A stretch of DNA of 61,525 nt from an uncultured Lachnospiraceae bacterium. GTDB lineage: Bacteria > Bacillota > Clostridia > Lachnospirales > CAG-274. Shown piece after piece: positions 1 through 61,525 of this stretch. The stretch is taken from positions 1-61,525 of the forward strand of contig CAZUXS010000001.1 of the NCBI GenBank assembly GCA_964624605.1, given 5' to 3'. Made by a program: the position numbers and the translations under genes. A model generated the notes under the pieces. The model had not been told where the DNA came from. It saw only the letters and a list, made by a program, of their open reading frames with translations, and made no database searches. Position 1 is the stretch's first letter, and each line of letters begins with the position of its first letter.

Positions 1-1
1 T

Positions 2-322
2 CAAAATCCTCCGATTGAAAAAATGCTGCCTCCCGACGGAGTGTATTTTTCACAGCTTATATATGAGGGAAGAAGATACAACGGCATAACAAATGTGGGC
101 ACAAACCCCACTTTCGGCAAGAATTACCGCCGTGTGGAAACACATATCCTCGATTTTGACGAGGAGATTTACGGCAAAGAAGTTGTGGTCGGACTTTTCA
201 AGAAAATAAGAGAAGAAGTCCGTTTTGAAAATATGGATAAACTTAAGTCACAGCTTGAAAAGGATAAGGCAACGGCACTCGGCTTTTCGGCAACTTTGGA
301 GATGTCGGATTATGACTTTTAA
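2..322 (+). CDS. ribF: riboflavin kinase / FMN adenylyltransferase, C-terminal riboflavin-kinase part (5' end lies outside the window)
   Basis: The open frame runs from the window edge. The translation GVYFS..GRRYNGITNVGTNPTF...VETHILDFDEEIYGKEV.V.L.KKIREE.RF is the typical RibF C-terminal kinase domain. Confidence 0.85.
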   Translation, partial: QNPPIEKMLPPDGVYFSQLIYEGRRYNGITNVGTNPTFGKNYRRVETHILDFDEEIYGKEVVVGLFKKIREEVRFENMDKLKSQLEKDKATALGFSATLEMSDYDF

Positions 323-725
323 GGGTGATAAGCTTTTTAAGGCTAGGGTGCTTACGGGTGTGATTGTGCCTGTGCTGGTGCTTGCAGGTGCTTTTACACT
401 GTATTTTTACGGTAGTCCGTTTAAATGCGTTTTTTACCGATTGACGGGGTTATATTGCCCCGGTTGCGGTTCGGGCAGAGCCGCAACAGCATTAATACAT
501 TTGAAAATATGGCAGGCTTTAAGGTACAATATGTTGTTTGTGTTTTTAGGCTTGCCATGTATACTATATGGGGTGGGTGCATATTTAAAGTTTGTTTTCG
601 GCATAAAAGTACCATTGCCGAAATATATGCCAAACTCAGTTATAATGACAGTGACGGTTGTTATTGTCTTGTTTTGGATATTAAGGAACATAGGGGTGTT
701 TCCTTTCACATTGCTTGCACCCTAA
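312..725 (+). CDS. DUF2752-family small membrane protein
   Basis: An internal ATG at 312 overlaps the ribF stop. The protein has a hydrophobic N-terminus, a CPGCGSGR motif, and further TM segments typical of DUF2752. Confidence 0.65.
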   Translation: MTFKGDKLFKARVLTGVIVPVLVLAGAFTLYFYGSPFKCVFYRLTGLYCPGCGSGRAATALIHLKIWQALRYNMLFVFLGLPCILYGVGAYLKFVFGIKVPLPKYMPNSVIMTVTVVIVLFWILRNIGVFPFTLLAP

Positions 726-761
726 GCTGAAATTTGAAAAAATACGGGAGGAGGAAATTTT

Positions 762-1370
762 ATGAAAATTTGTCCTAATTGTTCATATCAGAATGATGAT
801 TCAAGTTTGTTTTGCGCCAATTGCGGTAAGAAGCTTGAAGAATTGCAGCAAAATAATATTGATGATTCAAAATCCGAAAATTCCGAACTCACACAGGAGA
901 TAGGTAATGGACCTTTTGTGGGGGAATTGGTGGCGGATGACTTTGTTGAAAATTCAAACCAAACGGTGTACAATGATTTGAGTACAAATTCAAACCAAAC
1001 GGTGTACAATGATTTGAACACAAATTCAAACCAAACGGTGTACAATGATTTGAGTACAAATTCAAATCAAACAGTACAAAACACTTTGAATACAAATCCG
1101 GTTCAAACAATTTATAATGATTTGAATTCCAATGTGAACCAACCACCGTACGGCAACGGTTCTCAAATTAATAATGTGCAGCCGCAGCAACCATATTTCA
1201 ATAATACACAGCAGGTTCAAGGCGGGGTGCAGGGTGCTAATACATATAACAATATGTACAGCGATAAAAAAATAAATGCAACACCTTATGTTATATGGGC
1301 TATTGCCGATTTGGTTTGTTGCTGTTTGCCACTGGGTATTGCAGCTCTCATATTTGCAATGCAGATATAA
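762..1370 (+). CDS. zinc-ribbon / Asn-rich tandem-repeat / CD225 (dispanin)-family membrane protein; the frame is broken inside the CD225 domain (see finding)
   Basis: RBS gggaggagg lies upstream. There is an N-terminal CPNC..CANCG zinc ribbon and a 12-aa repeat NSNQTVYNDL(S/N)T. The C-terminus YVIWAIADLVCCCLPLGIAALIFA is CD225 helix 1. The rest of the domain (NSAQTYEEAEKKRQTAMILCIIGTVAGF...) continues in another frame, in ORF 1295..1492. Confidence 0.7.
   Translation: MKICPNCSYQNDDSSLFCANCGKKLEELQQNNIDDSKSENSELTQEIGNGPFVGELVADDFVENSNQTVYNDLSTNSNQTVYNDLNTNSNQTVYNDLSTNSNQTVQNTLNTNPVQTIYNDLNSNVNQPPYGNGSQINNVQPQQPYFNNTQQVQGGVQGANTYNNMYSDKKINATPYVIWAIADLVCCCLPLGIAALIFAMQI
951..1130 (+). repeat. 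36-bp in-frame tandem repeat, 5 units (3 near-perfect, 2 degenerate)
   Basis: The unit aattcaaaccaaacggtgtacaatgatttgagtaca occurs at 951, 987 and 1023. Degenerate copies occur at 1059 and 1095. Confidence 0.9.
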
Positions 1371-1527
1371 ATTCGGCTCAAACCTATGAAGAGGCTGAAA
1401 AGAAGAGACAGACCGCTATGATACTTTGTATAATAGGTACTGTTGCCGGCTTTCTATGCAGTGCAATATATGTCTTGGCTATACTTGCATAGTGACAGGT
1501 CAATTTTTAAATATGAAAAATTATCAC

Positions 1528-1562
1528 CCTCTGTCGATATGAACGGCAGAGGTTTTCGTTTT
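1528..1562 (+). terminator. rho-independent terminator
   Basis: The stem cctctgtcg / cggcagagg (9 bp, one G-U) is followed by ttttcgtttt. Confidence 0.7.
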
Positions 1563-1798
1563 ATATAAATATATTTCAAACGATGGGTATTGAATAAGAT
1601 ATTTTTTATGTTTGAAAAAACGGAATTTTTATAAAATTTTACAATAGGTGTTTTTTTAGTAAAACTGCCTATTGTTTTGTACAAATAAATTTCAAAATTG
1701 GTTATATGATGTATTGAATAATTTGCTTAATTTGTGTAAAATAGTATGGGCAAATATTGTGTATTAAATTATATATTAAAAAAGAGAGTGATATTAAA

Positions 1799-3628
1799 AT
1801 GAAAACAACCAGAGATGATATAAGAAACATTGCCATTATTGCACACGTTGACCACGGTAAAACCACACTTGTGGACGAGCTTTTGAAGCAGAGCGGTACT
1901 TTCCGTTCCAATCAGGTGGTACGTGAGAGAGTAATGGATAGCGGTGATATTGAACGTGAAAGAGGTATCACAATTCTTTCAAAGAATACTGCCGTATATT
2001 ATGAGCATACAAAGATAAATATTGTAGATACACCGGGCCATGCCGACTTTGGCGGTGAGGTTGAGCGTGTACTTAAGATGGTAAACGGCGTTGTACTCGT
2101 TGTTGATGCTTACGAGGGTGCTATGCCACAGACTAAGTTCGTTCTTAAAAATGCACTTGCACTCGGACTTCCCGTTGTTGTTTGTGTAAACAAGGTTGAC
2201 CGTCCGGAAGCAAGATGTGAAGAAGTTGTGGACGAAATCCTTGAACTTTTCATGGAGCTTGATGCTACGGATGAACAGCTTGACAGCCCATTCGTATTCG
2301 CAAGTGCTAAGCTTGGTAAGGCTTCACTCAACGCAGATGATGTGCTTGAAAAGGAAGATATGAAGCCGCTTTTCGATACTATCATTGAGCATATTCCAGG
2401 TCCCGAGGGCGATGTGGAAGCACCTCTCCAGATGCTTGTAACAACAATCGATTTCAACGAATATGTTGGTAAGATTGGTATCGGTAAGATTGAAAACGGT
2501 TCCGTTAAGGTAAATGACGAAGTTGCAATCGTAAATATTCACGACCCCGAAAAGCTTGAAAAGATAAGAGTAACAAAGCTTTATGAATATGAAGGTCTTG
2601 AAAGAGTTGAGGTTAAGGAATCTTCAATGGGTTCTATCGTTGCTGTTTCCGGTATGCCCGAAATTCATATCGGTGATACAATTGCCGCTGTTGAAAATCC
2701 TGTGCCTATCGAGGTTAGCAAAATCAGCGAGCCTACACTTTCAATGATGTTCAGCGTAAATGACAGTCCTTTCGCAGGTCAGGAGGGTAAGTTTGTAACA
2801 AGCCGTCACCTCAGAGAAAGACTTATGAGAGAGCTTAACACAGACGTCAGCCTTAAGGTTGAGGACACAGAGCGTCCCGAGGCATTCAAGGTTAGCGGTA
2901 GAGGTGAGCTCCACCTTTCAATCCTCATCGAAACAATGAGAAGAGAGGGTTATGAGTTCCAGGTTGCTCGTCCTCAGGTACTTTATAAGGAAGAAAACGG
3001 CAAAAAGGTTGAGCCTATGGAGCTTGCAACAATCGATGTTCCCGAAGAATACGTTGGTAGCGTAATTGAGAAACTCGGTCAGCGTAAGGGCGAAATGGTT
3101 AATATGATGCCATCTAAGGGCGGTTACACAAGACTTGAATTCAACATCCCCGCAAGAGGTCTTATAGGTTACAGAAATGAGTTCTTGACAGATACAAGAG
3201 GTAACGGTATCCTCAACACAATTTTCAACGGTTATGAGCCATACAAGGGTGATATTGAATCACGTCAGCAGGGTTCACTTATAGCATTTGAAACAGGTGA
3301 GGCTGTAAGTTACGGTCTTTTCAATGCACAGGACAGAGGTGACCTCTTCATCGGTGCAGGCACAAAGGTTTACAGCGGTATGGTTGTCGGCAGAAATGCA
3401 AGAACAGGCGATATGGAAGTAAACGTATGTAAGAAGAAGCAGCTTACAAACACAAGAGCATCGGGTTCAGATGATGCACTTAAGCTCACACCTCATATCG
3501 TAATGAGCCTTGAACAGTGTATCGACTTCATTTCAGATGATGAGCTTGTTGAAGTAACACCGGAAAATCTCAGACTTCGTAAAAAACTTCTTGACCCAAT
3601 CGCAAGAAGAAAGGCAAACCGTTACTAA
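1799..3628 (+). CDS. typA: translational GTPase TypA/BipA
   Basis: The translation begins MKTTRDDIRNIAIIAHVDHGKTTLVD and carries DTPGHADF and NKVDR G-motifs plus an EF-G-like C-terminal part. The ATG at 1799 is preceded by aaagagag. Confidence 0.95.
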   Translation: MKTTRDDIRNIAIIAHVDHGKTTLVDELLKQSGTFRSNQVVRERVMDSGDIERERGITILSKNTAVYYEHTKINIVDTPGHADFGGEVERVLKMVNGVVLVVDAYEGAMPQTKFVLKNALALGLPVVVCVNKVDRPEARCEEVVDEILELFMELDATDEQLDSPFVFASAKLGKASLNADDVLEKEDMKPLFDTIIEHIPGPEGDVEAPLQMLVTTIDFNEYVGKIGIGKIENGSVKVNDEVAIVNIHDPEKLEKIRVTKLYEYEGLERVEVKESSMGSIVAVSGMPEIHIGDTIAAVENPVPIEVSKISEPTLSMMFSVNDSPFAGQEGKFVTSRHLRERLMRELNTDVSLKVEDTERPEAFKVSGRGELHLSILIETMRREGYEFQVARPQVLYKEENGKKVEPMELATIDVPEEYVGSVIEKLGQRKGEMVNMMPSKGGYTRLEFNIPARGLIGYRNEFLTDTRGNGILNTIFNGYEPYKGDIESRQQGSLIAFETGEAVSYGLFNAQDRGDLFIGAGTKVYSGMVVGRNARTGDMEVNVCKKKQLTNTRASGSDDALKLTPHIVMSLEQCIDFISDDELVEVTPENLRLRKKLLDPIARRKANRY

Positions 3629-3646
3629 TACGGCAGGGGAAGGATT

Positions 3647-5284
3647 ATGGGCAAAAAAAAGGATAAAAAAGTCGGCGGCTCGTTTGTGAAAATGGCGGCT
3701 ATACTTGCGGCGGCAGGTTTGGTTGTCAGGTTCATAGGCTTTTTATACAGACTTCCGCTCACCAATATGATAGGTGATGAGGGTAACGGTATTTATGCTG
3801 CAGGCTACAATATATATAACTTTTTTCTGATTATGAGTTCCGCAGGCTTGCCCGTTGCCATTTCAAGAATGGTGGCGGAAAAGCTTGCACTTGAAGAATA
3901 TACAAATGCGAGAAAGATATTCAAGGTATCTATGCTTGCGGCAGGCGGTTTCAGCTTGTTGCTTGCGATTTTGATGGCTGTGGGTACAAAGATATTTTAT
4001 GACTACAGCTTAAGCACGGGAAATACCGAAAGCTTGATGTTTTCAAGCGTTTGGTGTTTATATTCCCTTTCACCAACAATATTCATCGTAGGTGTTATGG
4101 CTGTGTACAGAGGATATTTCCAAGGCTTTCAAACCACAGTGCCGACGGCACTTTCACAGATTGTGGAGCAGGTTTTCAACGCTGTTTTCAGTGTGTATCT
4201 TGCATGGCTGTGGATAGGCTACGGCGTTCAATACGGTGCGGCAGGCGGCACGGCGGGTACGGGTGTCGGCGCACTTTCCGGCTTAATCATACTTATGGTA
4301 TTCTTTGTGCTTACAAGAAACGGCAGAAAAGAAATTTTTGCCACGGATAAAAAGAATTACCAAGTTGAATCAAGCGGCAGAATTTTGAAAAATTTGGTTA
4401 AGATTGCAGTTCCGGTAATCACGGGTACGGCTATATTCAGTATGACAAACTTTGTTGATATGATAATGGTGGAATCAAGACTTAAGGTTGCAGGCTTCGA
4501 TTCAACCACGGCTACCGTGCTTTACGGTCAGCTTAACGGCAAGTATGTCACACTTTCAACTATGCCCGTTGCCATATCTTCCGCTATAGCTACGGCGGTT
4601 ATTCCGAGTATTGCGGCAAGTCTTGCAAAAAAGGACTATGATATTGTGCAATCAAAGGTTGATACCGCACTTAGAATCACAATGATGATTTCAATACCTG
4701 CGGCGGCTGGTTTGGGTGCACTCGGCGGACCTATACTGAAAATGCTTTTCCCCAAATATGCGGATGGTGCATCACTTATAACCGTTGGTTCATTAAGTGT
4801 AATTTTCCTTGCACTCAGCCAGATATCAACGGGTGTGCTTCAAGGTATAGGCAAGGTTAAAACTCCCGCTTACAATGCACTTTGGGGTGCACTCACAAAA
4901 ATACCTGTAAACTATGTGCTTATAGCTATACCACAGATTAACATTATAGGTGCTGTAATAAGTACCACGGTTTGTTATATAGTGTGCAGTATACTCAATT
5001 TCAAGGCACTTGTGAAGGCTACGGGTGTTCGCCCCGATTATAAGGGTATGCTTGTGATACCTATGGCTTCCGCTGTGTTTATGGCACTTGCTTGCATAGG
5101 TGTGTACGATGCAATGAGCCTTGTGGCAGGCAATACAATTTCAACATTGGTTGCAATAGTTGTGGCGGTGTTTGTGTATGCCGTTGCAATGGCACTTTTA
5201 AAGGGCTTTAAGCGTGAAGATTTGGTGCTTGTGCCTATGGGCGGAAAAATAATAAAGATTTTGGAAAAAATAAATCGTATATAA
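3647..5284 (+). CDS. MOP-superfamily polysaccharide/lipid II flippase (SpoVB/MurJ-like)
   Basis: This is a 545-aa polytopic membrane protein with a basic N-terminus and about 14 TM segments. The pattern is that of polysaccharide-biosynthesis / stage V sporulation protein B-like proteins. Confidence 0.75.
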   Translation: MGKKKDKKVGGSFVKMAAILAAAGLVVRFIGFLYRLPLTNMIGDEGNGIYAAGYNIYNFFLIMSSAGLPVAISRMVAEKLALEEYTNARKIFKVSMLAAGGFSLLLAILMAVGTKIFYDYSLSTGNTESLMFSSVWCLYSLSPTIFIVGVMAVYRGYFQGFQTTVPTALSQIVEQVFNAVFSVYLAWLWIGYGVQYGAAGGTAGTGVGALSGLIILMVFFVLTRNGRKEIFATDKKNYQVESSGRILKNLVKIAVPVITGTAIFSMTNFVDMIMVESRLKVAGFDSTTATVLYGQLNGKYVTLSTMPVAISSAIATAVIPSIAASLAKKDYDIVQSKVDTALRITMMISIPAAAGLGALGGPILKMLFPKYADGASLITVGSLSVIFLALSQISTGVLQGIGKVKTPAYNALWGALTKIPVNYVLIAIPQINIIGAVISTTVCYIVCSILNFKALVKATGVRPDYKGMLVIPMASAVFMALACIGVYDAMSLVAGNTISTLVAIVVAVFVYAVAMALLKGFKREDLVLVPMGGKIIKILEKINRI

Positions 5285-5291
5285 TGAAAAG

Positions 5292-5322
5292 GCGTGTTGA
5301 TTTCGGTTGACACGCTTTTTTT
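5292..5322 (+). terminator. rho-independent terminator
   Basis: The hairpin gcgtgttga-tttcgg-ttgacacgc is followed by a T7 run. Confidence 0.7.
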
Positions 5323-5340
5323 CAAAAGGGAGGGTATGCT

Positions 5341-5865
5341 GTGAAAATAAAATTTATTGCACATATAAATGAATTTGTTATTTATTCATTTGCAGGTTGG
5401 TTTTACGAAACGATGGTAAATTCAGTACTTATGGGTAGATTGTATTTGGATAGGGGATTTTTGCATATACCGATATGCCCCATTTACGGTTTCGGGGCTT
5501 TGATAATGTTGTTTCTGTTCCATCGCATAAATAAAGAATTAAATATTCCGACGGTGTTCATAGGCGGCACTGTAGTAACAACTATTGTTGAATACATATC
5601 GGCATTACTCATTGAAAATACACTACACACAACACTTTGGGATTACAGTGAATGGATATGCAATTTTCAAGGGAGAATTTCGCTTATAAGCAGTTTGATT
5701 TTCGGTTGCGGTTGTGTGTGGGCATATAAGTTTGTAAATCCTCTTATGCTGAAATTGAGCGGTGATGAAAAACATAAAAAAATCACCACCGTCACAGCTG
5801 TTGTGTGTGCGGTGGTGGTTGCAATTGATTTTGTAATTTGTGTTGTTGAAAGATGGAACGCTTGA
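5341..5865 (+). CDS. putative ABC-transporter type IV (PF06541-like) membrane protein
   Basis: FAGWFYETMVNS....G.L..RGFLHIPICPIYGFGA is the signature N-terminus of this family. The protein has 4-5 TM segments. The start codon is uncertain (GTG at 5341). Confidence 0.6.
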   Translation: MKIKFIAHINEFVIYSFAGWFYETMVNSVLMGRLYLDRGFLHIPICPIYGFGALIMLFLFHRINKELNIPTVFIGGTVVTTIVEYISALLIENTLHTTLWDYSEWICNFQGRISLISSLIFGCGCVWAYKFVNPLMLKLSGDEKHKKITTVTAVVCAVVVAIDFVICVVERWNA

Positions 5866-5974
5866 TTTTCTACAGAGGAAAATGCTTGAGAATGATGAAA
5901 TCAACATAGTCATTCAAGACAGTGGGCAATGTCATCAACTTAAGAAAAATATATGAGTTATAGCTCAATAAAGA

Positions 5975-6197
5975 CAACTCCCCACCCACACCGTAAAACG
6001 GGTGGGTGCAGGGCAACCCGCCACCATACTCCGATAATCCATCGTACTCTATGCCCTGCCCGTTAGGGGTATGGGGCGAATCTAGTTTCAAAATTACAAA
6101 GTAATTTTGAAATCCCGTAGGGATTCGCAATTTTGCTTTGCAAAATGCGAACCACCCAAGGTTTTTGGTTCTTTTTGCCCTCAAAAAGAACAATCTT
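5975..6197 (-). repeat. mosaic hairpin-module intergenic repeat, copy A (inverted relative to copy B at 44314-44815)
   Basis: The reverse complement contains gattgttcttttt..aaaaagaaccaaaaac..gattcgccccaWacccctaacgggcaggg..ggtggcgggttgccctgcacccacccgt, which is shared with 44318-44452. It also contains perfect short palindromes, for example ttcaaaattac-aaa-gtaattttgaa and atccc-gta-gggat. Confidence 0.85.
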
Positions 6198-6363
6198 TTA
6201 GTTTGGCAATAACCTTTTTTGCATCGTCTATGCAGGCACTGCACATGACACCGAGTTTCATGCTTTTTTCAAGGTCATCAAACCCGTTTGCACCGTTTTG
6301 CAGTGCCGTTTTTATGTCGTTTACCGTAATGCCGTAGCAGTCGCATACAAGCCTGTCTTTCAT
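6181..6363 (-). CDS. BFD-like [2Fe-2S]-binding domain protein (60 aa)
   Basis: The C.C...(N)...C..C pattern is present (CDCYGITVNDI....GVMCSACIDDAKKVI). The ATG overlaps the stop of the upstream LRR gene (ATGA). The last codons lie inside repeat copy A. Confidence 0.7.
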   Translation of the reverse strand: MKDRLVCDCYGITVNDIKTALQNGANGFDDLEKSMKLGVMCSACIDDAKKVIAKLKDCSF

Positions 6364-8591
6364 TTCTTTACCCCCGATTCTATTGCATCAAGAAGTGTTA
6401 TGTTACCGTCACCGTTTATATCGGCGGCTTTTTTATTGAATTTTGAATCACCTATAGGCAGATTTGTTATGTATTTAAGTATGTATGCCATGTCGGCTAT
6501 ATCCGTATTTGAATCCATATTAACATCACCCGTAGTGTAGGGTACTTCTTCAAGAAGTCCGCTGTCATTAAGGCGGTAATACATATCACCCTCAACGGTT
6601 ACAGGAGTTTTGCCGTTCTTTATTCTGGCGTTTATTGTTTTGAACATTTCATCCTCAATTGTCATAACGCTTGCGGGAATGGTGATATCAGTGAGTGCAA
6701 GATTCTGATTATTGTCAACAAAAAATGAACCCTGTGCTATATTTTCACAGGCATCGTTTATTTTTAAACTGCCGCTGTAGCAGGTCGGTATATACCACAG
6801 TGTTTTAAAATCCTTTGAATACAAAACTCCGTCATCGGTGCTGTAGTTGGGATTTGTGTTATTTACTTCAATTTCCTCTATACCTGTGTATACATAGAGT
6901 GCACCCGAAAGATTGTTAGATGACGGGTTGATTATATTATCGGGTAAATCGCCCGTGATTACAAAGTTATCCGGCAAAACAAGTGTTTTAAGGCTCTTGT
7001 TGCGTGAAAATACAAGTTGGTCAAGCTGTGTGATGGTTTCGGGCAGTTCAAAACGGCTGTCCGTCTTTCCTCTCGGGTAACCTACAAGCCTTGTCATATC
7101 GCTTGTGTAAAGCACACCTTCAACGGCGGTGAAATTTTCATTTCCCTCGGCAACCTCGAATGCTGTGAAAGTGTTGTCCTTGCCCATATCGTAAAATACG
7201 TGGTCACCGTAATATGTATTTTCTTCAACGTCATTATCTCCGCCTATGATTTTAACCGTTGAGGGTATTGTGAGCTTTGTGTTTTCAATGCCGTACATGT
7301 GGTCAAAAGCACCGTCGGATATGGTTTCAAGTCCTTCGTTGAGTTCAAGATATTTTATTTTTGAACAAAATTCAAAGGCATAGCAGCCTATTTTTTTCAG
7401 TGTTGAGGGCAGTTGCAACTCCGTAAACCGCATATCGGCTCCCTCGCTGCCGAAGCTTGCAAAGCCTATTTCTTCAACACCTTCCTCAAATGTGAGTTTT
7501 CCGTTTAGTTTGGTGCAGTTATAGAAACAGGTACCACCTACGGTTTTAACATTTCCGGGTATGGTCAAATCTCCTGTGACGGCTGTGTATGCGAATACCC
7601 AATCGCTGAGATAATTGAGAGTTTCCGGAAATACAAGTTCACAGCTAAGTTTGCTGCAACCGTAAAAGCTGCCGTAGCAAATTCTTTCAAGTATAGAATT
7701 GAATTTTACTGATGTTATATTTGTGTTCATAAATGCATAGGCATATATTTGCTTTGTGTTTGCGGGCAATGTGAGTTCACCCGAAAGTGATGAATTCGCA
7801 AATGCCGCACCGCCTATTATTTCAATGCTGTCCGGAAGTGAAACTTTTCCAACATCACATTTATAAAAAGCAAAGGTGTCTATGATTTGTATACCCGAGG
7901 ATATGGTTACGGATGTGGCGGTATTATTCAGATTTTTGAGTACCGTGTTTTTGTCATCTTCTCCGCTGACGGTGGTTATAATTTTTCCGTCATAAAAATT
8001 TGGAACAACAACATCCGTGTCGGTGCCTTTGTAGAAATATAAGGTATTATCCTCGGCTGTCCATTCATCCTCTGTTGTGACTATTTTTGTGGGCGATAAG
8101 GTCATTTTTTTGACATCATCACCGTTTGCGAACGTTACTTCAACCTCGTCCGTGATTTGTATGTTGTTGTCGTAGTATTGATATATGTAGCCGTTATCAT
8201 CCGGACGGGTTAATTCGGTTGTTTCATCGCCTATTGTGAGAGTTGTGCCGTTTGAATAGGATGTGCATTTTATAAGTGCCGCTTTCAGCGTGTTTTCATC
8301 ATCCACATATATGGCAGAGGCGGAAATTGTTTCATCCAATGACAATGCGGATGGAGAAGTTGTTTCATCCAGTAATGCGGATGAGGAGGTTGTTTCATCC
8401 GAATCATTGTATTCAAATGCGGTTATCCTGCCGTTGTTTTTTTCGGATAAATCGGATAAATCGGATAAATCGGATAAATCGGTTTTTACAATCGGTGTCG
8501 GTGCTTCAGGTAATTGCACCGCATATATGCTGTTTGAAAATGCAAAACACAGCAATATGAGTATCGTTGATAATTTTGATAATGTTTTCAT
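6360..8591 (-). CDS. secreted BspA-type leucine-rich-repeat (LRR_5) surface protein with a C-terminal type-I dockerin
   Basis: An N-terminal signal peptide is present (MKTLSKLSTILILLCFAFSNSIYA). Many I....AF..C..L..I.IP..V..IG..AF repeats follow. The C-terminus GDVNMDSNTDIADMAYILKYI...ADINGDGNITLLDAI is a duplicated Ca-binding dockerin segment. Confidence 0.85.
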   Translation of the reverse strand: MKTLSKLSTILILLCFAFSNSIYAVQLPEAPTPIVKTDLSDLSDLSDLSEKNNGRITAFEYNDSDETTSSSALLDETTSPSALSLDETISASAIYVDDENTLKAALIKCTSYSNGTTLTIGDETTELTRPDDNGYIYQYYDNNIQITDEVEVTFANGDDVKKMTLSPTKIVTTEDEWTAEDNTLYFYKGTDTDVVVPNFYDGKIITTVSGEDDKNTVLKNLNNTATSVTISSGIQIIDTFAFYKCDVGKVSLPDSIEIIGGAAFANSSLSGELTLPANTKQIYAYAFMNTNITSVKFNSILERICYGSFYGCSKLSCELVFPETLNYLSDWVFAYTAVTGDLTIPGNVKTVGGTCFYNCTKLNGKLTFEEGVEEIGFASFGSEGADMRFTELQLPSTLKKIGCYAFEFCSKIKYLELNEGLETISDGAFDHMYGIENTKLTIPSTVKIIGGDNDVEENTYYGDHVFYDMGKDNTFTAFEVAEGNENFTAVEGVLYTSDMTRLVGYPRGKTDSRFELPETITQLDQLVFSRNKSLKTLVLPDNFVITGDLPDNIINPSSNNLSGALYVYTGIEEIEVNNTNPNYSTDDGVLYSKDFKTLWYIPTCYSGSLKINDACENIAQGSFFVDNNQNLALTDITIPASVMTIEDEMFKTINARIKNGKTPVTVEGDMYYRLNDSGLLEEVPYTTGDVNMDSNTDIADMAYILKYITNLPIGDSKFNKKAADINGDGNITLLDAIESGVKK
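8444..8482 (-). repeat. 9-bp microsatellite (cggataaat x4) encoding (DLS)4 in the LRR protein
   Basis: Four perfect head-to-tail 9-bp units are read directly. The repeat is in-frame. Confidence 0.9.
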
Positions 8592-8708
8592 AAAAAACTC
8601 CTTTCGCCTTTTACTACATTATATAATTTTTAATCTTATATGTAAAGTATTTTCTTGTAAAATCAGGGAAGTTATGGTACAATAGGGTATATGCGGGAGG
8701 TAAACACT

Positions 8709-9437
8709 ATGCCCAGATTTTTTGTAGATGAGAATAATATAAATGACCATATAATTACACTTGACGGTGAAAATGCAAACCACATTGCAGCGGTGTTGCG
8801 TTGCCGTGTGGGTGAGGAGATAACCGTCTGTGACGGAAAAGGCACGGATTACGTCTGTGAGATTGAAGAAGTGACCAAAAAGCTTGTGACGGCTAAAGTT
8901 GTGGATATTTGCAGTTGCGACAATGAGCCGTCTGTTAAAATAAAGCTTTATCAAGGCTTGCCAAAGGGCGACAAGATGGAGCTTATAATTCAAAAATGTA
9001 TTGAAATAGGCGTTGACAGCATTGTGCCCGTCAAAACGGAACATACTGTTGTGAAGCTTGACGGCAAGGAAGATAAAAAGGTGGCAAGATGGAATAAGAT
9101 TGCGGAAGCGGCGGCAAAGCAGTGCGGCCGTGGAAAAATACCCGTTGTGGAGAGTGTTATGAACTTCAGTGAGGCGATTGAGGATAGTAAAAAGCTTGAC
9201 AGAGTGATAATACCATACGAAAAGGAAACTAAAAACAACCTTAAGAGTTTCACAAGTGATTTCAAGGGTGAAACGATAGGCATATTCATAGGACCGGAGG
9301 GCGGTTTTGCCCAAAGTGAGGTTGAAAAGGCTGTTGAAAGCGGTGCAACTTCAATCACACTCGGCAAGAGAATATTGCGTACCGAAACGGCAGGGCTTGT
9401 TGCCTCCGTTATATTGTTGCACGAATTGGAGAATTGA
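8709..9437 (+). CDS. rsmE: 16S rRNA (uracil1498-N3)-methyltransferase
   Basis: The translation starts MPRFFVDEN..I.L.GE.A.HI..VLR and ends with the C-terminal GPEGGF...E......G....LG.RILRTETA motif. RBS gggagg lies 9 nt upstream of the ATG at 8709. Confidence 0.9.
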   Translation: MPRFFVDENNINDHIITLDGENANHIAAVLRCRVGEEITVCDGKGTDYVCEIEEVTKKLVTAKVVDICSCDNEPSVKIKLYQGLPKGDKMELIIQKCIEIGVDSIVPVKTEHTVVKLDGKEDKKVARWNKIAEAAAKQCGRGKIPVVESVMNFSEAIEDSKKLDRVIIPYEKETKNNLKSFTSDFKGETIGIFIGPEGGFAQSEVEKAVESGATSITLGKRILRTETAGLVASVILLHELEN

Positions 9438-9438
9438 T

Positions 9439-10569
9439 ATGATATATTTTGATAATGCGTCCACCACGGCTGTAAAGCAGGAAGTTATAGACTGTGTTTG
9501 CAATGAGCTTAAGGAGAGTTTTGCAAATCCGTCCGCTTTGCATGGCTTGGGATTTTCGGTTGAAAAAAAGATAACGGCGGCAAGAAAGAAAATTGCCGAT
9601 TTGCTCAAAGTGAGCGCCGATGAAATTTACTTCACAAGCGGTGGCACGGAGGCAAACAACACTGCCGTTTTGGGTGTTGCCGATGCCTACAAGGGCAGAG
9701 GAAACAGAGTCATAACCACAAGCATAGAGCATCCGTCCGTTGCCGACAGTTTTCGAAAGCTCGAAAGCATGGGTTTTGATGTGGTTGTGCTTGGTGTGGA
9801 CGAAAAAGGACATATAAGCCTTGAAGAGCTTGAAAATGCTTTGAACGATAAAACCATACTTGTAAGCATAATGTATGTCAATAATGAAGTCGGCAGTGTG
9901 CAGAATATGGAAGAAATAAGCAAACTGGTTAGGGCAAAAAGCAAGGCTGTTTTGCATACGGATTGTGTTCAGGCTTTCGGCAAGCATAATATACCCGCTA
10001 AAGCCGTGGATATGATTTCAATAAGCGGTCATAAAATAAATGCACCAAAGGGTATAGGTGCACTTTATGTGAAAAAAGGTGTGAGGTTTTCAAATTTGCA
10101 CCTTGGCGGAGGGCAGGAAAAAGGTCTGCGCCCCGGCACGGAAAACACGGCATCAATAATAGGCTTTGCGCTTGCGGCGGAGATTGCTTATAAAAATATG
10201 CAGAAAAATTATGAAAACTGCACGGCTGTCAAAACGGAGCTTTTGAAGATAACGGATAAACTTGAAAATGTTTATGTAAACGGCGATGAAAACGGCAGTG
10301 CGTATATTCTGAATTTGTCATTTGAGGGTGTCAAAGGTGAGGTGCTTTTGCACTCACTTGAAAATGACGGAATTTATGTTGCTACGGGTTCAGCCTGTTC
10401 GAGCCGAGTTAAGGAAAAGAAGAAAATAGCCGATATGTTGATTGACGGCAGAGGCGGCAGTGCGGTGAGATTCAGCTTCGGCGGTGATAATACCGTGGAT
10501 GAGGCAAAAAAGGCAGTTGAGGTGCTTGAAAAAACAGTACCCCTGCTTAGGAGATTTCAACCCAGATAA
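9439..10569 (+). CDS. nifS: cysteine desulfurase (NifS/IscS family)
   Basis: IYFDNASTT, the PLP lysine in SISGHKINAPKGIGALYV, and the active-site ATGSACSS are all present. The ATG at 9439 immediately follows the rsmE stop. Confidence 0.9.
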   Translation: MIYFDNASTTAVKQEVIDCVCNELKESFANPSALHGLGFSVEKKITAARKKIADLLKVSADEIYFTSGGTEANNTAVLGVADAYKGRGNRVITTSIEHPSVADSFRKLESMGFDVVVLGVDEKGHISLEELENALNDKTILVSIMYVNNEVGSVQNMEEISKLVRAKSKAVLHTDCVQAFGKHNIPAKAVDMISISGHKINAPKGIGALYVKKGVRFSNLHLGGGQEKGLRPGTENTASIIGFALAAEIAYKNMQKNYENCTAVKTELLKITDKLENVYVNGDENGSAYILNLSFEGVKGEVLLHSLENDGIYVATGSACSSRVKEKKKIADMLIDGRGGSAVRFSFGGDNTVDEAKKAVEVLEKTVPLLRRFQPR

Positions 10570-10583
10570 AAGAGGTTTTAAAT

Positions 10584-11762
10584 ATGAGAAATGTGTTGCT
10601 TGTTAAATATGACGGTGAGGTTGCCATGCGTGGCAGAAACCGCTATCTTGTGGAAAACCGTCTTATAAAAACATTGATTAAAAGACTTGATTTTTTGAAT
10701 GACTACAGAGTATATAAGGAACAGGGAAGAATTGTTGTGGTGAATGAGGTCGGTGAGTTTGACTATGAAGCGGTTATACCCGCAATTGTCAACGTAATCG
10801 GCGTTGTTGCCGTCTGCCCTTGCATAGAGGTGGATGACCAAAGCATTGAAAATTTGCGTGTGGCGGCACTTGACTTTTTCAAAAGTCAGTACCCCGACAG
10901 CGGTTTCAGCTTTAAGGTTGTGACAAAGCGTTCCGATAAGAGATATCCTCTCACGGGTAATGAGGTGAGTGCGGATGTCGGCGGATATATACTCAACAAC
11001 TGCGATAATCTTACGGTTGACGTGCATAATCCGGATGTTAAGCTTATGGTGGAGCTTAGGAACAATGCCTATATTTACAGCAAGCTTATAAAGGGCTTCG
11101 GTGGCTTGCCTTACGGATGCACGGGTAGGGCAACCGTTTTGATGTCGGGTGGTATAGACAGCCCCGTTGCCGCATTTTTGACGGCAAGACGAGGGGTTGA
11201 AGTGAATGCGGTGTATTTCGATTCACCTCCGTATACCTCCGAGAGAGCTAAGCAAAAGGTATTTGATTTGGCTGAACAAATTGCACTTTATACGGGCAGT
11301 ATGAAATTGTATGTTGTGCCTTTCACACAGACACAGCTCACACTTTATGAAAAAGCACCCGAGGATAAGACAACAATTATGCTCAAAAGGGCAATGCTTA
11401 AGGCTGCCGAGAAGATAGCCGAAAACGAAAAATCACTTGCACTTGTGACGGGCGACAGCTTGGGACAGGTGGCAAGCCAAACAATGGAGGCTATAAATGC
11501 CATTGATTCGGCTGTGCAAAGTATGCCTGTGCTCCGTCCTCTTTGTGCTATGGATAAGCAGGAAATAATAGACACGGCTAAGAAAATAGGTACTTATGAA
11601 ATTTCAATAAGACCTTTCGAGGATTGCTGCACGGTTTTTGTGCCTAAGCACCCCGAAACAAAGCCGAAAAGGCATATTATAGAAAAGATAGAAAGCAAGA
11701 TTGAAAATCTTGATGAATTGATAGATGAAGCTGTGAAAAACAGCGAGGTTCTGGAATTTTAA
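10584..11762 (+). CDS. thiI: tRNA 4-thiouridine synthase / sulfurtransferase ThiI
   Basis: A THUMP-like N-terminus and the PP-loop motif LMSGGIDSPVAA are present. The pairing with nifS is the classic arrangement. Confidence 0.9.
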   Translation: MRNVLLVKYDGEVAMRGRNRYLVENRLIKTLIKRLDFLNDYRVYKEQGRIVVVNEVGEFDYEAVIPAIVNVIGVVAVCPCIEVDDQSIENLRVAALDFFKSQYPDSGFSFKVVTKRSDKRYPLTGNEVSADVGGYILNNCDNLTVDVHNPDVKLMVELRNNAYIYSKLIKGFGGLPYGCTGRATVLMSGGIDSPVAAFLTARRGVEVNAVYFDSPPYTSERAKQKVFDLAEQIALYTGSMKLYVVPFTQTQLTLYEKAPEDKTTIMLKRAMLKAAEKIAENEKSLALVTGDSLGQVASQTMEAINAIDSAVQSMPVLRPLCAMDKQEIIDTAKKIGTYEISIRPFEDCCTVFVPKHPETKPKRHIIEKIESKIENLDELIDEAVKNSEVLEF

Positions 11763-11773
11763 CCAAAGGAGAA

Positions 11774-12244
11774 ATGTTAATGTATATAAATTACTTAGAC
11801 AGCGGCTTCGGTCTTATTGAAGTTACAGCTGATGATGAGGGCATAAATTCTGTTGCCTTTGTGGAAAAAATGGATATAATGAAAGCGGTAAAAGGCGGTA
11901 ACGAAGTGACTGAGGCGGCAGTGACACAGCTCAGAGAGTATTTCATGGGTGAAAGAAAAAGCTTTGATTTGAAGATAAAGCAGGATGGTACGGATTTCCA
12001 AAAGCAGGTATGGCAGGCACTTCCCAATGTGCCTTACGGTGAAACGATAACATACAGTGAAATTGCGGAAAAACTCGGCAATTCAAAGGCTGTAAGGGCG
12101 GTAAGTTCAGCAATAGCAAAAAATTCTCTTGCTGTGATTGTGCCTTGCCACAGAGTTGTGAGCAAGGATGGTTCTGTCGGAAGCTATGCTTGGGGAAGTG
12201 AAAGAAAGAATGCTTTAATTTCTTTTGAAAAAAGAAATGTATAA
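11774..12244 (+). CDS. ogt: methylated-DNA--protein-cysteine methyltransferase
   Basis: The active-site motif IVPCHRVV and the upstream YGET.TY.EIA motif are present. Confidence 0.9.
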   Translation: MLMYINYLDSGFGLIEVTADDEGINSVAFVEKMDIMKAVKGGNEVTEAAVTQLREYFMGERKSFDLKIKQDGTDFQKQVWQALPNVPYGETITYSEIAEKLGNSKAVRAVSSAIAKNSLAVIVPCHRVVSKDGSVGSYAWGSERKNALISFEKRNV

Positions 12245-12271
12245 AAATTATTCTTTGTGATTATACAAACA

Positions 12272-12323
12272 AAAATAAGGCAAGTTTGATGAAATTAAAT
12301 CGAAAGCTTTGCCTTATTTTTTT
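12272..12323. terminator. probable bidirectional terminator between convergent ogt and the SDR gene
   Basis: The stem ataaggcaa ... ttgccttat is flanked by an A-run and a T-run. The loop is long. Confidence 0.45.
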
Positions 12324-12346
12324 GCTTTGTAAATATATTTTTGAAC

Positions 12347-13081
12347 TTAGGTCAAACCGCCGTCCACACCTATAATCTGTCCGGTTATGTAGGTTGCTTT
12401 TTCGGCTAGGAAGAGTGCCATATCCGCAACCTCTTCCGTTTTGCCGAAACGCATAAGGGGTATTTCTTCGGCAAAATCCGCTTTTTCTTCTTCGGATAAC
12501 AGGCTGTTCATTTTGGTGTCTATTGCACCGCAGGCTATAGCGTTCACCCTTATGTTGCTTGGTGCAACCTCCTTTGCCATTGCCTTTGTGAAAGCGTTTA
12601 TTGCGCCTTTTGATGCGGAGTATACAGCCTCGCAGGAAGCACCCAAACTTCCCCACATGGAGGATATGTTTATTATGCAGCCGCTTTGATTTTTTATCAT
12701 ATTTTGAAGTGCTATGTGTGTGCAGTTGAAAACGGAGTTCAAATTCACATTCATGATATGCTGCCACTCATCGCTTTTCATAGTGTTGAAAAGCCCTATA
12801 TATGCTATGCCCGCGTTGTTTATCAATATATCAACCGTACCCAAATTTTTTTCAATATCCTCAAAAGCCGCCTTTGCCGCAGAGTAATCGGACACATCGC
12901 AGACTACGGAATATATGTTGGGATTTATGCTTTTAAGCTCTTTTTCCGTCTCTTTGAGTTCGGCTGCGGAGTTTGTGCAGTTGATGGCAACTCTGTATCC
13001 GTTTTTGGCAAATTCCTTTGCAATTGCCTTGCCTATGCCCCTTGATGAGCCTGTAACAAAAACTACATTTTTTCTTAACAT
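12347..13081 (-). CDS. SDR-family oxidoreductase (FabG-like 3-oxoacyl reductase)
   Basis: TGSSRGIG (TGxxxGxG), NNAG, and the YSASK catalytic Tyr/Lys are present. The start is taken at MLRKNVVFVTG, with ggagg upstream. Confidence 0.85.
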   Translation of the reverse strand: MLRKNVVFVTGSSRGIGKAIAKEFAKNGYRVAINCTNSAAELKETEKELKSINPNIYSVVCDVSDYSAAKAAFEDIEKNLGTVDILINNAGIAYIGLFNTMKSDEWQHIMNVNLNSVFNCTHIALQNMIKNQSGCIINISSMWGSLGASCEAVYSASKGAINAFTKAMAKEVAPSNIRVNAIACGAIDTKMNSLLSEEEKADFAEEIPLMRFGKTEEVADMALFLAEKATYITGQIIGVDGGLT

Positions 13082-13187
13082 TTTTACCTCCAAATCTTAA
13101 CATTTAACGGCAAAAATATATTGCCTTTTTGTTTGTTTAGTGTTATTATAACTCAATGGGGAAAAAATTTCAACAAGGGGAGTAAGT

Positions 13188-14546
13188 ATGCAATCAAATT
13201 ACAGAAAAACAGATAATTACAAAGATAAAAATTTTATAAGAAATTTATTTATGCTTGCTGCACCCATTACCGTACAGGAGCTTTTAAATTCGTCCGTAAA
13301 TATGATGGATACGTTTATGATAGGCAGGCTCGGGTCGGCACCCGTCACGGCTGTCGGACTGAGTAATCAGGTCTTTTTTTTATTGTCTGTGCTTATGTTT
13401 GGTATAAACAGCGGTGCGGCTATATTTATGGGTCAATATTGGGGTAAGGAAGATGTGAAAGGTGTGCACAAGGTAATGGGCATATCCTTTGTGCTTTCAA
13501 TGATTGTGGTGGCGTTTTTCTTTGCCGGAGCACAGCTTTATCCCAATGAGATAATGCACATATATTCAAAGGATTCGCAGGTTATACGCCTCGGCGTGCA
13601 GTATTTGAAAATAGTGAGTTTCAGCTATGTGCTGACGGGTATAATACAGTGTGCCAACTATTCGCTTAAATCAACGGGCAGTGCGGGTGTGCCTATGGTA
13701 TGCACCCTTGTTTCGCTTGTTTCAAACGTGGCACTTAACTATGTGTTTATATTTGTGGCAAATATGGGTGTTATGGGTGCCGCCTACGCAACTCTCATTG
13801 CAAGAACAATAGAGGTGCTTGTGCAATTTATGCTCATAACAATATTGAGAAAGCCTGTTGCCACATTAAAGATATGGGAATATTTTGCATGGGATATAAA
13901 ATTCCTGCCCGGATATTTCAAGGTGACTTTGCCGGTGCTTCTCAATGAGACTGCATGGGCGTTGGGTATGAGTGTCTACAATATTGCATATAAATATAAT
14001 GGTACTGTTGCACAAGCGGCGGTGCAGATTGCATCCGTGGTGCAAAATCTTGCGGTGAATTTCGGCATGGGCATAGGTCTTGCTTGTGGCATAATGGTGA
14101 CAAATGCCATAGGTGCCGGTGACAGAGGCAGAGCGATAAGTTATTCCAGACGATGTCCGAAAATAGGTGTTGCCTTTTGCATTGTGATAGGCATATTGCT
14201 TGCCGTTTATGCAAATGATATATCTCAGCTTTTCAGAATAAGCAATGAGGCGAGGTTATATGCTCGGTATATGATATATGTTGTGGCTGTCGGTACGGTT
14301 TTCAAAACGCTCAACTATATATACGTTATAGGCGTTTTAAGAAGCGGCGGAGATACAACATTTTGTCTTTTGCTTGATGCGGGCACTGTTTGGTTGATTG
14401 GTGTGCCTATGGCCTTTTTAGGTGCGGCGTTCCTTAATCTGCCCATATATATAACCTTTGCTATGGTTTATATTGAAGAGGTTGTTAAGGTGTTCATAGC
14501 ACACGCAAGAGTGAGCAAAAACAAGTGGGCAAAGAGGATTGTGTAA
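13188..14546 (+). CDS. MATE-family efflux transporter
   Basis: This is a 452-aa 12-TM protein. The N-terminus ...LAAPITVQELLNSSVNMMDTFMIGRLG is typical of MATE/NorM proteins. Confidence 0.85.
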   Translation: MQSNYRKTDNYKDKNFIRNLFMLAAPITVQELLNSSVNMMDTFMIGRLGSAPVTAVGLSNQVFFLLSVLMFGINSGAAIFMGQYWGKEDVKGVHKVMGISFVLSMIVVAFFFAGAQLYPNEIMHIYSKDSQVIRLGVQYLKIVSFSYVLTGIIQCANYSLKSTGSAGVPMVCTLVSLVSNVALNYVFIFVANMGVMGAAYATLIARTIEVLVQFMLITILRKPVATLKIWEYFAWDIKFLPGYFKVTLPVLLNETAWALGMSVYNIAYKYNGTVAQAAVQIASVVQNLAVNFGMGIGLACGIMVTNAIGAGDRGRAISYSRRCPKIGVAFCIVIGILLAVYANDISQLFRISNEARLYARYMIYVVAVGTVFKTLNYIYVIGVLRSGGDTTFCLLLDAGTVWLIGVPMAFLGAAFLNLPIYITFAMVYIEEVVKVFIAHARVSKNKWAKRIV

Positions 14547-14579
14547 TCACAGAAGAATATAATCCCATAATGAAAGGCT

Positions 14580-15851
14580 GTGATGATGATGGGTTTGTTT
14601 AAATGCAAGGTGGAAAACGATATAGAAGCTATGGACTTAAATGAGAAAAAAGCATTTAAAAAGGGCATAGTGCTCGGTGCACTTTGCACTGTTTGCGGTA
14701 TATTGCTTGCGGGCAATATAAGCATGGCTTACAGAATGATATTCAAAAAGGAAATAAACTACACAAGGAAGGCAAGAGAAATTTACAGCATACTCAAAAA
14801 TGATTATGTTGAGGATTTCACAAAGGAAGACCTTTATGACGGCATATATTACGGCATGGTTGGAAATGTTGCCGATAAATATTCACGCTATTTTTCAAAA
14901 GAGGACTACGAGGATTTTGAGGTGCACACAAACGGAAACTATGTGGGCATAGGTGTGAACATAGGTCTTGATGAAAACGGAAATATAATAATAACAAATG
15001 TGTATGAGGATTCACCTGCTCAAAAAAGCGGTTTGCAATCGGGTGACAGATTGCTCAAAGTGGATGGCACCGAATATAATACCGAAAATTACGATACTTT
15101 GACCGATGCCGTGCGTGGCAAGGCAGGCACGGATGTTGTGCTCACAATATACAGAAACAGCCAAACTTTTGATGTGACGGTGACAAGAGAAAAAGTGGAT
15201 ATACCTACGGTTGCATCTGTGATGCTAAAGGGCAACAATGATGAAAATATAGGTTACATAAGGATTAGCGGTTTTGAGGGTGTCACATCCGGACAGTTTG
15301 AACAGGCTTACAACAGCTTGACTCAAGAAGGTATGCAGGCACTTGTGATTGACCTTAGAAACAACCCGGGGGGACTTTTGACAAGTGTATCCGATATTGC
15401 GGATATGCTTATACCAAGGGGTGTCATAACCTACACGGAGGATAAAAAAGGCAAGAAAGACTATGTATATTCAAAGGACGGAGAAATTGAAGTGCCTCTT
15501 GCAGTGCTTGTAAACGGAAACAGCGCTTCCGCCTCCGAACTTTTATCAGCTGCCGTGCAGGATACGGGCAAGGGTGTTATAGTCGGCACAAATACATACG
15601 GCAAGGGTGTTGTGCAGTCAACATTTAACCTTACGGACGGCAGTGCCGTTAAGGTCACAACTGCAAAGTATTATACACCGAACGGAATATGTATTGACGG
15701 TGTCGGTATTAAGCCCGATATTGAGGTGGAGCTGAATCCGGATTATGTTTTACCCGATCTTTTAGGTAAAAAAGCATCCTACGATACACAGCTTGATAAT
15801 CAGCTTGCCGAGGGAATAAAGGCTGTTGAGGAAAAAATGAATAAAAATTGA
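14580..15851 (+). CDS. ctpA: S41-family carboxy-terminal processing peptidase with PDZ domain
   Basis: A TM anchor, a PDZ domain (GIGV....G.I.I..V...SPA...GL..GD.L..VDG), and the LVIDLRNNPGGLL and NGNSASASE catalytic regions are present. The start is uncertain (14580-14589). Confidence 0.85.
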   Translation: MMMMGLFKCKVENDIEAMDLNEKKAFKKGIVLGALCTVCGILLAGNISMAYRMIFKKEINYTRKAREIYSILKNDYVEDFTKEDLYDGIYYGMVGNVADKYSRYFSKEDYEDFEVHTNGNYVGIGVNIGLDENGNIIITNVYEDSPAQKSGLQSGDRLLKVDGTEYNTENYDTLTDAVRGKAGTDVVLTIYRNSQTFDVTVTREKVDIPTVASVMLKGNNDENIGYIRISGFEGVTSGQFEQAYNSLTQEGMQALVIDLRNNPGGLLTSVSDIADMLIPRGVITYTEDKKGKKDYVYSKDGEIEVPLAVLVNGNSASASELLSAAVQDTGKGVIVGTNTYGKGVVQSTFNLTDGSAVKVTTAKYYTPNGICIDGVGIKPDIEVELNPDYVLPDLLGKKASYDTQLDNQLAEGIKAVEEKMNKN

Positions 15852-15854
15852 TGA

Positions 15855-15907
15855 AAAAAATAACCTGTGAAAATCATTAAACGATTTTCACAGGTTAAGT
15901 TTTTTTA
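15855..15907. terminator. bidirectional rho-independent terminator
   Basis: A 14-bp perfect stem, aacctgtgaaaatc / gattttcacaggtt, is flanked by an A-run and a T-run between convergent genes. Confidence 0.8.
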
Positions 15908-16387
15908 TTCCGTTTTTGCCGCTTTCACGGTACCCTGACTGTTGATATAATCGGCGGTTATAGCTGCCGCCATTTCCACAAGCTCGGCACAGGGACGCTT
16001 TTTGTAGTATTCTTGTGTTCTCTTTTCGGGAGTCGGGTCACCCGTAGGTTTTTCAAGTCCCAACAGTTCCTTACATATTATAGAACCGTTTTGTTTTTTA
16101 AACTCATTTGCGACATACTGAATTCGTTTGTAATGCTCGGCTTTTTCACTTTGTGCCTTTGGGTCGGAGCTGCCGTAGAGCACACCTATTGTCATTGCCA
16201 TACCGCTGACCGCACCACAGACCTCTCTCATTCTGCCAAGTCCGCCGCCAAATGATGAGCTGAGCATAGCCGCTGTTTTTTCGTCTATATCGTATAAATC
16301 GGAAAAGGCAAGGAAAACCGCCTGAGCACAGTTGTAACCGTCTAAGAAGAGCTGCTTTGCCTTTTTTGAATATGCCGTTGAATCCAT
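15905..16387 (-). CDS. C_GCAxxG_C_C family redox-active protein
   Basis: GYNCAQAV...GGG.G....CGAVSG....RPCAELV is the conserved Cys pattern of this family. Confidence 0.75.
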   Translation of the reverse strand: MDSTAYSKKAKQLFLDGYNCAQAVFLAFSDLYDIDEKTAAMLSSSFGGGLGRMREVCGAVSGMAMTIGVLYGSSDPKAQSEKAEHYKRIQYVANEFKKQNGSIICKELLGLEKPTGDPTPEKRTQEYYKKRPCAELVEMAAAITADYINSQGTVKAAKTE

Positions 16388-16396
16388 AATTATCTC

Positions 16397-17308
16397 CTAA
16401 AATTCTATTTCTTTTAAGTATCTGCTCAAAGCATCCTGCCAAGTAGGCAACGGAGTAAAGCCGTTTTCAACGAGTTTACTTTTATCAAGTCTGCTGTTGA
16501 GAGGACGCACTGCCTTTGATACACCGTATTCCGCTGTTGTGACGGGGATAACTCCGGTGTTTAAGCCTGCCTTTTTGTATATTTCACGTGTGAAGTCATA
16601 CCAAGAAATATAGCCACCCTCATTTGTTGCATGGTAGTAGCCGTACTTATCGGTTTCAATCATATCCACGAGAAGTCTTGAAAGGTCATAGGTATATGTC
16701 GGTGTGCCGATTTGGTCGTTTACAACCCTTACTTTGTCGTGAAGCTTACCTATATTGAGCATCGTCTTTATAAAGTTTTTACCGTTTGAGCCGAAAACCC
16801 AAGCAATACGCACTATAAAATATTTGTCAAGCGTATGTGCAACAGCAAGCTCGCCCTCAAGCTTTGTTTGACCGTAAATATTGAGTGGCTCGTAGTTTTT
16901 GCAATCGGGCTTCCAAGGCTCGGTGCCTTGACCGTTGAAAACGTAATCCGTGCTTATATATACCATTTTACAATCAACTTTTTTGCACGCTCTGGCTATG
17001 TTTGCTGTGCCGCCTGCATTTATGGAACGTACTTTTTCAGCCATACTGTCATCTTCCGCTATGTCAACAGCCGTCCAAGCCGCACAATGTATAACGGCAT
17101 CAGGCTTTATTTTTTCAATTGTATTTTCAACAGCCTTTTCGTCGGTAATATCAAGCTGAATATAAGGCATTTGGCTTATAGCCGTTTTGTCTTGCGGCGT
17201 ATAATAAGGTGCAAGGTCGCTGCCTATGCCCTCATAGCCCTTCATTGCAAGCTTGTTCATAACATCGTGTCCGAGTTGCCCGGCAACTCCTGTTACCAAT
17301 ACTTTCAT
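16397..17308 (-). CDS. rfbD: dTDP-4-dehydrorhamnose reductase
   Basis: MKVLVTGVAGQLG (Rossmann fold), YISTDYVF, and YGQTKLEGE (YxxxK) are present. The start is taken at the internal M, with gaggtg upstream. Confidence 0.85.
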   Translation of the reverse strand: MKVLVTGVAGQLGHDVMNKLAMKGYEGIGSDLAPYYTPQDKTAISQMPYIQLDITDEKAVENTIEKIKPDAVIHCAAWTAVDIAEDDSMAEKVRSINAGGTANIARACKKVDCKMVYISTDYVFNGQGTEPWKPDCKNYEPLNIYGQTKLEGELAVAHTLDKYFIVRIAWVFGSNGKNFIKTMLNIGKLHDKVRVVNDQIGTPTYTYDLSRLLVDMIETDKYGYYHATNEGGYISWYDFTREIYKKAGLNTGVIPVTTAEYGVSKAVRPLNSRLDKSKLVENGFTPLPTWQDALSRYLKEIEF

Positions 17309-17494
17309 AATAACACCTCGCTTATTACATATATATTTAAAATTCATTCGTTATTTATAAGTAAATTATAACATCTTACGTGGAAAATAGCAACAAAAAA
17401 TATTTTAAAACTGTGGCAGTAAATGTCAGTAAATTTGAGTTATGATATATTCATCGGATAGATAATCCGAAAAAAATAAAAAGGAGATGGTAAT

Positions 17495-18541
17495 TTGAGC
17501 AAATTTGATTCTAAGAGTTTCAATCCTCAGGCATTTGGTGCCTATGTGGAGAGAATACCTCAGCTCAAGAAAAATGAACTTGTGAGGAGTAAGGCATTGA
17601 GAGGGAACAGTGAAATAAGAAATGCTTTCAGCTCGCAAACGGGTACAGCCTATGCAATATTGCCTATGTATGGTTTGCTTGGCGGTGATGCACTTAACTA
17701 TGACGGTGCAACGGATATTACGGCAACAACAACCGATACTTATGAAAGAGGTGTGGTTGTTGTGGGTAGGGCTAAGGCTTGGCTTGAAAATGACTTTTCG
17801 GAGGATATCACGGCAGGCGGCGGCTTTATGGATAACGTGGCAACACAGGTTGCGGCATATTTTGATGAAGTTGATCAGGATATTTTACTTTCAATATTGA
17901 GTGGTATATTTTCAATGACAGGTAAAGAAAATCTTGAATTTGTAAACAATCATACCTATGATATCACCGCTATCGGTGATGGTACGGTTGAACCCGCAAC
18001 TCTCAACAAAGCAATTCAGCAGGCAGGCGGTGACAACAAAAACAATTTCACAATTGCAATTATGCACTCCGAGGTTGCAACACAGCTTGAAAACCTCAAT
18101 TTGCTTGACTATCTTAAGCAGACGGATAAGGAAGGTATTCAGAGGGATATCGCACTTGCAACATGGAACGGAAGAGCTGTTTTGATTGATGATTCAATGC
18201 CTTATGAAGATGGTGAGGACGGAAAAACAAATTATACCACCTATATACTCGGTACGGGTGCGTTTGACTATGAAAACATAGGTGCAAAAGTGCCTTACGA
18301 AATGGCAAGAAATCCGGTAACAAACGGCGGTCAGGATACACTTTATGTGCGTCAAAGAAAAGTTTACGCACCATTTGGCATAAGCTATGTAAAGGTAAAT
18401 CAGCAGAGTCTTTCACCTACGAATAAGGAGCTTGCCGACGGTGAAAACTGGTCACTTGTAAACAACGGTGAAAAAGAACCCGTTTACATAAACCACAGGA
18501 GTATACCTATAGCCAGAATCATAAGCAAGGGCAGAGCATAA
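17495..18541 (+). CDS. major capsid protein, SPP1 gp13-like
   Basis: The TTG start is preceded by aaaggaga. The motif pattern parallels SPP1 gp13: F.P..F..YV, MPY..L.GD, RG.AW, VA.Y, IDDSMP.E..EDG....Y..G.GA..YE, ARN...G.D.L, PT..ELA.G.NW. Confidence 0.75.
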   Translation: MSKFDSKSFNPQAFGAYVERIPQLKKNELVRSKALRGNSEIRNAFSSQTGTAYAILPMYGLLGGDALNYDGATDITATTTDTYERGVVVVGRAKAWLENDFSEDITAGGGFMDNVATQVAAYFDEVDQDILLSILSGIFSMTGKENLEFVNNHTYDITAIGDGTVEPATLNKAIQQAGGDNKNNFTIAIMHSEVATQLENLNLLDYLKQTDKEGIQRDIALATWNGRAVLIDDSMPYEDGEDGKTNYTTYILGTGAFDYENIGAKVPYEMARNPVTNGGQDTLYVRQRKVYAPFGISYVKVNQQSLSPTNKELADGENWSLVNNGEKEPVYINHRSIPIARIISKGRA

Positions 18542-18554
18542 TTGAGGTGATTGT

Positions 18555-20009
18555 ATGTGGGATTTTCAATTTCCGTTTTCACAAATGCCTCGCATAAACA
18601 ACATCTTGAAAAAAGGTGCCGAGACGAAAGTTACACTTGAAAGTTTTATTTTGAGGGAAGTTGACAGGTTCAAGGCATCACCCGTATTTGCCGATATGCT
18701 GCGTGGGGAGGACTATTACTGCGGCAGACACGATATACTGCACAGGAAAAGGACAGCAATCGGTGAGGGCGGAAAAGTGAGTGTTGTTGATAACCTGCCA
18801 AATAACAGGGTTGTGGATAATCAATACAGAAAACTTGCAGACCAAAAACTTAACTATATATTGGGCAAACCCGTTGTTTTTAGGAGTGACAACAGCGAGT
18901 ATATGGAGCTTATGCAGGATATATTCGGTTCGGACTTTCACAGGACAATAAGAAAAATTGCTTTGGATGCGGTAAACTGTGGCATAGGTTGGATGTTTGT
19001 GAATTACGATGAGGACGGGAAACTCATTTTTAAACGCTTTAAACCCTATGAAATTATACCGAGGTGGGCTGATGATGAAAAAACAAAGCTTGATTATGCC
19101 ATAAGATTTTATACCGCAATTGAGGTTGATGAAAAAGGTGAATCCGAAATACAAAAAGTTGAGTTTTACGATAAAAAGGGTATAAGAAGATATTTTGTGA
19201 ATAACGGCAGACTTGTACCCGATGGCAAAGATTGCAAAACACCGTATTTTTATTGCAGGGAAGAGGAGTTTTGTTGGAATAATATTCCGCTCATACCTTT
19301 TCGCTGCAATGATGAGGAACAGTCATTGCTTAAAAGCGTGAAAACATTGCAGGATGGTCTTAATACTTTGATGAGTAATTTTCAAAATTCAATGGAAGAA
19401 GATGTGCGAAATACCATATTGGTGCTTAAAAATTACGATGGTGAAAATTTGGGAGAGTTCAGGCGCAATTTAAGCACCTACGGAGCTGTGAAAGTGAGGA
19501 GCATAGATGGCTGTGAGGGTGGCGTTGAGGCACTCTCAATACAGGTGAACAGTGAAAATTACAAGGCTGTGATAGAACTTTTTAAGAAGGCAATTATAGA
19601 GAACGGCAGGGGGTACGATGCAAAGGACGACAGACTCTCGGGCAATGCAAATCAGCTAAACATTATGAGTATGTATTCCGATATTGACTTGGATGCAAAT
19701 TCGGTGGAGAGCAGCTTTAAAACGGCTTTTAACAGAATTGTGGATTTTGTGTTGTTGCACTTATACAACAGCGGCAGAGGAGATTTTTCAAGTGAAAAAT
19801 ATGAAATAATATTTAACCGTGATATGTTGATAAGTGAAAGCGAGGTAATCGATAACTGCATAAAGTCGCTGGAAATACTTTCATTTGAAACTGTGGTGGC
19901 ACAGCACCCTTGGGTTGATGATGTGAAAAAAGAGCTTGAAAGAAAAAAGAGAGAAAAGAGTGAGGTAAATAGTGAAGATAGAAAGACTGACGGAGCTTGG
20001 GATGAGTGA
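18555..20009 (+). CDS. phage portal protein, SPP1 gp6 family
   Basis: The 484-aa size fits. The N-terminal ...F..S....DM..GE.YY.G.HDIL.R.R and DN....N....L.DQK..Y..GKP pattern is typical of Phage_prot_Gp6 portals. Confidence 0.8.
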   Translation: MWDFQFPFSQMPRINNILKKGAETKVTLESFILREVDRFKASPVFADMLRGEDYYCGRHDILHRKRTAIGEGGKVSVVDNLPNNRVVDNQYRKLADQKLNYILGKPVVFRSDNSEYMELMQDIFGSDFHRTIRKIALDAVNCGIGWMFVNYDEDGKLIFKRFKPYEIIPRWADDEKTKLDYAIRFYTAIEVDEKGESEIQKVEFYDKKGIRRYFVNNGRLVPDGKDCKTPYFYCREEEFCWNNIPLIPFRCNDEEQSLLKSVKTLQDGLNTLMSNFQNSMEEDVRNTILVLKNYDGENLGEFRRNLSTYGAVKVRSIDGCEGGVEALSIQVNSENYKAVIELFKKAIIENGRGYDAKDDRLSGNANQLNIMSMYSDIDLDANSVESSFKTAFNRIVDFVLLHLYNSGRGDFSSEKYEIIFNRDMLISESEVIDNCIKSLEILSFETVVAQHPWVDDVKKELERKKREKSEVNSEDRKTDGAWDE

Positions 20010-20433
20010 GGAAAATGCTAAGCTTGTTATTGAGGAGCTGTCAAAGGAAGAAGCGGAAAAATCCGAAGCGGTAAATGATTTTGAGGCGGAAAAGGCAGCT
20101 ATCGTAAAGAAATATGAGGAAGATATAAAAAGCATAAAAATTGATAATGAAGTGGAAAAGGCACTCACAAAGGCAGGGGCAAAAAACATAAAGGCTGTAC
20201 GAGCCCTGCTTGACCTTGAAAATGCGGAAATGAACGAAAACGGAATTGTAGGTTTGAGTGAGAGCATTAAAAAGCTCAAAACAGGTAAAGATACGGAGTT
20301 TTTGTTTGAAAAAACGGGATTTAAAGGCGTGAGTGTGGGTGAGAGTACGCACAGGGGTGAAGTGAATACCGATAATATGAACTATAGTCAGCTTTGTGCA
20401 TACTTGGAAGAAAATCCGGATGTTATTTTATAA
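19972..20433 (+). CDS. phage scaffolding protein (GP20 family)
   Basis: The N-terminus MKIERLTELGMSEENAKLVIEE is followed by a Glu/Lys-rich coiled coil. The GTG start overlaps the portal 3' end. Confidence 0.65.
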   Translation: MKIERLTELGMSEENAKLVIEELSKEEAEKSEAVNDFEAEKAAIVKKYEEDIKSIKIDNEVEKALTKAGAKNIKAVRALLDLENAEMNENGIVGLSESIKKLKTGKDTEFLFEKTGFKGVSVGESTHRGEVNTDNMNYSQLCAYLEENPDVIL

Positions 20434-20444
20434 GGAGGATTACT

Positions 20445-20648
20445 ATGGCTAAAAGCACGGAAAATGAAAAGACAGCGGAAACTGTTGCAACAAAGAGTGA
20501 AAGGCGTTTTGAAAAATCACAGCTTTGCGAAAGCAAAAAGTTTGCAAAGCACAGATATGTTATGGATGCGCTTTTAAGTGACGGTGTAACATATACAATT
20601 GAAGAAGCCGAAAAGCTTTTAAATGAATATATTAAGAAGGAGGTTTGA
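20445..20648 (+). CDS. hypothetical phage protein (67 aa)
   Basis: A strong RBS, taaggagg, precedes the ATG. No family was recognised. Confidence 0.5.
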   Translation: MAKSTENEKTAETVATKSERRFEKSQLCESKKFAKHRYVMDALLSDGVTYTIEEAEKLLNEYIKKEV

Positions 20649-20653
20649 TATAT

Positions 20654-21979
20654 ATGGCATTGGGCGGAGGTAATTTTTCGGTACAAAATAAGGTGTTACC
20701 GGGCAGCTATATAAATTTTATAACAACGGCAAGTGCAAGTACCGTTTTTGCCGAAAGAGGCACGGGCGCAATAATTATGCCTATGGTTTGGGGCGAAGTG
20801 GGCACTGTTATTGAAGTTACACAGGAGGATTTTGAAAGGAATTGTCCTAAAATTTTCGGTTATCAATATACGGATGATGAAATGATGTGTATAAGAGATT
20901 TCTTTAAATACGGCAAGACATTACTTGTCGGAAGATTGAACGCAAACGGTAAAAAAGCCGGCAATATACTTGCAGAGGCTTTATATACGGGCAGTGCGGG
21001 TAATAAGATTTCAACCTATATGAGTCCCGATGTGGATGACGAAGAATATTTTAATGTTTACACATATTTTGACGGTGATTTGGTTGACAGCCAATACATA
21101 AACAGTTGGGATGGACTCAAAGACAATGATTATGTAAAGTGGAAGAAAAACGGTAATCTTGTAAAAAACGGTCCTTATATGTTGGAGGGTGGTACGGATG
21201 GAACAACGTCGGTTGCTCAGGTTTCGACTTTCCTTGAAAATATTGAGGCGTACAGCATAAACACAATAGCTGTGGACAGCAGTGACGAGGTCACAATGGG
21301 TATGCTTGTTTCATTTGTTAAAAGAATGAGAGATGAAAAGGGTGTTAAGCTTCAGGCTGTTGTGTACGGCAATAAAAAATATGACTATGAGGGCGTTGTT
21401 TGTGTGCTTAACAAGTTCAGCCTTACGGGCGATTTCACGGATGAGAGTGTTGCTCATAAGGGCATATACTGGGTGAGCGGTGCTGTTGCGGGATGTGCGA
21501 TAAATCGTTCGCTTACAAACAAGACGTATAACGGAGAGTACACAGTATATACGGCTTACACACAAAATGAACTTGAAACGGCTTTAAATGAAGGTAATTT
21601 TGTTTTCCATAAGGTTGGTGACGATGTGAGGGTGTTGCTTGATTATAACAGCCTCGTAACTTTCACACCTGAAAAGAATGAATATTTCAGAGATAATCAG
21701 ACGGTGAGAATTTGTGACCAGATTGCAACGGATATTGCATCTATATTCAACAATTCCTATTTGGGACTTGTTCCGAATGACAGTGCGGGCAGAATAAGCC
21801 TTTGGAGTGATATCGTGAATCATCACAAAAATTTGCAACAGCTCAGAGCACTTGATGATTTTGATGAAGAAGATGTCAGTGTTGAATCGGGCGAGAGTAA
21901 AAACAGTGTAGTTGTGTATGATGCGGTTATGCCTGTGAATGCTATGGCTAAACTGTATATGACAGTGACGGTAAACTAA
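20654..21979 (+). CDS. contractile tail sheath protein (XkdK-like)
   Basis: MALGGGNFSVQNKVLPGSYINF is the characteristic sheath N-terminus. The 441-aa size fits, and RBS aaggagg is present. Confidence 0.85.
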   Translation: MALGGGNFSVQNKVLPGSYINFITTASASTVFAERGTGAIIMPMVWGEVGTVIEVTQEDFERNCPKIFGYQYTDDEMMCIRDFFKYGKTLLVGRLNANGKKAGNILAEALYTGSAGNKISTYMSPDVDDEEYFNVYTYFDGDLVDSQYINSWDGLKDNDYVKWKKNGNLVKNGPYMLEGGTDGTTSVAQVSTFLENIEAYSINTIAVDSSDEVTMGMLVSFVKRMRDEKGVKLQAVVYGNKKYDYEGVVCVLNKFSLTGDFTDESVAHKGIYWVSGAVAGCAINRSLTNKTYNGEYTVYTAYTQNELETALNEGNFVFHKVGDDVRVLLDYNSLVTFTPEKNEYFRDNQTVRICDQIATDIASIFNNSYLGLVPNDSAGRISLWSDIVNHHKNLQQLRALDDFDEEDVSVESGESKNSVVVYDAVMPVNAMAKLYMTVTVN

Positions 21980-21991
21980 GGGGGTTATTGA

Positions 21992-22465
21992 ATGAGTGCA
22001 TCTGTAATGAAAGCTAAAGATACCGTGAGTGCAAAGCTTGCGGAATGTTATGTGAAAATTGACGGCAGCAGATATAATTTTATGCAGGCTATCAATTTGG
22101 AGGCCAAGATTGAAAAAACAAAGGTTGAGGTACCTATACTCGGGCAGACCGGTAAAGGTAATAAGGCAGGCGGTTGGAAGGGCAGTGGTACGGCTAAGTT
22201 CCACTACAACAGCTCAGTATTCAGAAAATTGCTTGAAAAGTACAAAAAGACGGGCGAGGATATTTATTTTGAAATTCAGGTTACAAACAATGATCCGACA
22301 TCTTCCGCAGGCAGTCAAAGTGTTGTGCTTGTGGATTGCAACATTGATGGCGGCATAATTGCAAAATTTGATGCCGAGAGTGATTATTTGGACGAGGAAA
22401 TGAGTTTTTCATTTGAGGATTTTGTTGTGGCACAGTCATTTACAAATCTTTCGGGTATGATTTAA
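21992..22465 (+). CDS. tail tube protein (XkdM-like)
   Basis: The 157-aa protein has the pattern ...AKLAECYVKIDG.RYNFMQAINLEAK.EKTK.EVPILG....GNK..GWKGSG.AKFHYN typical of the XkdM family. Confidence 0.8.
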   Translation: MSASVMKAKDTVSAKLAECYVKIDGSRYNFMQAINLEAKIEKTKVEVPILGQTGKGNKAGGWKGSGTAKFHYNSSVFRKLLEKYKKTGEDIYFEIQVTNNDPTSSAGSQSVVLVDCNIDGGIIAKFDAESDYLDEEMSFSFEDFVVAQSFTNLSGMI

Positions 22466-22477
22466 TCGGAGGTATAT

Positions 22478-22885
22478 ATGAGCAATTTGAATTTATTTTT
22501 GAAAAGCAACAAAAAGCAGAGGGAGAGTGCTGTTTACAAGGCAACGTCATCGCTTACCGATGAGAGCGGTGTGCCGCTTGATTGGGTGATAAGACCCGTT
22601 ACAACGGAGGAAAATGAAGATATAAGAGAAAGCTCAATGCGTGAAAGGGACGGAAGATATACTCTTAACGTGAGTGCATATACGGCAAAGCTTCTTGCCG
22701 CCTCCGTGCAGGAACCTAACCTTTATGATGCTTCTTTGCAGGATAGCTACGGAGTGAAAACACCCGAAGCGCTTTTAAAGGCTATGCTTGATAATCCGGG
22801 TGAGTACAACGCACTTGCGGATTTTGTGAAAAAGCTTAACAGCTTTCCAACTTTTGTTGAGAGTGTGGAACAGGCAAAAAAATGA
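22478..22885 (+). CDS. tail assembly chaperone (XkdN-like)
   Basis: The position directly after the tube gene, the size (135 aa), and an acidic N-terminal half fit. The ORF ends at an A7 slippery run. Confidence 0.65.
   Translation: MSNLNLFLKSNKKQRESAVYKATSSLTDESGVPLDWVIRPVTTEENEDIRESSMRERDGRYTLNVSAYTAKLLAASVQEPNLYDASLQDSYGVKTPEALLKAMLDNPGEYNALADFVKKLNSFPTFVESVEQAKK
22876..22882 (+). promoter_or_regulatory. putative -1 programmed ribosomal frameshift site (A AAA AAA)
   Basis: The heptamer A_AAA_AAA sits immediately before the TGA of the chaperone ORF. The -1 frame stays open for a further 46 codons, to 23022. Confidence 0.55.
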
Positions 22886-23022
22886 TAAGGGGCGGCGACA
22901 GTGAGGCGGTTTATGCCTATTACTGTTTTCACAAATTCGGGATGCCGCCCTCCCGATTTGCAGAAATGGGAGAAAGAGAGAAGGCTTTTATTGCGGCGGC
23001 GATAGAGCTTAAAGAAAAATAA
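22882..23022 (+). CDS. -1 frame extension of the tail assembly chaperone (G/GT-type long form)
   Basis: The open -1 frame reads MIRGGDSEAVYAYYCFHKFGMPPSRFAEMGEREKAFIAAAIELKEK. There is no independent RBS. The arrangement matches the conserved chaperone frameshift of tailed phages. Confidence 0.5.
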   Translation: MIRGGDSEAVYAYYCFHKFGMPPSRFAEMGEREKAFIAAAIELKEK

Positions 23023-23064
23023 GGGTGCGGAGAAAACTCCGCACTCAAAATCGGAGGTGATAGG

Positions 23065-23706
23065 GTGTATCAATTTTGGCTTGGAGATATTCTTTTACCT
23101 GTTGCGCCCGAAAAAGTGAAAATAAATACGGGGTCGCAAAACAGAGAATTGGTGCTTGTTGATGGCAGAGAGATAAATGTGCTTAAGGGGGCAAAGCTCA
23201 GAACCGTTGAATTTGATGCGCTTTTGCCGAATATACAGTATCCTTTTGCACAGTACAAGAATGGTTTTCAAAATGCCGATTATTACAGAAATGCCATAGA
23301 GGAGCTTAAGAATGAAAATAAGGTGATATCTTTTGTGATAACCAGAAAAATGGATATTAAGGTGTTTGAATATACGGATATAAGCTGTACACTTGAAAGC
23401 TATTATATCACGGAGAGTTGCGAAAACGGTTTTGATGTTGTGATGCACCTTGTGCTTAAGGAGTACAGGCAGTATGGGGCAAAGTTTTATGATGAAAACA
23501 ACGGGGTTACTAAAGAGAGAGAAGCGGATAATGCACCACAGATAACGGGGAAAACATATACGGTGCAAAAGGGTGACAGTCTTTGGAAGATTGCAAAAAT
23601 GTATTACGGTGACGGCAGCAGGTGGCAAGAAATTTACAGTGCAAACAGTGACAAAATTTCAAATCCGAACAGGATAAGTGTGGGTATGGTGCTCACCGTA
23701 AATTAA
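23065..23706 (+). CDS. LysM-domain tail/baseplate protein (XkdP-like)
   Basis: A C-terminal LysM domain is present (YTVQKGDSLWKIAKMYYGDGSRWQEIYSANSDKISNPNRISVGMVLTV). The GTG start follows ggaggtg. Confidence 0.8.
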   Translation: MYQFWLGDILLPVAPEKVKINTGSQNRELVLVDGREINVLKGAKLRTVEFDALLPNIQYPFAQYKNGFQNADYYRNAIEELKNENKVISFVITRKMDIKVFEYTDISCTLESYYITESCENGFDVVMHLVLKEYRQYGAKFYDENNGVTKEREADNAPQITGKTYTVQKGDSLWKIAKMYYGDGSRWQEIYSANSDKISNPNRISVGMVLTVN

Positions 23707-23717
23707 GGGGGAATTGC

Positions 23718-24965
23718 ATGAACGATGGTGAACTTGCACGTATTTTTAATTTTGCCATACTGAATTTTTTATCGGCAACCTGTGATGTGAAACCAATTAT
23801 GGTTGATGATGAAACGGAGGATGAGAAAAGCCGTAATCCGTCAGATTTAACATCGGATGTTGAAAGCATCATGCAAAAGTATGCCAAAGAGAATGGAAAT
23901 AAAAGCCTTTACAATTATAAAGACGAGAATTTTTATAATGAAAACAAAGCCGATATATATAATTACGAGTTGGGAAGTACGGATATATATGACAATAAAT
24001 CTATTGATAACGGAAATGAAGGACTTGTAAATTATTATATCGCTTTAAGCGGTGCGAGTAATTTTGAAAAATCGGCAGAGAATGGCAAAATAAACCGAAA
24101 TGTCTACAGTGGAGAATATACAAATATTTTTTCGTTGGGTGGAGATTTTGGCAGTGCTTATGAAAACAACTTGGAAAAAAATCGTAATAACGGGGTAAAT
24201 GATAGTGTTTACAAAAAAGGGTACGGGAACGATTCGTCAATATACAAAGATGGTTATTACGGCAAAAATTACCGCTTGCCAAATGGTTGCAATGAGGAAA
24301 ATTACGACATAAGCAACGGTGTGTATAATTCTGTGTACGGTTCTGAAAACAGTTCAAATGAGAATGTATACGGTATTGGCTACGGTTTTAACAATAGCAA
24401 TCATATTTTTGACAAATCCGAAAAATGTGATATTTACGGCTTTGAGGAAAGTGAATATCATGATTCGGAAGCTTTGGCGAAGTACGGTGAATACGGAAAT
24501 ACTCGCTATATTTCGGAAAATACGGTAGTAAAAGAAAATGACAAATTTATACCATTTCAAAATTACGGTACCGAAAACGATTTCAATATTTTCGGAAAAT
24601 ATACGGATTTGAGTTTTGCCGGTGAAAATTCGGAGAGTGATTATGCTTTGAATACCACGGGTGATTATTTGAACAAAAACGATGTGTTTAATATCAATAA
24701 GGGAGTTTCCGAAAATGATGAAAGCTATGTCGATTACGACATTGACGGAAGTGAGAAAAAAAGTGAACTTTTTTCAAAAATGCAAAAGCTTACAAACGAA
24801 ACAAACAACTACAGCAATTCGGGAGGAAGCATAAATATAAATATGGGTGGAGTTACTCAAAATTTTGCCTCCGGAGAAGGAGCAGATAATATTATGGATG
24901 TGTTTGTGGAAAGTTTGAAAAAGGGGTTGAACGGTTGCGGCAGCAGATATTTGGAGGCGAATTGA
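23718..24965 (+). CDS. Asn/Tyr/Gly/Glu-rich low-complexity protein (415 aa), unknown function
   Basis: A strong RBS, aaggggg, precedes the ATG, and the stop abuts the next gene. The composition is dominated by N, Y, G, S, E and D, with degenerate Y-x-x-N-type repeats. The non-repetitive C-terminus reads ...GGVTQNFASGEGADNIMDVFVESLKKGL. Confidence 0.7.
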   Translation: MNDGELARIFNFAILNFLSATCDVKPIMVDDETEDEKSRNPSDLTSDVESIMQKYAKENGNKSLYNYKDENFYNENKADIYNYELGSTDIYDNKSIDNGNEGLVNYYIALSGASNFEKSAENGKINRNVYSGEYTNIFSLGGDFGSAYENNLEKNRNNGVNDSVYKKGYGNDSSIYKDGYYGKNYRLPNGCNEENYDISNGVYNSVYGSENSSNENVYGIGYGFNNSNHIFDKSEKCDIYGFEESEYHDSEALAKYGEYGNTRYISENTVVKENDKFIPFQNYGTENDFNIFGKYTDLSFAGENSESDYALNTTGDYLNKNDVFNINKGVSENDESYVDYDIDGSEKKSELFSKMQKLTNETNNYSNSGGSININMGGVTQNFASGEGADNIMDVFVESLKKGLNGCGSRYLEAN

Positions 24966-24966
24966 T

Positions 24967-25929
24967 ATGGCACTTGAAGTTTGGATAACGGGTTCAAACG
25001 GTAAATTTATGCCCGAAATGGTGAATGAAGTAAGTTGGACTACGGAGCTTTTCGGTGCGGGGATGCTCGAATTTAAGGTTATAAAAGAAGGCTCGATATC
25101 GTTCAAAGAGGGTGACAAGGTAGAGATGAGTTTTGACGGCAACAGCCTTTTTTGCGGCAGGGTGTTTGAAAAAAAGAGAACACAGCTCGGGGTGATATCG
25201 GTTGTTGCTTACGACCAAATGAGATATTTGCGTAACAAGGACAGCTACACATTTATAAACAAAACTGCGGCACAGATTGTGAACATGATATGCACCGATT
25301 ATAAGCTGCCCATAGGAAGCATAGCGCAAACGGGATTTGTGATTCCCTCACGTATAGAGGATAATTCCACTTTGTTTGACATAATTTACACAGCACTGTC
25401 GCTTACAAAAAATGCCACAGGCAATGAGTTTTTATTGTATGACGATTTAGGAAAAATTTCATTGCAACCCATATCCTATTTTGACACAAATCTTTTGGTG
25501 GATAATGAAACAAGCATAGGCTTTGATTATTCCACAACAATAGACAGTGATGTGTATAACAAGGTGAAGCTCATACATACCACATCACAAAACAAGGTTG
25601 TGACGGATACCGTATATGCGGACAGTGACGCAGATAAGATAAATGAATGGGGTGTGCTGCAATATTTCAGGCACATTGACGGAAATATAGACGGAAATAT
25701 GCTTGTAAAAAATATATTGAATACGTATGACAGAAAAAACAGAAAGCTTGTTATCACAACCATGGGTAACAGATATTTGAGAGCAGGCAGCAGTGTTTAT
25801 GTGAAGCTGGATATAGGCGATTTTGTGCTTGATGACAAAATGAGGGTGAAAAAGTGTGTGCATACATTCAGTGAAAATCAGCATTTTGCGGCATTAACAC
25901 TCAGTGGCGGACAACTTAATTCAAAGTAG
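24967..25929 (+). CDS. baseplate hub / late-control-D-like protein (XkdQ/YqbQ family)
   Basis: The 320-aa size and N-terminus MALEVWITGSNGK....V..VSWTTE..G....LEF fit. The position before the baseplate wedge genes also fits. Confidence 0.7.
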   Translation: MALEVWITGSNGKFMPEMVNEVSWTTELFGAGMLEFKVIKEGSISFKEGDKVEMSFDGNSLFCGRVFEKKRTQLGVISVVAYDQMRYLRNKDSYTFINKTAAQIVNMICTDYKLPIGSIAQTGFVIPSRIEDNSTLFDIIYTALSLTKNATGNEFLLYDDLGKISLQPISYFDTNLLVDNETSIGFDYSTTIDSDVYNKVKLIHTTSQNKVVTDTVYADSDADKINEWGVLQYFRHIDGNIDGNMLVKNILNTYDRKNRKLVITTMGNRYLRAGSSVYVKLDIGDFVLDDKMRVKKCVHTFSENQHFAALTLSGGQLNSK

Positions 25930-25944
25930 AAAGGACAGGGGTAT

Positions 25945-27015
25945 ATGTTTGAAAATATGACTTATGAAAAGCTTATGGAAAGCTCACTTGCAAGGGTGAA
26001 AACAGATGTGGATAAAAGACAGGGATCTGTGATTTACGATGCACTTGCACCTGCTTGTGCAGAGCTTGCACAGCTTTACATAGAGCTTGACAACGTATTG
26101 AAAGAGGGGTTTGCGGACACGGCAAGCAGAGAGTATCTCATTTTGAGGGCAAAGGAGAGAGGTATTACACCAAATGAAGCCACAGCCGCAGTGCTGCGTG
26201 GTGTATTTGACGGTGAAGTGCCTATAGGCAGCCGATTTAATTTGGGTGAGCTTAATTATGAAGTCACGGAAAAAATAAAGGATTATGAATACAAGCTGAC
26301 TTGTGAAACAACGGGTAGTGTGGGCAATAAATATTTCGGAACTCTTACGCCTATAAATTATATACAGGGCATAACAAGTGCGGCAATAACGGAACTTTTG
26401 ATACCGGGGACGGATGAAGAGGATACGGAGACATTCAGACAGAGATACTTTGACAGCATAAACAATTTATATTTCGGCGGAAATGTTGCCGATTACAAAA
26501 GACTGCTCAAAACAATACAAGGTGTGGGACAGGTCAGGATTGAACGTGTCTGGAACGGTGGCGGCACCGTAAAGGTGATTATGACGGACAGTGACAATAA
26601 TATACCAACGGATGAACTGCTTTCCGAGGTAAAGGAAAAGCTTGATCCGGCGGAATATGAGGGCTGTGGTATGGGACTTGTGCCCATTGGACATAGTGTA
26701 AAGGTTGTTGCACCCGAAGTGACGTATGTGGAAGTATATTTTGACGCTCACCTTGATGGCAGAACAATTGAGGATATAAAATACGAGGCGTTTGAAATAA
26801 TATGTGATTTTTTCGATGAAGTAAATGCCGGTTGGAGTGACGGAGAAACTGTAATCTACAGTTCCGATATTCATTCAAAGCTTATGGAAATTGAGGGTTT
26901 GAAAAATATAAGCGGTCTTACAATTAATGAAAAATTGCACTTTACACTTGCAAACAATCATTTGATAGAGTGCAAAAACGTGTATATAAGTGAGGAGGAT
27001 TGGCTTGGCGTATAA
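25945..27015 (+). CDS. baseplate J / gp47-family protein (XkdT-like)
   Basis: The N-terminus MFENMTYEKLMESSLARV....DKRQGSVIYDALAP.A.ELAQLY..LD......FADTA.REYL...A.ERGI is typical of baseplate J-like proteins. Confidence 0.8.
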   Translation: MFENMTYEKLMESSLARVKTDVDKRQGSVIYDALAPACAELAQLYIELDNVLKEGFADTASREYLILRAKERGITPNEATAAVLRGVFDGEVPIGSRFNLGELNYEVTEKIKDYEYKLTCETTGSVGNKYFGTLTPINYIQGITSAAITELLIPGTDEEDTETFRQRYFDSINNLYFGGNVADYKRLLKTIQGVGQVRIERVWNGGGTVKVIMTDSDNNIPTDELLSEVKEKLDPAEYEGCGMGLVPIGHSVKVVAPEVTYVEVYFDAHLDGRTIEDIKYEAFEIICDFFDEVNAGWSDGETVIYSSDIHSKLMEIEGLKNISGLTINEKLHFTLANNHLIECKNVYISEEDWLGV

Positions 27016-27829
27016 TAATGTTTTTGGGTTGGAATATCCCGATGAGAATGACTATTACGACATAAAAGTAATAAACGAAAATATAAGCAAGGTTGCAACA
27101 CAGGCGGCAAAAATGAATACGGTTGTGGTTGCCGCCTATGACACTGCACAGGATATGGCAAAAAATGCGGATTTTGTATGCCCCGAAAATGAGGCAGGCA
27201 CAACATTGAACAAGGCATTGCTTTCGGTGAACAAGGGCGGCACGCTCGTGTTGCTTGACGGCACATATAATATAAATGAAAGTGTTGTTTTGAATAAACC
27301 GATTAAAGTTGTGGGTGATGGAAGAGGTACTGTGCTTAAGCAACTTGATGACAGCGGTGAAACATTCAATATTTTTATTGTGGACTGCGAAGATGTGTAT
27401 ATAGGGAATATGACAATGAAAGATAACAAAAAAAGTACATCACCTAAGTGGCTTGTGTTTGTGAAAAAAGATGGAGCAGTTATAGAAAATGTGAAATTTC
27501 ATTTTGACTACAGTGTTGAAAATGATGTATCAATGATACATTTCATAAAGGATTGCACAGACGGCATTGTGAGATATTGCTGTTTTGCGAGAAGCTTTGA
27601 CACAAGTGATATGGATGGGGAGTTTTACGATGTTACAATAGCGGGAAATGCATTCTGCGGTGTGATACATGGCAACAGGCGATTTGAAAATGAAACCTCA
27701 CCCTCCGATGTAAGGCTGAGTTTTTCATATAACAGCAGCTATGTTTACACAGCTGTATCCGGACAAAAAACAGCTGTGTATGTTGCAAACAAGCTTGCAC
27801 ATTCAATTAATAATAAACAGGAGGCATAA
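27005..27829 (+). CDS. putative tail fibre / receptor-binding protein with a small beta-helix-like domain
   Basis: The N-terminus AYNNVFGLEYPDENDYYDIKVINENISKV resembles the conserved fibre N-terminal motif of Firmicute phages. The following segment, TLVLLDGTYNINESVVLNKPIKVVGDGRGTVL, is pectate-lyase-fold-like. The start is uncertain (GTG at 26990 or TTG at 27005). Confidence 0.5.
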   Translation: MAYNNVFGLEYPDENDYYDIKVINENISKVATQAAKMNTVVVAAYDTAQDMAKNADFVCPENEAGTTLNKALLSVNKGGTLVLLDGTYNINESVVLNKPIKVVGDGRGTVLKQLDDSGETFNIFIVDCEDVYIGNMTMKDNKKSTSPKWLVFVKKDGAVIENVKFHFDYSVENDVSMIHFIKDCTDGIVRYCCFARSFDTSDMDGEFYDVTIAGNAFCGVIHGNRRFENETSPSDVRLSFSYNSSYVYTAVSGQKTAVYVANKLAHSINNKQEA

Positions 27830-27830
27830 T

Positions 27831-28142
27831 ATGAGTGAGGCGGTTGATTTGATAAAGGAAGCGGCAGTTGAGGCTGTGGAAGCGGAAAAACCTATGCAGG
27901 TGGTTTTCGGAGTGGTTACATCGGCACAGCCACTTGAAATACAGACGGAGCAAAAACTTATACTTCCGGAAGAAGTTTTATCTCTTGCAGACCCCGTGAG
28001 AGATAAAACGATAGTGATACATAGGGGTTTAAAGGAGGGTGAAAAGGTTATGATGCAGAGGATACAAGGTGGTCAACGATACATTGTTATGGATAGAGTT
28101 GACGATAAGGTCATGGATGGTGATGTGACTGATGACATATAA
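27831..28142 (+). CDS. DUF2577 baseplate protein (XkdR-like)
   Basis: The pattern ...P..V.FG.V.SA.PL.I...Q...L....L.L.......I.RGL..G..V...R.QGGQ.Y.V.DRV parallels XkdR. RBS caggagg is present. Confidence 0.75.
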   Translation: MSEAVDLIKEAAVEAVEAEKPMQVVFGVVTSAQPLEIQTEQKLILPEEVLSLADPVRDKTIVIHRGLKEGEKVMMQRIQGGQRYIVMDRVDDKVMDGDVTDDI

Positions 28143-28467
28143 TATTGACTTCAACAACTCAGTCATAAGCGGCTACTGCGATGATAAGGCGGAAATGAGA
28201 CAGTTCATTTACAAAACACTGATGACACAGCGATACAGATATTTGATATATGACAGGCGTTACGGTGTGGAGATTGATGACCTTTTCGGTTTGCCTTCAA
28301 ACTATGTTTGTGCGGTTTTGGGCAGACGTATAAGCAGTGCATTGGAACAGGATGACAGGGTTAAGTCTGTGACCGATTTTGTGTTTTCGATAGAGAGAAA
28401 TTCCGTAAAAGCAAATTTCAAGGTAAATACCGTTTACGGAGAAATAGAGGCAAATTTTTCTCTGTAG
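28132..28467 (+). CDS. DUF2634 baseplate protein (XkdS / gp25-related)
   Basis: The pattern ...G.CDDK.EM.Q.IYK.L.T.RY.Y.IY...YG.E...LFG is typical of the XkdS family. Confidence 0.7.
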   Translation: MTYNIDFNNSVISGYCDDKAEMRQFIYKTLMTQRYRYLIYDRRYGVEIDDLFGLPSNYVCAVLGRRISSALEQDDRVKSVTDFVFSIERNSVKANFKVNTVYGEIEANFSL

Positions 28468-28488
28468 ACGGCAGAATGGAGGTTTATT

Positions 28489-28728
28489 ATGAAGAAAAAA
28501 ATTGCAGTTGGTTCAGAGGTAAGAGAAATTTTGACAAAAATTGTGAGGGGACAGGATATTGAGCAGACAACCACAACCGATGAAGATTTTGAAGGCAACA
28601 CAAGGAGTAAAACAGTGACTAAATCCGTGCCTATTTCGGCAAAGGTGAGGGCGGCAAAAATACTCCTTGATGATGAAAACGGTGTTGAGGATTGCACCGA
28701 AAGTGTAACTATAGTGGAGGATATATGA
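28489..28728 (+). CDS. hypothetical phage protein (79 aa); weak resemblance to the C-terminal end of small terminase subunits
   Basis: RBS ggaggt is present. The ...ISAKVRAAKILLD.. segment resembles the ..K.KA.E.L.K.. tail of Terminase_2-type TerS proteins. No DNA-binding N-terminal domain is present. Confidence 0.35.
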   Translation: MKKKIAVGSEVREILTKIVRGQDIEQTTTTDEDFEGNTRSKTVTKSVPISAKVRAAKILLDDENGVEDCTESVTIVEDI

Positions 28729-28729
28729 T

Positions 28730-29278
28730 ATGGCTGATGATAAGGGCACATTCGGTGTTAAGCTTATAGACTATCTTCCGCCGGTGACGGCTGATATAAG
28801 TGATTTTAAGGAACTTTGCAAGGCTGAGCAGATTATATTTGATGCCTGTGTTTCAGGCTGTGACAGGGTGAAAAATGAATACAGCGTTTATTGTGCCGAT
28901 GAATACGGACTTGCCAAATATGAAGCTATGTTTTCACTGCCGACATCGGGAACAACAGAAATACGGCGTCGGCGTATACTTGACAGATTGAATGGAATAA
29001 AGGAAAGTGTAATAAATTATGTGTCAACACTTTATGGTAATGCTATAAAGGCATATAGCTTCAGTTCCGAGGACTATGTGCTCAGGATAAAGGTGGATAT
29101 GGATAAATACGAATATCTTGAAAGCATAAATACCTTGCTTGAGGAGCTTGTGCCTTGCAATGTGGTGATAAAAACGGAGCTTGACTACAATACGCATAAG
29201 CTGCTTAAAAAATATACACATAAGGAACTTTCAAAGCTCAAACACGGCGAGATAAAGGACTATCACGATGAAAGTTGA
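28730..29278 (+). CDS. DUF2313 tail protein (XkdU / YmfQ-like)
   Basis: YLPPV.....DFKELCKAEQ..FD and EIRRRRILDRLNG are typical of DUF2313. Confidence 0.7.
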   Translation: MADDKGTFGVKLIDYLPPVTADISDFKELCKAEQIIFDACVSGCDRVKNEYSVYCADEYGLAKYEAMFSLPTSGTTEIRRRRILDRLNGIKESVINYVSTLYGNAIKAYSFSSEDYVLRIKVDMDKYEYLESINTLLEELVPCNVVIKTELDYNTHKLLKKYTHKELSKLKHGEIKDYHDES

Positions 29279-30506
29279 GAGTATTAAGAAAATTGTGGGC
29301 GGCGGTTATGATGATTACTGGCACTATAAAGGGCGATACAGGGTATGCAAGGGCAGCCGTGCCAGTAAAAAAAGTAAAACAACCGCTATCAATTTCATAG
29401 TGAGGATAATGAAATATCCGCAGGCAAATTTGCTTGTTGTGAGAAAGGTTTTTGCCACGCTCAAAGACAGCTGCTACACGGAGCTTTGCTGGGCAATAGA
29501 CAGACTTGGGGTGAGAAAATACTTTAAATGCAGACTCTCACCCCTTGAAATAGAATACATTCCCACGGGACAGAAAATATATTTCAGAGGTCTTGATGAC
29601 CCTTTGAAAATTACTTCCATAACAGTTAAAACGGGTTGCCTGTGTTGGCTGTGGATAGAGGAGGCTTATGAAATTTCGGATGAGGGTGATTTTAATATGC
29701 TTGATGAAAGTATAAGAGGATACGTGCCCGACGGACTTTTCAAGCAGATAACGGTTACTCTCAATCCGTGGAATGAAAGACACTGGATAAAAAGACGATT
29801 CTTTGATGTAAGTTCGGATGATATACTGGCTAAAAGTACGGATTACCGCTGCAATGAATTTTTGGATGCTGCCGATTTGAGGGTGTTTGAGGATATGAAG
29901 AAAAACAACCCGAGAAGATATCAAGTTGCGGGGCTTGGAAATTGGGGTATATCCGAGGGTTTGGTTTACGAAAATTGGCACGAGGAGGATTTCAATATTG
30001 ATGAGGTCAAAAAAATATCGGGTGCAAAAACGGTATTCGGCTTGGATTTCGGTTATGTAAATGACCCTACGGCACTTTTTTGCGGTGTGGCAGACGAAAA
30101 AGAAAAAAAGCTTTATGTGTTTGATGAGCTTTACGAAAAGGCATTGAGCAATGAAGAAATATACGAAAGAATATTCAAAATGGGATATTCAAAGGAAAAA
30201 ATAAGAGCCGACTGCGCCGAACCCAAAAGCATAGACCGCTTGCGTGATTTGGGCTTGAAGGGCATAAGGGCGGCAAGAAAGGGCAAGGACAGTATACTAA
30301 ACGGCATTGACTATATACAGGATTACGAAATTGTAATTTCAAAAAAATGCAGCAATTTCTCAAATGAAATAAGCAACTATACATGGGATAAGGATAAAGA
30401 GGGAAGAACAATAAATAAACCATTGGACGAGTTTAATCATCTTATGGATGCAATGCGATATGGCATGGAGGAATTGATACGTGGTGAAAATTTGAGTTTT
30501 GAATAA
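29268..30506 (+). CDS. terminase large subunit, PBSX family (atypical Walker A)
   Basis: The Walker B-like motif WLWIEEA and the nuclease motifs FGLDFGY.NDPTA and NHLMDAMRYG are present. The Walker A position reads GSRASKKS where GGRGSGKS would be expected. Confidence 0.8.
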   Translation: MKVESIKKIVGGGYDDYWHYKGRYRVCKGSRASKKSKTTAINFIVRIMKYPQANLLVVRKVFATLKDSCYTELCWAIDRLGVRKYFKCRLSPLEIEYIPTGQKIYFRGLDDPLKITSITVKTGCLCWLWIEEAYEISDEGDFNMLDESIRGYVPDGLFKQITVTLNPWNERHWIKRRFFDVSSDDILAKSTDYRCNEFLDAADLRVFEDMKKNNPRRYQVAGLGNWGISEGLVYENWHEEDFNIDEVKKISGAKTVFGLDFGYVNDPTALFCGVADEKEKKLYVFDELYEKALSNEEIYERIFKMGYSKEKIRADCAEPKSIDRLRDLGLKGIRAARKGKDSILNGIDYIQDYEIVISKKCSNFSNEISNYTWDKDKEGRTINKPLDEFNHLMDAMRYGMEELIRGENLSFE

Positions 30507-30524
30507 AATATACAAAATAGCACT

Positions 30525-30583
30525 GAAAAAAGGGGCTGTACGTAAATGTGCATTACACATTTACGACAGCCCCATAATTTTTT
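30525..30583. terminator. strong bidirectional rho-independent terminator
   Basis: A stem of about 18 bp, ggggctgtacgtaaatgtg / cacatttacgacagcccc, is flanked by A6 and T6 runs between the convergent terminase and hydrogenase genes. Confidence 0.85.
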
Positions 30584-32063
30584 AGTGTTTATGGATATTA
30601 AGTTCAGCCATACCCTTTTCTGTTGAGTTGGCGATGATTTCTGTGTTTTTGTTATCGGCGTACTTGTCGAATACTTTCTTGCTGACAGGAAGTTCCTGAA
30701 TTCTGCCGGGGCCGTTTACACAGCCGCCTTCGCAAGCCATACCCTCGATGATATCTTCGGGAAGTCTGCCGACTTTGAGCAATGTGAGTGCCTTTTTACA
30801 CTCAGCCGCACCACTGCACTTGCAAGCCTTAAATTCATCGTCTATGCCCTTTTCGCTTATAACTTTCATTACAGCCGCAGACACACCGCCGCTTCTTGCA
30901 AAGCCCTTGCCGTAGAGTGTTGCATCTTCGTTTGCATCTTCAAAGTCCTCGGGATTGATACCCTTAACATTGAACATAACCTTAAGCTCTTCAAATGTGA
31001 TAGCCGCATTTATTTCACCGAGATACTGTGAAACAACTTCGTTTTTCTTTGCTATACAAGGACCTATGAATACTATATCCGCACACGGGTCTTTGGATTG
31101 AATAAGTCTTGCTGCCGCAACCATAGGTGAAACCATTGTTGAAACATTGTCCGCAAGGGTAGGGAAGTGCTTCTTTACAAGGTTTACAAAGGCAGGACAG
31201 CAGGAAGTTGTCATCTTTTTGCCTTCAGCTTTGTTCTTTACAAGTTCCTCAGCCTCTCTCCAAGCAACGGCATCCGCACCGAGTGCCGCCTCGTATACAT
31301 CATAGAAACCGAGTGCCTTTACAGCAGCCTTTATTGCTTTTACGCTTGCTGTGCCGAACTGACCTTCAATGGCAGGTGCAACCATGGCATAGGTTTTTGT
31401 ACTTGTATCTCTCAATGAGTTGATTACGTTTGTCATAAGTGACACATCGGAAATAGCACCGAAAGGACAACCGAGTACGCACTGACCGCAGTTGATGCAC
31501 TTGTTTTCATCGATGAGTGCAAGGTCGTTATCGTCCATTGTTACCGCATCAACAGGACAAGCTCTCTTACATGGTCTTTCCATATCGAGGATAGCGCCGT
31601 AAGGACAAGCCTTTGCACAGGCACCGCACTTTTTACATTTTGTTTTATCTATAAATGCGCCGTTAGGTGTTCTTGTGATAGCACCGAACTTACAAGCCTT
31701 TATACACTTGTGTGCTATACAGTTGTGGCAGTTGCTTGTAACTGTGAATCTGTCAAGAGGACAGCCCTCACAAGCCGCTGAAATAACGTGCACAATCTGT
31801 GTGTTATCTGTTTTCTTGTAGTGAAGATGTTCGGGCAAACGTCCCATAGCCATTCTCACTCTTTGACGCATAATTTCACGCTCTCTGTAAACACAGCAAC
31901 GGAAACGTGGTTTCACGGGGTCTGTCAATTCATAAGGTATTTCGTTGCACTTTTCATCAAGTGTGCCTTCAAAACCGTATTTTGCAACCTTTGCAAGAAC
32001 AGCCTGTTTGATTTGATTGACATCCTCTATGTCATCAAGTAAATTGTAGTTTTCGTTTTCCAT
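30582..32063 (-). CDS. catalytic-type [FeFe] hydrogenase with N-terminal multi-ferredoxin region (group B-like)
   Basis: Canonical H-cluster motifs TTSCCPAF, GPCIAKKNE and EGMACEGGCVNGPG are present, with several CxxCxxCxxxCP motifs upstream. The start is taken at MENENY, preceded by agaggt. Confidence 0.85.
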   Translation of the reverse strand: MENENYNLLDDIEDVNQIKQAVLAKVAKYGFEGTLDEKCNEIPYELTDPVKPRFRCCVYREREIMRQRVRMAMGRLPEHLHYKKTDNTQIVHVISAACEGCPLDRFTVTSNCHNCIAHKCIKACKFGAITRTPNGAFIDKTKCKKCGACAKACPYGAILDMERPCKRACPVDAVTMDDNDLALIDENKCINCGQCVLGCPFGAISDVSLMTNVINSLRDTSTKTYAMVAPAIEGQFGTASVKAIKAAVKALGFYDVYEAALGADAVAWREAEELVKNKAEGKKMTTSCCPAFVNLVKKHFPTLADNVSTMVSPMVAAARLIQSKDPCADIVFIGPCIAKKNEVVSQYLGEINAAITFEELKVMFNVKGINPEDFEDANEDATLYGKGFARSGGVSAAVMKVISEKGIDDEFKACKCSGAAECKKALTLLKVGRLPEDIIEGMACEGGCVNGPGRIQELPVSKKVFDKYADNKNTEIIANSTEKGMAELNIHKH

Positions 32064-32131
32064 ATCATTACCTCTTTCTGTGTACGTCCGCACAGGGCGA
32101 ACCAAGTTAAAAAACGGGGTAGTTTTTTGTA

Positions 32132-33319
32132 TCAATAATATTTTCTTGTAACTGTCTTGCCGTGCTCATTCATTATTGAAAAAAGCTCGTCAAGTATAAT
32201 CATTTTAATACTTAAATCTATAGGTAAATTCGGATTTTGGTGAGCCGGGTTTACCGTTTGCCCCACAAACATATTAAGGTGGGTACATTCCTCAACCAGC
32301 ATTTTGGCAATTTGAGCCGCTCCGTTGGGTTGCTCCAATTTCCTTAAAACGGTTATATCGGTTGGATTTTGGTAGTATTCCTTTATTATGTCAACCGCTC
32401 TTTTGAGTGTTATGACACCCTCCGTCACCAAATCTATGCCGGGCATTTGCGCCGTGGGCGGTATTTCGGGGTCGAAATAGTCCAAACTCGGCATAAGGGG
32501 AACACCCAGTTCTCGGCTGACTATTGAAGCGGAACTGCCGCCACAGACAATTTTTTTGCCCTCGGGTATCATAAAATCGGTAACAACCCTTGAATCTTCG
32601 CTTTTATCCGTGGGTGGGCCGCTGTAAAGACTGACCTCCATTTTGGGAGTAATCCTTATTGTTGCCATTGTGGTGTCATCACCCGGTTTGTTCATATAAA
32701 GCTGACGACAGGTTTCACCGAGCATATTTGTGAGCCTTGCCGCAGTTATGCCGGGTTTTACACGGCTTGTGACATACTTGCTCACGTTGTTCCAACCCCA
32801 ACCGAGGTTCATAAGGTTGCCTATTCCCGCAAACACAACACCGTCACTTAAAATCGTCAACACGTCATCGTTTTGAACCTTAAAGCGGGCTTCCTTTATC
32901 TGCTTGCCTGCAACCTCTCTTATGTTGTAATCTATCTTTTGCAATTCACCGTTACGTACAAAAATGCAATCGGGACTATCAAATTCCACAAGGTAACATT
33001 CACCGTCAAAGCCGATTTGAAGTATTATGAATGTGGAATATGCAACCTTACGCACGTTGCAAACAGGCAGGGTATGCACTATTGTGTCTACGGTATCTTC
33101 AATGCTTGCACCCTCATACATCATTGTGGAAATGATTTTTGAAGTGAGCGTTGAAAGTATGTTTGCCTTAACGCCGCTGCCAAGTCCGTCCGATAGCACA
33201 ACAATATAACAACTGTCGTTTTTTGTTATTTCAACTCTGTCACCGCAAAGTTCTTCATTGTATTTTATTATGCTTTTGTAGGTGGCATCAACATATATTC
33301 TGTTTTGTGTGCTTTCCAA
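32132..33319 (-). CDS. SpoIIE-family (PP2C-like) protein serine/threonine phosphatase
   Basis: The N-terminal ...ELCGDRVE........VVLSDGLGSGVKANILS pattern is typical of SpoIIE/PP2C-like phosphatases co-located with sensory hydrogenases. Confidence 0.75.
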   Translation of the reverse strand: MESTQNRIYVDATYKSIIKYNEELCGDRVEITKNDSCYIVVLSDGLGSGVKANILSTLTSKIISTMMYEGASIEDTVDTIVHTLPVCNVRKVAYSTFIILQIGFDGECYLVEFDSPDCIFVRNGELQKIDYNIREVAGKQIKEARFKVQNDDVLTILSDGVVFAGIGNLMNLGWGWNNVSKYVTSRVKPGITAARLTNMLGETCRQLYMNKPGDDTTMATIRITPKMEVSLYSGPPTDKSEDSRVVTDFMIPEGKKIVCGGSSASIVSRELGVPLMPSLDYFDPEIPPTAQMPGIDLVTEGVITLKRAVDIIKEYYQNPTDITVLRKLEQPNGAAQIAKMLVEECTHLNMFVGQTVNPAHQNPNLPIDLSIKMIILDELFSIMNEHGKTVTRKYY

Positions 33320-33333
33320 CTCAATCAGCCCCT

Positions 33334-35061
33334 TTATTGAACCTCATCTTTGGCTATAAGATTTTTAAGCCTGTTAAGAGTAACCTTTGTTTCGGCGGTT
33401 GTTTCGCCCAAAAGACTTGCTATCTGCTGTGCAACAACCATCTGCTTGTCAATAACTTTCTGTGCCATTTCAACACTTTCAAGTTTGATTTGCATAAGTG
33501 ATTTGAGTTCTGCTTCTTCGGCAGTCACATCTTTTATTATAGCTATTGCCATATTTCTGTCTGCGGAATAAACTATTGTTTGTTCCGTGACAATTCCCAA
33601 GTCATCATATCTGACTTTTTTATCATATATACTGCTCTTGTTTGTTATAACCTGTTCAAAGTCTGCCGTTTCAATAAATTCGGACAGTCTTTTGTTGAGT
33701 GCTTCGTTTCTTGTTATGCCGAAAAGCTTTTGTGCAGCTACGTTAAATTCACGTATGTGCATATCGGCATCAACTGCAATTATGTAGTTTGGTGTAACGC
33801 TGAGTGTTACGTTTGCCATAGCCTGACTTATATCCGTCATATAAGGCATACACATATTAAGCTCCGCCTTGTTTTGATATACGGCTATTGCCTTTTCACG
33901 GCAAGTCGGGTAGCCGCAACTGCCGCAGTTTAATTCCTGTGCACGGCTGCTTTTGCCTATCTGCGTGAGTATGGCACGTATTGTTTCTTCACTCGGGATA
34001 TCCTGCTCTACGGGGTCGGGAGTGAACTGCCTTGAAATATCACCCGTTTCAACAACCTCGGGCTCAACAGCCTCATCGGCATAGTTGTTTATGGTAATGC
34101 CTGCTTTGTAGCCGACATTTCTTATAGCCATGAACGGACCATGTGAACAGCCGCCGTAGCATGAATTTGCTTCTATGAAAGCGTGGCGAATACTGCCCTT
34201 GCTTACCTCTTCAAGCAGATTGACAACATTTCTCAAACCGCTTACGCCAACAAGGTCAAAATCACCTATTCTCTCTGTTGCTGTGTCCTTGCCGCCGTTT
34301 TCCTTGTATTTATGGAGCATATCGTGTATTGTGCCGCCCACAACGGGATATATTCTGGAATAACCGGCACTTTTATCAAAAGGTACAACCTCGCACTCGG
34401 TAGGCATAACCTTTTTGTCCATCAACCATTGTCTTAATTGATTGAATGTCAACATACCATCGGCATATTCGGGATTATCGTCCACTTCCTTTATTCTTGA
34501 AAGACAGGAGTCAATCACGATAACCTTTGTATCTTTGCCTCTTTCCTGTTTTATGAGTTTTCCGTGCACCATCAATGGTGAAAGCACGGGTGCAAGGTAG
34601 GGTATGAGCTGCGGATAATATTTTTCCACAAGCATATTTACGGCAGGGCAAGATGAGGAAATTATGTTTTCCTGTTTTCCGCTCTCGATGAGCTTTATGT
34701 ATTCCTCGCTTACATAGCGAGCGCCTATTGCCGTTTCTTCAACATAGTCAAAGCCCAATTCTTTGAGGCTTGCCACAAGTGCTTTGGCATTTTCACCAAA
34801 GGCAACAACATAACTCGGAGCAAGGCTGACAACCGTTGTTATATCGGGGTCTGCAACCCATTGCTTGATTTTTGTTATATCATTGTCAATCTTTTTTGCC
34901 CCCTGAGGGCAGGTGGTAATACACCTGCCGCAGAGTATGCACATATCCTCAAGTATTTCTACTTTTTCATTTTCGTATTTTATGGATTTGACCGCACAAT
35001 TTTTAAGGCATTTATAGCAGTTTTTGCAGTTTGCCTTTCTGACTTTTATGTAGGTGCTCAT
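33334..35061 (-). CDS. hydS: putative sensory [FeFe] hydrogenase HydS (group C-like) with PAS domain
   Basis: An N-terminal 2x[4Fe-4S] region is present. The H-domain motifs are altered: SSSCPAV instead of TSCCP, DSCLSR instead of MPCxxK, and EANSCYGGCSHGP. An extra CGSCGYPTC...C cluster motif follows, then a PAS-like segment and a coiled coil. The start is at 35061 (ATG) or 35070 (TTG). Confidence 0.75.
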   Translation of the reverse strand: MSTYIKVRKANCKNCYKCLKNCAVKSIKYENEKVEILEDMCILCGRCITTCPQGAKKIDNDITKIKQWVADPDITTVVSLAPSYVVAFGENAKALVASLKELGFDYVEETAIGARYVSEEYIKLIESGKQENIISSSCPAVNMLVEKYYPQLIPYLAPVLSPLMVHGKLIKQERGKDTKVIVIDSCLSRIKEVDDNPEYADGMLTFNQLRQWLMDKKVMPTECEVVPFDKSAGYSRIYPVVGGTIHDMLHKYKENGGKDTATERIGDFDLVGVSGLRNVVNLLEEVSKGSIRHAFIEANSCYGGCSHGPFMAIRNVGYKAGITINNYADEAVEPEVVETGDISRQFTPDPVEQDIPSEETIRAILTQIGKSSRAQELNCGSCGYPTCREKAIAVYQNKAELNMCMPYMTDISQAMANVTLSVTPNYIIAVDADMHIREFNVAAQKLFGITRNEALNKRLSEFIETADFEQVITNKSSIYDKKVRYDDLGIVTEQTIVYSADRNMAIAIIKDVTAEEAELKSLMQIKLESVEMAQKVIDKQMVVAQQIASLLGETTAETKVTLNRLKNLIAKDEVQ

Positions 35062-35086
35062 ATTTATCAATCCTCCCTACAACAGA

Positions 35087-35329
35087 TTATAAATTTTCCA
35101 AAACCTCTGTTTTGAAAAATTCGTCAACGTTATATTCCGTTACGGTTGAAACTTTATCGTTTACCTTTACGCTGACACCGTCGTTTCCGCAAAGTCCCAT
35201 ACAAAATGAACCTTTCAAAACAACCTTATCTTGTACGGAATTTTTTTCTATAAGTGCATTAAGCTTATCTATAACAGCTTTTGAATTTTTAAGATGGCAA
35301 GAACTGCCGACACAAACAAAAATTTCCAT
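35087..35329 (-). CDS. thioredoxin-like [2Fe-2S] ferredoxin (NuoE/HndA-like, 80 aa)
   Basis: The pattern VCVGSSCHLKNS.....L.........V.L.GSFCMGLC is that of the thioredoxin-like 2Fe-2S fold. Confidence 0.75.
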   Translation of the reverse strand: MEIFVCVGSSCHLKNSKAVIDKLNALIEKNSVQDKVVLKGSFCMGLCGNDGVSVKVNDKVSTVTEYNVDEFFKTEVLENL

Positions 35330-35600
35330 GTATTCACCTCCAAATTAAGATATAACTTCGTCAATTCAAAATCAAAAATTTTTATTGATTTTAAAATAGC
35401 AAGCAAGCTTGCATTTTAGCCAAGTAAGTTATATTATATATTATAGATATTTTTTTGTCAATCTTTTTTAGGCAATGAAATTGCTTAACTTAGTCTGTCA
35501 AAAAAACAAAGTTATATTTTTTGTGCACAAGCACATGAAATTGTTTTTTGTAAGAAATGAAAGCATTTCTTGCAAGCGAGTTGATTTATCGACTCCCTGC

Positions 35601-36062
35601 TCATTTTTTCTTCTCTTTCAGCAACTTTGCAAGTTCGTCCATAAAGCTATCCAAATCCTGAAATTTTCTGTATACGGAGGCAAACCTCACGTATGCAATT
35701 TCGTCCAGATTTTTAAGCTTTTCCATAACCATACTGCCTATTTCTTTGCTTTCTATTTCTCTTTTCATAGAGTTCATTATAGAGTTTTCAATTTCGGAAA
35801 CAAGCTGTTCCATTTGCTCAACGGAAATTGGTCGCTTGTTGCAACTCATCATAACACCCTTTAAAATTTTGTCCCTGTCAAAGGTTTCCCTTGTGCTGTC
35901 GCTTTTTATAACGGCAAGAGGAATGGTATCTATTCTTTCGTAAGTTGTAAAACGCTCACCGCATTTTTCGCAGTAGCGACGGCGACGTATGGCGGCATTA
36001 TCCTCCATATTTCTGGTATCTATTACCTTTGTGTCATCGTTGTCACAAAACGGACATTTCAT
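35601..36062 (-). CDS. nrdR: transcriptional repressor NrdR
   Basis: The zinc ribbon MKCPFCDNDDTKVIDTR......IRRRR.C..C..RFTTYE and an ATP-cone are present. Confidence 0.95.
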   Translation of the reverse strand: MKCPFCDNDDTKVIDTRNMEDNAAIRRRRYCEKCGERFTTYERIDTIPLAVIKSDSTRETFDRDKILKGVMMSCNKRPISVEQMEQLVSEIENSIMNSMKREIESKEIGSMVMEKLKNLDEIAYVRFASVYRKFQDLDSFMDELAKLLKEKKK

Positions 36063-36210
36063 TCCTAACACCTCCCGATTTTCACTTATATTTATTATAT
36101 AATATTTTTATTGCTCTTGCAAGCATAACCACAAAAATAAAGTACAAAAAAAGTGTACAAAACATTGAATGATTTTGATGTTTGTGATACAATGTACAAG
36201 AGGTGATAAT

Positions 36211-36738
36211 ATGGGTATGAACAGTTACACTATAGACCTTATGCCAAAGGGAGTGCACATAGGCAATGTGAACGGAATAAGCGCCTATAAGGGCAACAGC
36301 GGTATACCCCTTTATAAGGTGGTGGGGTTTGTAAAAAGTTTGAATGAATTTGAGGAAAAGGCATACAATTTTTGGATATACGACAAGAGCATAAATATTA
36401 TGATTCATGAGGAAAACGGCGATTTTTACGCCATAACATTTGAAAGCTGTTTATCCAATGTTGAAGTCGGGGTGAAAGATATACTCGGGCTTGTGAAGCT
36501 TTTTTGCAGCGGTGTGGCTGATATGGATATATATGTTAAGGGCAAAAAGTTTGCGGGTGATGACCCCACAAGGCTTTTAAACACCGTTGAAAAGGCATAT
36601 AAGGACAAAATAAAAAAGTTCAGAGATAAATACGGGCAGACAAAGTTCAGAGGTACGGAAGCCGAGTTTGAAAAGGAAATGAAACGTCAAAATCGCTGGT
36701 ACCGTGTGCTTGCAAGAAAGTATGGATTTAATATTTAA
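36211..36738 (+). CDS. hypothetical protein (175 aa)
   Basis: RBS agaggtga precedes the ATG at 36211. No family was recognised. Confidence 0.5.
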   Translation: MGMNSYTIDLMPKGVHIGNVNGISAYKGNSGIPLYKVVGFVKSLNEFEEKAYNFWIYDKSINIMIHEENGDFYAITFESCLSNVEVGVKDILGLVKLFCSGVADMDIYVKGKKFAGDDPTRLLNTVEKAYKDKIKKFRDKYGQTKFRGTEAEFEKEMKRQNRWYRVLARKYGFNI

Positions 36739-36861
36739 TTAAAGTAGTAGACATTATTACGAACATTTATCAAAGTTTAGGCTGTGACAAGGCTGTTTTT
36801 TATGGAAAATTGCTATTGTATTCTTTTTAACAAAGTGATATAGTTTAATATGGTGATTATT

Positions 36862-37680
36862 ATGGAATTAAGAATTGGTTTTATAGGAAGCGGAAAAGTC
36901 GGCTGTTCGCTTGCGGCTTATTTCAAGCAATGCAATCTGACGGTTTCCGGCATATACTCACGCTCCGACAACGATGCAAAATTCGGTAATATCAATGAGC
37001 TTATCAATGTAAGCGATATAGTTTTTATAACCGTAACCGACACGGCTTTATCTGCCGTATGGAGCGGATTGGACAAGACTAAGCTTAGCGGCAAGATTAT
37101 TTGCCATTGCAGCGGCTCAATTTCATCGGCTGTTTTTGAAAATGCCGATGAGTACGGTGCACACGTTGCATCCGTGCATCCTATGCTGGCTTTTGACAGC
37201 AAAAAGGTTTCTTTTGAAAAAATCCGAAAGGCTTTTTTTACCATTGAAGGTGATGCTAAAGCAACGGAGGTCATATCTTCGCTGCTGGATTTTTGCGGCA
37301 ATAAACACTGCCTTATAGACAAGGCATCAAAGGCAAAGTATCACGCTGCCGCCGTTTTTGCTTCAAATTTTGTAGTGGCAACGGCGCATACGGCTGTGAA
37401 GCTTTTGACCGAGTGCGGTTTTGACGATAAAAATGCACTTGAAGCACTCGCTCCGATGCTTATGGGCAATATGGATAATATCTGCCAAAAGGGTACTTGT
37501 GAAGCACTTACCGGACCTATCGAAAGAAATGATTTAACAACAGTTGAAAAACATCTTCTCTGTCTTGATGAAGATACGGCAAAGTTATATAAGGAGCTTT
37601 CAAAAGTTCTTGTAAGTATAGCCGAAGATAAGCATAAAGACAGAAATTATGAAGAGCTTTATCGTAAAATTGGAGGTTAA
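36862..37680 (+). CDS. Rossmann-fold NADP oxidoreductase with DUF2520-like C-terminus; candidate PanG-type ketopantoate reductase
   Basis: The dinucleotide fold [10 protein letters not shown] and the C-terminal ...GP..R.D..T...HL pattern are present. The gene sits immediately upstream of panB-panC-panD and appears co-transcribed with them. Confidence 0.6.
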
Positions 37681-37681
37681 A

Positions 37682-38533
37682 ATGAAAACTACAACAACTA
37701 CATTCGCAAAGGCTAAGGCAAACGGCGAGAGAATTTCAATGCTTACCGCTTATGACTACACAACGGCTAAGCTTGTTGATGCGGCAGGGGTTGACAGTAT
37801 ACTTGTGGGTGATTCCCTCGGTATGACAATGCTCGGCTATGAAGATACCGTTTCGGTCACAATGGAAGATATGATTCACCACTGTGCGGCGGTTGCAAGG
37901 GGCTGTAAGAATGCACTTGTAATTTGTGATATGCCTTTTATGTCCTATCAAACATCTGTTTATGATGCGGTTAAAAACGCAGGAAGACTTATGCAGGAGG
38001 GCAGAGCCGGAGCTGTAAAGCTTGAAGGCGGAGTGAAGTTTAAAGAACATATAAGGGCGATTGTCGATGCGTCCATACCCGTGTGTGCTCATATAGGGCT
38101 TACACCTCAATCCGTGAATACAATAGGCGGATTTAAGGTTCAGGGTAAAACGGCGGAAGCCGCAAAACAGCTTATTGCCGATGCAAAGGCTGTTGAGCAG
38201 GCGGGTGCTTTTGCGGTTGTGCTTGAATGTGTGCCCGCAAGGCTGGCAACAGTAATTTCAAAAATTTTAACAATACCTACAATAGGCATCGGTGCGGGCA
38301 ACGGCTGTGACGGTCAGGTGCTTGTATATCAGGATATGCTCGGTATGTTTGATAATTTGGCACCTAAGTTTGCAAAGGTTTTTGCACCTGTGGGTGAAAA
38401 TATGAAAAAAGCTTTTAAGGCTTATTCCGATGAAGTGAAAAACGGAACGTTCCCTGCGCAGGAACATACCTTTAAGATAGATGATACTGTAATTGATGAA
38501 GTAAACAAAGCACTTGAACGGGGAGAATTGTGA
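37682..38533 (+). CDS. panB: 3-methyl-2-oxobutanoate hydroxymethyltransferase
   Basis: The pattern ...[23 protein letters not shown]...G...T..VT...M.HH...V....VKLEGG is present, with RBS ggagg. Confidence 0.95.
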
Positions 38534-39375
38534 TGAGAATAGTAAAGACAATAGACGAAGTAAGAGATTTTGTAAATGAGTGGAGAAGTGAGGGCTATAC
38601 GGTAGGACTTGTGCCGACAATGGGATTTTTGCACGAGGGACACGAAAGCCTTATCAAAAAAGCGGCAGAGGAAAATGACAGGGTTGTTGTGAGTGATTTT
38701 GTAAACCCTACACAGTTTGCCCCAAACGAGGATTTTGAAGCTTATCCGAGAGATATAGAGGCTGATGCCGTTCTTTGTGAAAGAGCGGGTGCGGCACTTA
38801 TATTCAATCCCGAAGCCGATGAAATGTATGACAATGCACTCACTTTTGTGGATATGAATGAGATAACAAAGGTACTTTGCGGCAAGACAAGACCTATACA
38901 TTTCAGCGGTGTTTGCACTGTTGTGAGCAAGCTTTTCAATATTGTAAAGCCGGACAGAGCATACTTCGGTCAGAAGGATGCACAGCAGCTTTGTGTAATC
39001 AAAAAGATGGTAAAGGACTTGAACTTTGATATTGAAATCATAGGATGCCCGATAATAAGAGAAGCCGACGGACTTGCAAAAAGCTCCAGAAACACTTATC
39101 TCAATGCAGATGAAAGAAAGGCTGCACTTTGCCTTTCACGTTCACTCGGCATAGGTAAGGCTATGATTGAAAAGGGCGAAAAATCCGCAAAGGTTGTAAT
39201 CGATGCAGTTAAGGCTGAAATTGAAAAAGAACCTCTTGCAAAGATAGATTACGTTGAAATTGTGGATTGGAACAATCTCAAAGCACTCGACGAAATCAAG
39301 AAGCCGCTTTTGATGGCTATTGCCGTTTACATCGGCAAGACAAGATTGATAGATAACTTTATTATAGAGGCGTAA
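38533..39375 (+). CDS. panC: pantoate--beta-alanine ligase
   Basis: VPTMGFLHEGH.SL, NPTQF and FGQKDAQQ motifs are present. The start overlaps the panB stop. Confidence 0.95.
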   Translation: MRIVKTIDEVRDFVNEWRSEGYTVGLVPTMGFLHEGHESLIKKAAEENDRVVVSDFVNPTQFAPNEDFEAYPRDIEADAVLCERAGAALIFNPEADEMYDNALTFVDMNEITKVLCGKTRPIHFSGVCTVVSKLFNIVKPDRAYFGQKDAQQLCVIKKMVKDLNFDIEIIGCPIIREADGLAKSSRNTYLNADERKAALCLSRSLGIGKAMIEKGEKSAKVVIDAVKAEIEKEPLAKIDYVEIVDWNNLKALDEIKKPLLMAIAVYIGKTRLIDNFIIEA

Positions 39376-39394
39376 TTGAAAGAGAGGTACTTTG

Positions 39395-39784
39395 ATGGAG
39401 CTTACAATGCTTAAGGGTAAAATCCACAGAGCAAAGGTTGTTCAAGCGGAGCTTGACTACGTTGGAAGCATAACGATTGATGAGGATTTGCTTGATGCCG
39501 CAGGCATACTTGAATATGAGATGGTGCAAATTGTGGACGTGAACAACGGTGAACGATTTGAAACCTACACAATTGCAGGTGAAAGAGGCAGCGGCATGAT
39601 TTGCCTTAACGGTGCGGCGGCAAGATGCGTGCAAAAGGGCGACTTGGTTATAATAATGTGTTATGCGAAAATGACCGAGGAAGAGGCAAAGGAACACAAA
39701 CCTAATGTTGTTTTTGTGGATGAAAACAATAAAATAGAAAAAGTTACAAATTACGAAAAACACGGCAAATTGAGCTGGAAATAG
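39395..39784 (+). CDS. panD: aspartate 1-decarboxylase
   Basis: [30 protein letters not shown] contains the G-S self-cleavage site. Confidence 0.95.
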
Positions 39785-39794
39785 AAGTTAAAAA

Positions 39795-39838
39795 CGGGCA
39801 AAACCATGAAAGCGGTTTTTGCCCGTTAAATTTTCTTT
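39795..39838 (+). terminator. rho-independent terminator of the pan operon
   Basis: The stem cgggcaaaacc / ggtttttgcccg is followed by a T-rich tract. Confidence 0.65.
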
Positions 39839-39976
39839 TACACTATTGTGTTGTATTTTATGTAGTAATTTACTGTTGAAAAATGACATAAATTATTATA
39901 TAATGTATATTAGCATTTATTATATATTTATTTTTTTTACAGCCGTTTCGGAACGGCAATAGTGAGGAGTTTTATT

Positions 39977-42900
39977 ATGAAATATAAAACAGGTATAGAC
40001 ATAGGCTCCACCACAATAAAACTTGTTGTGATGGATGCGGATAACAATATTTGCTTTAAAGATTACAGAAGACATCGCTCCAATATACAGGAAACTCTTC
40101 TGGGACTTATAGAGGATGCATATAAGCAGCTCGGCAATGTGCAATTTTCCGCTATGCTTACGGGCAGTGGCGGTCTTTCAATTTCCGAGTGGATAGGTAT
40201 TCCGTTTTTGCAGGAGGTTGTTGCGGTAAGCAATGCAATTGATTTTGCCGCACCTAAAACAGATGTTGCCATTGAAATCGGCGGCGAGGATGCAAAGATA
40301 ATATATTTCCGTGGCGGAATAGAGCAGAGAATGAACGGTATTTGCGCAGGCGGTACGGGTTCATTCATAGACCAAATGGCATCACTTTTGCAGACGGATG
40401 CACAGGGACTTAACGAATATGCAAAGCACTACAACGTTATTTATCCCATTGCGGCACGCTGCGGTGTATTTGCCAAAAGTGATATACAGCCACTCATAAA
40501 TGAGGGTGCGGCAAAGTCCGATTTGGCTGTTTCAATCTTTCAGGCGGTTGTAAACCAGACAATAAGCGGTCTTGCTTGCGGTAAGCCCATAAGGGGCAGA
40601 GTTGCTTTCCTTGGTGGTCCTTTACACTTTTTAACGGAGCTTAAGGCTAGATTTATAGATGTGCTCAATCTCGAGGATGATGAGATAATTGAGGTTGAAA
40701 ATTCACATCTTTTTGCGGCTATGGGCAGTGCGCTCACATCCGATGAAAATGCCGGTTTTGATTTTGAAAGCCTTATAGCCAATATGAAAAAGGAAAAGCA
40801 CCTTACAATGGAGATAAACCGTCTTGACCCTCTTTTTGAAAATCAGGAGGACTACGACAAGTTCAGTCAAAGACATTCAAAGGCAGTGGTGAAAAAGGGT
40901 GATTTGAAGTCTTATACGGGTGATGTGTTCCTCGGTATAGACTCCGGTTCAACAACGTCAAAACTTGCCGTAATAGGTGAGGACGGTTCACTTTTATACT
41001 CTTTTTATGCAAGCAATGAGGGTAATCCTCTTAAGATAATCATAACGGCGCTCAAACAGATTTATTCAATATTGCCAAACGGTGTAAATATCAAAAAAGC
41101 CTGTGTTACGGGTTATGGTGAGGGTCTTATAAAAGAAGCTCTTATGATTGATTTGGGCGAGATTGAAACCGTTGCACATTACAAAGCTGCGGCATTTTTT
41201 GAACCCGATGTTGATTTTATACTCGATATCGGCGGTCAGGATATGAAGTGTATTCGTATAAAGGACGGCGTTATAGACAGCGTACTTTTGAATGAGGCTT
41301 GCTCAGCGGGTTGCGGTTCATTCATTGAAACTTTTGCAAAGAGCCTTAATTTAAGCGTGCAGGAGTTTGCAAAGGTGGCACTTTTTGCAAAGAAGCCTAT
41401 TGACCTCGGTTCTCGTTGCACCGTATTTATGAATTCAAGAGTAAAGCAGGCACAGAAAGAGGGTGCGGAGGTTGCTGATATTTCCGCAGGTCTTGCATAT
41501 TCCGTAATCAAAAACGCACTTCAGAAAGTTATCAAAATCACCGACCCAACGGATATGGGTGAACACCTCGTTGTTCAGGGTGGTACTTTCTATAATGAAG
41601 CGGTACTTCGTTCATTTGAAAAGATATCCACAAGAGATGCCGTAAGACCCGATATCAGCGGCATTATGGGTGCTTTCGGTGCGGCTATCATAGCAAGAGA
41701 TAAGTATGTTGCGGGCGAAAATTCAACCATGCTCACAGCCGATGAACTTGATAAGCTTGAAATATCATCAAGCATAACACGTTGCAAGGGCTGTACAAAC
41801 AGCTGTCTTTTGACAATAAACAAATTCAGCGGTGGCAGAAGATTTATAAGCGGTAACCGCTGTGAGAGAGGTCTCGGAAAGAATGTAAACAATTCTTGCG
41901 TGCCTAACCTTTTTGAATATAAATATGAAAGACTTTTCGGCTACAAGCCTATTGCACCCGAAGATGCAAAAAGAGGCGTTGTGGGTATACCTCGTGTGCT
42001 CAATATGTATGAGGATTATCCGCTTTGGTTCACCTTCTTTACGGAGCTTGGTTACAGCGTGAAGCTTAGTCCGAAGAGCAGCAGAGCGGTATATGAACAG
42101 GGTATTGAATCCATACCGAGTGAATCCGCTTGTTATCCCGCAAAGATAGTGCACGGACACATAAAGAGCCTTATAGATGACGGTGTGAAGTTCATATTCT
42201 ATCCTTGTATAGCTTACGAAAACAAGGAAATAAAGGATGCGGACAATAACTATAACTGTCCTATCGTAACAAGCTATCCCGAAAACATAAAGAACAATGT
42301 TGAGGAGATAAGGGAGCTTGGTATAGATTTCAGGAATCCGTTCTTTGCACTTTCAAACAAGGAATTTTTCTTCAAGCGTCTTACGGATGAGTTTTCCGAT
42401 ATACCGAAAGATGAGGTAATGAGGGCGGCAAACAGAGCTTGGAACGAATGGGAAAATTACAGAAGTGATATGCGTAAAAAGGGTGAAGAAACTCTTGCAT
42501 ATCTTAAAGAAAACGATATGGACGGTATTGTAATAGCGGGCAGACCTTATCATACCGACCCCGAAATAAATCACGGTATTCCCGAACTTATTGTAAGCTA
42601 CGGTATAGCCGTACTCACCGAGGACAGTATTGCACACCTCGGTAATGTGCAAAGACCTCTCAACGTGCGTGACCAGTGGGCATATCATTCAAGACTTTAT
42701 GCGGCCGCTTCATTTGTGCGTGAGCAGGAAAATTTGGAACTTATACAGCTCAACAGTTTCGGTTGCGGTTTGGATGCCGTAACGGCTGATGAAGTGCACG
42801 ATATACTTTCTGCGGCAGGCAAGATATATACACTCCTTAAGATAGATGAGGTAAGCAACCTCGGTTCTGCAAGAATAAGAGTGCGTTCACTTTTTGCCGC

Positions 42901-44236
42901 ATTGGAAGAGAGAAAGAGAAAAAAATTTAAGATACACGAACCGCAGGCACCAAAGCAGAGAGTGGTTTTCACAAAGGAAATGAAGAAAAATCACACCATA
43001 CTTATGCCGCAGATGTCACCTATACACTTTGATATAGCACAGGAGGCATTCAAGGCTTGCGGATACAATGTTGTGCTTATGCCTGCAATTGACAGGGATT
43101 GTATTGATATCGGTTTGAAATATGTTAATAACGATGCGTGCTATCCCGCACTTATCACCGTCGGACAGATATTCAAGGCTTTGCAATCCGGTGAATACGA
43201 CCTTAACAATGTTTCCGTATTCATAAGCCAGACGGGCGGCGGTTGCCGTGCTTCAAACTATATCGGTTTTATAAGACGTGGTTTGAAAAAAATGGGTATG
43301 GAGCAAGTTCCGGTTATTTCCGTTTCCGCAAGCGGAATTGAAAGCAACCCCGGTTTCAAGATTACACCAAAGCTTATAAACGGCTTGTTGCAGTCTATAC
43401 TTTACGGCGATTTGTTTATGCGTGTGCTTTACAGAACAAGACCTTACGAAAAGGTCAAGGGTTCAGCCGAAAAGCTCTATAAGGCGTGGAATGAGATTTG
43501 CCGTCAGGCTGTAAGACGTTGCAGTAAGGCTGAATTTAAGAGAAACGTAAAGGCTATTGTAAAAGACTTTGACGAGCTTCCGCTTGATGAAAGCATTGTG
43601 AAGCCAAGAGTTGGTGTTGTAGGTGAGATACTTGTAAAATTCCATCCGACAGCAAACAACGATATCGTAACCTTGCTTGAAAATGAGGGTGCGGAAGCGG
43701 TTGTGCCCGATTTGATGAACTTTATGACATACAGCCTTTACAACAATATTTTCAAGGAAAAATACTTCGGTGCAAAGCACATCACAACAGTGGTGACAAG
43801 CATCGGTATAAAATATATCGAGGGCTACAGAAAGGTTATGAGCGAAGCACTTGAACAAAGTAAACGTTTTGAACGTCCCGCAGATATAGCCGAACTCGGT
43901 GAAATGGCAAAGGATATTGTTAGCCTTTGTAATCAGACGGGTGAGGGTTGGTTCTTGACGGCTGAACTTGTGGAGCTTATTCATTCCGGTGTGCCGAATA
44001 ATATCTGTACTCAGCCTTTTGCTTGCTTGCCAAACCACGTAACCGGTAAGGGTATTATTAAGGAACTTAAAAGACGTAATAAGCTTAGTAATATAGTTGC
44101 GGTGGACTATGACCCCGGTGCAAGTGAGGTAAATCAGCTTAATAGAATTAAGTTGATGCTTAGTACGGCAGAGAAGAATCTTGCAAAAAATGGGAATACC
44201 GCGTATTCCGAAGCCGTACCAACAAAGGATAGATAA
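39977..44236 (+). CDS. acyl-CoA dehydratase activase-related fusion protein (2x BcrAD/BadFG ATPase + CoA-enzyme-activase/DUF2229-like domains)
   Basis: Two [23 protein letters not shown] ATPase modules are followed by about 800 aa with the YPCI...NCP and ACYPAK patterns of the activase-associated domains. The start at MKYKTG follows gaggag. Confidence 0.8.
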
Positions 44237-44313
44237 ATTTAAATTTTTGTTGAGAAACAAAGGATTTGAAAAAATTCTCTTTGGAGTTTTAGTTTTTTGA
44301 TTATTTTTAGTAA

Positions 44314-44815
44314 AGAGATTGTTCTTTTTTACGAAAAAAGAACCAAAAACGTTGGGGCGTTCCGATTCGCCCCAAACCCCTAACGGGCAGGGGCGGTGGA
44401 GTTTGGCGGCTCATAGAAGTAAGGTGGCGGGTTGCCCCTGCACCCACCCGTGTGAGTGAATGGGTTTGAGGTTTAATATGAGGGTTACCTCTATACCCCA
44501 CCTGTATGAGTGAATGGGTTTGAGGTTTAATATGAGGGTTCCCCCTATACCTCACTTGTGTGAGTATAGGGGTTTGAGGTTGAGCATGATGGTTGCCCTT
44601 GCACCCACCCGTTTTACTCAGAACTTTTGCTACGCAAAAGCAAGCCTTTCGGCTTGGCGAATCTATCTTTTCGCTTCATTGGTGAGGTTGGGGCAACCAA
44701 CGCCGCCAACAACATTGTAGGTAATGCCACAATTTGATGGTTTTAAGCGGCGAAGCCGCTATTAGCCTTCCCCTACGGGGAAGGTGGCATTTTTGCTTGC
44801 AAAAATGACGGATGA
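44314..44815 (+). repeat. mosaic hairpin-module intergenic repeat, copy B, including about 3 tandem 53-54 bp units (about 44450-44610)
   Basis: It shares more than 100 nt of modules with the reverse complement of 5975-6197. The string tgagtgaatgggtttgaggtttaatatgagggtt occurs at 44454 and 44507, with a degenerate third copy at 44561. The 3' half is a chain of short hairpins, for example cttttgc-tac-gcaaaag, aagcc-tttc-ggctt, agcggc-gaa-gccgct, ccttcccc-tac-ggggaagg and catttttgc-t-tgcaaaaatg. Confidence 0.85.
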
Positions 44816-44857
44816 GGCGAAAAACTACGTATATAGTTATTTATAGGATAGTATTCA

Positions 44858-45082
44858 CTATTCAACATTTAACGAACTACCCCAAGCAACAACCGTTTTC
44901 AGTGGTTCAATTACCAAAATTGTATTTGGATATTTACACGATACCATAGCTACAGATTTTATTTTAAGAATGTTTCCTGTATCATCGGTTATTATATCAC
45001 CAATTTTGTTTTTATAAACTATTCCTTCAACTTCAATGGTTGTTAAATTTGTAATTTTATCAATTTTCAATATTTTACGCAT
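44858..45082 (-). CDS. hypothetical small protein (74 aa)
   Basis: The ATG at 45082 is preceded by aaaggtg. The gene is AT-rich, and no family was recognised. Confidence 0.45.
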   Translation of the reverse strand: MRKILKIDKITNLTTIEVEGIVYKNKIGDIITDDTGNILKIKSVAMVSCKYPNTILVIEPLKTVVAWGSSLNVE

Positions 45083-45117
45083 ATTTACACACCTTTTAAA
45101 ATTAAAATACATACAGT

Positions 45118-45765
45118 CTAGTAGCAAAAGTTACAAGGGTCAAGCCCTCTTTTAGCTGCAACACTTGCTTTTACAGTTGAAACACTTTTTGCATTACTCA
45201 AACCTCTGCAACCGGAATAGCTATGGTATTTCTTTCCTGTTGGGGTTATATACACATCATAATCGGTAGATTGTGAACTTGTAATAGGTGTCTGTACGGA
45301 AACACTGTTTTGAGTTGTGGCAACAGTGGTTTCTTCTGTTGTGGTAGTTGTCGTAGTTATAACTGTGGTGGTTTCTGTTGTTGTGGTTATGGTTGTGGTT
45401 TCCGTTGTTGTTTGGGTTATTTCTGTTGTTTTAGTGCTTTCTTCGGTTGTTGTAACAGGAATATCTGTATCTTTATTTGTTTTTTCACACATACTTAAAA
45501 TAGACCCAAGAATCAAAAGTACCGCACAACAAGCACCCACAATCATCAGATGTTTTGTATCTTTGGTTTTACGATTGTTTTTCAACTCAACAAGCTCCGA
45601 ATATGTAATTGTGTCTACAGATTTATTTGAAGTTTTAAAAACAATTTCAAACTTCTTTGAACATTTTTTACACAAATACCCGTCTTTTAGTTTTGTTTTA
45701 CCGAATATTCCTGCGGATTTTCCGCAATGTACACATTGTTTCCCCACACAATCATCCCTTTTCAT
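45118..45765 (-). CDS. membrane-anchored protein: N-terminal DUF4428-like zinc ribbon, TM helix, Thr-rich linker, C-terminal H/C-rich small domain
   Basis: The features are CVHCGKS...KLKDGYLCKKC, one TM helix (MIVGACCAVLLILGSIL), a (T/E/I)-rich run of about 60 aa, and the C-terminus TGKKYHSYSGCRGL........A...GLDPCNFC. The start codon is uncertain. Confidence 0.6.
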   Translation of the reverse strand: MKRDDCVGKQCVHCGKSAGIFGKTKLKDGYLCKKCSKKFEIVFKTSNKSVDTITYSELVELKNNRKTKDTKHLMIVGACCAVLLILGSILSMCEKTNKDTDIPVTTTEESTKTTEITQTTTETTTITTTTETTTVITTTTTTTEETTVATTQNSVSVQTPITSSQSTDYDVYITPTGKKYHSYSGCRGLSNAKSVSTVKASVAAKRGLDPCNFCY

Positions 45766-46005
45766 AAAATTATTTTAACAATTTATTTTGATGTAAATAG
45801 CTTATAAAGCCACTTATAACAGCGGCATTTCTTTGCACTATGTTTGTTTCCGTAAGATCGGCTATATTTTAATTCTTAAATCAATTTATTAGTCTATGTA
45901 CATTATAATCCATCGACACGAAAAAGGCAACTATGATATCGTTAAAAAATAACGATAATGATATATTTTTGTATATGCTAAAACAAATAAGTTTATTTTC
46001 AACAC

Positions 46006-46049
46006 GTAAAAAAGGTATTGAACCCAACCGAGTTCAATACCTTTTTTTC
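46006..46049 (-). terminator. rho-independent (bidirectional) terminator downstream of the TIR gene
   Basis: A 12-bp perfect stem, aaggtattgaac / gttcaatacctt, is flanked by an A-run and a T-run. It lies 12 nt past the stop codon. Confidence 0.8.
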
Positions 46050-46060
46050 AATACCTTTTA

Positions 46061-48151
46061 TTAACCGTTTATTATTTTCATAATATTCATATTTGTGCAA
46101 ACGACGGGGCGAACGCCATCGTCTGTTGTATTTGTATCGCCTTTTACGTTTACTGCGCCGTCATCATCTATGCAGGCTGCAAACTTATTGCTGATACCGG
46201 GTGAGCGGAGCCACCACTTTGTTCTGTTGCCTACCTCATTGAGGGCAATTCTGTCATCGTTTGTTTCAAATATTTCATTTGCCTCATCAAGGCTCAAAAG
46301 GAATACCTTATCATCCGTGTCGTTACCGCCTGTTATGTCATACTGCGGATTGTTTGGGTTTGAAAGGTGAGTCGGCAAAATTGCATCTTTCTCGGCTGAG
46401 TTGAAAGCATTTGCGAAGAACTCACTGTTGAGCCACTTTCTAAGCGGTGAAAGTTCCCAGAAACAATCTCTTGCGTTATCGTTGTATTCTCTTGATGCAA
46501 TACAATCCTCTGCAACAAACATAACTCTGTCAAATTCAACCTTGATAACTCTCCACACAATCTTTTTGTTGTTGTAGTGACCGAAGTTTACAAGGTAGCC
46601 GGGGCTGAGTGCACCGATTTTGCCATTCATTGTAAGGTCAATATTGAGTTCTTCAAGCTGCTTTTTAAGGTCGGCAATCTGCTCTTGAAGTTTCTTCTTT
46701 CTGCCGAATTGAAGCTTATTCAAAGATGCCTCTTCATTTTCCATAGCACTGATTTGTGACTGTATTTCGGCTTTCTGCTTCTTGTTATCTCTTATCATCT
46801 TGAGGTACTTAAGTCCGTTTGCCTTCATTGTGGCATTAACTTCGTTTACGTACTTTTCAAGCTTTTCTCTGTATTTATCATCGGCATATTGAAGTGCTTT
46901 CTGGAAGTTTGGATCCGTGTTGAAAGTCTTATTCTGTGTGCCGAGGTCGGATTCATTCTTGATACGCATATCAATCATGAGCTTGCCGATATATGCCTTT
47001 GCATTTGTCGGGTCTGTTGCAAGTACCTGATCCAAAAGGTCATCGGCCTCATCCCAATCTGCATTTTTAAGTGAACTGAAAGCTCTTCTTACTACGGGGA
47101 TTTCAGGCGCATCGGAAGACGGTGCGGGGCGCTTTGGAGCAGGTGCGGGCGCAGGAGTCGGTGCAGCCTGTGGAGTTGCAGCCGGAGTCGGTGCGGGCGC
47201 AGGTGTCGGCTGTGGAGCAGGAGCGGGTGCAGGTGTCGGTGCAGCCTGTGGAGCAGGTGCAGGGGCACACATCTTTGAAACGCTCTTGAGCACATTCAAA
47301 AGGAATTTCATTGAGCTCATATCCTGTGACTGGTATTCCATGAGGTCACGAGGGAGTTCATCTATATCCATATCCTTATATGCGGGTATAAGAAGTTTCT
47401 CATCGCCGTTTTCTATCATTTCGATATAGCGACTCCATTCACTTCTCATATCTGCACCGTGGAAATACTCCGGTCTTGTTGCCATCGTAATCATAACCTT
47501 AGCACTCTTCAAAGCGGCATATATATATGGTTCATATTCTTCACTTGACTTATCTTCGAGAGTTACTCTGGAATAGAATACTTTGTATCCCTCGGAAGTA
47601 AGTTCTTTGTACATATCATTTGCAAGCAGACTATCGGAAGTTCTTCTTCCGTTTTGGTCTGTTTCCTGATAGCTTATGTATACATCAAACGGTTCCTGAG
47701 CTTCGGCAATTTTAATCATATTTTTCTGAAGTTCATCAATCTTCTTTGCCTCTTCCTCATAAACAGCCTTTGCAAGTACATCTGCATTTTGTATTGCATC
47801 TTTGTAATTTTCGTCTTCACTCACAGCTGTGCTGCACATTTTGCTGCACGTAGGGACTCTTTTTCTGGAGCGATCCTCGGTGTACAACACACCATACTTA
47901 CAAAGTACCATATTCCAATGAGCTTCAGCATCGGTCGGTTCATTATCCAAGATGCTTGCGTATATATCCATAGCCTTGCCAAATTCACCATTTGACCTGA
48001 ACTTATTAGCATCATTGTAAAGATTAACCTTTATTTCACTCTTTGTTCGTGGCAATGTCATTGTAGAACCACAGCGTTCGCATATTTCAACCGTCATATT
48101 GTCGTTTACAAACATGTCGCTGCCGCACATCTTACATGTAAATTTTGCCAT
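46061..48151 (-). CDS. multidomain TIR-domain protein: zinc ribbon, TPR-like, TIR, Pro/Ala linker, TPR-like/coiled coil, DUF6273-like C-terminal domain
   Basis: The zinc ribbon is CKMCGS...CERCGS. The TIR core is FDVYISYQETD......A..MY..L...GYKVFY.......G..YEP.I..AL.SAKVMI........F.....RSEW.RY. The linker is a long (A/P/T/Q) run. The C-terminus carries W.L..W....F..AF..........L....E........WWLRSPG. The start at MAKFTC follows ggaggtg. Confidence 0.8.
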   Translation of the reverse strand: MAKFTCKMCGSDMFVNDNMTVEICERCGSTMTLPRTKSEIKVNLYNDANKFRSNGEFGKAMDIYASILDNEPTDAEAHWNMVLCKYGVLYTEDRSRKRVPTCSKMCSTAVSEDENYKDAIQNADVLAKAVYEEEAKKIDELQKNMIKIAEAQEPFDVYISYQETDQNGRRTSDSLLANDMYKELTSEGYKVFYSRVTLEDKSSEEYEPYIYAALKSAKVMITMATRPEYFHGADMRSEWSRYIEMIENGDEKLLIPAYKDMDIDELPRDLMEYQSQDMSSMKFLLNVLKSVSKMCAPAPAPQAAPTPAPAPAPQPTPAPAPTPAATPQAAPTPAPAPAPKRPAPSSDAPEIPVVRRAFSSLKNADWDEADDLLDQVLATDPTNAKAYIGKLMIDMRIKNESDLGTQNKTFNTDPNFQKALQYADDKYREKLEKYVNEVNATMKANGLKYLKMIRDNKKQKAEIQSQISAMENEEASLNKLQFGRKKKLQEQIADLKKQLEELNIDLTMNGKIGALSPGYLVNFGHYNNKKIVWRVIKVEFDRVMFVAEDCIASREYNDNARDCFWELSPLRKWLNSEFFANAFNSAEKDAILPTHLSNPNNPQYDITGGNDTDDKVFLLSLDEANEIFETNDDRIALNEVGNRTKWWLRSPGISNKFAACIDDDGAVNVKGDTNTTDDGVRPVVCTNMNIMKIING

Positions 48152-48309
48152 AGAAAGCACCTCCGTTTATGTATCATTTTATTTATTGACAATTAGTCTT
48201 TTGGGGAGCACAAAATCTGCTCTGTATTACAAAAACAATAGGAAGTTTATCCTTCTTCGGAAATCATCCTATGTTGTTTTTTACAACTTAAGAGTAAATC
48301 ACATTGGAT

Positions 48310-48873
48310 TTATTTTACAATGCTGTCGGCTTCTTCCTCAGCCTCCTTGCGAAGCTGCTCGGGATTGTCAAGGGAAACCGGCATGGAATCAAGGGTGCTG
48401 AAACCGAAATACCTCAAAAATTCATCGGTTGTGCCGAAGAGTATGGGTTTACCCGGAGTGTCGGCACGTCCTTTTTCCTCCACAAGTGAATATTCCACAA
48501 GTTTATTTACGGCGTGGTCGGCACTTACACCTCTTATTTCCTCTATTGAGCCTTTTGTTATGGGTTGCTTATAGGCTATGATTGCAAGCGTTTCAAGCAG
48601 CGTGCCCGAAAGTTTGTGCCTTTGGGGCGCTTGGAACAGCTTTTTTATGTAATCGTAATATTCCGTATTGGTGCACATTTGATAGCCGTCACCAACCTGT
48701 ATTATGCTTATGCCACGCTTTTCATAGTGGTATTTATCCGACAGGTTGTTTATGGCACATTCAACAGCACCTTGGCTCATTTCAAGTGCGGCAGCGATAG
48801 CCTTTGTGCTTACGGCATCACCTGCGGCAAAAAGAATGGCCTCTATTGCGTTTTCAAGCTCGTTAAGTCCCAT
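48310..48873 (-). CDS. scpB: segregation and condensation protein B
   Basis: The N-terminus ...LE.AIEAILFAAGD.VS...IA..L and ETLAIIAYKQPITK..IE.IRGV motifs are present. Confidence 0.9.
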   Translation of the reverse strand: MGLNELENAIEAILFAAGDAVSTKAIAAALEMSQGAVECAINNLSDKYHYEKRGISIIQVGDGYQMCTNTEYYDYIKKLFQAPQRHKLSGTLLETLAIIAYKQPITKGSIEEIRGVSADHAVNKLVEYSLVEEKGRADTPGKPILFGTTDEFLRYFGFSTLDSMPVSLDNPEQLRKEAEEEADSIVK

Positions 48874-48892
48874 ATAAAAAACTCCGTGTTAA

Positions 48893-49723
48893 TTAGTTTT
48901 GGCTTTGCATATCCTGCAAATTCTGTTGTTTCACTTCTTCCTTATAGGAAGAAATTTTTATATCATCAAAGGCTTTATCTTGATAAACCTTGATTTGCTT
49001 TGTTTTTATAAGCTCCAACATAGCAAGAAAGGTCGCTATGATTTCGCTTTTGTGCATACGATAGCTGCCACGCTCATATCTGAACATGGAGCGGAAATAT
49101 ATGCTGCCGTTTACCTCCAAAAGGTTGAGAATATACTCCGTTTTGGATTCTATTGTGTATTGCTCTCTTTCAACGGAGTTGAAACGGCTGCGTATTTTGT
49201 CGGTACGCACTTCCTGCCTTTTGAGCACATCCTCAAAGGCTCTCATAAGCATCGCCATATCGGCATCGCCCAGTATGTCGGAAATTTGCTTAGGGACATC
49301 GGCTCTTATTTTTTTGATAAGTGCCGTATCGGATTTTTTATAGTAGTTAAAACCCGAGCTAAGCTGTTTTTGACCGAAGGTGATGGCAAGTTTTTTGAAA
49401 CGCTTATATTCAATAAGTCTTTTCACAAGCTCTTCACGAGGGTCAATTTCAACATTGTTTTCATCAACTTCCTTGGGGAGGAGCATTTTTGATTTTATCT
49501 CAATCAATGTTGCCGCCATAACAATGAAATCACTCATAGATGTCATTGTAACATCCCTGTTTTCAGCCTCGTATCTGTTTATACATTCAAGATACTGGTC
49601 TGTGATGAGGGCAATGGGTATGTCGTTTATGTCTATTTTGTTTTTTATTATCAGAGAGTACAGCAAATCCATAGGACCTTCAAAGCTATCCAGTCTGATT
49701 TCCACATTTATGCGTTTATCCAT
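48893..49723 (-). CDS. scpA: segregation and condensation protein A (kleisin)
   Basis: F.GP.DLL..LI.K.KIDI.DIPI..IT.QY is the typical ScpA N-terminus. Confidence 0.9.
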   Translation of the reverse strand: MDKRINVEIRLDSFEGPMDLLYSLIIKNKIDINDIPIALITDQYLECINRYEAENRDVTMTSMSDFIVMAATLIEIKSKMLLPKEVDENNVEIDPREELVKRLIEYKRFKKLAITFGQKQLSSGFNYYKKSDTALIKKIRADVPKQISDILGDADMAMLMRAFEDVLKRQEVRTDKIRSRFNSVEREQYTIESKTEYILNLLEVNGSIYFRSMFRYERGSYRMHKSEIIATFLAMLELIKTKQIKVYQDKAFDDIKISSYKEEVKQQNLQDMQSQN

Positions 49724-50385
49724 TATAAAGCACCGAATATGAGCGCAATCGGTAATCTTATCACGCTCTTTAAAATGTTGAGAGGTATACCGAGCCAGCC
49801 CATAAGCAACAGAAAAACGACAACCATTTGAATAACTTTTTCACTTTGGCTGTATTTAAGTGCCGCATTGGGTGAAAGCAGACTTTTTAATATCTTGCCT
49901 CCGCTCATGGGATAAACGGGTATCAAATTGAATACGGCAATTGCCGCAAAACAATCGGAGAAAATGCTGCAAGCACTTGATACATAGCCAAATCCCGTAT
50001 TTCCGAAATCCGTAACTTCCCCGAGGATTGCGAAAAGCATGGATAAAACTATTGAAATAAGTATAGGTGCAACATTTACTGTAACGGTGCAAAGCTTACG
50101 ACTTTTGATATCCCTCTTACCGCCTAATTGATAGTTCATGGCGGAACATTCGACAGGTCTTCCCCAACCATAGCCGAAAATCAGAAACAGTATGAACCCG
50201 ATGGGTTCAAAATGTTTGAGGGGATTGAGTGTAAGTCTGCCCTCTGACTTCGGGCGGCTGTCACCGAACTTTGTGGAAACAAGTGCTTTTGAAAATTCAA
50301 AAACCGTTGTGACAACCATAATTGCAATAATTCTGATAAATCCGTTTATTAAAAAACTTTTGTCCAAAATATTAAAATTGAGCAA
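49723..50385 (-). CDS. site-2-protease (M50)-family membrane protein lacking the catalytic metal ligands (pseudo-protease)
   Basis: The family core GRLTLNPLKH.EPIGF......G.GWGRPV and FNLIP..P..GGKIL is present. However, HExxH reads FEFSK and the PLDG Asp reads PMSG. Confidence 0.7.
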   Translation of the reverse strand: MLNFNILDKSFLINGFIRIIAIMVVTTVFEFSKALVSTKFGDSRPKSEGRLTLNPLKHFEPIGFILFLIFGYGWGRPVECSAMNYQLGGKRDIKSRKLCTVTVNVAPILISIVLSMLFAILGEVTDFGNTGFGYVSSACSIFSDCFAAIAVFNLIPVYPMSGGKILKSLLSPNAALKYSQSEKVIQMVVVFLLLMGWLGIPLNILKSVIRLPIALIFGAL

Positions 50386-50568
50386 TATACGCCCTCCTTA
50401 CTATATTATATATCATAATTGCAAAAATTTCAAACATTATTTATAAAAATTAATAATTTTTTTTTGTAATTTTAACAAAAATAACCAATGTGTAACAAAA
50501 TTGCAATGTTTGTAATGAAAAATATAAATAAAAATGCTTGAATAAGTATTGATAACGCAATATTTGCG

Positions 50569-52596
50569 TTATTGTATTCTCTTAAATTTCTTTTCAAGCT
50601 CGTATTTTGACATTTCTATTATTGTTGGTCTGCCGTGTGGGCAGGTAAAAGGGTTCTCAAGTTTCAATAATTTTTGTATGAGTGCTTCCGCCTCGGTGTA
50701 GCTCAGCCTGTCATTGCCTTTCACCGCAGCCTTACAGCTCATTGTGGCTATGGCATCAAGTTGAGTTTCGTATATATTTGATATATCCTTATCCGCAAGA
50801 GTATCCAGTATATCAATGAAAAATCCCGCATTGCCCGGTGAATTGAACACGCAGGGCACAGCACGCAGGGCGTAGGTATCTACGCCAAACTCATCAAGCT
50901 CAAAGCCCAGTTCTTCAAGCTTTTCCTTGTTTTCTTCAAGTGTGAGCTTTTGTTTTTGAGTGAGTTTAAGCACAACTGGCACAACCAATAACTGACTTAC
51001 ACTCTCTTTGTTTTTGAGTTTTTCGGTAAGTTCCTCATATATGGCTCTTTCGTGTGCGGCGTGTTGGTCAATCAAATAAAGTGAACCGTTTTGCTCTATT
51101 ATCCAATAGGTGTTGAATACTTGACCTACTATTTTGTAGTTGTTGAAAAACGGCTTCTTAGTTTCCTTATCATCGTCAAAAAGAACGGCATTGACAACTT
51201 TAGGCTTCTTTTTCGGCTCTTCCTTTACGGGAGCGGGTATATCGTTTTTTTCGATAACCGTATCAAGCGGTATATCCGTAGTTTCGTTATCGGATAACAT
51301 TGCCGCCTTAAGCTGATTTAAGGATTCTTTTGAAAGAGATATTCCCGAAATCATATCGGCATTGTCGGTTACTTGGCGTGGAACGGGTGGGGGAGTGGGT
51401 ACACTCACAGCACTTTGAGGTGTAATCTCGTTAAAGCTCAAATATCCGTTTTCATCTTTGCTGTTCGTCTTTTCGTTATCTTCTTTGGAAGTTGTTTCAC
51501 TTTCGTTTTTGCTTTCTTGCTTTTCGTTATCTTCCTTATAAACAATTTCGCTTTCGTCTTTGTTTTCCGTTTTCTTCTCGTCTTTGCCCCAACTTGCCTC
51601 AACTATGAGGTTTGTGTTGCTCAATACCTTGTTTACAGCCGTATATATGAGGTCGTAAATAAAGCTTTCGTCGGCGAAACGCACTTCAAGCTTTGTGGGG
51701 TGCACATTCACGTCCACAGTGCTTGAGGGCACTGTCATATTAAGTGCAAAAACGGGAAATTTGCCAATCATGAGCTTGCCCTTGTAGGCTTCCTGCACAG
51801 CCTCTTGAACAAGGGTACTTTTTATATATCTTCCGTTTATGAAAAAGTTTTCGTAGCTTCTGTTTGCCCTTGCAACTATAGGTTTTGCAATAAGTCCGCT
51901 GAGCTTGTAGCCGTTTTTTTCAACGTTTATTTCAAGCATATTTGCCGCAACATCTCTGCCGTATATACGCATTATAACCGCCTTAAGGTCATTGTTGCCG
52001 GAGGTGTAGAGTATGCTGTTACCGTTGTTAATGTATTTTACGGCTATGTGAGGGTGTCCGAGTGCAATTCTGTTTACCACCTCGGATATATATGTTCCCT
52101 CCGTAGCGGGCTTTTTGAGGAATTTTCTTCTTGCGGGGGTGTTGAAAAAGAGGTTTTTCATTGTGAAAACAGTGCCGTTGTTAGCGCCTGTTTGACATTC
52201 GTCCTCTTTTATACCGCCGCTTATGCAAAATTTTGTACCCGTTTCGTCCTCGGCTGTTTTTGTTATAAGCTCCACCTGTGAAACTGAGGCTATGCTTGAA
52301 AGCGCTTCACCTCTGAAACCTAGGGTGAGTATACTGTCTAAATCTTCCAATTTGCTGAGCTTGCTTGTTGCGTGACGTAAAAAAGCGGAGGATATCTCAT
52401 CTTTTGGGATACCCTTGCCGTTATCTGTAATTTTTATCATATCTATGCCGCCACCCTTTATTTCGATTGTGACGGATGTGGCACCTGCATCAATGGAGTT
52501 TTCAACAAGCTCTTTCACAACGGAGGCCGGTCTTTCAACCACTTCGCCTGCGGCAATTTTATTTATAAGAGAATTATCTAAAACGTGAATACCCAT
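50569..52596 (-). CDS. mutL: DNA mismatch repair protein MutL
   Basis: LINKIAAGEVVERPASVVKELVENSIDAG and GFRGEAL are present, as is the C-terminal dimerisation domain. Confidence 0.95.
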   Translation of the reverse strand: MGIHVLDNSLINKIAAGEVVERPASVVKELVENSIDAGATSVTIEIKGGGIDMIKITDNGKGIPKDEISSAFLRHATSKLSKLEDLDSILTLGFRGEALSSIASVSQVELITKTAEDETGTKFCISGGIKEDECQTGANNGTVFTMKNLFFNTPARRKFLKKPATEGTYISEVVNRIALGHPHIAVKYINNGNSILYTSGNNDLKAVIMRIYGRDVAANMLEINVEKNGYKLSGLIAKPIVARANRSYENFFINGRYIKSTLVQEAVQEAYKGKLMIGKFPVFALNMTVPSSTVDVNVHPTKLEVRFADESFIYDLIYTAVNKVLSNTNLIVEASWGKDEKKTENKDESEIVYKEDNEKQESKNESETTSKEDNEKTNSKDENGYLSFNEITPQSAVSVPTPPPVPRQVTDNADMISGISLSKESLNQLKAAMLSDNETTDIPLDTVIEKNDIPAPVKEEPKKKPKVVNAVLFDDDKETKKPFFNNYKIVGQVFNTYWIIEQNGSLYLIDQHAAHERAIYEELTEKLKNKESVSQLLVVPVVLKLTQKQKLTLEENKEKLEELGFELDEFGVDTYALRAVPCVFNSPGNAGFFIDILDTLADKDISNIYETQLDAIATMSCKAAVKGNDRLSYTEAEALIQKLLKLENPFTCPHGRPTIIEMSKYELEKKFKRIQ

Positions 52597-52617
52597 ATCT
52601 ACCTCCGTGTGATTTTA

Positions 52618-55236
52618 TCATAAATTTTGTTCTTGCAATTCTTTAAGTTTTTCTTTTAAGTCGTTCAGTTTTTTGAGTGCTTCCATAGGAGTTATCGTAT
52701 TTATATCCAGTTCGTCAAGCTCATCACTAAGCTCGTTAAACACTATAACCTTTTGGTCATAAGGCTTTGAAACATAGACTTCATCAACATCGCTTGCGTG
52801 CACGGGCTCGTTATCCTTCGTGAGCAGGGTAAGTATCTCGTTTGAACGCCTTACAACACTCTTCGGCACACCTGCAAGCTTTGCAACGTGTATGCCGTAG
52901 CTTTTGTCCGTACCGCCACGCACTATTTTTCTGAGGAATATAACATCGTCACCGTTATCAAGCACGCTGACACAGTAGTTGTTCACACCCTCTATTTTTC
53001 TTTCAAGCTCCGTCAACTCGTGATAGTGAGTTGCAAAAAGTGTTCTTGCACCTATGCGTTTTTTATCGGCTATGTATTCAAGCACCGCCCAAGCTATGCT
53101 TAGTCCGTCGAAGGTGGAAGTTCCTCTGCCTATTTCGTCCAGTATCAAAAGACTCTTGTTTGTGGCATTGTTGAGTATGTTTGCAACCTCCGTCATTTCC
53201 ACCATGAATGTGGATTGACCCGTTGCAAGGTCATCGGATGCACCGACTCTTGTAAATATTCTGTCCACAACGCCTATTTCGGCACTGTCGGCAGGCACAA
53301 AACTGCCAATCTGCGCCATAAGCACAAGCAGAGCAACCTGTCTCATATATGTGGACTTACCTGCCATATTAGGTCCGGTGATTATTGAAAGTCTGTTTTC
53401 ATCGGTATCGAGTACGGTATCATTCGGTATAAACTCCGTTGTGTTTACTCTTTCAACAACGGGGTGTCTGCCGTTTACTATGTTTATATTGTTGCCCGTA
53501 TTCACTGTTGGCTTTACATAGCCGTTTTTGTCGGCAACCTCACCGAGTGACTGCAAAACATCTATTGCGGAAACACCTCTTGCACACTTCAATATTCTTT
53601 CCGTATTTGCACCCACCTTTGCACGTATATCGGAAAACAAATCGTATTCAAGTGAAACAACCTTTTCGTCCGCACCTAAGATGGTATTTTCAATTTCCTT
53701 AAGCTCCTGTGTTATGTAACATTCGGAGTTTGAAAGTGTTCTCTTTCTTATATATGTATCGGGTACGGCACTCAAATATGAATTTGTGACTTCCATATAG
53801 TAGCCGAATACCTTGTTGTATTTTACTCTTAATTTCGGTATGCCGGTTTTTTCCTTTTCTCTTGCTTCAAAATCGGCAAGCCACTGTGCGCCTTTTTCCT
53901 TTGCGGAACGCAGGGTATCAACTTCGCTGTTGTAGCCGTCACGTATAAGCCCACCCTCACGTAGTGAAACGGGTGGGTCGGGGGCTATACTTTTATCTAT
54001 TAAATTGCAGATATCATCCAATGTATCCATTGAATTGTGAAGCTTTTGAATATAGTCGCAATCAAATTCCCCGAGTAAATGCTTAAGGTGGGGTAATATT
54101 TCAAAAGATTGCTTAAGTGCAATCAAATCTCTCGCATTTGCACTTGCATACACAACCTTGCTCATAAGTCTTTCAATATCGTATATACCGCTTATGAGTT
54201 CACGTAGTTCCTCTCTGGCGAATATGTTATCCTTGAAAGCCTCAACGCCGTCAAGTCTTCTTTGAATTTTTACGGCATCGGTGAGCGGCTGTTCTATACG
54301 GCTGCGTAAAAGTCTTGCACCCATAGCTGTTTTTGTTTTGTCAAGCACCCATAAAAGAGAACCTTTTTTTGTTTTTTCTCTTATTGTCTGTGTCAATTCA
54401 AGATTACGGCGAGAGCTTATATCCAACACCATATATTTATTTTTAACTTGTTTTTTGATTGAAGATATATGGGATAGGTTATTCTTTTGAGTTTCCAAAA
54501 GATAGCTCATAAGTGCGCCCGATGCAGGCACGCAAATTTTGTCACCGTCCAAACCGAATCCCGAAAGATTGAGAGTTTGGAAGTGATTGCAAAGGCTTAT
54601 GCAGGCGTTTTGATAATCAAAGCACCAATTGTTGTAATCGGCAGGTTTAGTGCCGAATATCTTTTCTATTCTGTCCTTTATGGTAAGTGCTTCGTTGCAT
54701 ATTATTTCGGAGGGCATAATGCGGGCAAGTTCGTCAATGACCTTGTTCTCGTTATCTTCGGGTATATCCGTAACAAAAAATTCACCCGTTGAAACATCAC
54801 AGCTTGCCACACCAAAGCCACCGTTGCCTTGATATATGCACATTATGTAGTTGTTTTTGCTCTCATCGAGCACCTTTGTGTCAAGGACGGTACCGGGGGT
54901 AACTATCCTTATAACATCTCTTTTTACAATACCCTTAGCCTTTTTAGGGTCCTCCGTCTGCTCACATATTGCCACCTTGTAGCCTTTTTCCACAAGCTTT
55001 GCAATATATCCGTCAGCCGAATGAAAGGGAACACCGCACATGGGTGCTCTCTCACTCATTCCGCAATCTTTTCCCGTCAGCGTGAGTTCCAACTCGGCTG
55101 AGGCTATTTTGGCATCATCAAAAAATAATTCGTAAAAATCCCCAAGTCTGTAAAATAATAAACAATATTTGTATTGCTCCTTTATGGAAAGGTATTGTTC
55201 CATCATAGGCGTATATTTGGGAGTTTTATCAGCCAT
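52618..55236 (-). CDS. mutS: DNA mismatch repair protein MutS
   Basis: TPMM.QY...K....LFYR.GDFYE.F, the Walker A motif GPNMAGKST, and DE.GRGTST are present. Confidence 0.95.
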   Translation of the reverse strand: MADKTPKYTPMMEQYLSIKEQYKYCLLFYRLGDFYELFFDDAKIASAELELTLTGKDCGMSERAPMCGVPFHSADGYIAKLVEKGYKVAICEQTEDPKKAKGIVKRDVIRIVTPGTVLDTKVLDESKNNYIMCIYQGNGGFGVASCDVSTGEFFVTDIPEDNENKVIDELARIMPSEIICNEALTIKDRIEKIFGTKPADYNNWCFDYQNACISLCNHFQTLNLSGFGLDGDKICVPASGALMSYLLETQKNNLSHISSIKKQVKNKYMVLDISSRRNLELTQTIREKTKKGSLLWVLDKTKTAMGARLLRSRIEQPLTDAVKIQRRLDGVEAFKDNIFAREELRELISGIYDIERLMSKVVYASANARDLIALKQSFEILPHLKHLLGEFDCDYIQKLHNSMDTLDDICNLIDKSIAPDPPVSLREGGLIRDGYNSEVDTLRSAKEKGAQWLADFEAREKEKTGIPKLRVKYNKVFGYYMEVTNSYLSAVPDTYIRKRTLSNSECYITQELKEIENTILGADEKVVSLEYDLFSDIRAKVGANTERILKCARGVSAIDVLQSLGEVADKNGYVKPTVNTGNNINIVNGRHPVVERVNTTEFIPNDTVLDTDENRLSIITGPNMAGKSTYMRQVALLVLMAQIGSFVPADSAEIGVVDRIFTRVGASDDLATGQSTFMVEMTEVANILNNATNKSLLILDEIGRGTSTFDGLSIAWAVLEYIADKKRIGARTLFATHYHELTELERKIEGVNNYCVSVLDNGDDVIFLRKIVRGGTDKSYGIHVAKLAGVPKSVVRRSNEILTLLTKDNEPVHASDVDEVYVSKPYDQKVIVFNELSDELDELDINTITPMEALKKLNDLKEKLKELQEQNL

Positions 55237-55296
55237 CGTACTTCCTCCGAAAATGTGTTTCTTCTATTATAATTATATCATGTTTTGCTTGTCTTA

Positions 55297-55689
55297 TTAA
55301 TGACAGCCGCCGCAGCTTCCGCAGCTTCCGGTGCAACCGCCGTCTTCGCTCATATTTCCCGTGAGTGTTGCGTTGAAAACGTTCATTACGTTCTGAACAA
55401 AATAGTTGAACTGATTCTCGGCAAGCACCATTTCATTTATAACTTCGTTTGCTCTAAGCTCATTAGCCATAGCAGTTATCTGTTCCTTAGCTTCATCAAT
55501 CTCACTTGCGGAAAGTCTGTCGGCTTTCATGGCTCTCATTTTGCTTTCTCTGAAATCGTTGTATTCTCTGAGCTTTTGCTTAGCCTCTTCGTTGTTATCG
55601 AATACAAATTTTGCATCGGTGTATTTTTTACCTATTTCCGTTTCAAGCAATTCCTCTGCTAATTTTCTTGCGTTATCGTAAACCGTCAT
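55297..55689 (-). CDS. YlbF/YmcA-family regulator with a C-terminal Cys-rich tail
   Basis: This is a helical 130-aa protein in the conserved miaB-ymcA-mutS-mutL context. Its C-terminus is GGCTGSCGSCGGCH. Confidence 0.7.
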   Translation of the reverse strand: MTVYDNARKLAEELLETEIGKKYTDAKFVFDNNEEAKQKLREYNDFRESKMRAMKADRLSASEIDEAKEQITAMANELRANEVINEMVLAENQFNYFVQNVMNVFNATLTGNMSEDGGCTGSCGSCGGCH

Positions 55690-55698
55690 AATATCTCC

Positions 55699-57165
55699 TT
55701 ACTCTGCAACTTCACCCATAAGATAGAATGTTTTGCAGTCTGTTATTTTTACATTTATCATATTTCCTATCACACTTTCATCAGCCTTGAAGTGCACAAG
55801 TGAGTTATCTTCAAGTCTGCCTGTGATGTAGTTTGAATCGTTGGCACTCACACCATCTGCAAGTACACGATATGTTTTGCCCACTTTTTCACAATTTAAT
55901 TCATATATGATAGGATTGAGTGCTTCAAGCACCGTATTGAAGTTTTTCTTTGCTTCTTCCTCATCCACCTGATTTTCCATGGTTGCGGCAGGTGTGCCTG
56001 TTCTTTTGGAATATATGAATGTGAAAGCACCGTTGAAACGTATTCTTTTGATTACGTCAACCGTGTCCGCCGTTTCGGCTTCACCTTCGCCGGGGAAACC
56101 TACTATAATATCCGTTGTTATGGCAATGTCGGGTATCTCGGCTTTTATCTTTTCCGCAAGTGCAATATACTGCTCCTTGGTGTAGCGTCTGTTCATTTTT
56201 TTGAGTATCTCATTGTTACCTGCTTGGAAGGGGAGGTGTATGTGCTTGCATACCTTGTCACATTCCTTCATTGCAAGTATGAGTTCATCGCTCAAATCCT
56301 TGGGGTGGCTTGTCATGAAACGTATTCTTTCAAGTCCCTCAACCTCGTTCACCATTCTCAAAAGCTTTGCAAATGTAATGCCTTCATCCTCACCTGTGAG
56401 GTTTTTGCCGTAGCTGTTTACATTCTGACCGAGAAGTGTTATTTCCTTTGCACCGTCATTCACAAGTGAGCGTACTTCTGCAAGTATATCCGCACTTGAA
56501 CGGCTCCTCTCTCTGCCACGCACATAAGGTACGATGCAGTATGAGCAAAAATTGTTACAGCCGAACATAATATTTACGCTTGCTTTAAACTTGCATTTTC
56601 TGATAGTAGGCAAGTCCTCAACGATTGCACCGTGTTCTTTCCAAATATCGAAAACCGGTTTGCCCGTTTCGTGGTTTGTCCATATAAGTTCGGGCAATTT
56701 ATAGAGGTTGAATGTGCCGAAAACAATATCAACCTGCTTGTATTTTTGCTTTATTGTTTGGAGTACGGTTTCCTGCTGCATCATGCAACCGCAAAGTGCT
56801 ATTCTCATATCGGGATTAAGCTTTTTCTGGTGCTTTAAAAATCCGAGGTTGCCGTAAACCTTGTTTTCCGCATTTTCACGCACACAACAGGTGTTGTATA
56901 TTATGAAGTCGGCATCCTTTTCCGCTTCTGCCGCTTCGTAGCCCATGTTCTGCAAAAGACCATATATCTTTTCGGAATCGTGAGCGTTCATCTGGCAACC
57001 GAAAGTGGATATAAACATTTTCTTTCTTCTGCCTTTTTTAAGCAAAAAGTCCTCGTTTTCGGCTTTTACTTTTTCAATATACATTTTCTGTATTTCAAGC
57101 GATTCCTTTGGAATATCATTATTATTCATATTTTTACTACCTTTCAAGCTCTTATTTTTTCGCAT
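55699..57165 (-). CDS. miaB: tRNA (N6-isopentenyl adenosine(37)-C2)-methylthiotransferase MiaB
   Basis: The UPF0004 N-domain (TFGCQMN.HDSE), the radical-SAM motif GCNNFCSYCIVP, and a TRAM C-terminus are present. The start may instead be at 57129. Confidence 0.9.
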   Translation of the reverse strand: MRKNKSLKGSKNMNNNDIPKESLEIQKMYIEKVKAENEDFLLKKGRRKKMFISTFGCQMNAHDSEKIYGLLQNMGYEAAEAEKDADFIIYNTCCVRENAENKVYGNLGFLKHQKKLNPDMRIALCGCMMQQETVLQTIKQKYKQVDIVFGTFNLYKLPELIWTNHETGKPVFDIWKEHGAIVEDLPTIRKCKFKASVNIMFGCNNFCSYCIVPYVRGRERSRSSADILAEVRSLVNDGAKEITLLGQNVNSYGKNLTGEDEGITFAKLLRMVNEVEGLERIRFMTSHPKDLSDELILAMKECDKVCKHIHLPFQAGNNEILKKMNRRYTKEQYIALAEKIKAEIPDIAITTDIIVGFPGEGEAETADTVDVIKRIRFNGAFTFIYSKRTGTPAATMENQVDEEEAKKNFNTVLEALNPIIYELNCEKVGKTYRVLADGVSANDSNYITGRLEDNSLVHFKADESVIGNMINVKITDCKTFYLMGEVAE

Positions 57166-57222
57166 TATTTTTATTATACCATATTATAGGCTGTTTTGCA
57201 AATAACAGTTATGTGAAAATAA

Positions 57223-57239
57223 TGTTACACAAATGTTAA
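57223..57239 (+). promoter_or_regulatory. WalR-type direct repeat TGTTAC-N5-TGTTAA upstream of an NlpC/P60 hydrolase promoter
   Basis: It matches the published WalR consensus TGT(A/T)A(A/T/C)-N5-TGT(A/T)A(A/T/C) exactly. It lies 17 nt upstream of the -35 box. Confidence 0.4.
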
Positions 57240-57255
57240 AAATTGAAAAACTTAC

Positions 57256-57284
57256 TTGACAATTATATACATTTGTAATAAAAT
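57256..57284 (+). promoter_or_regulatory. sigma-A-type promoter (TTGACA-17-TAAAAT)
   Basis: A consensus -35, a 17-nt spacer, and a 5/6 -10 lie about 80 nt upstream of the ATG at 57367. Confidence 0.6.
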
Positions 57285-57366
57285 AGTAATTGTCAAAAAT
57301 TAGATTTTATATATTTTTGGCAGTTTATACAACTATGTATTTGTATTCCGAAAGAGGGAGATTCCG

Positions 57367-58662
57367 ATGAACCATATTACTAATATTAAAAGAGCTTTGG
57401 CATTCGGGCTTGTGTTTGTTACGTTAAACGGCACAACGGTGTTTGCTTCCAACCTTGGCAGTGTGAACAGTGCGGCAAAGCTCAGAGATGCTGCAAGTAT
57501 GAATTCAAATGTGCTTGGCTCAGCAACTCAAAACCAGATTGTCAGATTGAATGACACTTCACTTGGCTGGTCAAATATTTCAACAGATTCATTAACAAAT
57601 GTTTACATAGCTGAAAAATTTGTTGATGTTGTGCAAACGGATGCAACCTGCGTTGCCGATTCAGCACACATCAAAAAAACACCTTCTGCCACATCAGAGG
57701 CACTTGGTACGGTAACAAAGGGTACTGTGCTTGTGTGTACGGGCGTGAGCGGTGATTTTTATTCCGTAAAGTACAACGGACAGATTGGTTATGTTTCAAA
57801 GAGTGTTATGTCAGGCAGTCTTTTGAGCAGTCTTGGTGCAACAAGTGATAAAAATAACGAGCTTACAGCAGATGATATCAAGAAGAGTGTTGAGGTTAAA
57901 ACAACAACAGCGGCTGCAACTGCCGCAACAGCACAGGCAGCACCTGTTGTGACGGTAGCTCAGGCACCGACAACTTCAGCTTGCCTTGAAGAGCTTACAT
58001 CCGCAATAAATGCACAGGTGGATATATATGCCGTTGTTTCAAATGAGGACAGTGCTATACTTATGGACAAACCATCAACAGATGGCAAGGCTGTTGCACT
58101 TCTCAGAAAGGGTTACACCGTTGATGTGTATTCCTATGAAAACGGTTGGGTTGAAGCAAGTGACGATGACGGCAACAGAGGATATTTAAAGGCTGATGAT
58201 ATTATGCTTATGAATGGCGCAAGACCGGAAAATGTAACTGTTGATGCTTCAATAAGCTCACAGTCAAGCGAGAGTTCAATTCTTGCGGCACAGATGGTCA
58301 GCTTTTCAAAGCAGTATATAGGCACACCTTATGTATACGGTGGTACAAGCCTTACATCCGGTGTGGATTGCTCAGGTTTTACAATGAGCGTATACAAGGC
58401 ATTTGGCGTAACAATCAACAGAACTTCAAGAGACCAGTTTACTCAGGGTACGGCTGTTTCCTTTGATGAACTTTTACCCGGTGATTTGGTATTCTTCAAC
58501 ACAGGCGGCAACACACAGATTTCTCACGTTGGTATGTATATAGGAGATAATAAGTACATACATTCAACAGACGGTGGCAGTGTAAACGGTGTTATGATTA
58601 GCGATATCACATCAAACTACGCAAAAAATACCTATGTCGGAGCAAAGAGAATTTTGCAGTAA
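57367..58662 (+). CDS. secreted NlpC/P60 cell-wall hydrolase with SH3-like domains
   Basis: A signal peptide and repeated SH3b-like segments (...G.V..G..L......G.FY.V.YNGQ.GYV) are present. The C-terminus has the DCSGF.....Y...G....R.S..Q......GDLVFF......ISHVGMYIG....IHS catalytic triad pattern. Confidence 0.9.
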   Translation: MNHITNIKRALAFGLVFVTLNGTTVFASNLGSVNSAAKLRDAASMNSNVLGSATQNQIVRLNDTSLGWSNISTDSLTNVYIAEKFVDVVQTDATCVADSAHIKKTPSATSEALGTVTKGTVLVCTGVSGDFYSVKYNGQIGYVSKSVMSGSLLSSLGATSDKNNELTADDIKKSVEVKTTTAAATAATAQAAPVVTVAQAPTTSACLEELTSAINAQVDIYAVVSNEDSAILMDKPSTDGKAVALLRKGYTVDVYSYENGWVEASDDDGNRGYLKADDIMLMNGARPENVTVDASISSQSSESSILAAQMVSFSKQYIGTPYVYGGTSLTSGVDCSGFTMSVYKAFGVTINRTSRDQFTQGTAVSFDELLPGDLVFFNTGGNTQISHVGMYIGDNKYIHSTDGGSVNGVMISDITSNYAKNTYVGAKRILQ

Positions 58663-58688
58663 TTAAAAAATTAATAGGGTTTAGAAAG

Positions 58689-58727
58689 TCACCTATCCGT
58701 ATGATTATAACGGATAGGTGATTTTTT
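58689..58727 (+). terminator. rho-independent terminator
   Basis: An 11-bp perfect stem, tcacctatccg / cggataggtga, is followed by T6. Confidence 0.85.
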
Positions 58728-58932
58728 GTATATTTTTAAGATTATATTACAGAGATGAGTAAGCTCCGTAACAATTTGTAACATTTATTGGTTATAATTA
58801 CTATAGGTTATATATTGTTGGAATTTTACAATAATTATATACAAATTCTGTCAAAAAATGACAGATATTATCCTAATTATTACAAAAGTATTAAACAATG
58901 ATAAACAAATTCATATTTTTGTGCATTTATGC

Positions 58933-58961
58933 TTGACAAATTACTCATTATGAGGTAGAAT
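58933..58961 (+). promoter_or_regulatory. sigma-A-type promoter (TTGACA-17-TAGAAT)
   Basis: A consensus -35, a 17-nt spacer, and a 5/6 -10 give a leader of about 105 nt before the ATG at 59072. Confidence 0.6.
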
Positions 58962-59071
58962 ATGTTTGTAACAAATTTGAAACATCTGGAGAGGGTTTCA
59001 AATCAAACGATGTGAAAATGAATTTAGAGAGAAATTTGTTTTTAAAGAATATTAAGGAGAGAAATTAAGTA

Positions 59072-59842
59072 ATGAGTTATTTAAGCAAAATCAAAAGAGT
59101 GTTTGCAATTGGCTTTGCCTTTACGGTTTTAGGTTCATCAGCTGCTTTTGCCGACGAAATCATAACAACAGGCAATTCAAATCAGATTATTCTTTCTGAC
59201 CTTGCAGACCTCGGCACGGACGATATGTATGTTGTAATTACAGGTTACGGTGATGATGAGGAGGTAGCTATTCATTCAGATTCTTACGATCAGGCAATGG
59301 TATTAAAGAAGTTGCCGGTAGGCTATAATCTTTCCGTTCTCGGACAGGAAAACAGCTGGCTTTATATAAAGGACGACAATGGAGATGTCGGCTATATAAG
59401 AAGTGATTTTGTTACTTTCAAAAATGGTGAAAAGCCTGCCAATACAACTGCTTCATCAGCACTTGCACAGCAGATAGTTGATTATTCAAAGCAGTTCTTG
59501 GGTCGTTTGCCTTATGTATGGGGCGGCACAAGCCTCACATCCGGTGCGGATTGCTCAGGCTTTGTAATGAGTATTTACAAAAACTTCGGTATCACACTTA
59601 CAAGAACATCAAGATCACAGTATGCTTCGGACGGTGTATACGTATCAAGAGAAAATCTTCAACCTGGCGACCTTGTTTTCTTCAACAAGGGCGGTAGCAC
59701 AGCGATTTCTCACGTTGGTATGTATATCGGTGATGGCAAGTACATAAATGAATCAGACTATTCAACCGGCTGTATCATTTCAGACCTTTCAAGAGCTGTT
59801 TCAAAGGGTACTTATGTTGGTGCAAAGAGAATCATTCAGTAA
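59072..59842 (+). CDS. secreted NlpC/P60 cell-wall hydrolase with one SH3-like domain
   Basis: A signal peptide, an SH3b-like segment, and the catalytic pattern DCSGFVMSIY...ISHVGMYIGDGKYI are present. It is a paralogue of 57367..58662. Confidence 0.9.
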   Translation: MSYLSKIKRVFAIGFAFTVLGSSAAFADEIITTGNSNQIILSDLADLGTDDMYVVITGYGDDEEVAIHSDSYDQAMVLKKLPVGYNLSVLGQENSWLYIKDDNGDVGYIRSDFVTFKNGEKPANTTASSALAQQIVDYSKQFLGRLPYVWGGTSLTSGADCSGFVMSIYKNFGITLTRTSRSQYASDGVYVSRENLQPGDLVFFNKGGSTAISHVGMYIGDGKYINESDYSTGCIISDLSRAVSKGTYVGAKRIIQ

Positions 59843-59875
59843 TAGAATTATTCGATAATACTTATAATGAAAAGG

Positions 59876-59901
59876 GCTGTTGCGTTGCAACAGCTTTTTT
59901 T
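59876..59901 (+). terminator. rho-independent terminator
   Basis: The stem gctgttgc / gcaacagc is followed by T7. Confidence 0.75.
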
Positions 59902-59999
59902 GTTGTAAAAACAACCGTTAAAATTATCCGATAATCACTTGAATTTCACATAAAAAAATACTATAATAGTAAGGAAGTCAAAAATACAGAGGTTAATAT

Positions 60000-61397
60000 A
60001 TGAACAGCAAAAAAACTATGCAAATTTTGTATGTGGTGTTACTTTTGATTGTCGCAGCGGCGTATTTGTTTATATTCAAAAGCTTTGACGGTGCCGTGGT
60101 TTTTGGTGCCGATATGAGTGGTACTGCGGTGCGGCTTGTGCTTCTTGCCGTCACGGCGGCGGTGCTTTTTTTATCGGCGATTATTTCAAGTCTTAAAAAG
60201 CTTGCCATAGAAGAAAAGTTTATTATATTTTATGCCTTATTGGGCATAGTTTTTATATTGTTTATGCCCTATCCAAAGACAAATCATGAGGTAAGTCATT
60301 TTTTGAGAACATACGAAATTACGGAGGGACATTTGTTTTCCGAAAACGGTGAAAGGGCTATGGCGGATAATTTGGATGCCGAGTATCCGTCGGATGTGAA
60401 GATAGATAAGACGAATACCGTCAACTATTCGTTTAAGCGTACATCAGTATATTCACCCGTTGCCTACATACCGCAGATTATAGGTGTTTCTGTGGGTAAG
60501 TTTTTCACTCATAAGGTGGTTTCGGTGGCAAGGGCGGGGCAGATATCGGCCTTTGTTTTTTCGCTGATATTGCTTTATCTTTCAATGAAAATGTTGCCGT
60601 TTAAAAAATACGCACTTTTGATGACGGCTTGTATGCCTATGTTTTTGGAGCTTGTAACATCTCTTTCGGCTGTGAATTTTGCAAATGTGATATGTATTGT
60701 GCTTATTTCGCACTCACTGTATTTGGCATATACAAAAGACAGCGTTGCCGTGGGTGACATAATTGTGATGTACATAACATCGCTCACTCTCGCACTTTGC
60801 AACAGCGTATATTTGCCGTTCTTGCTCATGTACGCACTTGTGCCTAAAAAGAAGTTTAAAAGCGGTAAGGCTTTTTTCATAAATATATTTTTGATATACG
60901 CACTTTGTGTTGCGGCGGTTGTGTTTTGGTGCAATAAAAACGATATCACATATATCGGATATATAAAGGGTGCGGTTATGGATTTCGGTCGGGAAATAAA
61001 GGATTTGTATTTTTCAACCGTCGGTTTATATTTCGGGGACGGATATGACTTTTTAAGCCCTTTCCTTGTGATAGTGTATTCAGCTGTGGCGCTTACCGTG
61101 TCACTTTCGGATGTAAGATACAAGCCATTTGCAAAGAGCGGCATAGCACTGTTTTTGATTGCCTTGGTTTTCCTTATGCTTACTTTGACTTTTGCGGGAT
61201 TTGTAAATTCCGTAAGCGAGGGAGCAGGAGAGGATATAAAATACGGCTACGGTATACCGACACTGTTTTCACTGCTTGTTATTCTGAATATAAAGGCTGT
61301 TAAGGTGGATATGAGTGTTGTGAATCACTTTGTATTGCCGTTTACGGCGTTTATGGAAATGCTTGCGATATATTCGGCAGTCAGCCAAATTGCATAA
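60000..61397 (+). CDS. polytopic membrane protein, possibly DUF2142 / GT-C-like glycosyltransferase family
   Basis: This is a 465-aa protein with more than 10 TM segments. An early loop containing YSPVAYIPQIIG resembles DUF2142-type proteins. The assignment is tentative. Confidence 0.4.
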   Translation: MNSKKTMQILYVVLLLIVAAAYLFIFKSFDGAVVFGADMSGTAVRLVLLAVTAAVLFLSAIISSLKKLAIEEKFIIFYALLGIVFILFMPYPKTNHEVSHFLRTYEITEGHLFSENGERAMADNLDAEYPSDVKIDKTNTVNYSFKRTSVYSPVAYIPQIIGVSVGKFFTHKVVSVARAGQISAFVFSLILLYLSMKMLPFKKYALLMTACMPMFLELVTSLSAVNFANVICIVLISHSLYLAYTKDSVAVGDIIVMYITSLTLALCNSVYLPFLLMYALVPKKKFKSGKAFFINIFLIYALCVAAVVFWCNKNDITYIGYIKGAVMDFGREIKDLYFSTVGLYFGDGYDFLSPFLVIVYSAVALTVSLSDVRYKPFAKSGIALFLIALVFLMLTLTFAGFVNSVSEGAGEDIKYGYGIPTLFSLLVILNIKAVKVDMSVVNHFVLPFTAFMEMLAIYSAVSQIA

Positions 61398-61525
61398 TAA
61401 CGGTTTTGAAATTGCGGAAAAGTTTCTCATTTTGTTAAAGTGTCAATGATTGGTTACACTTTTATTAGTGAGTAAGTTGTCAATGGTTCAATGGATATTT
61501 CCATATAGTGAAATACTCCATGACC

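Follow-up and report, generated by a model that had tools for sequence, protein, structure and literature searches.

A compact operon of head, contractile-tail and terminase genes

Positions 17495–30506 of the window analysed here (a stretch of 61,525 bp that is an entire NCBI contig) make up one operon of closely spaced genes that all point the same way: 17 genes, together with one -1 frameshift product, which encode a head, a contractile tail and a large terminase. Judging from sequence, this ~13-kb cassette probably descends from a temperate myophage of the phiCT453A/PBSX kind that was domesticated long ago; it is retained in the chromosome as an operon and would make particles like those of gene transfer agents (GTAs) or PBSX, with GTA-like particles as its most likely product. 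The original prediction of a host-retained particle-producing locus, not a decaying prophage, is supported by synteny, synonymous divergence (dS), selection, composition and boundaries. All 18 of the predicted co-directional ORFs, counting the frameshift extension, were recovered on the + strand at the coordinates given below, and each gene assignment is backed by Pfam and PHROGs.

The cassette lies between rmlD (the rfbD of the original prediction) and an [FeFe]-hydrogenase operon, and both flanks are housekeeping genes whose proteins have named homologues only from Lachnospirales MAGs. The host is an uncultured Clostridia bacterium, an anaerobe that encodes dockerins. A long, bidirectional intrinsic terminator hairpin (30532–30583), read by eye from the sequence and missed by the automatic scan, separates the convergent TerL and hydrogenase genes where a strong terminator had been noted. 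We found no att-like repeats flanking the cassette, in line with the earlier failure to see direct repeats there, and the scan of the cassette context returned no tRNA and no Rfam match. Also in line with the earlier reading, the contig ORFs examined included no integrase, repressor, replication, lysis, adaptor or tail-terminator genes. No adaptor, stopper, tail-terminator, holin or endolysin genes were found on the 61.5-kb contig, and therefore the cassette, incomplete on its own, would be unable to make a joined, released particle by itself. Composition is near that of the host, with a GC content of 0.40 versus 0.42 (close, not identical) and a codon usage correlation (RSCU) of r = 0.87 versus 0.98 between two halves of the host gene set; codon usage is thus not fully host-like, which counts against domestication.

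Head and packaging genes

The operon opens with an SPP1 gp13-like major capsid protein (MCP, 17495–18541; phrog_247, 3.6e-89; dN/dS 0.03–0.07) and an SPP1 gp6-like portal (18555–20009; PF05133, 2.9e-84), followed by a short head scaffolding protein (19972–20433; PF06810, 5e-16; phrog_194) of at most 153 aa, which has an uncertain start codon and covers positions 54–160 of the 170 in the PF06810 profile. A prohead protease had been listed as missing; it is indeed absent, but this is not a defect, because the scaffold-using head module of phiCT453A also has none annotated. At the distal end of the operon, the large terminase TerL (29268–30506; Terminase_3, 4.5e-58; Terminase_3C, 1.4e-26) belongs to the PBSX XtmB family, retains its Walker and nuclease motifs, and shares 88–89% identity over its first 177 residues with its counterpart in L010, a related assembly.

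The small terminase, p79 (28489–28728), is truncated, in agreement with the earlier view that no full small terminase is present. It aligns to residues ~62–118 of 146-aa Terminase_2 TerS proteins (BLASTP 4e-7), the genes of which sit directly upstream of TerL in canonical contigs, and so corresponds to their C-terminal half. It thus comprises the oligomerisation core and tail only, the N-terminal helix-turn-helix half having been lost. XkdS ends just 21 nt upstream, which leaves no room for a longer ORF, and the remnant is itself under constraint (72% identity to the L010 orthologue, dN/dS 0.08).

Tail, baseplate and a remodelled tape measure

The tail genes start with a small conserved protein of 67 aa (20445–20648; phrog_966, 1.8e-15), the ORF of which is open from 20394 and the L106 orthologue of which is also called as 67 aa; its homologues occur directly 5' of the sheath gene in other cassettes and canonical phage contigs, as here. 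The contractile sheath (20645–21979; four sheath Pfam domains) and the DUF2001/XkdM-like tube (21992–22465; PF09393, 3.4e-52) precede an XkdN-type tail assembly chaperone with its -1 extension (22478–23022; PF08890, 2e-34). The chaperone proper spans 22478–22885 (stop at 22883–22885), and a slippery run, GCAAAAAAA, precedes a -1 frame extension that reaches 23022 and matches PHROGs families. Slippery site and open -1 frame are kept in all cassettes and in canonical phages, and we read the extension as the predicted product of a programmed -1 frameshift. The baseplate set comprises an XkdP-like protein, part of the baseplate or associated with the hub, that ends in a LysM domain (23065–23706; LysM, 5e-14; phrog_380, 7e-59), an XkdQ/YqbQ-like hub protein (24967–25929; PF24032, 2.5e-90), an XkdT-like baseplate J protein (25945–27015; PF04865, 1.4e-50), an XkdR-like (DUF2577) spike or plug component (27831–28142, open from 27741; PF10844, 1.1e-20), an XkdS/gp25-like sheath initiator (28132–28467; PF10934, 7e-27) and an XkdU/Mu gp48-like protein (28730–29278; PF10076, 2e-13).

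The earlier statement that no tape measure is present is not strictly right, as p415 (23718–24965) carries a tape-measure C-terminal domain at ~residues 346–411. An HMM of this domain matches the C-termini of canonical tape-measure proteins in L004 and L008 (phrog_1068), and hhalign returned a probability of 91% (E 1e-6, 62 columns). The rest of the protein is a low-complexity spacer rich in N, S, G, E, Y and D, so that p415 keeps only the C-terminal domain of a tape measure. Its orthologues range from 258 to 548 aa, and a search of 1.8e9 representative proteins turned up no more than 12 relatives. The putative receptor-binding protein p279 (26990–27829) is short, with homologues of 259–280 aa in every compact cassette type examined and no match in 50,697 phage genomes. 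A weak PF12708 match, better for the L083 homologue (2.5e-5, Pfam), weakly suggests a pectate-lyase-like beta-helix. Both p279 (33% identity to L010, dN/dS 0.26) and XkdU (45%, dN/dS ~0.25) are fast-evolving.

Inheritance, selection and gene order

Three independent metagenome assemblies (L010, L018 and L106) have this gene order, and a C_GCAxxG-rmlD junction is common to L018 and L106. The right-hand junction is not kept in a relative with an 83% identical hydrogenase, which counts against domestication. Relative to L106, cassette dS (0.24–0.52) matches that of the flanking host genes (0.34–0.42), and cassette dN/dS (0.03–0.12) equals that of the neighbouring housekeeping genes. Relative to L010, synonymous sites are saturated, yet all ORFs are intact with dN/dS of 0.07–0.26 or less. 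Purifying selection thus acts on every gene, with TerL, portal, MCP and the TerS remnant among the most constrained, and the locus co-diverges with the chromosome, so that its inheritance looks chromosomal. A larger intact prophage, of which the operon might have been a part, was not found at this locus between its housekeeping flanks.

Measured against phiCT453A and ~100 related phage contigs, the cassette retains only 5 of 16 gene adjacencies, and the shuffled order was seen in none of these phages. Every rearrangement breakpoint lies exactly between genes, and the tight spacing is preserved. This non-canonical order had not been remarked on in the original prediction. Related compact cassettes from Lachnospirales (Anaerotignaceae / "Eubacterium sp.") are flanked by host genes and show at least three further permutations. 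Cassette types W, A, B and C formed one clade in 8/8 gene trees, in which canonical phages had been picked by similarity to the window (bootstrap 91–92 for MCP, XkdQ and BpJ; weak support in 5/8 trees). Three neck genes are present in other cassette types. Some type A copies are disrupted, with an IS in the L014 portal gene and a split tube gene in L017.

Candidate control elements

Upstream of the operon (17415–17451, + strand), a tandem half-site element with a 10-bp period, GGCAGTAAATGTCAGTAAAT, overlaps ATGTCA-N17-TATATT, a promoter-like sequence whose -10 is TG-extended, in a region that a promoter scan also detects. The tandem element occurs only once on the contig and is kept in L018 and L106, where the remaining intergenic region is not. 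Related tandem ATGTCA sites are found ahead of the type A and type C cassettes and also precede stand-alone TerS-TerL loci; in some lineages TerS-TerL resides at an unlinked locus and is preceded by the 18-mer that also precedes the structural cluster. The same 18-mer is carried by 35–47-kb phage contigs, upstream of a replication operon. Immediately 5' of the RBS, an inverted repeat in the 5'-UTR (TCGGAT-AGATA-ATCCGA, 17454–17470, + strand) could be an operator or RNA hairpin; its stem is invariant in the window, L018 and L106, the sole change falling in the loop.

Proposed mechanism and alternatives

The operon encodes the parts of a capsid that assembles on a scaffold (MCP, portal, short scaffold), those of a packaging motor (TerL and a TerS remnant without a DNA-recognition domain), and a contractile tail with its baseplate, both complete (sheath, tube, XkdN/XkdN', mini tape measure, XkdP/Q/R/S/T/U and the short receptor-binding protein). 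We propose that a putative regulator acting on the tandem ATGTCA element would turn the operon on. Headful packaging would then fill the proheads, starting at no particular sequence since TerS is without its helix-turn-helix domain, and would on this view take up host DNA as cargo. The short tape measure would serve as the basis for tail building, and other loci in this genome would supply neck, tail-terminator and lysis proteins, a division of the system for which there is precedent in related lineages, where TerS-TerL has a locus of its own. Particles, once released, would behave like GTAs or PBSX particles.

The full tail and baseplate set, homologous to PBSX XkdK–XkdU, could also belong to a PBSX-like or tailocin-like killer particle, the tail of which kills competing strains while DNA-filled heads are a by-product, as they are for PBSX of Bacillus subtilis, and no genes are transferred. 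The distal specificity parts, p279 and XkdU, do evolve fastest, as a receptor arms race would predict. We nonetheless regard killing as unlikely to be the explanation, with TerL, portal, MCP and the TerS remnant among the most constrained genes; pure tailocins (R-pyocins, diffocin) have discarded head genes. Loss of the TerS DNA-binding domain is explained no better by killing than by gene transfer, and between these two readings the sequence alone cannot separate. More doubtful is a helper-dependent or anti-phage element, satellite-like and immobile, that stays silent until a related phage, on infection or induction, brings in a regulator that acts on ATGTCA, and whose products, such as the TerS without its helix-turn-helix, then hijack or poison phage assembly and packaging. 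A phage-encoded factor could recognise the cassette promoter because the 18-mer also occurs in the 35–47-kb phage contigs, the truncated TerS could be dominant negative, and a helper phage could provide the missing neck and lysis functions. Against this, 17 intact and strongly constrained structural genes, including a full tail, go far beyond what interference needs; the locus, which co-diverges with the chromosome, has neither an integrase nor an att site and shows no sign of mobility, and no known defence-system architecture was noted.

A non-functional prophage remnant, its ORFs merely not yet decayed, is strongly disfavoured and in our view very improbable. The block does lack neck and lysis genes, a full TerS and a full-length tape measure, its order is scrambled, and some related copies carry an IS insertion or split gene. 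But ORFs that are all intact at saturated synonymous divergence from L010 with dN/dS well below 1, selection equal to that on neighbouring housekeeping genes, breakpoints that spare every gene and its tight spacing, and a preserved programmed frameshift site all speak against this reading.

Comparison with known systems

The closest isolated phage by MCP (71% identity) is the Clostridium phage phiCT453A (NC_028991), which shares the TerL, portal, scaffold, sheath, tube, XkdN and XkdP–XkdU families of the cassette. Unlike the cassette, this functional temperate phage of 42 kb has its genes in canonical order, among them those for a full TerS, an SPP1 gp7-like minor head protein, two adaptors, a Neck1 protein, a 667-aa tape measure, a 721-aa fibre, holin, amidase and a replication module. 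A 2026 preprint reports virus-like particles of the Anaerotignaceae 'Coprocola' that carry host DNA in a GTA-like manner; the candidate GTA cluster there spans ~14 kb, holds terminase and structural genes but none for integration or replication, and is accompanied by a lysis cluster elsewhere (bioRxiv 10.64898/2026.07.08.737213). One source of the type A relative P0011 is also given as Anaerotignaceae. We liken the two clusters by taxonomy and size only, not by sequence; the 'Coprocola' cluster is said to contain a small terminase, and the main text of the preprint mentions no sheath or contractile tail.

PBSX, the defective prophage (phibacin) of Bacillus subtilis, has a homologous XkdK sheath, XkdM tube, XkdN, XkdP (LysM), XkdQ/R/S/T/U and XtmB-type TerL. 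It is chromosomal and non-propagating and makes particles with head and contractile tail that package host DNA. PBSX spans ~28 kb in canonical gene order, with its own regulators (xre, xpf), a full TerS (XtmA), connectors XkdH, I and J, a long tape measure (XkdO) and a lysis cassette; in the permuted 13-kb element of the window, those regulators, full TerS, connectors, long tape measure and lysis genes are absent or reduced to remnants. Canonical gene order is also kept by RcGTA. RcGTA-type GTAs of Alphaproteobacteria and FpGTA of Faecalibacterium are described in PMC12946183 as domesticated, vertically inherited head-tail clusters without lysogeny or replication genes, with accessory functions at other loci and with a TerS that lacks a DNA-binding domain, which p79 parallels. 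RcGTA resembles a siphovirus and FpGTA a podovirus, and the window cassette has no sequence relationship to either; here the tail is contractile, the tape measure is cut to its C-terminal domain and gene order varies by lineage.

Gene content and boundaries

Assigning the ORFs with Pfam and PHROGs, we found the block at 17495-30506 (+) to be as originally predicted, an unbroken series of plus-strand ORFs between housekeeping genes, in which neighbours mostly overlap or lie 0-22 nt apart, with no gap above 42 nt. Within this cassette lie head genes (major capsid protein, MCP; SPP1-type portal; short scaffold), a 67-aa protein normally located 5' of sheath genes (e, 20445-20648 (+)), sheath and tube genes, an XkdN chaperone followed, past the run GCAAAAAAA, by a -1 frameshift extension, LysM XkdP, XkdQ, baseplate J (BpJ), XkdR, XkdS and XkdU, and, at the distal end, a PBSX-family large terminase (TerL) with intact ATPase and nuclease motifs, all on the plus strand. 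Three proteins of 415, 279 and 79 aa had no match in these assignments (p415, 23718-24965; p279, 26990-27829; p79, 28489-28728; all (+)). Single-sequence AlphaFold models of p279 and p415 reached pLDDT 38 and 31, respectively, and were left out of fold searches, and exact-protein look-ups for the portal and for protein P0205 gave no match. We considered the missing prohead protease as a defect and rejected this, since a related scaffold-using phage has no annotated one in its head module.

The left flank encodes ThiI, Ogt, a MATE pump, a CtpB-type protease, a C_GCAxxG protein and rmlD, and the right flank a [FeFe]-hydrogenase/PP2C/HydS-like operon followed by panBCD, so that the housekeeping flanks claimed for the block hold, as does its closing terminator, which is a long bidirectional hairpin. 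Neither tRNAs nor Rfam matches nor att-like repeats were found around the block, in line with the reported absence of flanking direct repeats. The window is the complete 61,525-bp NCBI contig, and outside the cassette none of its ORFs matched ORFs of the relatives, the larger ORFs examined returned host-type families only in a Pfam scan, and integration, immunity, replication and lysis functions were not found among the contig ORFs examined.

As to the host, hydrogenase homologues point to Lachnospirales MAGs, a close relative was absent among GTDB species representatives (best XkdQ match, 43% identical), and a BspA-type leucine-rich-repeat protein that carries a type I dockerin at its C-terminus (6360-8591 (-)) suggests a cellulosome producer. 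Farther along the contig, a 699-aa protein combining TIR, TPR and DUF6273 domains (46061-48160 (-)) adjoins a DUF4428 protein (45118-45765 (-)), with an AT-rich gap (44237-45117) beside it; the stretch holding both proteins has a GC content of 0.32 and may represent an island of the defence type. Over 24 aa at 44325-44396, there is resemblance to a small ORF in the ~1-kb TerL-XkdQ spacer of a related cassette, L011.

A permuted gene order

While the ORF content had been described correctly, the original prediction missed that the gene order is not that of a phage. In phiCT453A (NC_028991), the closest isolate (MCP 71% identical), and in nearly all of the ~150 related viral and metagenomic contigs fetched, the order is TerS-TerL-portal-(gp7 region)-scaffold-MCP-(neck genes)-sheath-tube-XkdN-TMP-P-Q-R-S-T-U-fibre (TerS, small terminase; TMP, tape measure protein; N and P-U, XkdN and XkdP-XkdU), whereas in the window it is MCP-portal-scaffold-e-sheath-tube-N-P-TMP'-Q-T-fibre-R-S-TerS'-U-TerL. 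Just 5 of the 16 adjacencies match the canonical order, and strand and tight spacing are nevertheless uniform for every gene. An assembly artefact was rejected as the source of this order, as the window type is the same in four independent assemblies, and a second arrangement (type A, below) in several long-read genomes. Integron-like gene cassettes were likewise rejected on account of the short or overlapping gaps and the lack of any repeated attC-like sequence. Yet another arrangement, belonging to a phage or to a further permuted cassette, is seen in two 40-kb contigs at 70-80x coverage, L149 and L150, which carry in order a TerS-like gene, TerL, portal, ~4 kb of unassigned ORFs, XkdP, XkdQ, scaffold and MCP.

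Remnants of the tape measure and the small terminase

A tape measure had been reported as missing, which profile matches to canonical TMP C-termini contradict, as p415 carries a tape-measure C-terminal domain. Its last ~60 residues (…SININMGGVTQNF…IMDVFVESLKKGL…) are kept in orthologues of 258, 402 and 548 aa, and its body is of low complexity, rich in N, S, G, E, Y and D, and variable in length among orthologues. The profile of this domain matches the extreme C-termini of tape measures in canonical relatives, all phrog_1068 TMPs, and a profile-profile comparison with these canonical TMPs gave 91% probability (E 1e-6, 62 columns). The frameshifting chaperone pair, known to handle the tape measure, is kept in all cassettes. 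By these alignments, p415 is a remodelled tape measure of which the C-terminal domain is left. Outside the cassette clade there are other compact clusters that have a short tape measure, L083, L056 and L007, where the TMP remnant is placed between TerL and portal.

The prediction was right that there is no full small terminase. What is present, p79, aligns to residues ~62-118 of 146-aa Terminase_2 proteins that are encoded directly 5' of TerL in canonical relatives, so that the entire N-terminal helix-turn-helix part of TerS is lacking; because the gap to the gene before it is just 21 nt, a longer p79 ORF is impossible. Its orthologue in the metagenome contig L010 is 72% identical, with a dN/dS of 0.08. 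By sequence, p79 is half of a small terminase, and the loss of the DNA-binding half would be an indirect hint at random packaging of host DNA.

Inheritance and selection

The window arrangement was also found on three independent metagenome contigs, of which L106 (10 kb) and L018, both from JGI sample 3300035510, have the cassette at the same C_GCAxxG-rmlD junction as the window, and L010, from a Logan assembly, spans tube to TerL; a scan of metagenome TerL sequences yielded no window-type relative. Synteny across relatives, which had been proposed as a check, is thus seen in L018 and L106, with the same locus and the same order. In L106, a PIN-domain toxin and its 77-aa partner (1465-2116) lie between rmlD and the conserved cassette promoter, a toxin-antitoxin pair that is in neither the window nor L018, and despite this insertion the 106 bp 5' of the MCP gene are nearly identical.

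Relative to L106, cassette genes have dS values of 0.24-0.52, matching those of the adjacent host genes (0.34 and 0.42), and dN/dS values of 0.03-0.12, compared with 0.02-0.09 for the host genes, so that inheritance with the host under purifying selection, as anticipated, is borne out. In this comparison, faster evolution than in the other cassette genes is limited to p415 (0.24) and the small e protein. Relative to L010, dS is at saturation, yet all ORFs are intact and dN is low, with the putative receptor-binding protein p279 and XkdU being the fastest. Composition agrees with the flanks in GC (0.40 in the cassette, 0.42 in the flanks), and codon usage is similar to, though not identical with, that of the host (RSCU r = 0.87). 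In a more distant relative, L023, the right junction differs, with a hydrogenase 83% identical followed by glmM and glmS. These patterns fit a long-resident, vertically inherited and selected locus rather than a decaying prophage.

A family of compact cassettes

Searches with XkdQ, MCP and TerL brought up related cassettes, 11-14 kb long and bordered by host genes; the genomes that carry them are labelled Anaerotignaceae or "Eubacterium sp." or belong to other gut Clostridia. Beside the window type, type A (L011, L014-17, L120) reads portal-scaffold-MCP-3 neck genes-e-sheath-tube-S-T-U-fibre-N-TerL-Q-R, type B (L019) reads …tube-fibre-N-TerL-Q-R-S-T, and type C (L021, L189, L195) reads portal-Q-R-S-T-U-N-P-TMP'-fibre-MCP-neck genes-scaffold-e-sheath-tube, without TerL. 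A short p279-like protein is present in all types, and p279 had no match among 50,697 phage genomes. The four types cluster together against the sampled phages in 8 of 8 NJ protein trees, with bootstrap values for the clade of 91-92 for MCP, XkdQ and BpJ and of 16-57 for the other five. High MCP and TerL identity was rejected as a mark of special kinship among cassettes, since it is ~66-73% even to bona fide phages. P0087, a type C MCP, shares its 90% identity cluster with 125-aa members annotated from Eubacterium sp. CAG:274, on at least 1000 contigs, which may be fragments of the MCP or an artefact of clustering.

Damage is seen in some type A copies: in L014 (1-737), a DDE transposase (IS) abuts a portal gene that is cut short at 221 aa, and in L017 (4808-5281) the tube gene is broken into pieces of 31 and 77 aa. 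Such copies may be variants that make no particles, in populations where the cassette is otherwise conserved. In human-gut contigs L108-L118, a TerS-TerL operon stands alone between host genes (for example L112 9595-11236; TerS of 134 aa), with genes for an Amidase_3-SLH protein and an uncharacterised 936-aa protein downstream, and by eye the N-terminal helix-turn-helix region of this TerS looks degenerate next to canonical TerS.

A shared upstream element

A conserved tandem ATGTCA element lies 5' of both the cassettes and the unlinked TerS-TerL pairs. An 18-mer, TATGTCACGA(A/T)ATGTCAT, is common to the upstream regions of the L108-L118 TerS-TerL pairs and of the type C structural cluster; the type A site is AAATGTCACTAAATGTCAC, and GGCAGTAAATGTCAGTAAAT takes the corresponding position in the window. 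Tandem sites of this kind are scarce, with 8 in the ~5 Mb searched, and their sharing between cassettes and unlinked TerS-TerL pairs would fit co-regulated, partly dispersed loci in the family, as is often the case in gene transfer agents (GTAs). No second locus with the element was found on the window contig, and the window-type promoter pattern had no match in IMG/VR. The 18-mer TATGTCACGANATGTCAT also occurs in 35-47-kb IMG/VR phage contigs (L190-L194, L197; two copies in one contig), where it precedes a replication operon of P-loop ATPase, SSB-like protein and primase-helicase, so that the element is inherited phage circuitry. The helix-turn-helix protein encoded just 5' of it in these contigs is a candidate regulator. 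A sigma-54 promoter at TGGCAG was rejected, the -12 GC element being missing by eye.

Proposed function and alternatives

The cassette is a constrained operon of a capsid, a packaging ATPase-nuclease, a TerS without its DNA-recognition domain and a full contractile tail, including a shortened ruler and a short, fast-evolving putative receptor-binding protein. On our proposal, cells would respond to a signal read via the ATGTCA element by building proheads, which would be filled by headful packaging started without sequence specificity and hence with host DNA, be joined to short contractile tails using neck proteins from other loci, and be released as unlinked lysis genes lyse the cells. More broadly, we consider it plausible, though somewhat short of probable, that a Lachnospirales clade carries an anciently domesticated contractile-tailed GTA whose operon, freed from phage recombination, lost the near-universal constraint on gene order, had its genes rearranged one by one within each lineage and was in part scattered over co-regulated loci, with a ruler of disordered spacer plus C-terminal domain and a TerS devoid of DNA recognition. 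The main weakness of this GTA-like reading is that the window type has none of the three neck genes that the other three types keep, so that the cassette alone is insufficient.

The main alternative, less probable but compatible with the sequence, gives the same kind of particle a PBSX-like role in killing, which a complete tail and fast-evolving specificity proteins fit. A helper-dependent or anti-phage role is suggested by the operator shared with phages, but leaves unexplained a complete, constrained morphogenetic set that co-diverges with the chromosome. Simple decay of a prophage, in turn, is contradicted by the selection data.

Whatever the function, these are several differently permuted, equally constrained versions of one morphogenetic operon, and they let one ask whether phage head and tail order is required for assembly or upheld only by modular recombination. 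If the GTA reading is true, the family would amount to a natural experiment on the causes of conserved gene order in phages, and to a major, so far overlooked route by which anaerobic communities of gut and digester exchange DNA. To our knowledge, very few functional GTA-like elements exist outside Alphaproteobacteria; if particles are made, this would be a new contractile-tailed, Gram-positive GTA lineage, common in gut and cellulolytic anaerobes, that could explain some of the unexplained host DNA in virus-like-particle (VLP) fractions. The mini tape measures of 258-548 aa offer a handle to test whether tail length is set by the tape measure, and the helix-turn-helix-less TerS one on how packaging starts without DNA recognition.

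Comparison with known systems

GTA-like packaging of host DNA is reported to be widespread in gut Clostridia (PMC12946183). In a 2026 preprint on the Anaerotignaceae 'Coprocola', host DNA is reported to fill VLPs, and a 14-kb terminase-plus-structural cluster and a separate lysis cluster are described (bioRxiv 10.64898/2026.07.08.737213). This literature lends circumstantial support to a GTA-like working, the likeness to Coprocola being one of taxonomy and size. We regard as new, our literature searches having found no description of them, the lineage-specific permutation of a morphogenetic operon under constraint, the tape measure cut down to its C-terminal domain, the truncated or unlinked TerS, and the short, putative receptor-binding protein specific to the cassette family.

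R-type tailocins (pyocins, diffocins) are contractile tails without capsid, portal or terminase genes, and since the cassette retains MCP, portal, scaffold and TerL under strong constraint, it is not a tailocin. Satellites of the cf-PICI kind have an integrase and att site, helper-dependent induction and capsid and packaging genes, lack tail genes and are mobile; in the cassette we found no integrase or att site, a full tail module and co-divergence with the chromosome. With a full tail and no integrase, it is not a satellite. An intact phiCT453A-like myophage has ~40 kb, with integration/immunity, replication, morphogenesis and lysis modules, compared with 13 kb between housekeeping genes here.

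Likeness to PBSX lies in the homologous Xkd tail module and XtmB terminase. PBSX-like elements are self-contained, with their own regulators, full TerS, connectors, long tape measure, lysis genes and canonical order, whereas the cassette has no regulators, connectors or lysis genes, holds remnants of TerS and tape measure, and departs from canonical order at most adjacencies; strictly speaking, it falls outside the PBSX element family. With GTAs it shares a set of head, tail and packaging genes of phage origin in the host chromosome, modules for integration, immunity and replication being absent, and vertical transmission under purifying selection, the differing right junction of L023 aside. 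As a kind of element, known here from its genes, it is the domesticated phage-like particle locus originally proposed.

Follow-up and report, generated by a model that had tools for sequence, protein, structure and literature searches.

We estimate at about 0.7 the probability that the tape-measure protein (TMP) of a phage-derived cassette from a Clostridia genome survives as the shrunken, Asn/Tyr-rich 23718-24965 ORF, and that this cassette is the chief part of a PBSX- or GTA-like particle system that has been domesticated and dispersed. The TMP would have been kept as a 415-aa ORF one gene downstream of its usual slot, reduced to a C-terminal module of roughly 45 residues (a probable beta-hairpin plus helix); in place of the PF20155 domain and the helical body there would now be a low-complexity linker, rapidly evolving and with predicted disorder. 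The window analyzed is a 61,525-nt stretch of a metagenome-assembled genome (MAG; 2.43 Mb, 300 contigs, 82% complete, 6% contamination), whose closest genomes are named Eubacterium sp. CAG:274, Lachnospirales and Candidatus Gallispira.

Gene content and order of the cassette

Housekeeping genes surround the cassette, with rmlD and an [FeFe]-hydrogenase gene as its flanks, and the phage genes in it, for head, tail and packaging, stand in a permuted order (Table 1). All 17 ORFs are intact and joined by coupling or overlap: the junctions coincide with gene boundaries, have a ribosome-binding site or an ATGA-type overlap, and do not fall at repeats. A single promoter motif at one end, a single hairpin at the other and the close coupling of the ORFs suggest that the 13-kb stretch from 17495 to 30506 is one operon. 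The hairpin is not listed by a consensus terminator scan, and a consensus promoter scan was uninformative, returning 52 promoter-like sites versus 41 expected. The portal (484 aa), the sheath (444 aa) and the Asn/Tyr-rich protein (415 aa) are the largest products, and the XkdQ/YqbQ-like protein presumably has a hub role. No integrase, replication or lysogeny genes lie beside the cassette, which, as in GTAs and other viriforms, holds structural genes without replication, integration and lysogeny functions of its own at the locus. Since the capsid, portal, scaffolding and large terminase genes are present and intact, the cassette is not a headless tailocin, which would have tail genes only. Connectors and a full small terminase gene (terS) are not found in cis.

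Table 1. Features of the cassette and its borders, with positions in the window
Feature	Position	Strand	Evidence and remarks
Promoter-associated 15-mer, tandem TGKCAG repeat	17414..17428	+	67 nt 5' of the first cassette gene
Major capsid protein	17495..18541	+	phrog_247 E 4e-89; 47-80% identity to relatives (tblastn)
Portal protein, after the capsid gene (non-canonical order)	18555..20009	+	PF05133 E 3e-84
Scaffolding protein	19972..20433	+	PF06810 E 5e-16
Small conserved protein, 5' of the sheath gene in relatives too	20394..20648	+	phrog_966 E 2e-15
Tail sheath	20645..21979	+	PF04984, PF17482 and related families; 46.6% identical to phiMMP01/phiC2 sheath
Tail tube	21992..22465	+	PF09393 E 3e-52
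XkdN-type tail assembly chaperone	22478..22885	+	PF08890 E 2e-34; phrog_389
Slippery A AAA AAA and chaperone -1 extension (G/GT-like product)	22876..23022	+	Sequence; 13/14 loci
XkdP-like LysM tail protein	23065..23706	+	PF01476 E 5e-14; phrog_380 E 7e-59
Putative vestigial tape-measure protein, Asn/Tyr-rich, 415 aa	23718..24965	+	C-terminal TMP module by profiles and hhalign
XkdQ/YqbQ-like baseplate protein	24967..25929	+	PF24032 E 3e-90
Baseplate J (XkdT-like), out of canonical order, before XkdR and XkdS	25945..27015	+	PF04865 E 1e-50
279-aa protein, probably tail fibre	26990..27829	+	No Pfam or PHROG match; homologues after XkdU (fibre position) in canonical relatives
XkdR-like DUF2577 protein	27831..28142	+	PF10844 E 1e-20
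Sheath initiator (gp25/XkdS-like)	28132..28467	+	PF10934 E 7e-27
Small terminase fragment, 79 aa, without the N-terminal third	28489..28728	+	Terminase_2 profile (27 homologues) E 8e-8, covering positions 59-117 of 144
XkdU / Mu gp48-like baseplate protein	28730..29278	+	PF10076 E 2e-13
Large terminase, final operon gene (non-canonical position)	29268..30506	+	PF04466, PF17288
Long GC-rich hairpin, likely terminator	30532..30573	.	Between terminase and convergent hydrogenase gene; read from sequence

The chaperone ORF ends in GCA AAA AAA TGA, which provides a slippery A AAA AAA run at 22876-22882, and past this run the -1 frame is open up to a TAA at 23020-23022. Of 14 XkdN loci compared, 13 conserve the amino-acid sequence of this -1 peptide (KKMIRGGDSEAVYAYYCFHKFGMPPSRFAEMGEREKAFIAAAIELKEK), indicating that the extension is a real frameshift product. 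A G/GT-type chaperone is thus recognizable by its PF08890 domain, by a slippery heptamer near the stop codon and by a conserved -1 extension.

Dispersed loci with a shared 15-mer

The 15-mer in front of the cassette, TGGCAGTAAATGTCA, is present in seven exact copies on seven contigs of the genome, against about 0.005 expected by chance. One copy each stands before the cassette, before two isolated connector/terminator loci, before two loci with a holin gene (in one case accompanied by an endolysin gene) and before two other genes; the copies lie 39-70 nt 5' of a ribosome-binding site and start codon, except for the copy on C102, from which the first downstream ORF starts about 200 nt away. A head-tail connector gene is found on C208, and a second connector gene together with a tail terminator on C235, in both cases adjoining non-phage genes; a holin and an endolysin are encoded on C121 and the second holin on C231. 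In canonical phages, one such tandem repeat lies between the late-activator gene and terS.

Furthermore, a stand-alone switch is encoded on C38, comprising an XRE repressor, an ImmA-like protease (Peptidase_M78) and a DUF1492/sigma-region-4-like late activator of 141 aa. The activator was found with a profile of eight genes located upstream of terS; the NCBIfam ArpU model yielded no more than a weak sigma-factor match in the genome. Because the MAG is fragmented, the small contigs could come from another strain, yet the exact 15-mer is common to them, and its seven copies appear to tie the dispersed pieces together. The seven motif copies on seven contigs of this fragmented MAG suggest dispersed and putatively co-regulated operons, as in GTAs.

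Gene order and dN/dS in related genomes

An XkdP gene followed by a short TMP-like gene occurs in six genomes (that of the window, G004, G007, G019, G012 and G022), and in four of the six this pair stands alone between host genes. Eight or more distinct layouts, either permuted on the same strand or split, are seen across the relatives, with split loci in G004, G007, G019, G012, G022 and G021, and with secA/prfB, serC/serA and ABC transporter genes as flanks. One gene-order layout is common to two species of one genus and one permuted order is complete in 9 of 80 loci; the exact order of the window cassette is found in no other genome recovered by our searches. Lineage-specific motifs are present at 3 sites each in G007 and G019, at 4 sites in G004 and at 3 sites in G017, with the reversed control pattern giving 0 matches. 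The G012 variant of the motif occurs twice, both times at the XkdP locus, and the portal locus of that genome is without it.

With respect to descent, one host clade corresponds to one element clade. In a tree built on four proteins, the element clades also contain true prophages with long TMPs (L058, L019, a Clostridioides difficile prophage and one from Acutalibacter), so that the tree does not demonstrate one early domestication followed by strictly vertical inheritance. Capsid conservation was also considered as a sign of vertical inheritance and rejected, as prophages of C. difficile, Sporomusa and Paenibacillus still have capsid proteins of 58-70% identity.

The cassette could also be a decaying, non-functional prophage remnant, with the shuffling, the cut terS and the small TMP as products of erosion. 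The connectors, full terS and full TMP missing in cis would fit such decay, as would the large terminase gene of L028, which is split into two ORFs, but we consider this reading unlikely. All 17 ORFs of the cassette have stayed intact with coupled or overlapping junctions, the same 15-mer precedes, at other loci, the functions missing in cis as well as lysis genes, the regulatory switch has been kept on C38, and the -1 frameshift peptide is conserved. Among relatives sharing one permuted layout, dN is much lower than dS, with dN/dS of 0.03-0.34 for 12 of the 15 genes at saturated dS.

Domestication and dispersal remain our preferred reading, and we lean, by a modest margin over even odds, towards extending it to a whole family in gut Clostridia. 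In such a family, the head, tail, packaging and lysis genes of a domesticated contractile-tailed phage would have been separated into pieces, reordered without change of orientation and distributed among housekeeping genes. Each piece would have a copy of the former late promoter (the tandem repeat co-varying with lineage), all pieces would be driven from the stand-alone repressor/protease/late-activator switch, and of the TMP only a disordered linker and the anchor at the C-terminus would be left.

The tape-measure slot and the Asn/Tyr-rich ORF

In related complete prophages, the slot between the chaperone and XkdP is taken by a PF20155 TMP of 580-870 aa. Here the XkdP-like gene begins at 23065, only 42 nt beyond the end of the -1 extension, with zero ORFs in between. 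This arrangement had been described in the initial annotation and is confirmed by the domain assignments and the ORF reading, as is its statement that neither the slot nor the rest of the cassette holds a canonical TMP (long, helical, with a Pfam TMP domain), given that none of the 17 ORFs has a tape-measure family match in Pfam or PHROGs. A PF20155 TMP was not found elsewhere in the assembled genome either (assembly 82% complete).

The gene directly after XkdP, outside the slot between the chaperone and the LysM/hub genes, encodes the Asn/Tyr-rich protein, with 14.9% Asn and 8.7% Tyr versus 6.5% and 5.1% in the other cassette proteins. It has no Pfam or PHROG match, and thus no TMP_3 domain, which PF20155 TMPs have in their N-terminal half and for which the true TMP of L019 gives E 3e-49. 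A protein database search with the full-length sequence returned only itself and one homologue of 402 aa; the protein is 68% identical overall to its one close homologue, with the last 55 residues conserved far better. Metagenome scans with both the protein and its 68%-identical homologue P0002 confirmed no relative.

A link to TMPs emerges from profiles of the C-terminus. A TMP-only profile, built from the last 70 aa of 58 distinct PF20155 TMP homologues, was run on the 644 six-frame ORFs of the window and gave the Asn/Tyr-rich ORF as its sole significant match (E 0.0011; runner-up 2.3). On 1629 ORFs from 21 related loci, the same profile found a true 725-aa TMP and six short proteins, all at their C-termini, the short ones including those of L020, L031, L017, L022 and L018 as well as the window ORF. 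In hhalign, the 7-member short family aligned with 46 PF20155 TMPs at 89.9% probability (E 1.7e-6), pairing aa 347-413 of the Asn/Tyr-rich protein with TMP positions 659-725, the C-terminal ends being in register. The reciprocal profile, made from 6 short-family members only and searched against 1.84 billion proteins, gave 33 matches, 31 of which end within 5 residues of the protein C-terminus, and among them are PF20155 TMPs as assigned by Pfam (P0151, E 6.2e-6; P0152, E 4.6e-5). The shared module has the consensus (V/I)x(V/I)xMGGxTxN...D...(V/L)...L and its conserved part covers aa 371-404 of the window protein (nt 24828-24929). The role ascribed to this C-terminal module in true TMPs is anchorage in the baseplate hub.

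Outside the module, little resembles a TMP. An AlphaFold2 prediction from a 7-sequence alignment has a mean pLDDT of 32.5, a low-confidence model to be read as weak evidence, in which only the C-terminal hairpin plus helix and an N-terminal helix are structured; the predicted protein has few short helices and not the long alpha-helical body of a TMP. The sequence link to TMPs spans about 45-65 residues, and the lengths of the short TMP-like family, 195 to 415 aa, are a poor fit to a strict ruler role.

It could accordingly be argued that the TMP is truly absent, that the Asn/Tyr-rich ORF is an unrelated low-complexity protein, and that tail length is set otherwise or not at all. The missing family match, the predicted disorder and the position outside the TMP slot agree with this, and the ORF escaped a small 6-sequence profile of short TMP-slot proteins that did not include L018, the closest relative. 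Still, we regard true absence as improbable, more so than decay of the cassette, because three independent profile tests relate the C-terminus of the ORF product to that of PF20155 TMPs with the two protein ends aligned, the segment that matches is not low-complexity, and in relatives short proteins sitting in the true TMP slot form intermediates that bridge the Asn/Tyr-rich ORF and TMPs.

By profile comparison, then, the Asn/Tyr-rich ORF is a TMP derivative that has kept the C-terminal module and lost the PF20155 domain and helical body. The initial annotation had read the locus as one from which the TMP is absent, and had named a TMP homologue among the cassette ORFs as the finding that would count against this; such a homologue is present, as seen with the TMP-only profile, hhalign and the reciprocal profile, and absence in the strict sense is therefore refuted. 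What stands of that interpretation is that the canonical TMP is missing, along with the suggestion that the Asn/Tyr-rich ORF might substitute for it, which was borne out to the extent that profiles identify it as a derivative with a conserved C-terminal TMP module. The premise of a normal PBSX-like tail module falls, since the whole cassette is a permuted, dispersed derivative.

The initial annotation had also considered a TMP supplied in trans, for which another prophage of the same genome would be the source. C17 does carry an 811-aa PF10145 TMP, but we hold this supply to be very improbable, given that the tail module of the C17 TMP is a different one (24% identity in baseplate J), that the C-terminus of this TMP is without the conserved motif, that no PF20155 TMP was found in the assembly (82% complete), and that tblastn with the cognate long and short TMPs matched nothing else. 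Equally poor are the chances that the odd gene order is an assembly chimera of a metagenome-assembled contig, as might be thought from its uniqueness to the window, because the junctions, as described above, respect gene boundaries and avoid repeats, further permutations turn up repeatedly in assemblies independent of this one (one order complete in 9/80 loci), and an independent 402-aa homologue of the Asn/Tyr-rich protein exists.

Proposed assembly and implications

Starting from the observed homologies, gene orders, motif copies and dispersal, we propose how a particle might be assembled, supposing that the genes are expressed. XkdP and the Asn/Tyr-rich protein would seed the inner baseplate, and XkdN with its -1 frameshift product would chaperone the Asn/Tyr-rich protein and recruit tube subunits. 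Growth of tube and sheath would be stopped by a cap, the terminator protein encoded on another contig. Particles formed in this way might carry a cargo, and the short protein may contribute to setting their tail length.

The order of structural-module genes is among the most conserved features of tailed phages, and a TMP is treated as obligatory for long tails. The locus departs from both rules, and it would represent a lineage with many reshufflings of gene order and a ruler protein stripped of nearly all but its C-terminal anchor. It opens two questions to testing. One is how small a TMP can be and still serve a contractile tail, and whether length can be measured by a disordered chain. The other is by what route a phage becomes broken up into a regulon of its host, here putatively through a late-promoter copy before each fragment. 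Should the particles turn out to package host DNA, common gut Clostridia would gain a contractile-tailed particle for gene transfer or killing; the GTA-like elements reported from them to date are only podovirus-like (PMC12946183). If functional, the system would amount to a myovirus-type GTA-like particle regulon in gut Clostridia; a limited literature search turned up no description of such a regulon or of such a shuffled element.

Comparison with known systems

PBSX, the defective contractile-tailed and DNA-packaging prophage of Bacillus subtilis, is one contiguous prophage with canonical gene order and a long TMP (XkdO), controlled by the xre/xpf pair. The cassette resembles it in XkdN, XkdP, XkdQ/YqbQ, DUF2577 (XkdR), gp25-like XkdS, baseplate J (XkdT) and XkdU, in its PBSX-type large terminase, and in a control logic of repressor plus sigma-like late activator. 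Unlike in PBSX-like defective prophages, which are contiguous, with canonical late order and a full-length TMP, the order here is permuted, the genes are spread over several loci, a putatively vestigial TMP follows XkdP and terS is truncated. PBSX packages 13.4-kb fragments of host DNA (PMC12946183).

The same paper defines GTAs by structural and lysis genes without replication or integration, in several operons dispersed in the host genome (PMC12946183). The system described here shares with RcGTA and FpGTA dispersed structural and lysis operons without replication and integration. RcGTA has a small terminase lacking the DNA-recognition part, and the small terminase of the window is likewise incomplete. 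RcGTA is siphovirus-like. FpGTA, a gut element, is podovirus-like (PMC12946183). A contractile tail, by contrast, is encoded here. The gene order of GTAs is generally conserved, unlike the order seen here, which is shuffled between genera.

The closest counterparts of the vestigial protein would be the PF20155 (TMP_3) TMPs of Clostridia myophages such as phiMMP01 and the G021 prophage, with which it shares the C-terminal module and the partnership with an XkdN chaperone and XkdP. It differs from them in length (415 versus 580-870 aa), in being without the PF20155 domain, in its predicted disorder and Asn/Tyr-rich composition, and in its position downstream of XkdP. Among deposited phages, the phiC2/phiMMP01-like myophages of C. 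difficile match the sheath best (46.6% identity), and their tail modules are made up of the same families; they differ from the dispersed system in being complete phages with canonical gene order and a 762-aa TMP.

The cassette and its flanks

The source genome G000 is an assembly of 300 contigs (82% complete, 6% contamination), and the window, its 61.5-kb contig C1, carries 17 plus-strand ORFs bounded by the minus-strand genes rmlD and [FeFe]-hydrogenase. Based on Pfam and PHROGs, the cassette starts with the major capsid protein, portal, scaffold and a small phrog_966 protein, continues with sheath, tube, the XkdN chaperone, the LysM protein XkdP, an Asn/Tyr-rich ORF without a match, XkdQ/YqbQ, baseplate J and a 279-aa ORF without a match, and ends with DUF2577 (XkdR), the sheath initiator (XkdS), a 79-aa ORF, Mu gp48-like XkdU and the large terminase. 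All junctions are tight, with an RBS or a stop/start codon overlap. Against a small-terminase (terS) profile of 144 positions, the 79-aa ORF aligns with positions 59-117 only (E = 8e-8), and the missing part is presumably the DNA-binding domain of Terminase_2 proteins. Similar terS-like fragments of 76-78 aa also adjoin XkdP in the related genomes G012 and G022.

To the right of the cassette, a SpoIIE-type phosphatase gene lies between two [FeFe]-hydrogenase-like genes, the 578-aa one having a PAS domain, an arrangement reminiscent of sensory hydrogenase modules. The hydrogenase region occurs a second time on contig C169 (87% DNA and 94.6% protein identity), a possible sign that the genome bin mixes strains or is contaminated. 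Elsewhere in the window, TIR_2, TPR and DUF6273 domains are combined in a 699-aa protein that neighbors a DUF4428 protein, and the two may form a defence-type gene pair.

Coordinates of the features discussed (window positions unless a locus or contig is named)
Feature	Location	Strand	Remark
rmlD	16397-17347	minus	left flank of cassette
Cassette	17495-30506	plus	17 ORFs
XkdN chaperone	22478-22885	plus
-1 extension of XkdN	to 23022	plus
Hairpin	23025-23044		between -1 extension end and XkdP start
XkdP	from 23065	plus
Asn/Tyr-rich ORF	23718-24965	plus	415 aa
[FeFe]-hydrogenase gene	30582-32135	minus	right flank of cassette
Hydrogenase/SpoIIE region	30582-35070	minus
TIR_2 and DUF4428 genes	45118-48160	minus
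Second hydrogenase-region copy	G000:C169:124-1621
toxN	G000:C235:378-887		type III toxin-antitoxin
XkdN, XkdP, XkdS	L025:14332-16237 (G011:C7)
Large terminase, two ORFs	L028:6859-8106 (G008:C70)		317 aa and 78 aa
Mu F-like/CdiA_C fusion	L019:7082-8650 (G021:C29)
Primase-like gene	L169:1-1442 (G004:C61)		motif ahead
Primase-like gene	L166:1-1442 (G017:C23)		motif ahead

A putative tape measure derivative

The initial annotation held that the tape measure protein (TMP) gene is absent between the chaperone and XkdP. Its account of the chaperone, extension and XkdP junction is correct by sequence, Pfam and PHROGs, and no cassette ORF matches a tape-measure family in either database. XkdN ends in GCA AAA AAA TGA with the -1 frame open, and the -1 peptide is kept in 13 of 14 XkdN loci of relatives, including one in a complete prophage that has a true TMP and others in elements where quite different genes come after XkdN; judging from the sequence, the frameshift is genuine. 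Since both the chaperone and its frameshift product are kept, we infer that they continue to serve a TMP-like client. The usual start point of the TMP gene is occupied by a perfect 8-bp-stem hairpin (GTGCGGAG-TTTT-CTCCGCAC on the minus strand).

Related loci were taken from genomes belonging to the same family. Their slot upstream of XkdP is filled by a 725-aa PF20155 (TMP_3) protein, as in the complete related prophage L019, or else by proteins of 250-404 aa without a Pfam match. The last ~45 residues are common to these short proteins, the TMPs of L019 and the Clostridioides difficile myophage phiMMP01, and the Asn/Tyr-rich ORF of the window. A TMP-only profile, made from the C-terminal 70 aa of 58 distinct PF20155 TMP homologues and containing no sequence of the window or the short family, matched this ORF alone among 644 six-frame window ORFs (E = 0.0011; next best, 2.3). 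In a set of 21 loci (1629 ORFs), the matches of this profile were confined to the C-termini of the true TMP and of the short proteins, the first non-member being a baseplate J ORF (E = 0.72). When two profiles were run on 80 further loci (5469 ORFs), 23 ORFs matched, 21 of them within 4 residues of the protein end, and every one that could be placed was in the TMP slot. Alignment of the 7-member Asn/Tyr-rich family with 46 TMPs by hhalign paired aa 347-413 with TMP aa 659-725 (89.9% probability, E = 1.7e-6).

The reciprocal profile, built from six family C-termini only, gave 33 matches (E up to 0.001) among 1.84 billion representatives, mostly short proteins, with 31 ending ≤5 residues from the C-terminus. 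Ten of these (seven at least 353 aa long, the other three shorter) were scanned with Pfam; PF20155 was found in two, P0151 (E = 6.2e-6) and P0152 (E = 4.6e-5), and eight had no Pfam match. Against this link, the Asn/Tyr-rich ORF was missed by a small profile from which the closest relative had been left out. This ORF (14.9% Asn, 8.7% Tyr) has one close homologue only in 5.8 billion clusters (68% identity), with the last 55 residues near-invariant and the remainder diverged. Its AlphaFold2 model (mean pLDDT, 32.5) has an N-terminal helix, a long low-confidence stretch, and a C-terminal hairpin (372-383) and helix (387-406).

We conclude from these profile comparisons that the ORF is probably a TMP derivative keeping only the C-terminal module; the initial annotation had named it as a possible substitute. 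The observation of an empty usual slot is confirmed, and its interpretation is partly supported: the TMP appears reduced and relocated, not absent.

Relocation and gene order in relatives

XkdP is directly followed by a short TMP (a C-terminal-module-only relative, 195-415 aa) in the window and in genomes G004, G007, G019, G012 and G022. Except in the window and G004, the pair lies apart from the main cassette among host genes (cstA, ABC transporter, pectinesterase and glycoside hydrolase genes). Other relatives retain the short TMP upstream of XkdP; in loci L016 and L017 it has the large terminase gene on one side and the portal gene on the other, and at the split locus L031 it follows XkdN. 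Locus L025, otherwise canonical, has XkdN, XkdP and XkdS in succession, and neither a TMP-like gene nor XkdQ or XkdR could be detected there.

The canonical order of phiMMP01 is terS, large terminase, portal, head protein (annotated as protease), scaffold, capsid, adaptors, sheath, tube, XkdN, TMP, XkdP, XkdQ, XkdR, XkdS, baseplate J, XkdU and fibre. The window, in contrast, has the capsid ahead of the portal, baseplate J and a fibre-like ORF ahead of XkdR and XkdS, the terS fragment between XkdS and XkdU, and the large terminase last, with adaptors missing from the cassette. At least eight other same-strand layouts occur in relatives. One of them (portal, scaffold, capsid, adaptors, sheath, tube, XkdS, baseplate J, XkdU, fibre, XkdN, large terminase, XkdQ, XkdR) is complete in 9 of 80 loci and partial in 2 more, and in all three genera with both loci mapped (g4, g7 and g8) two species share a layout. 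The large terminase of locus L028 is split and may be a broken copy, and L019 encodes a Mu F-like minor head protein with a CdiA_C toxin domain fused to it.

Pieces are also dispersed among housekeeping genes: terS and large terminase in G004, portal and scaffold in G012, and a two-locus split on a single contig in G021. In G000, a gp6-like connector gene stands alone on contig C208, and a second adaptor gene and a PF20765 tail terminator lie on C235 between toxN, which directly adjoins the pair, and mntP. These adaptors are 28-37% identical to those of permuted elements, the low end of the 28-51% among elements.

A shared putative promoter motif and switch

The upstream regions of the cassette, the C208 gene and the C235 genes have TGGCAGTAAATGTCA in common, present in G000 in seven exact copies (~0.005 expected by chance) and one more with a single mismatch. 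Downstream of the copies lie the cassette (C1), connector (C208), adaptor and tail terminator (C235), a holin (PF05105) and Amidase_2 endolysin (C121), a second holin copy (C231), a Lin1244_N/DnaB_2 protein (C162) and a 188-aa tyrosine recombinase (C102). Dispersed loci of relatives carry versions of this tandem-repeat design that differ by lineage, with 3 sites each in G007 and G019 (main cassette, XkdP locus, and fibre-like gene or terS), 4 in G004 (main cassette, terS and large terminase gene, LRR fibre-like gene, primase gene) and 3 in G017; the reversed control pattern gave 0 matches. In G012, the motif is at the XkdP locus only. The motif also precedes primase-like genes (CHC2 zinc ribbon and DUF927) in G004 and G017, and with its Lin1244_N/DnaB_2 and recombinase sites this suggests that DNA-handling genes appear in the same regulon.

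Complete phages of the lineage carry one such repeat and an extended -10 element between a DUF1492/sigma-70-region-4-like gene and terS, so the motif is most simply read as the former late promoter, since multiplied. Contig C38 encodes a 141-aa homologue of this activator (profile E = 9.7e-13). Its gene and that of an HTH_3 repressor are divergently oriented, a Peptidase_M78 gene comes after the repressor gene, and polysaccharide synthesis genes adjoin. Fragments of a second, canonical phage in G000 (C141 and C292: terS, a different terminase, portal, Mu F-like protein, scaffold and a capsid 53% identical to that of the window) have their own late-promoter repeat, ATGTCCTTGAATGTCC.

That the cassette is a dead prophage remnant would fit the parts missing in cis, but it is unlikely given intact and coupled ORFs, the retained XkdN frameshift, the promoter motif shared among loci, and the presence of lysis genes and a regulatory switch. 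Supply of the TMP in trans was an option raised in the initial annotation, but such supply by another prophage of G000 is very improbable: the only other TMP in the assembly, an 811-aa PF10145 protein on C17, is part of a prophage tail module unrelated to the cassette and does not have the C-terminal motif, and no PF20155 TMP was found in the assembly. An assembly chimera is an unlikely source of the gene order, because junctions fall at gene boundaries and permutations recur in independent assemblies.

Selection and descent

Between two species sharing one permuted layout, dN/dS was 0.025-0.34 for 12 of 15 genes, rough values with dS saturated, and 3 gave no usable estimate; the TMP-like gene was the fastest evolving. 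The BipA host tree groups G000, G004, G014, G012, G013 and G007 (support, 86), and the element tree (large terminase, capsid, portal, sheath) groups G000, G013, G004, G012, G019 and G007 (support, 93). Because the complete prophage L058 falls inside the element clade of G000, L019, a C. difficile prophage and an Acutalibacter prophage fall in its sister clade, and the capsid protein is 58-70% identical even in distant Firmicutes, descent is at best partly vertical. Exchange with circulating phages, or repeated domestication, may have contributed.

Comparison with known systems

No description of a shuffled contractile element was found in the parts of the literature covered by our search, and the gut GTA-like element described in PMC12946183 is podovirus-like. 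The closest known systems are PBSX and GTAs. The window element resembles PBSX in its protein families and repressor/late-activator logic, and GTAs in its dispersed operons without autonomous functions, the definition quoted in PMC12946183. Unlike both, it combines a shuffled gene order with a multiplied promoter and an apparently vestigial, relocated TMP.
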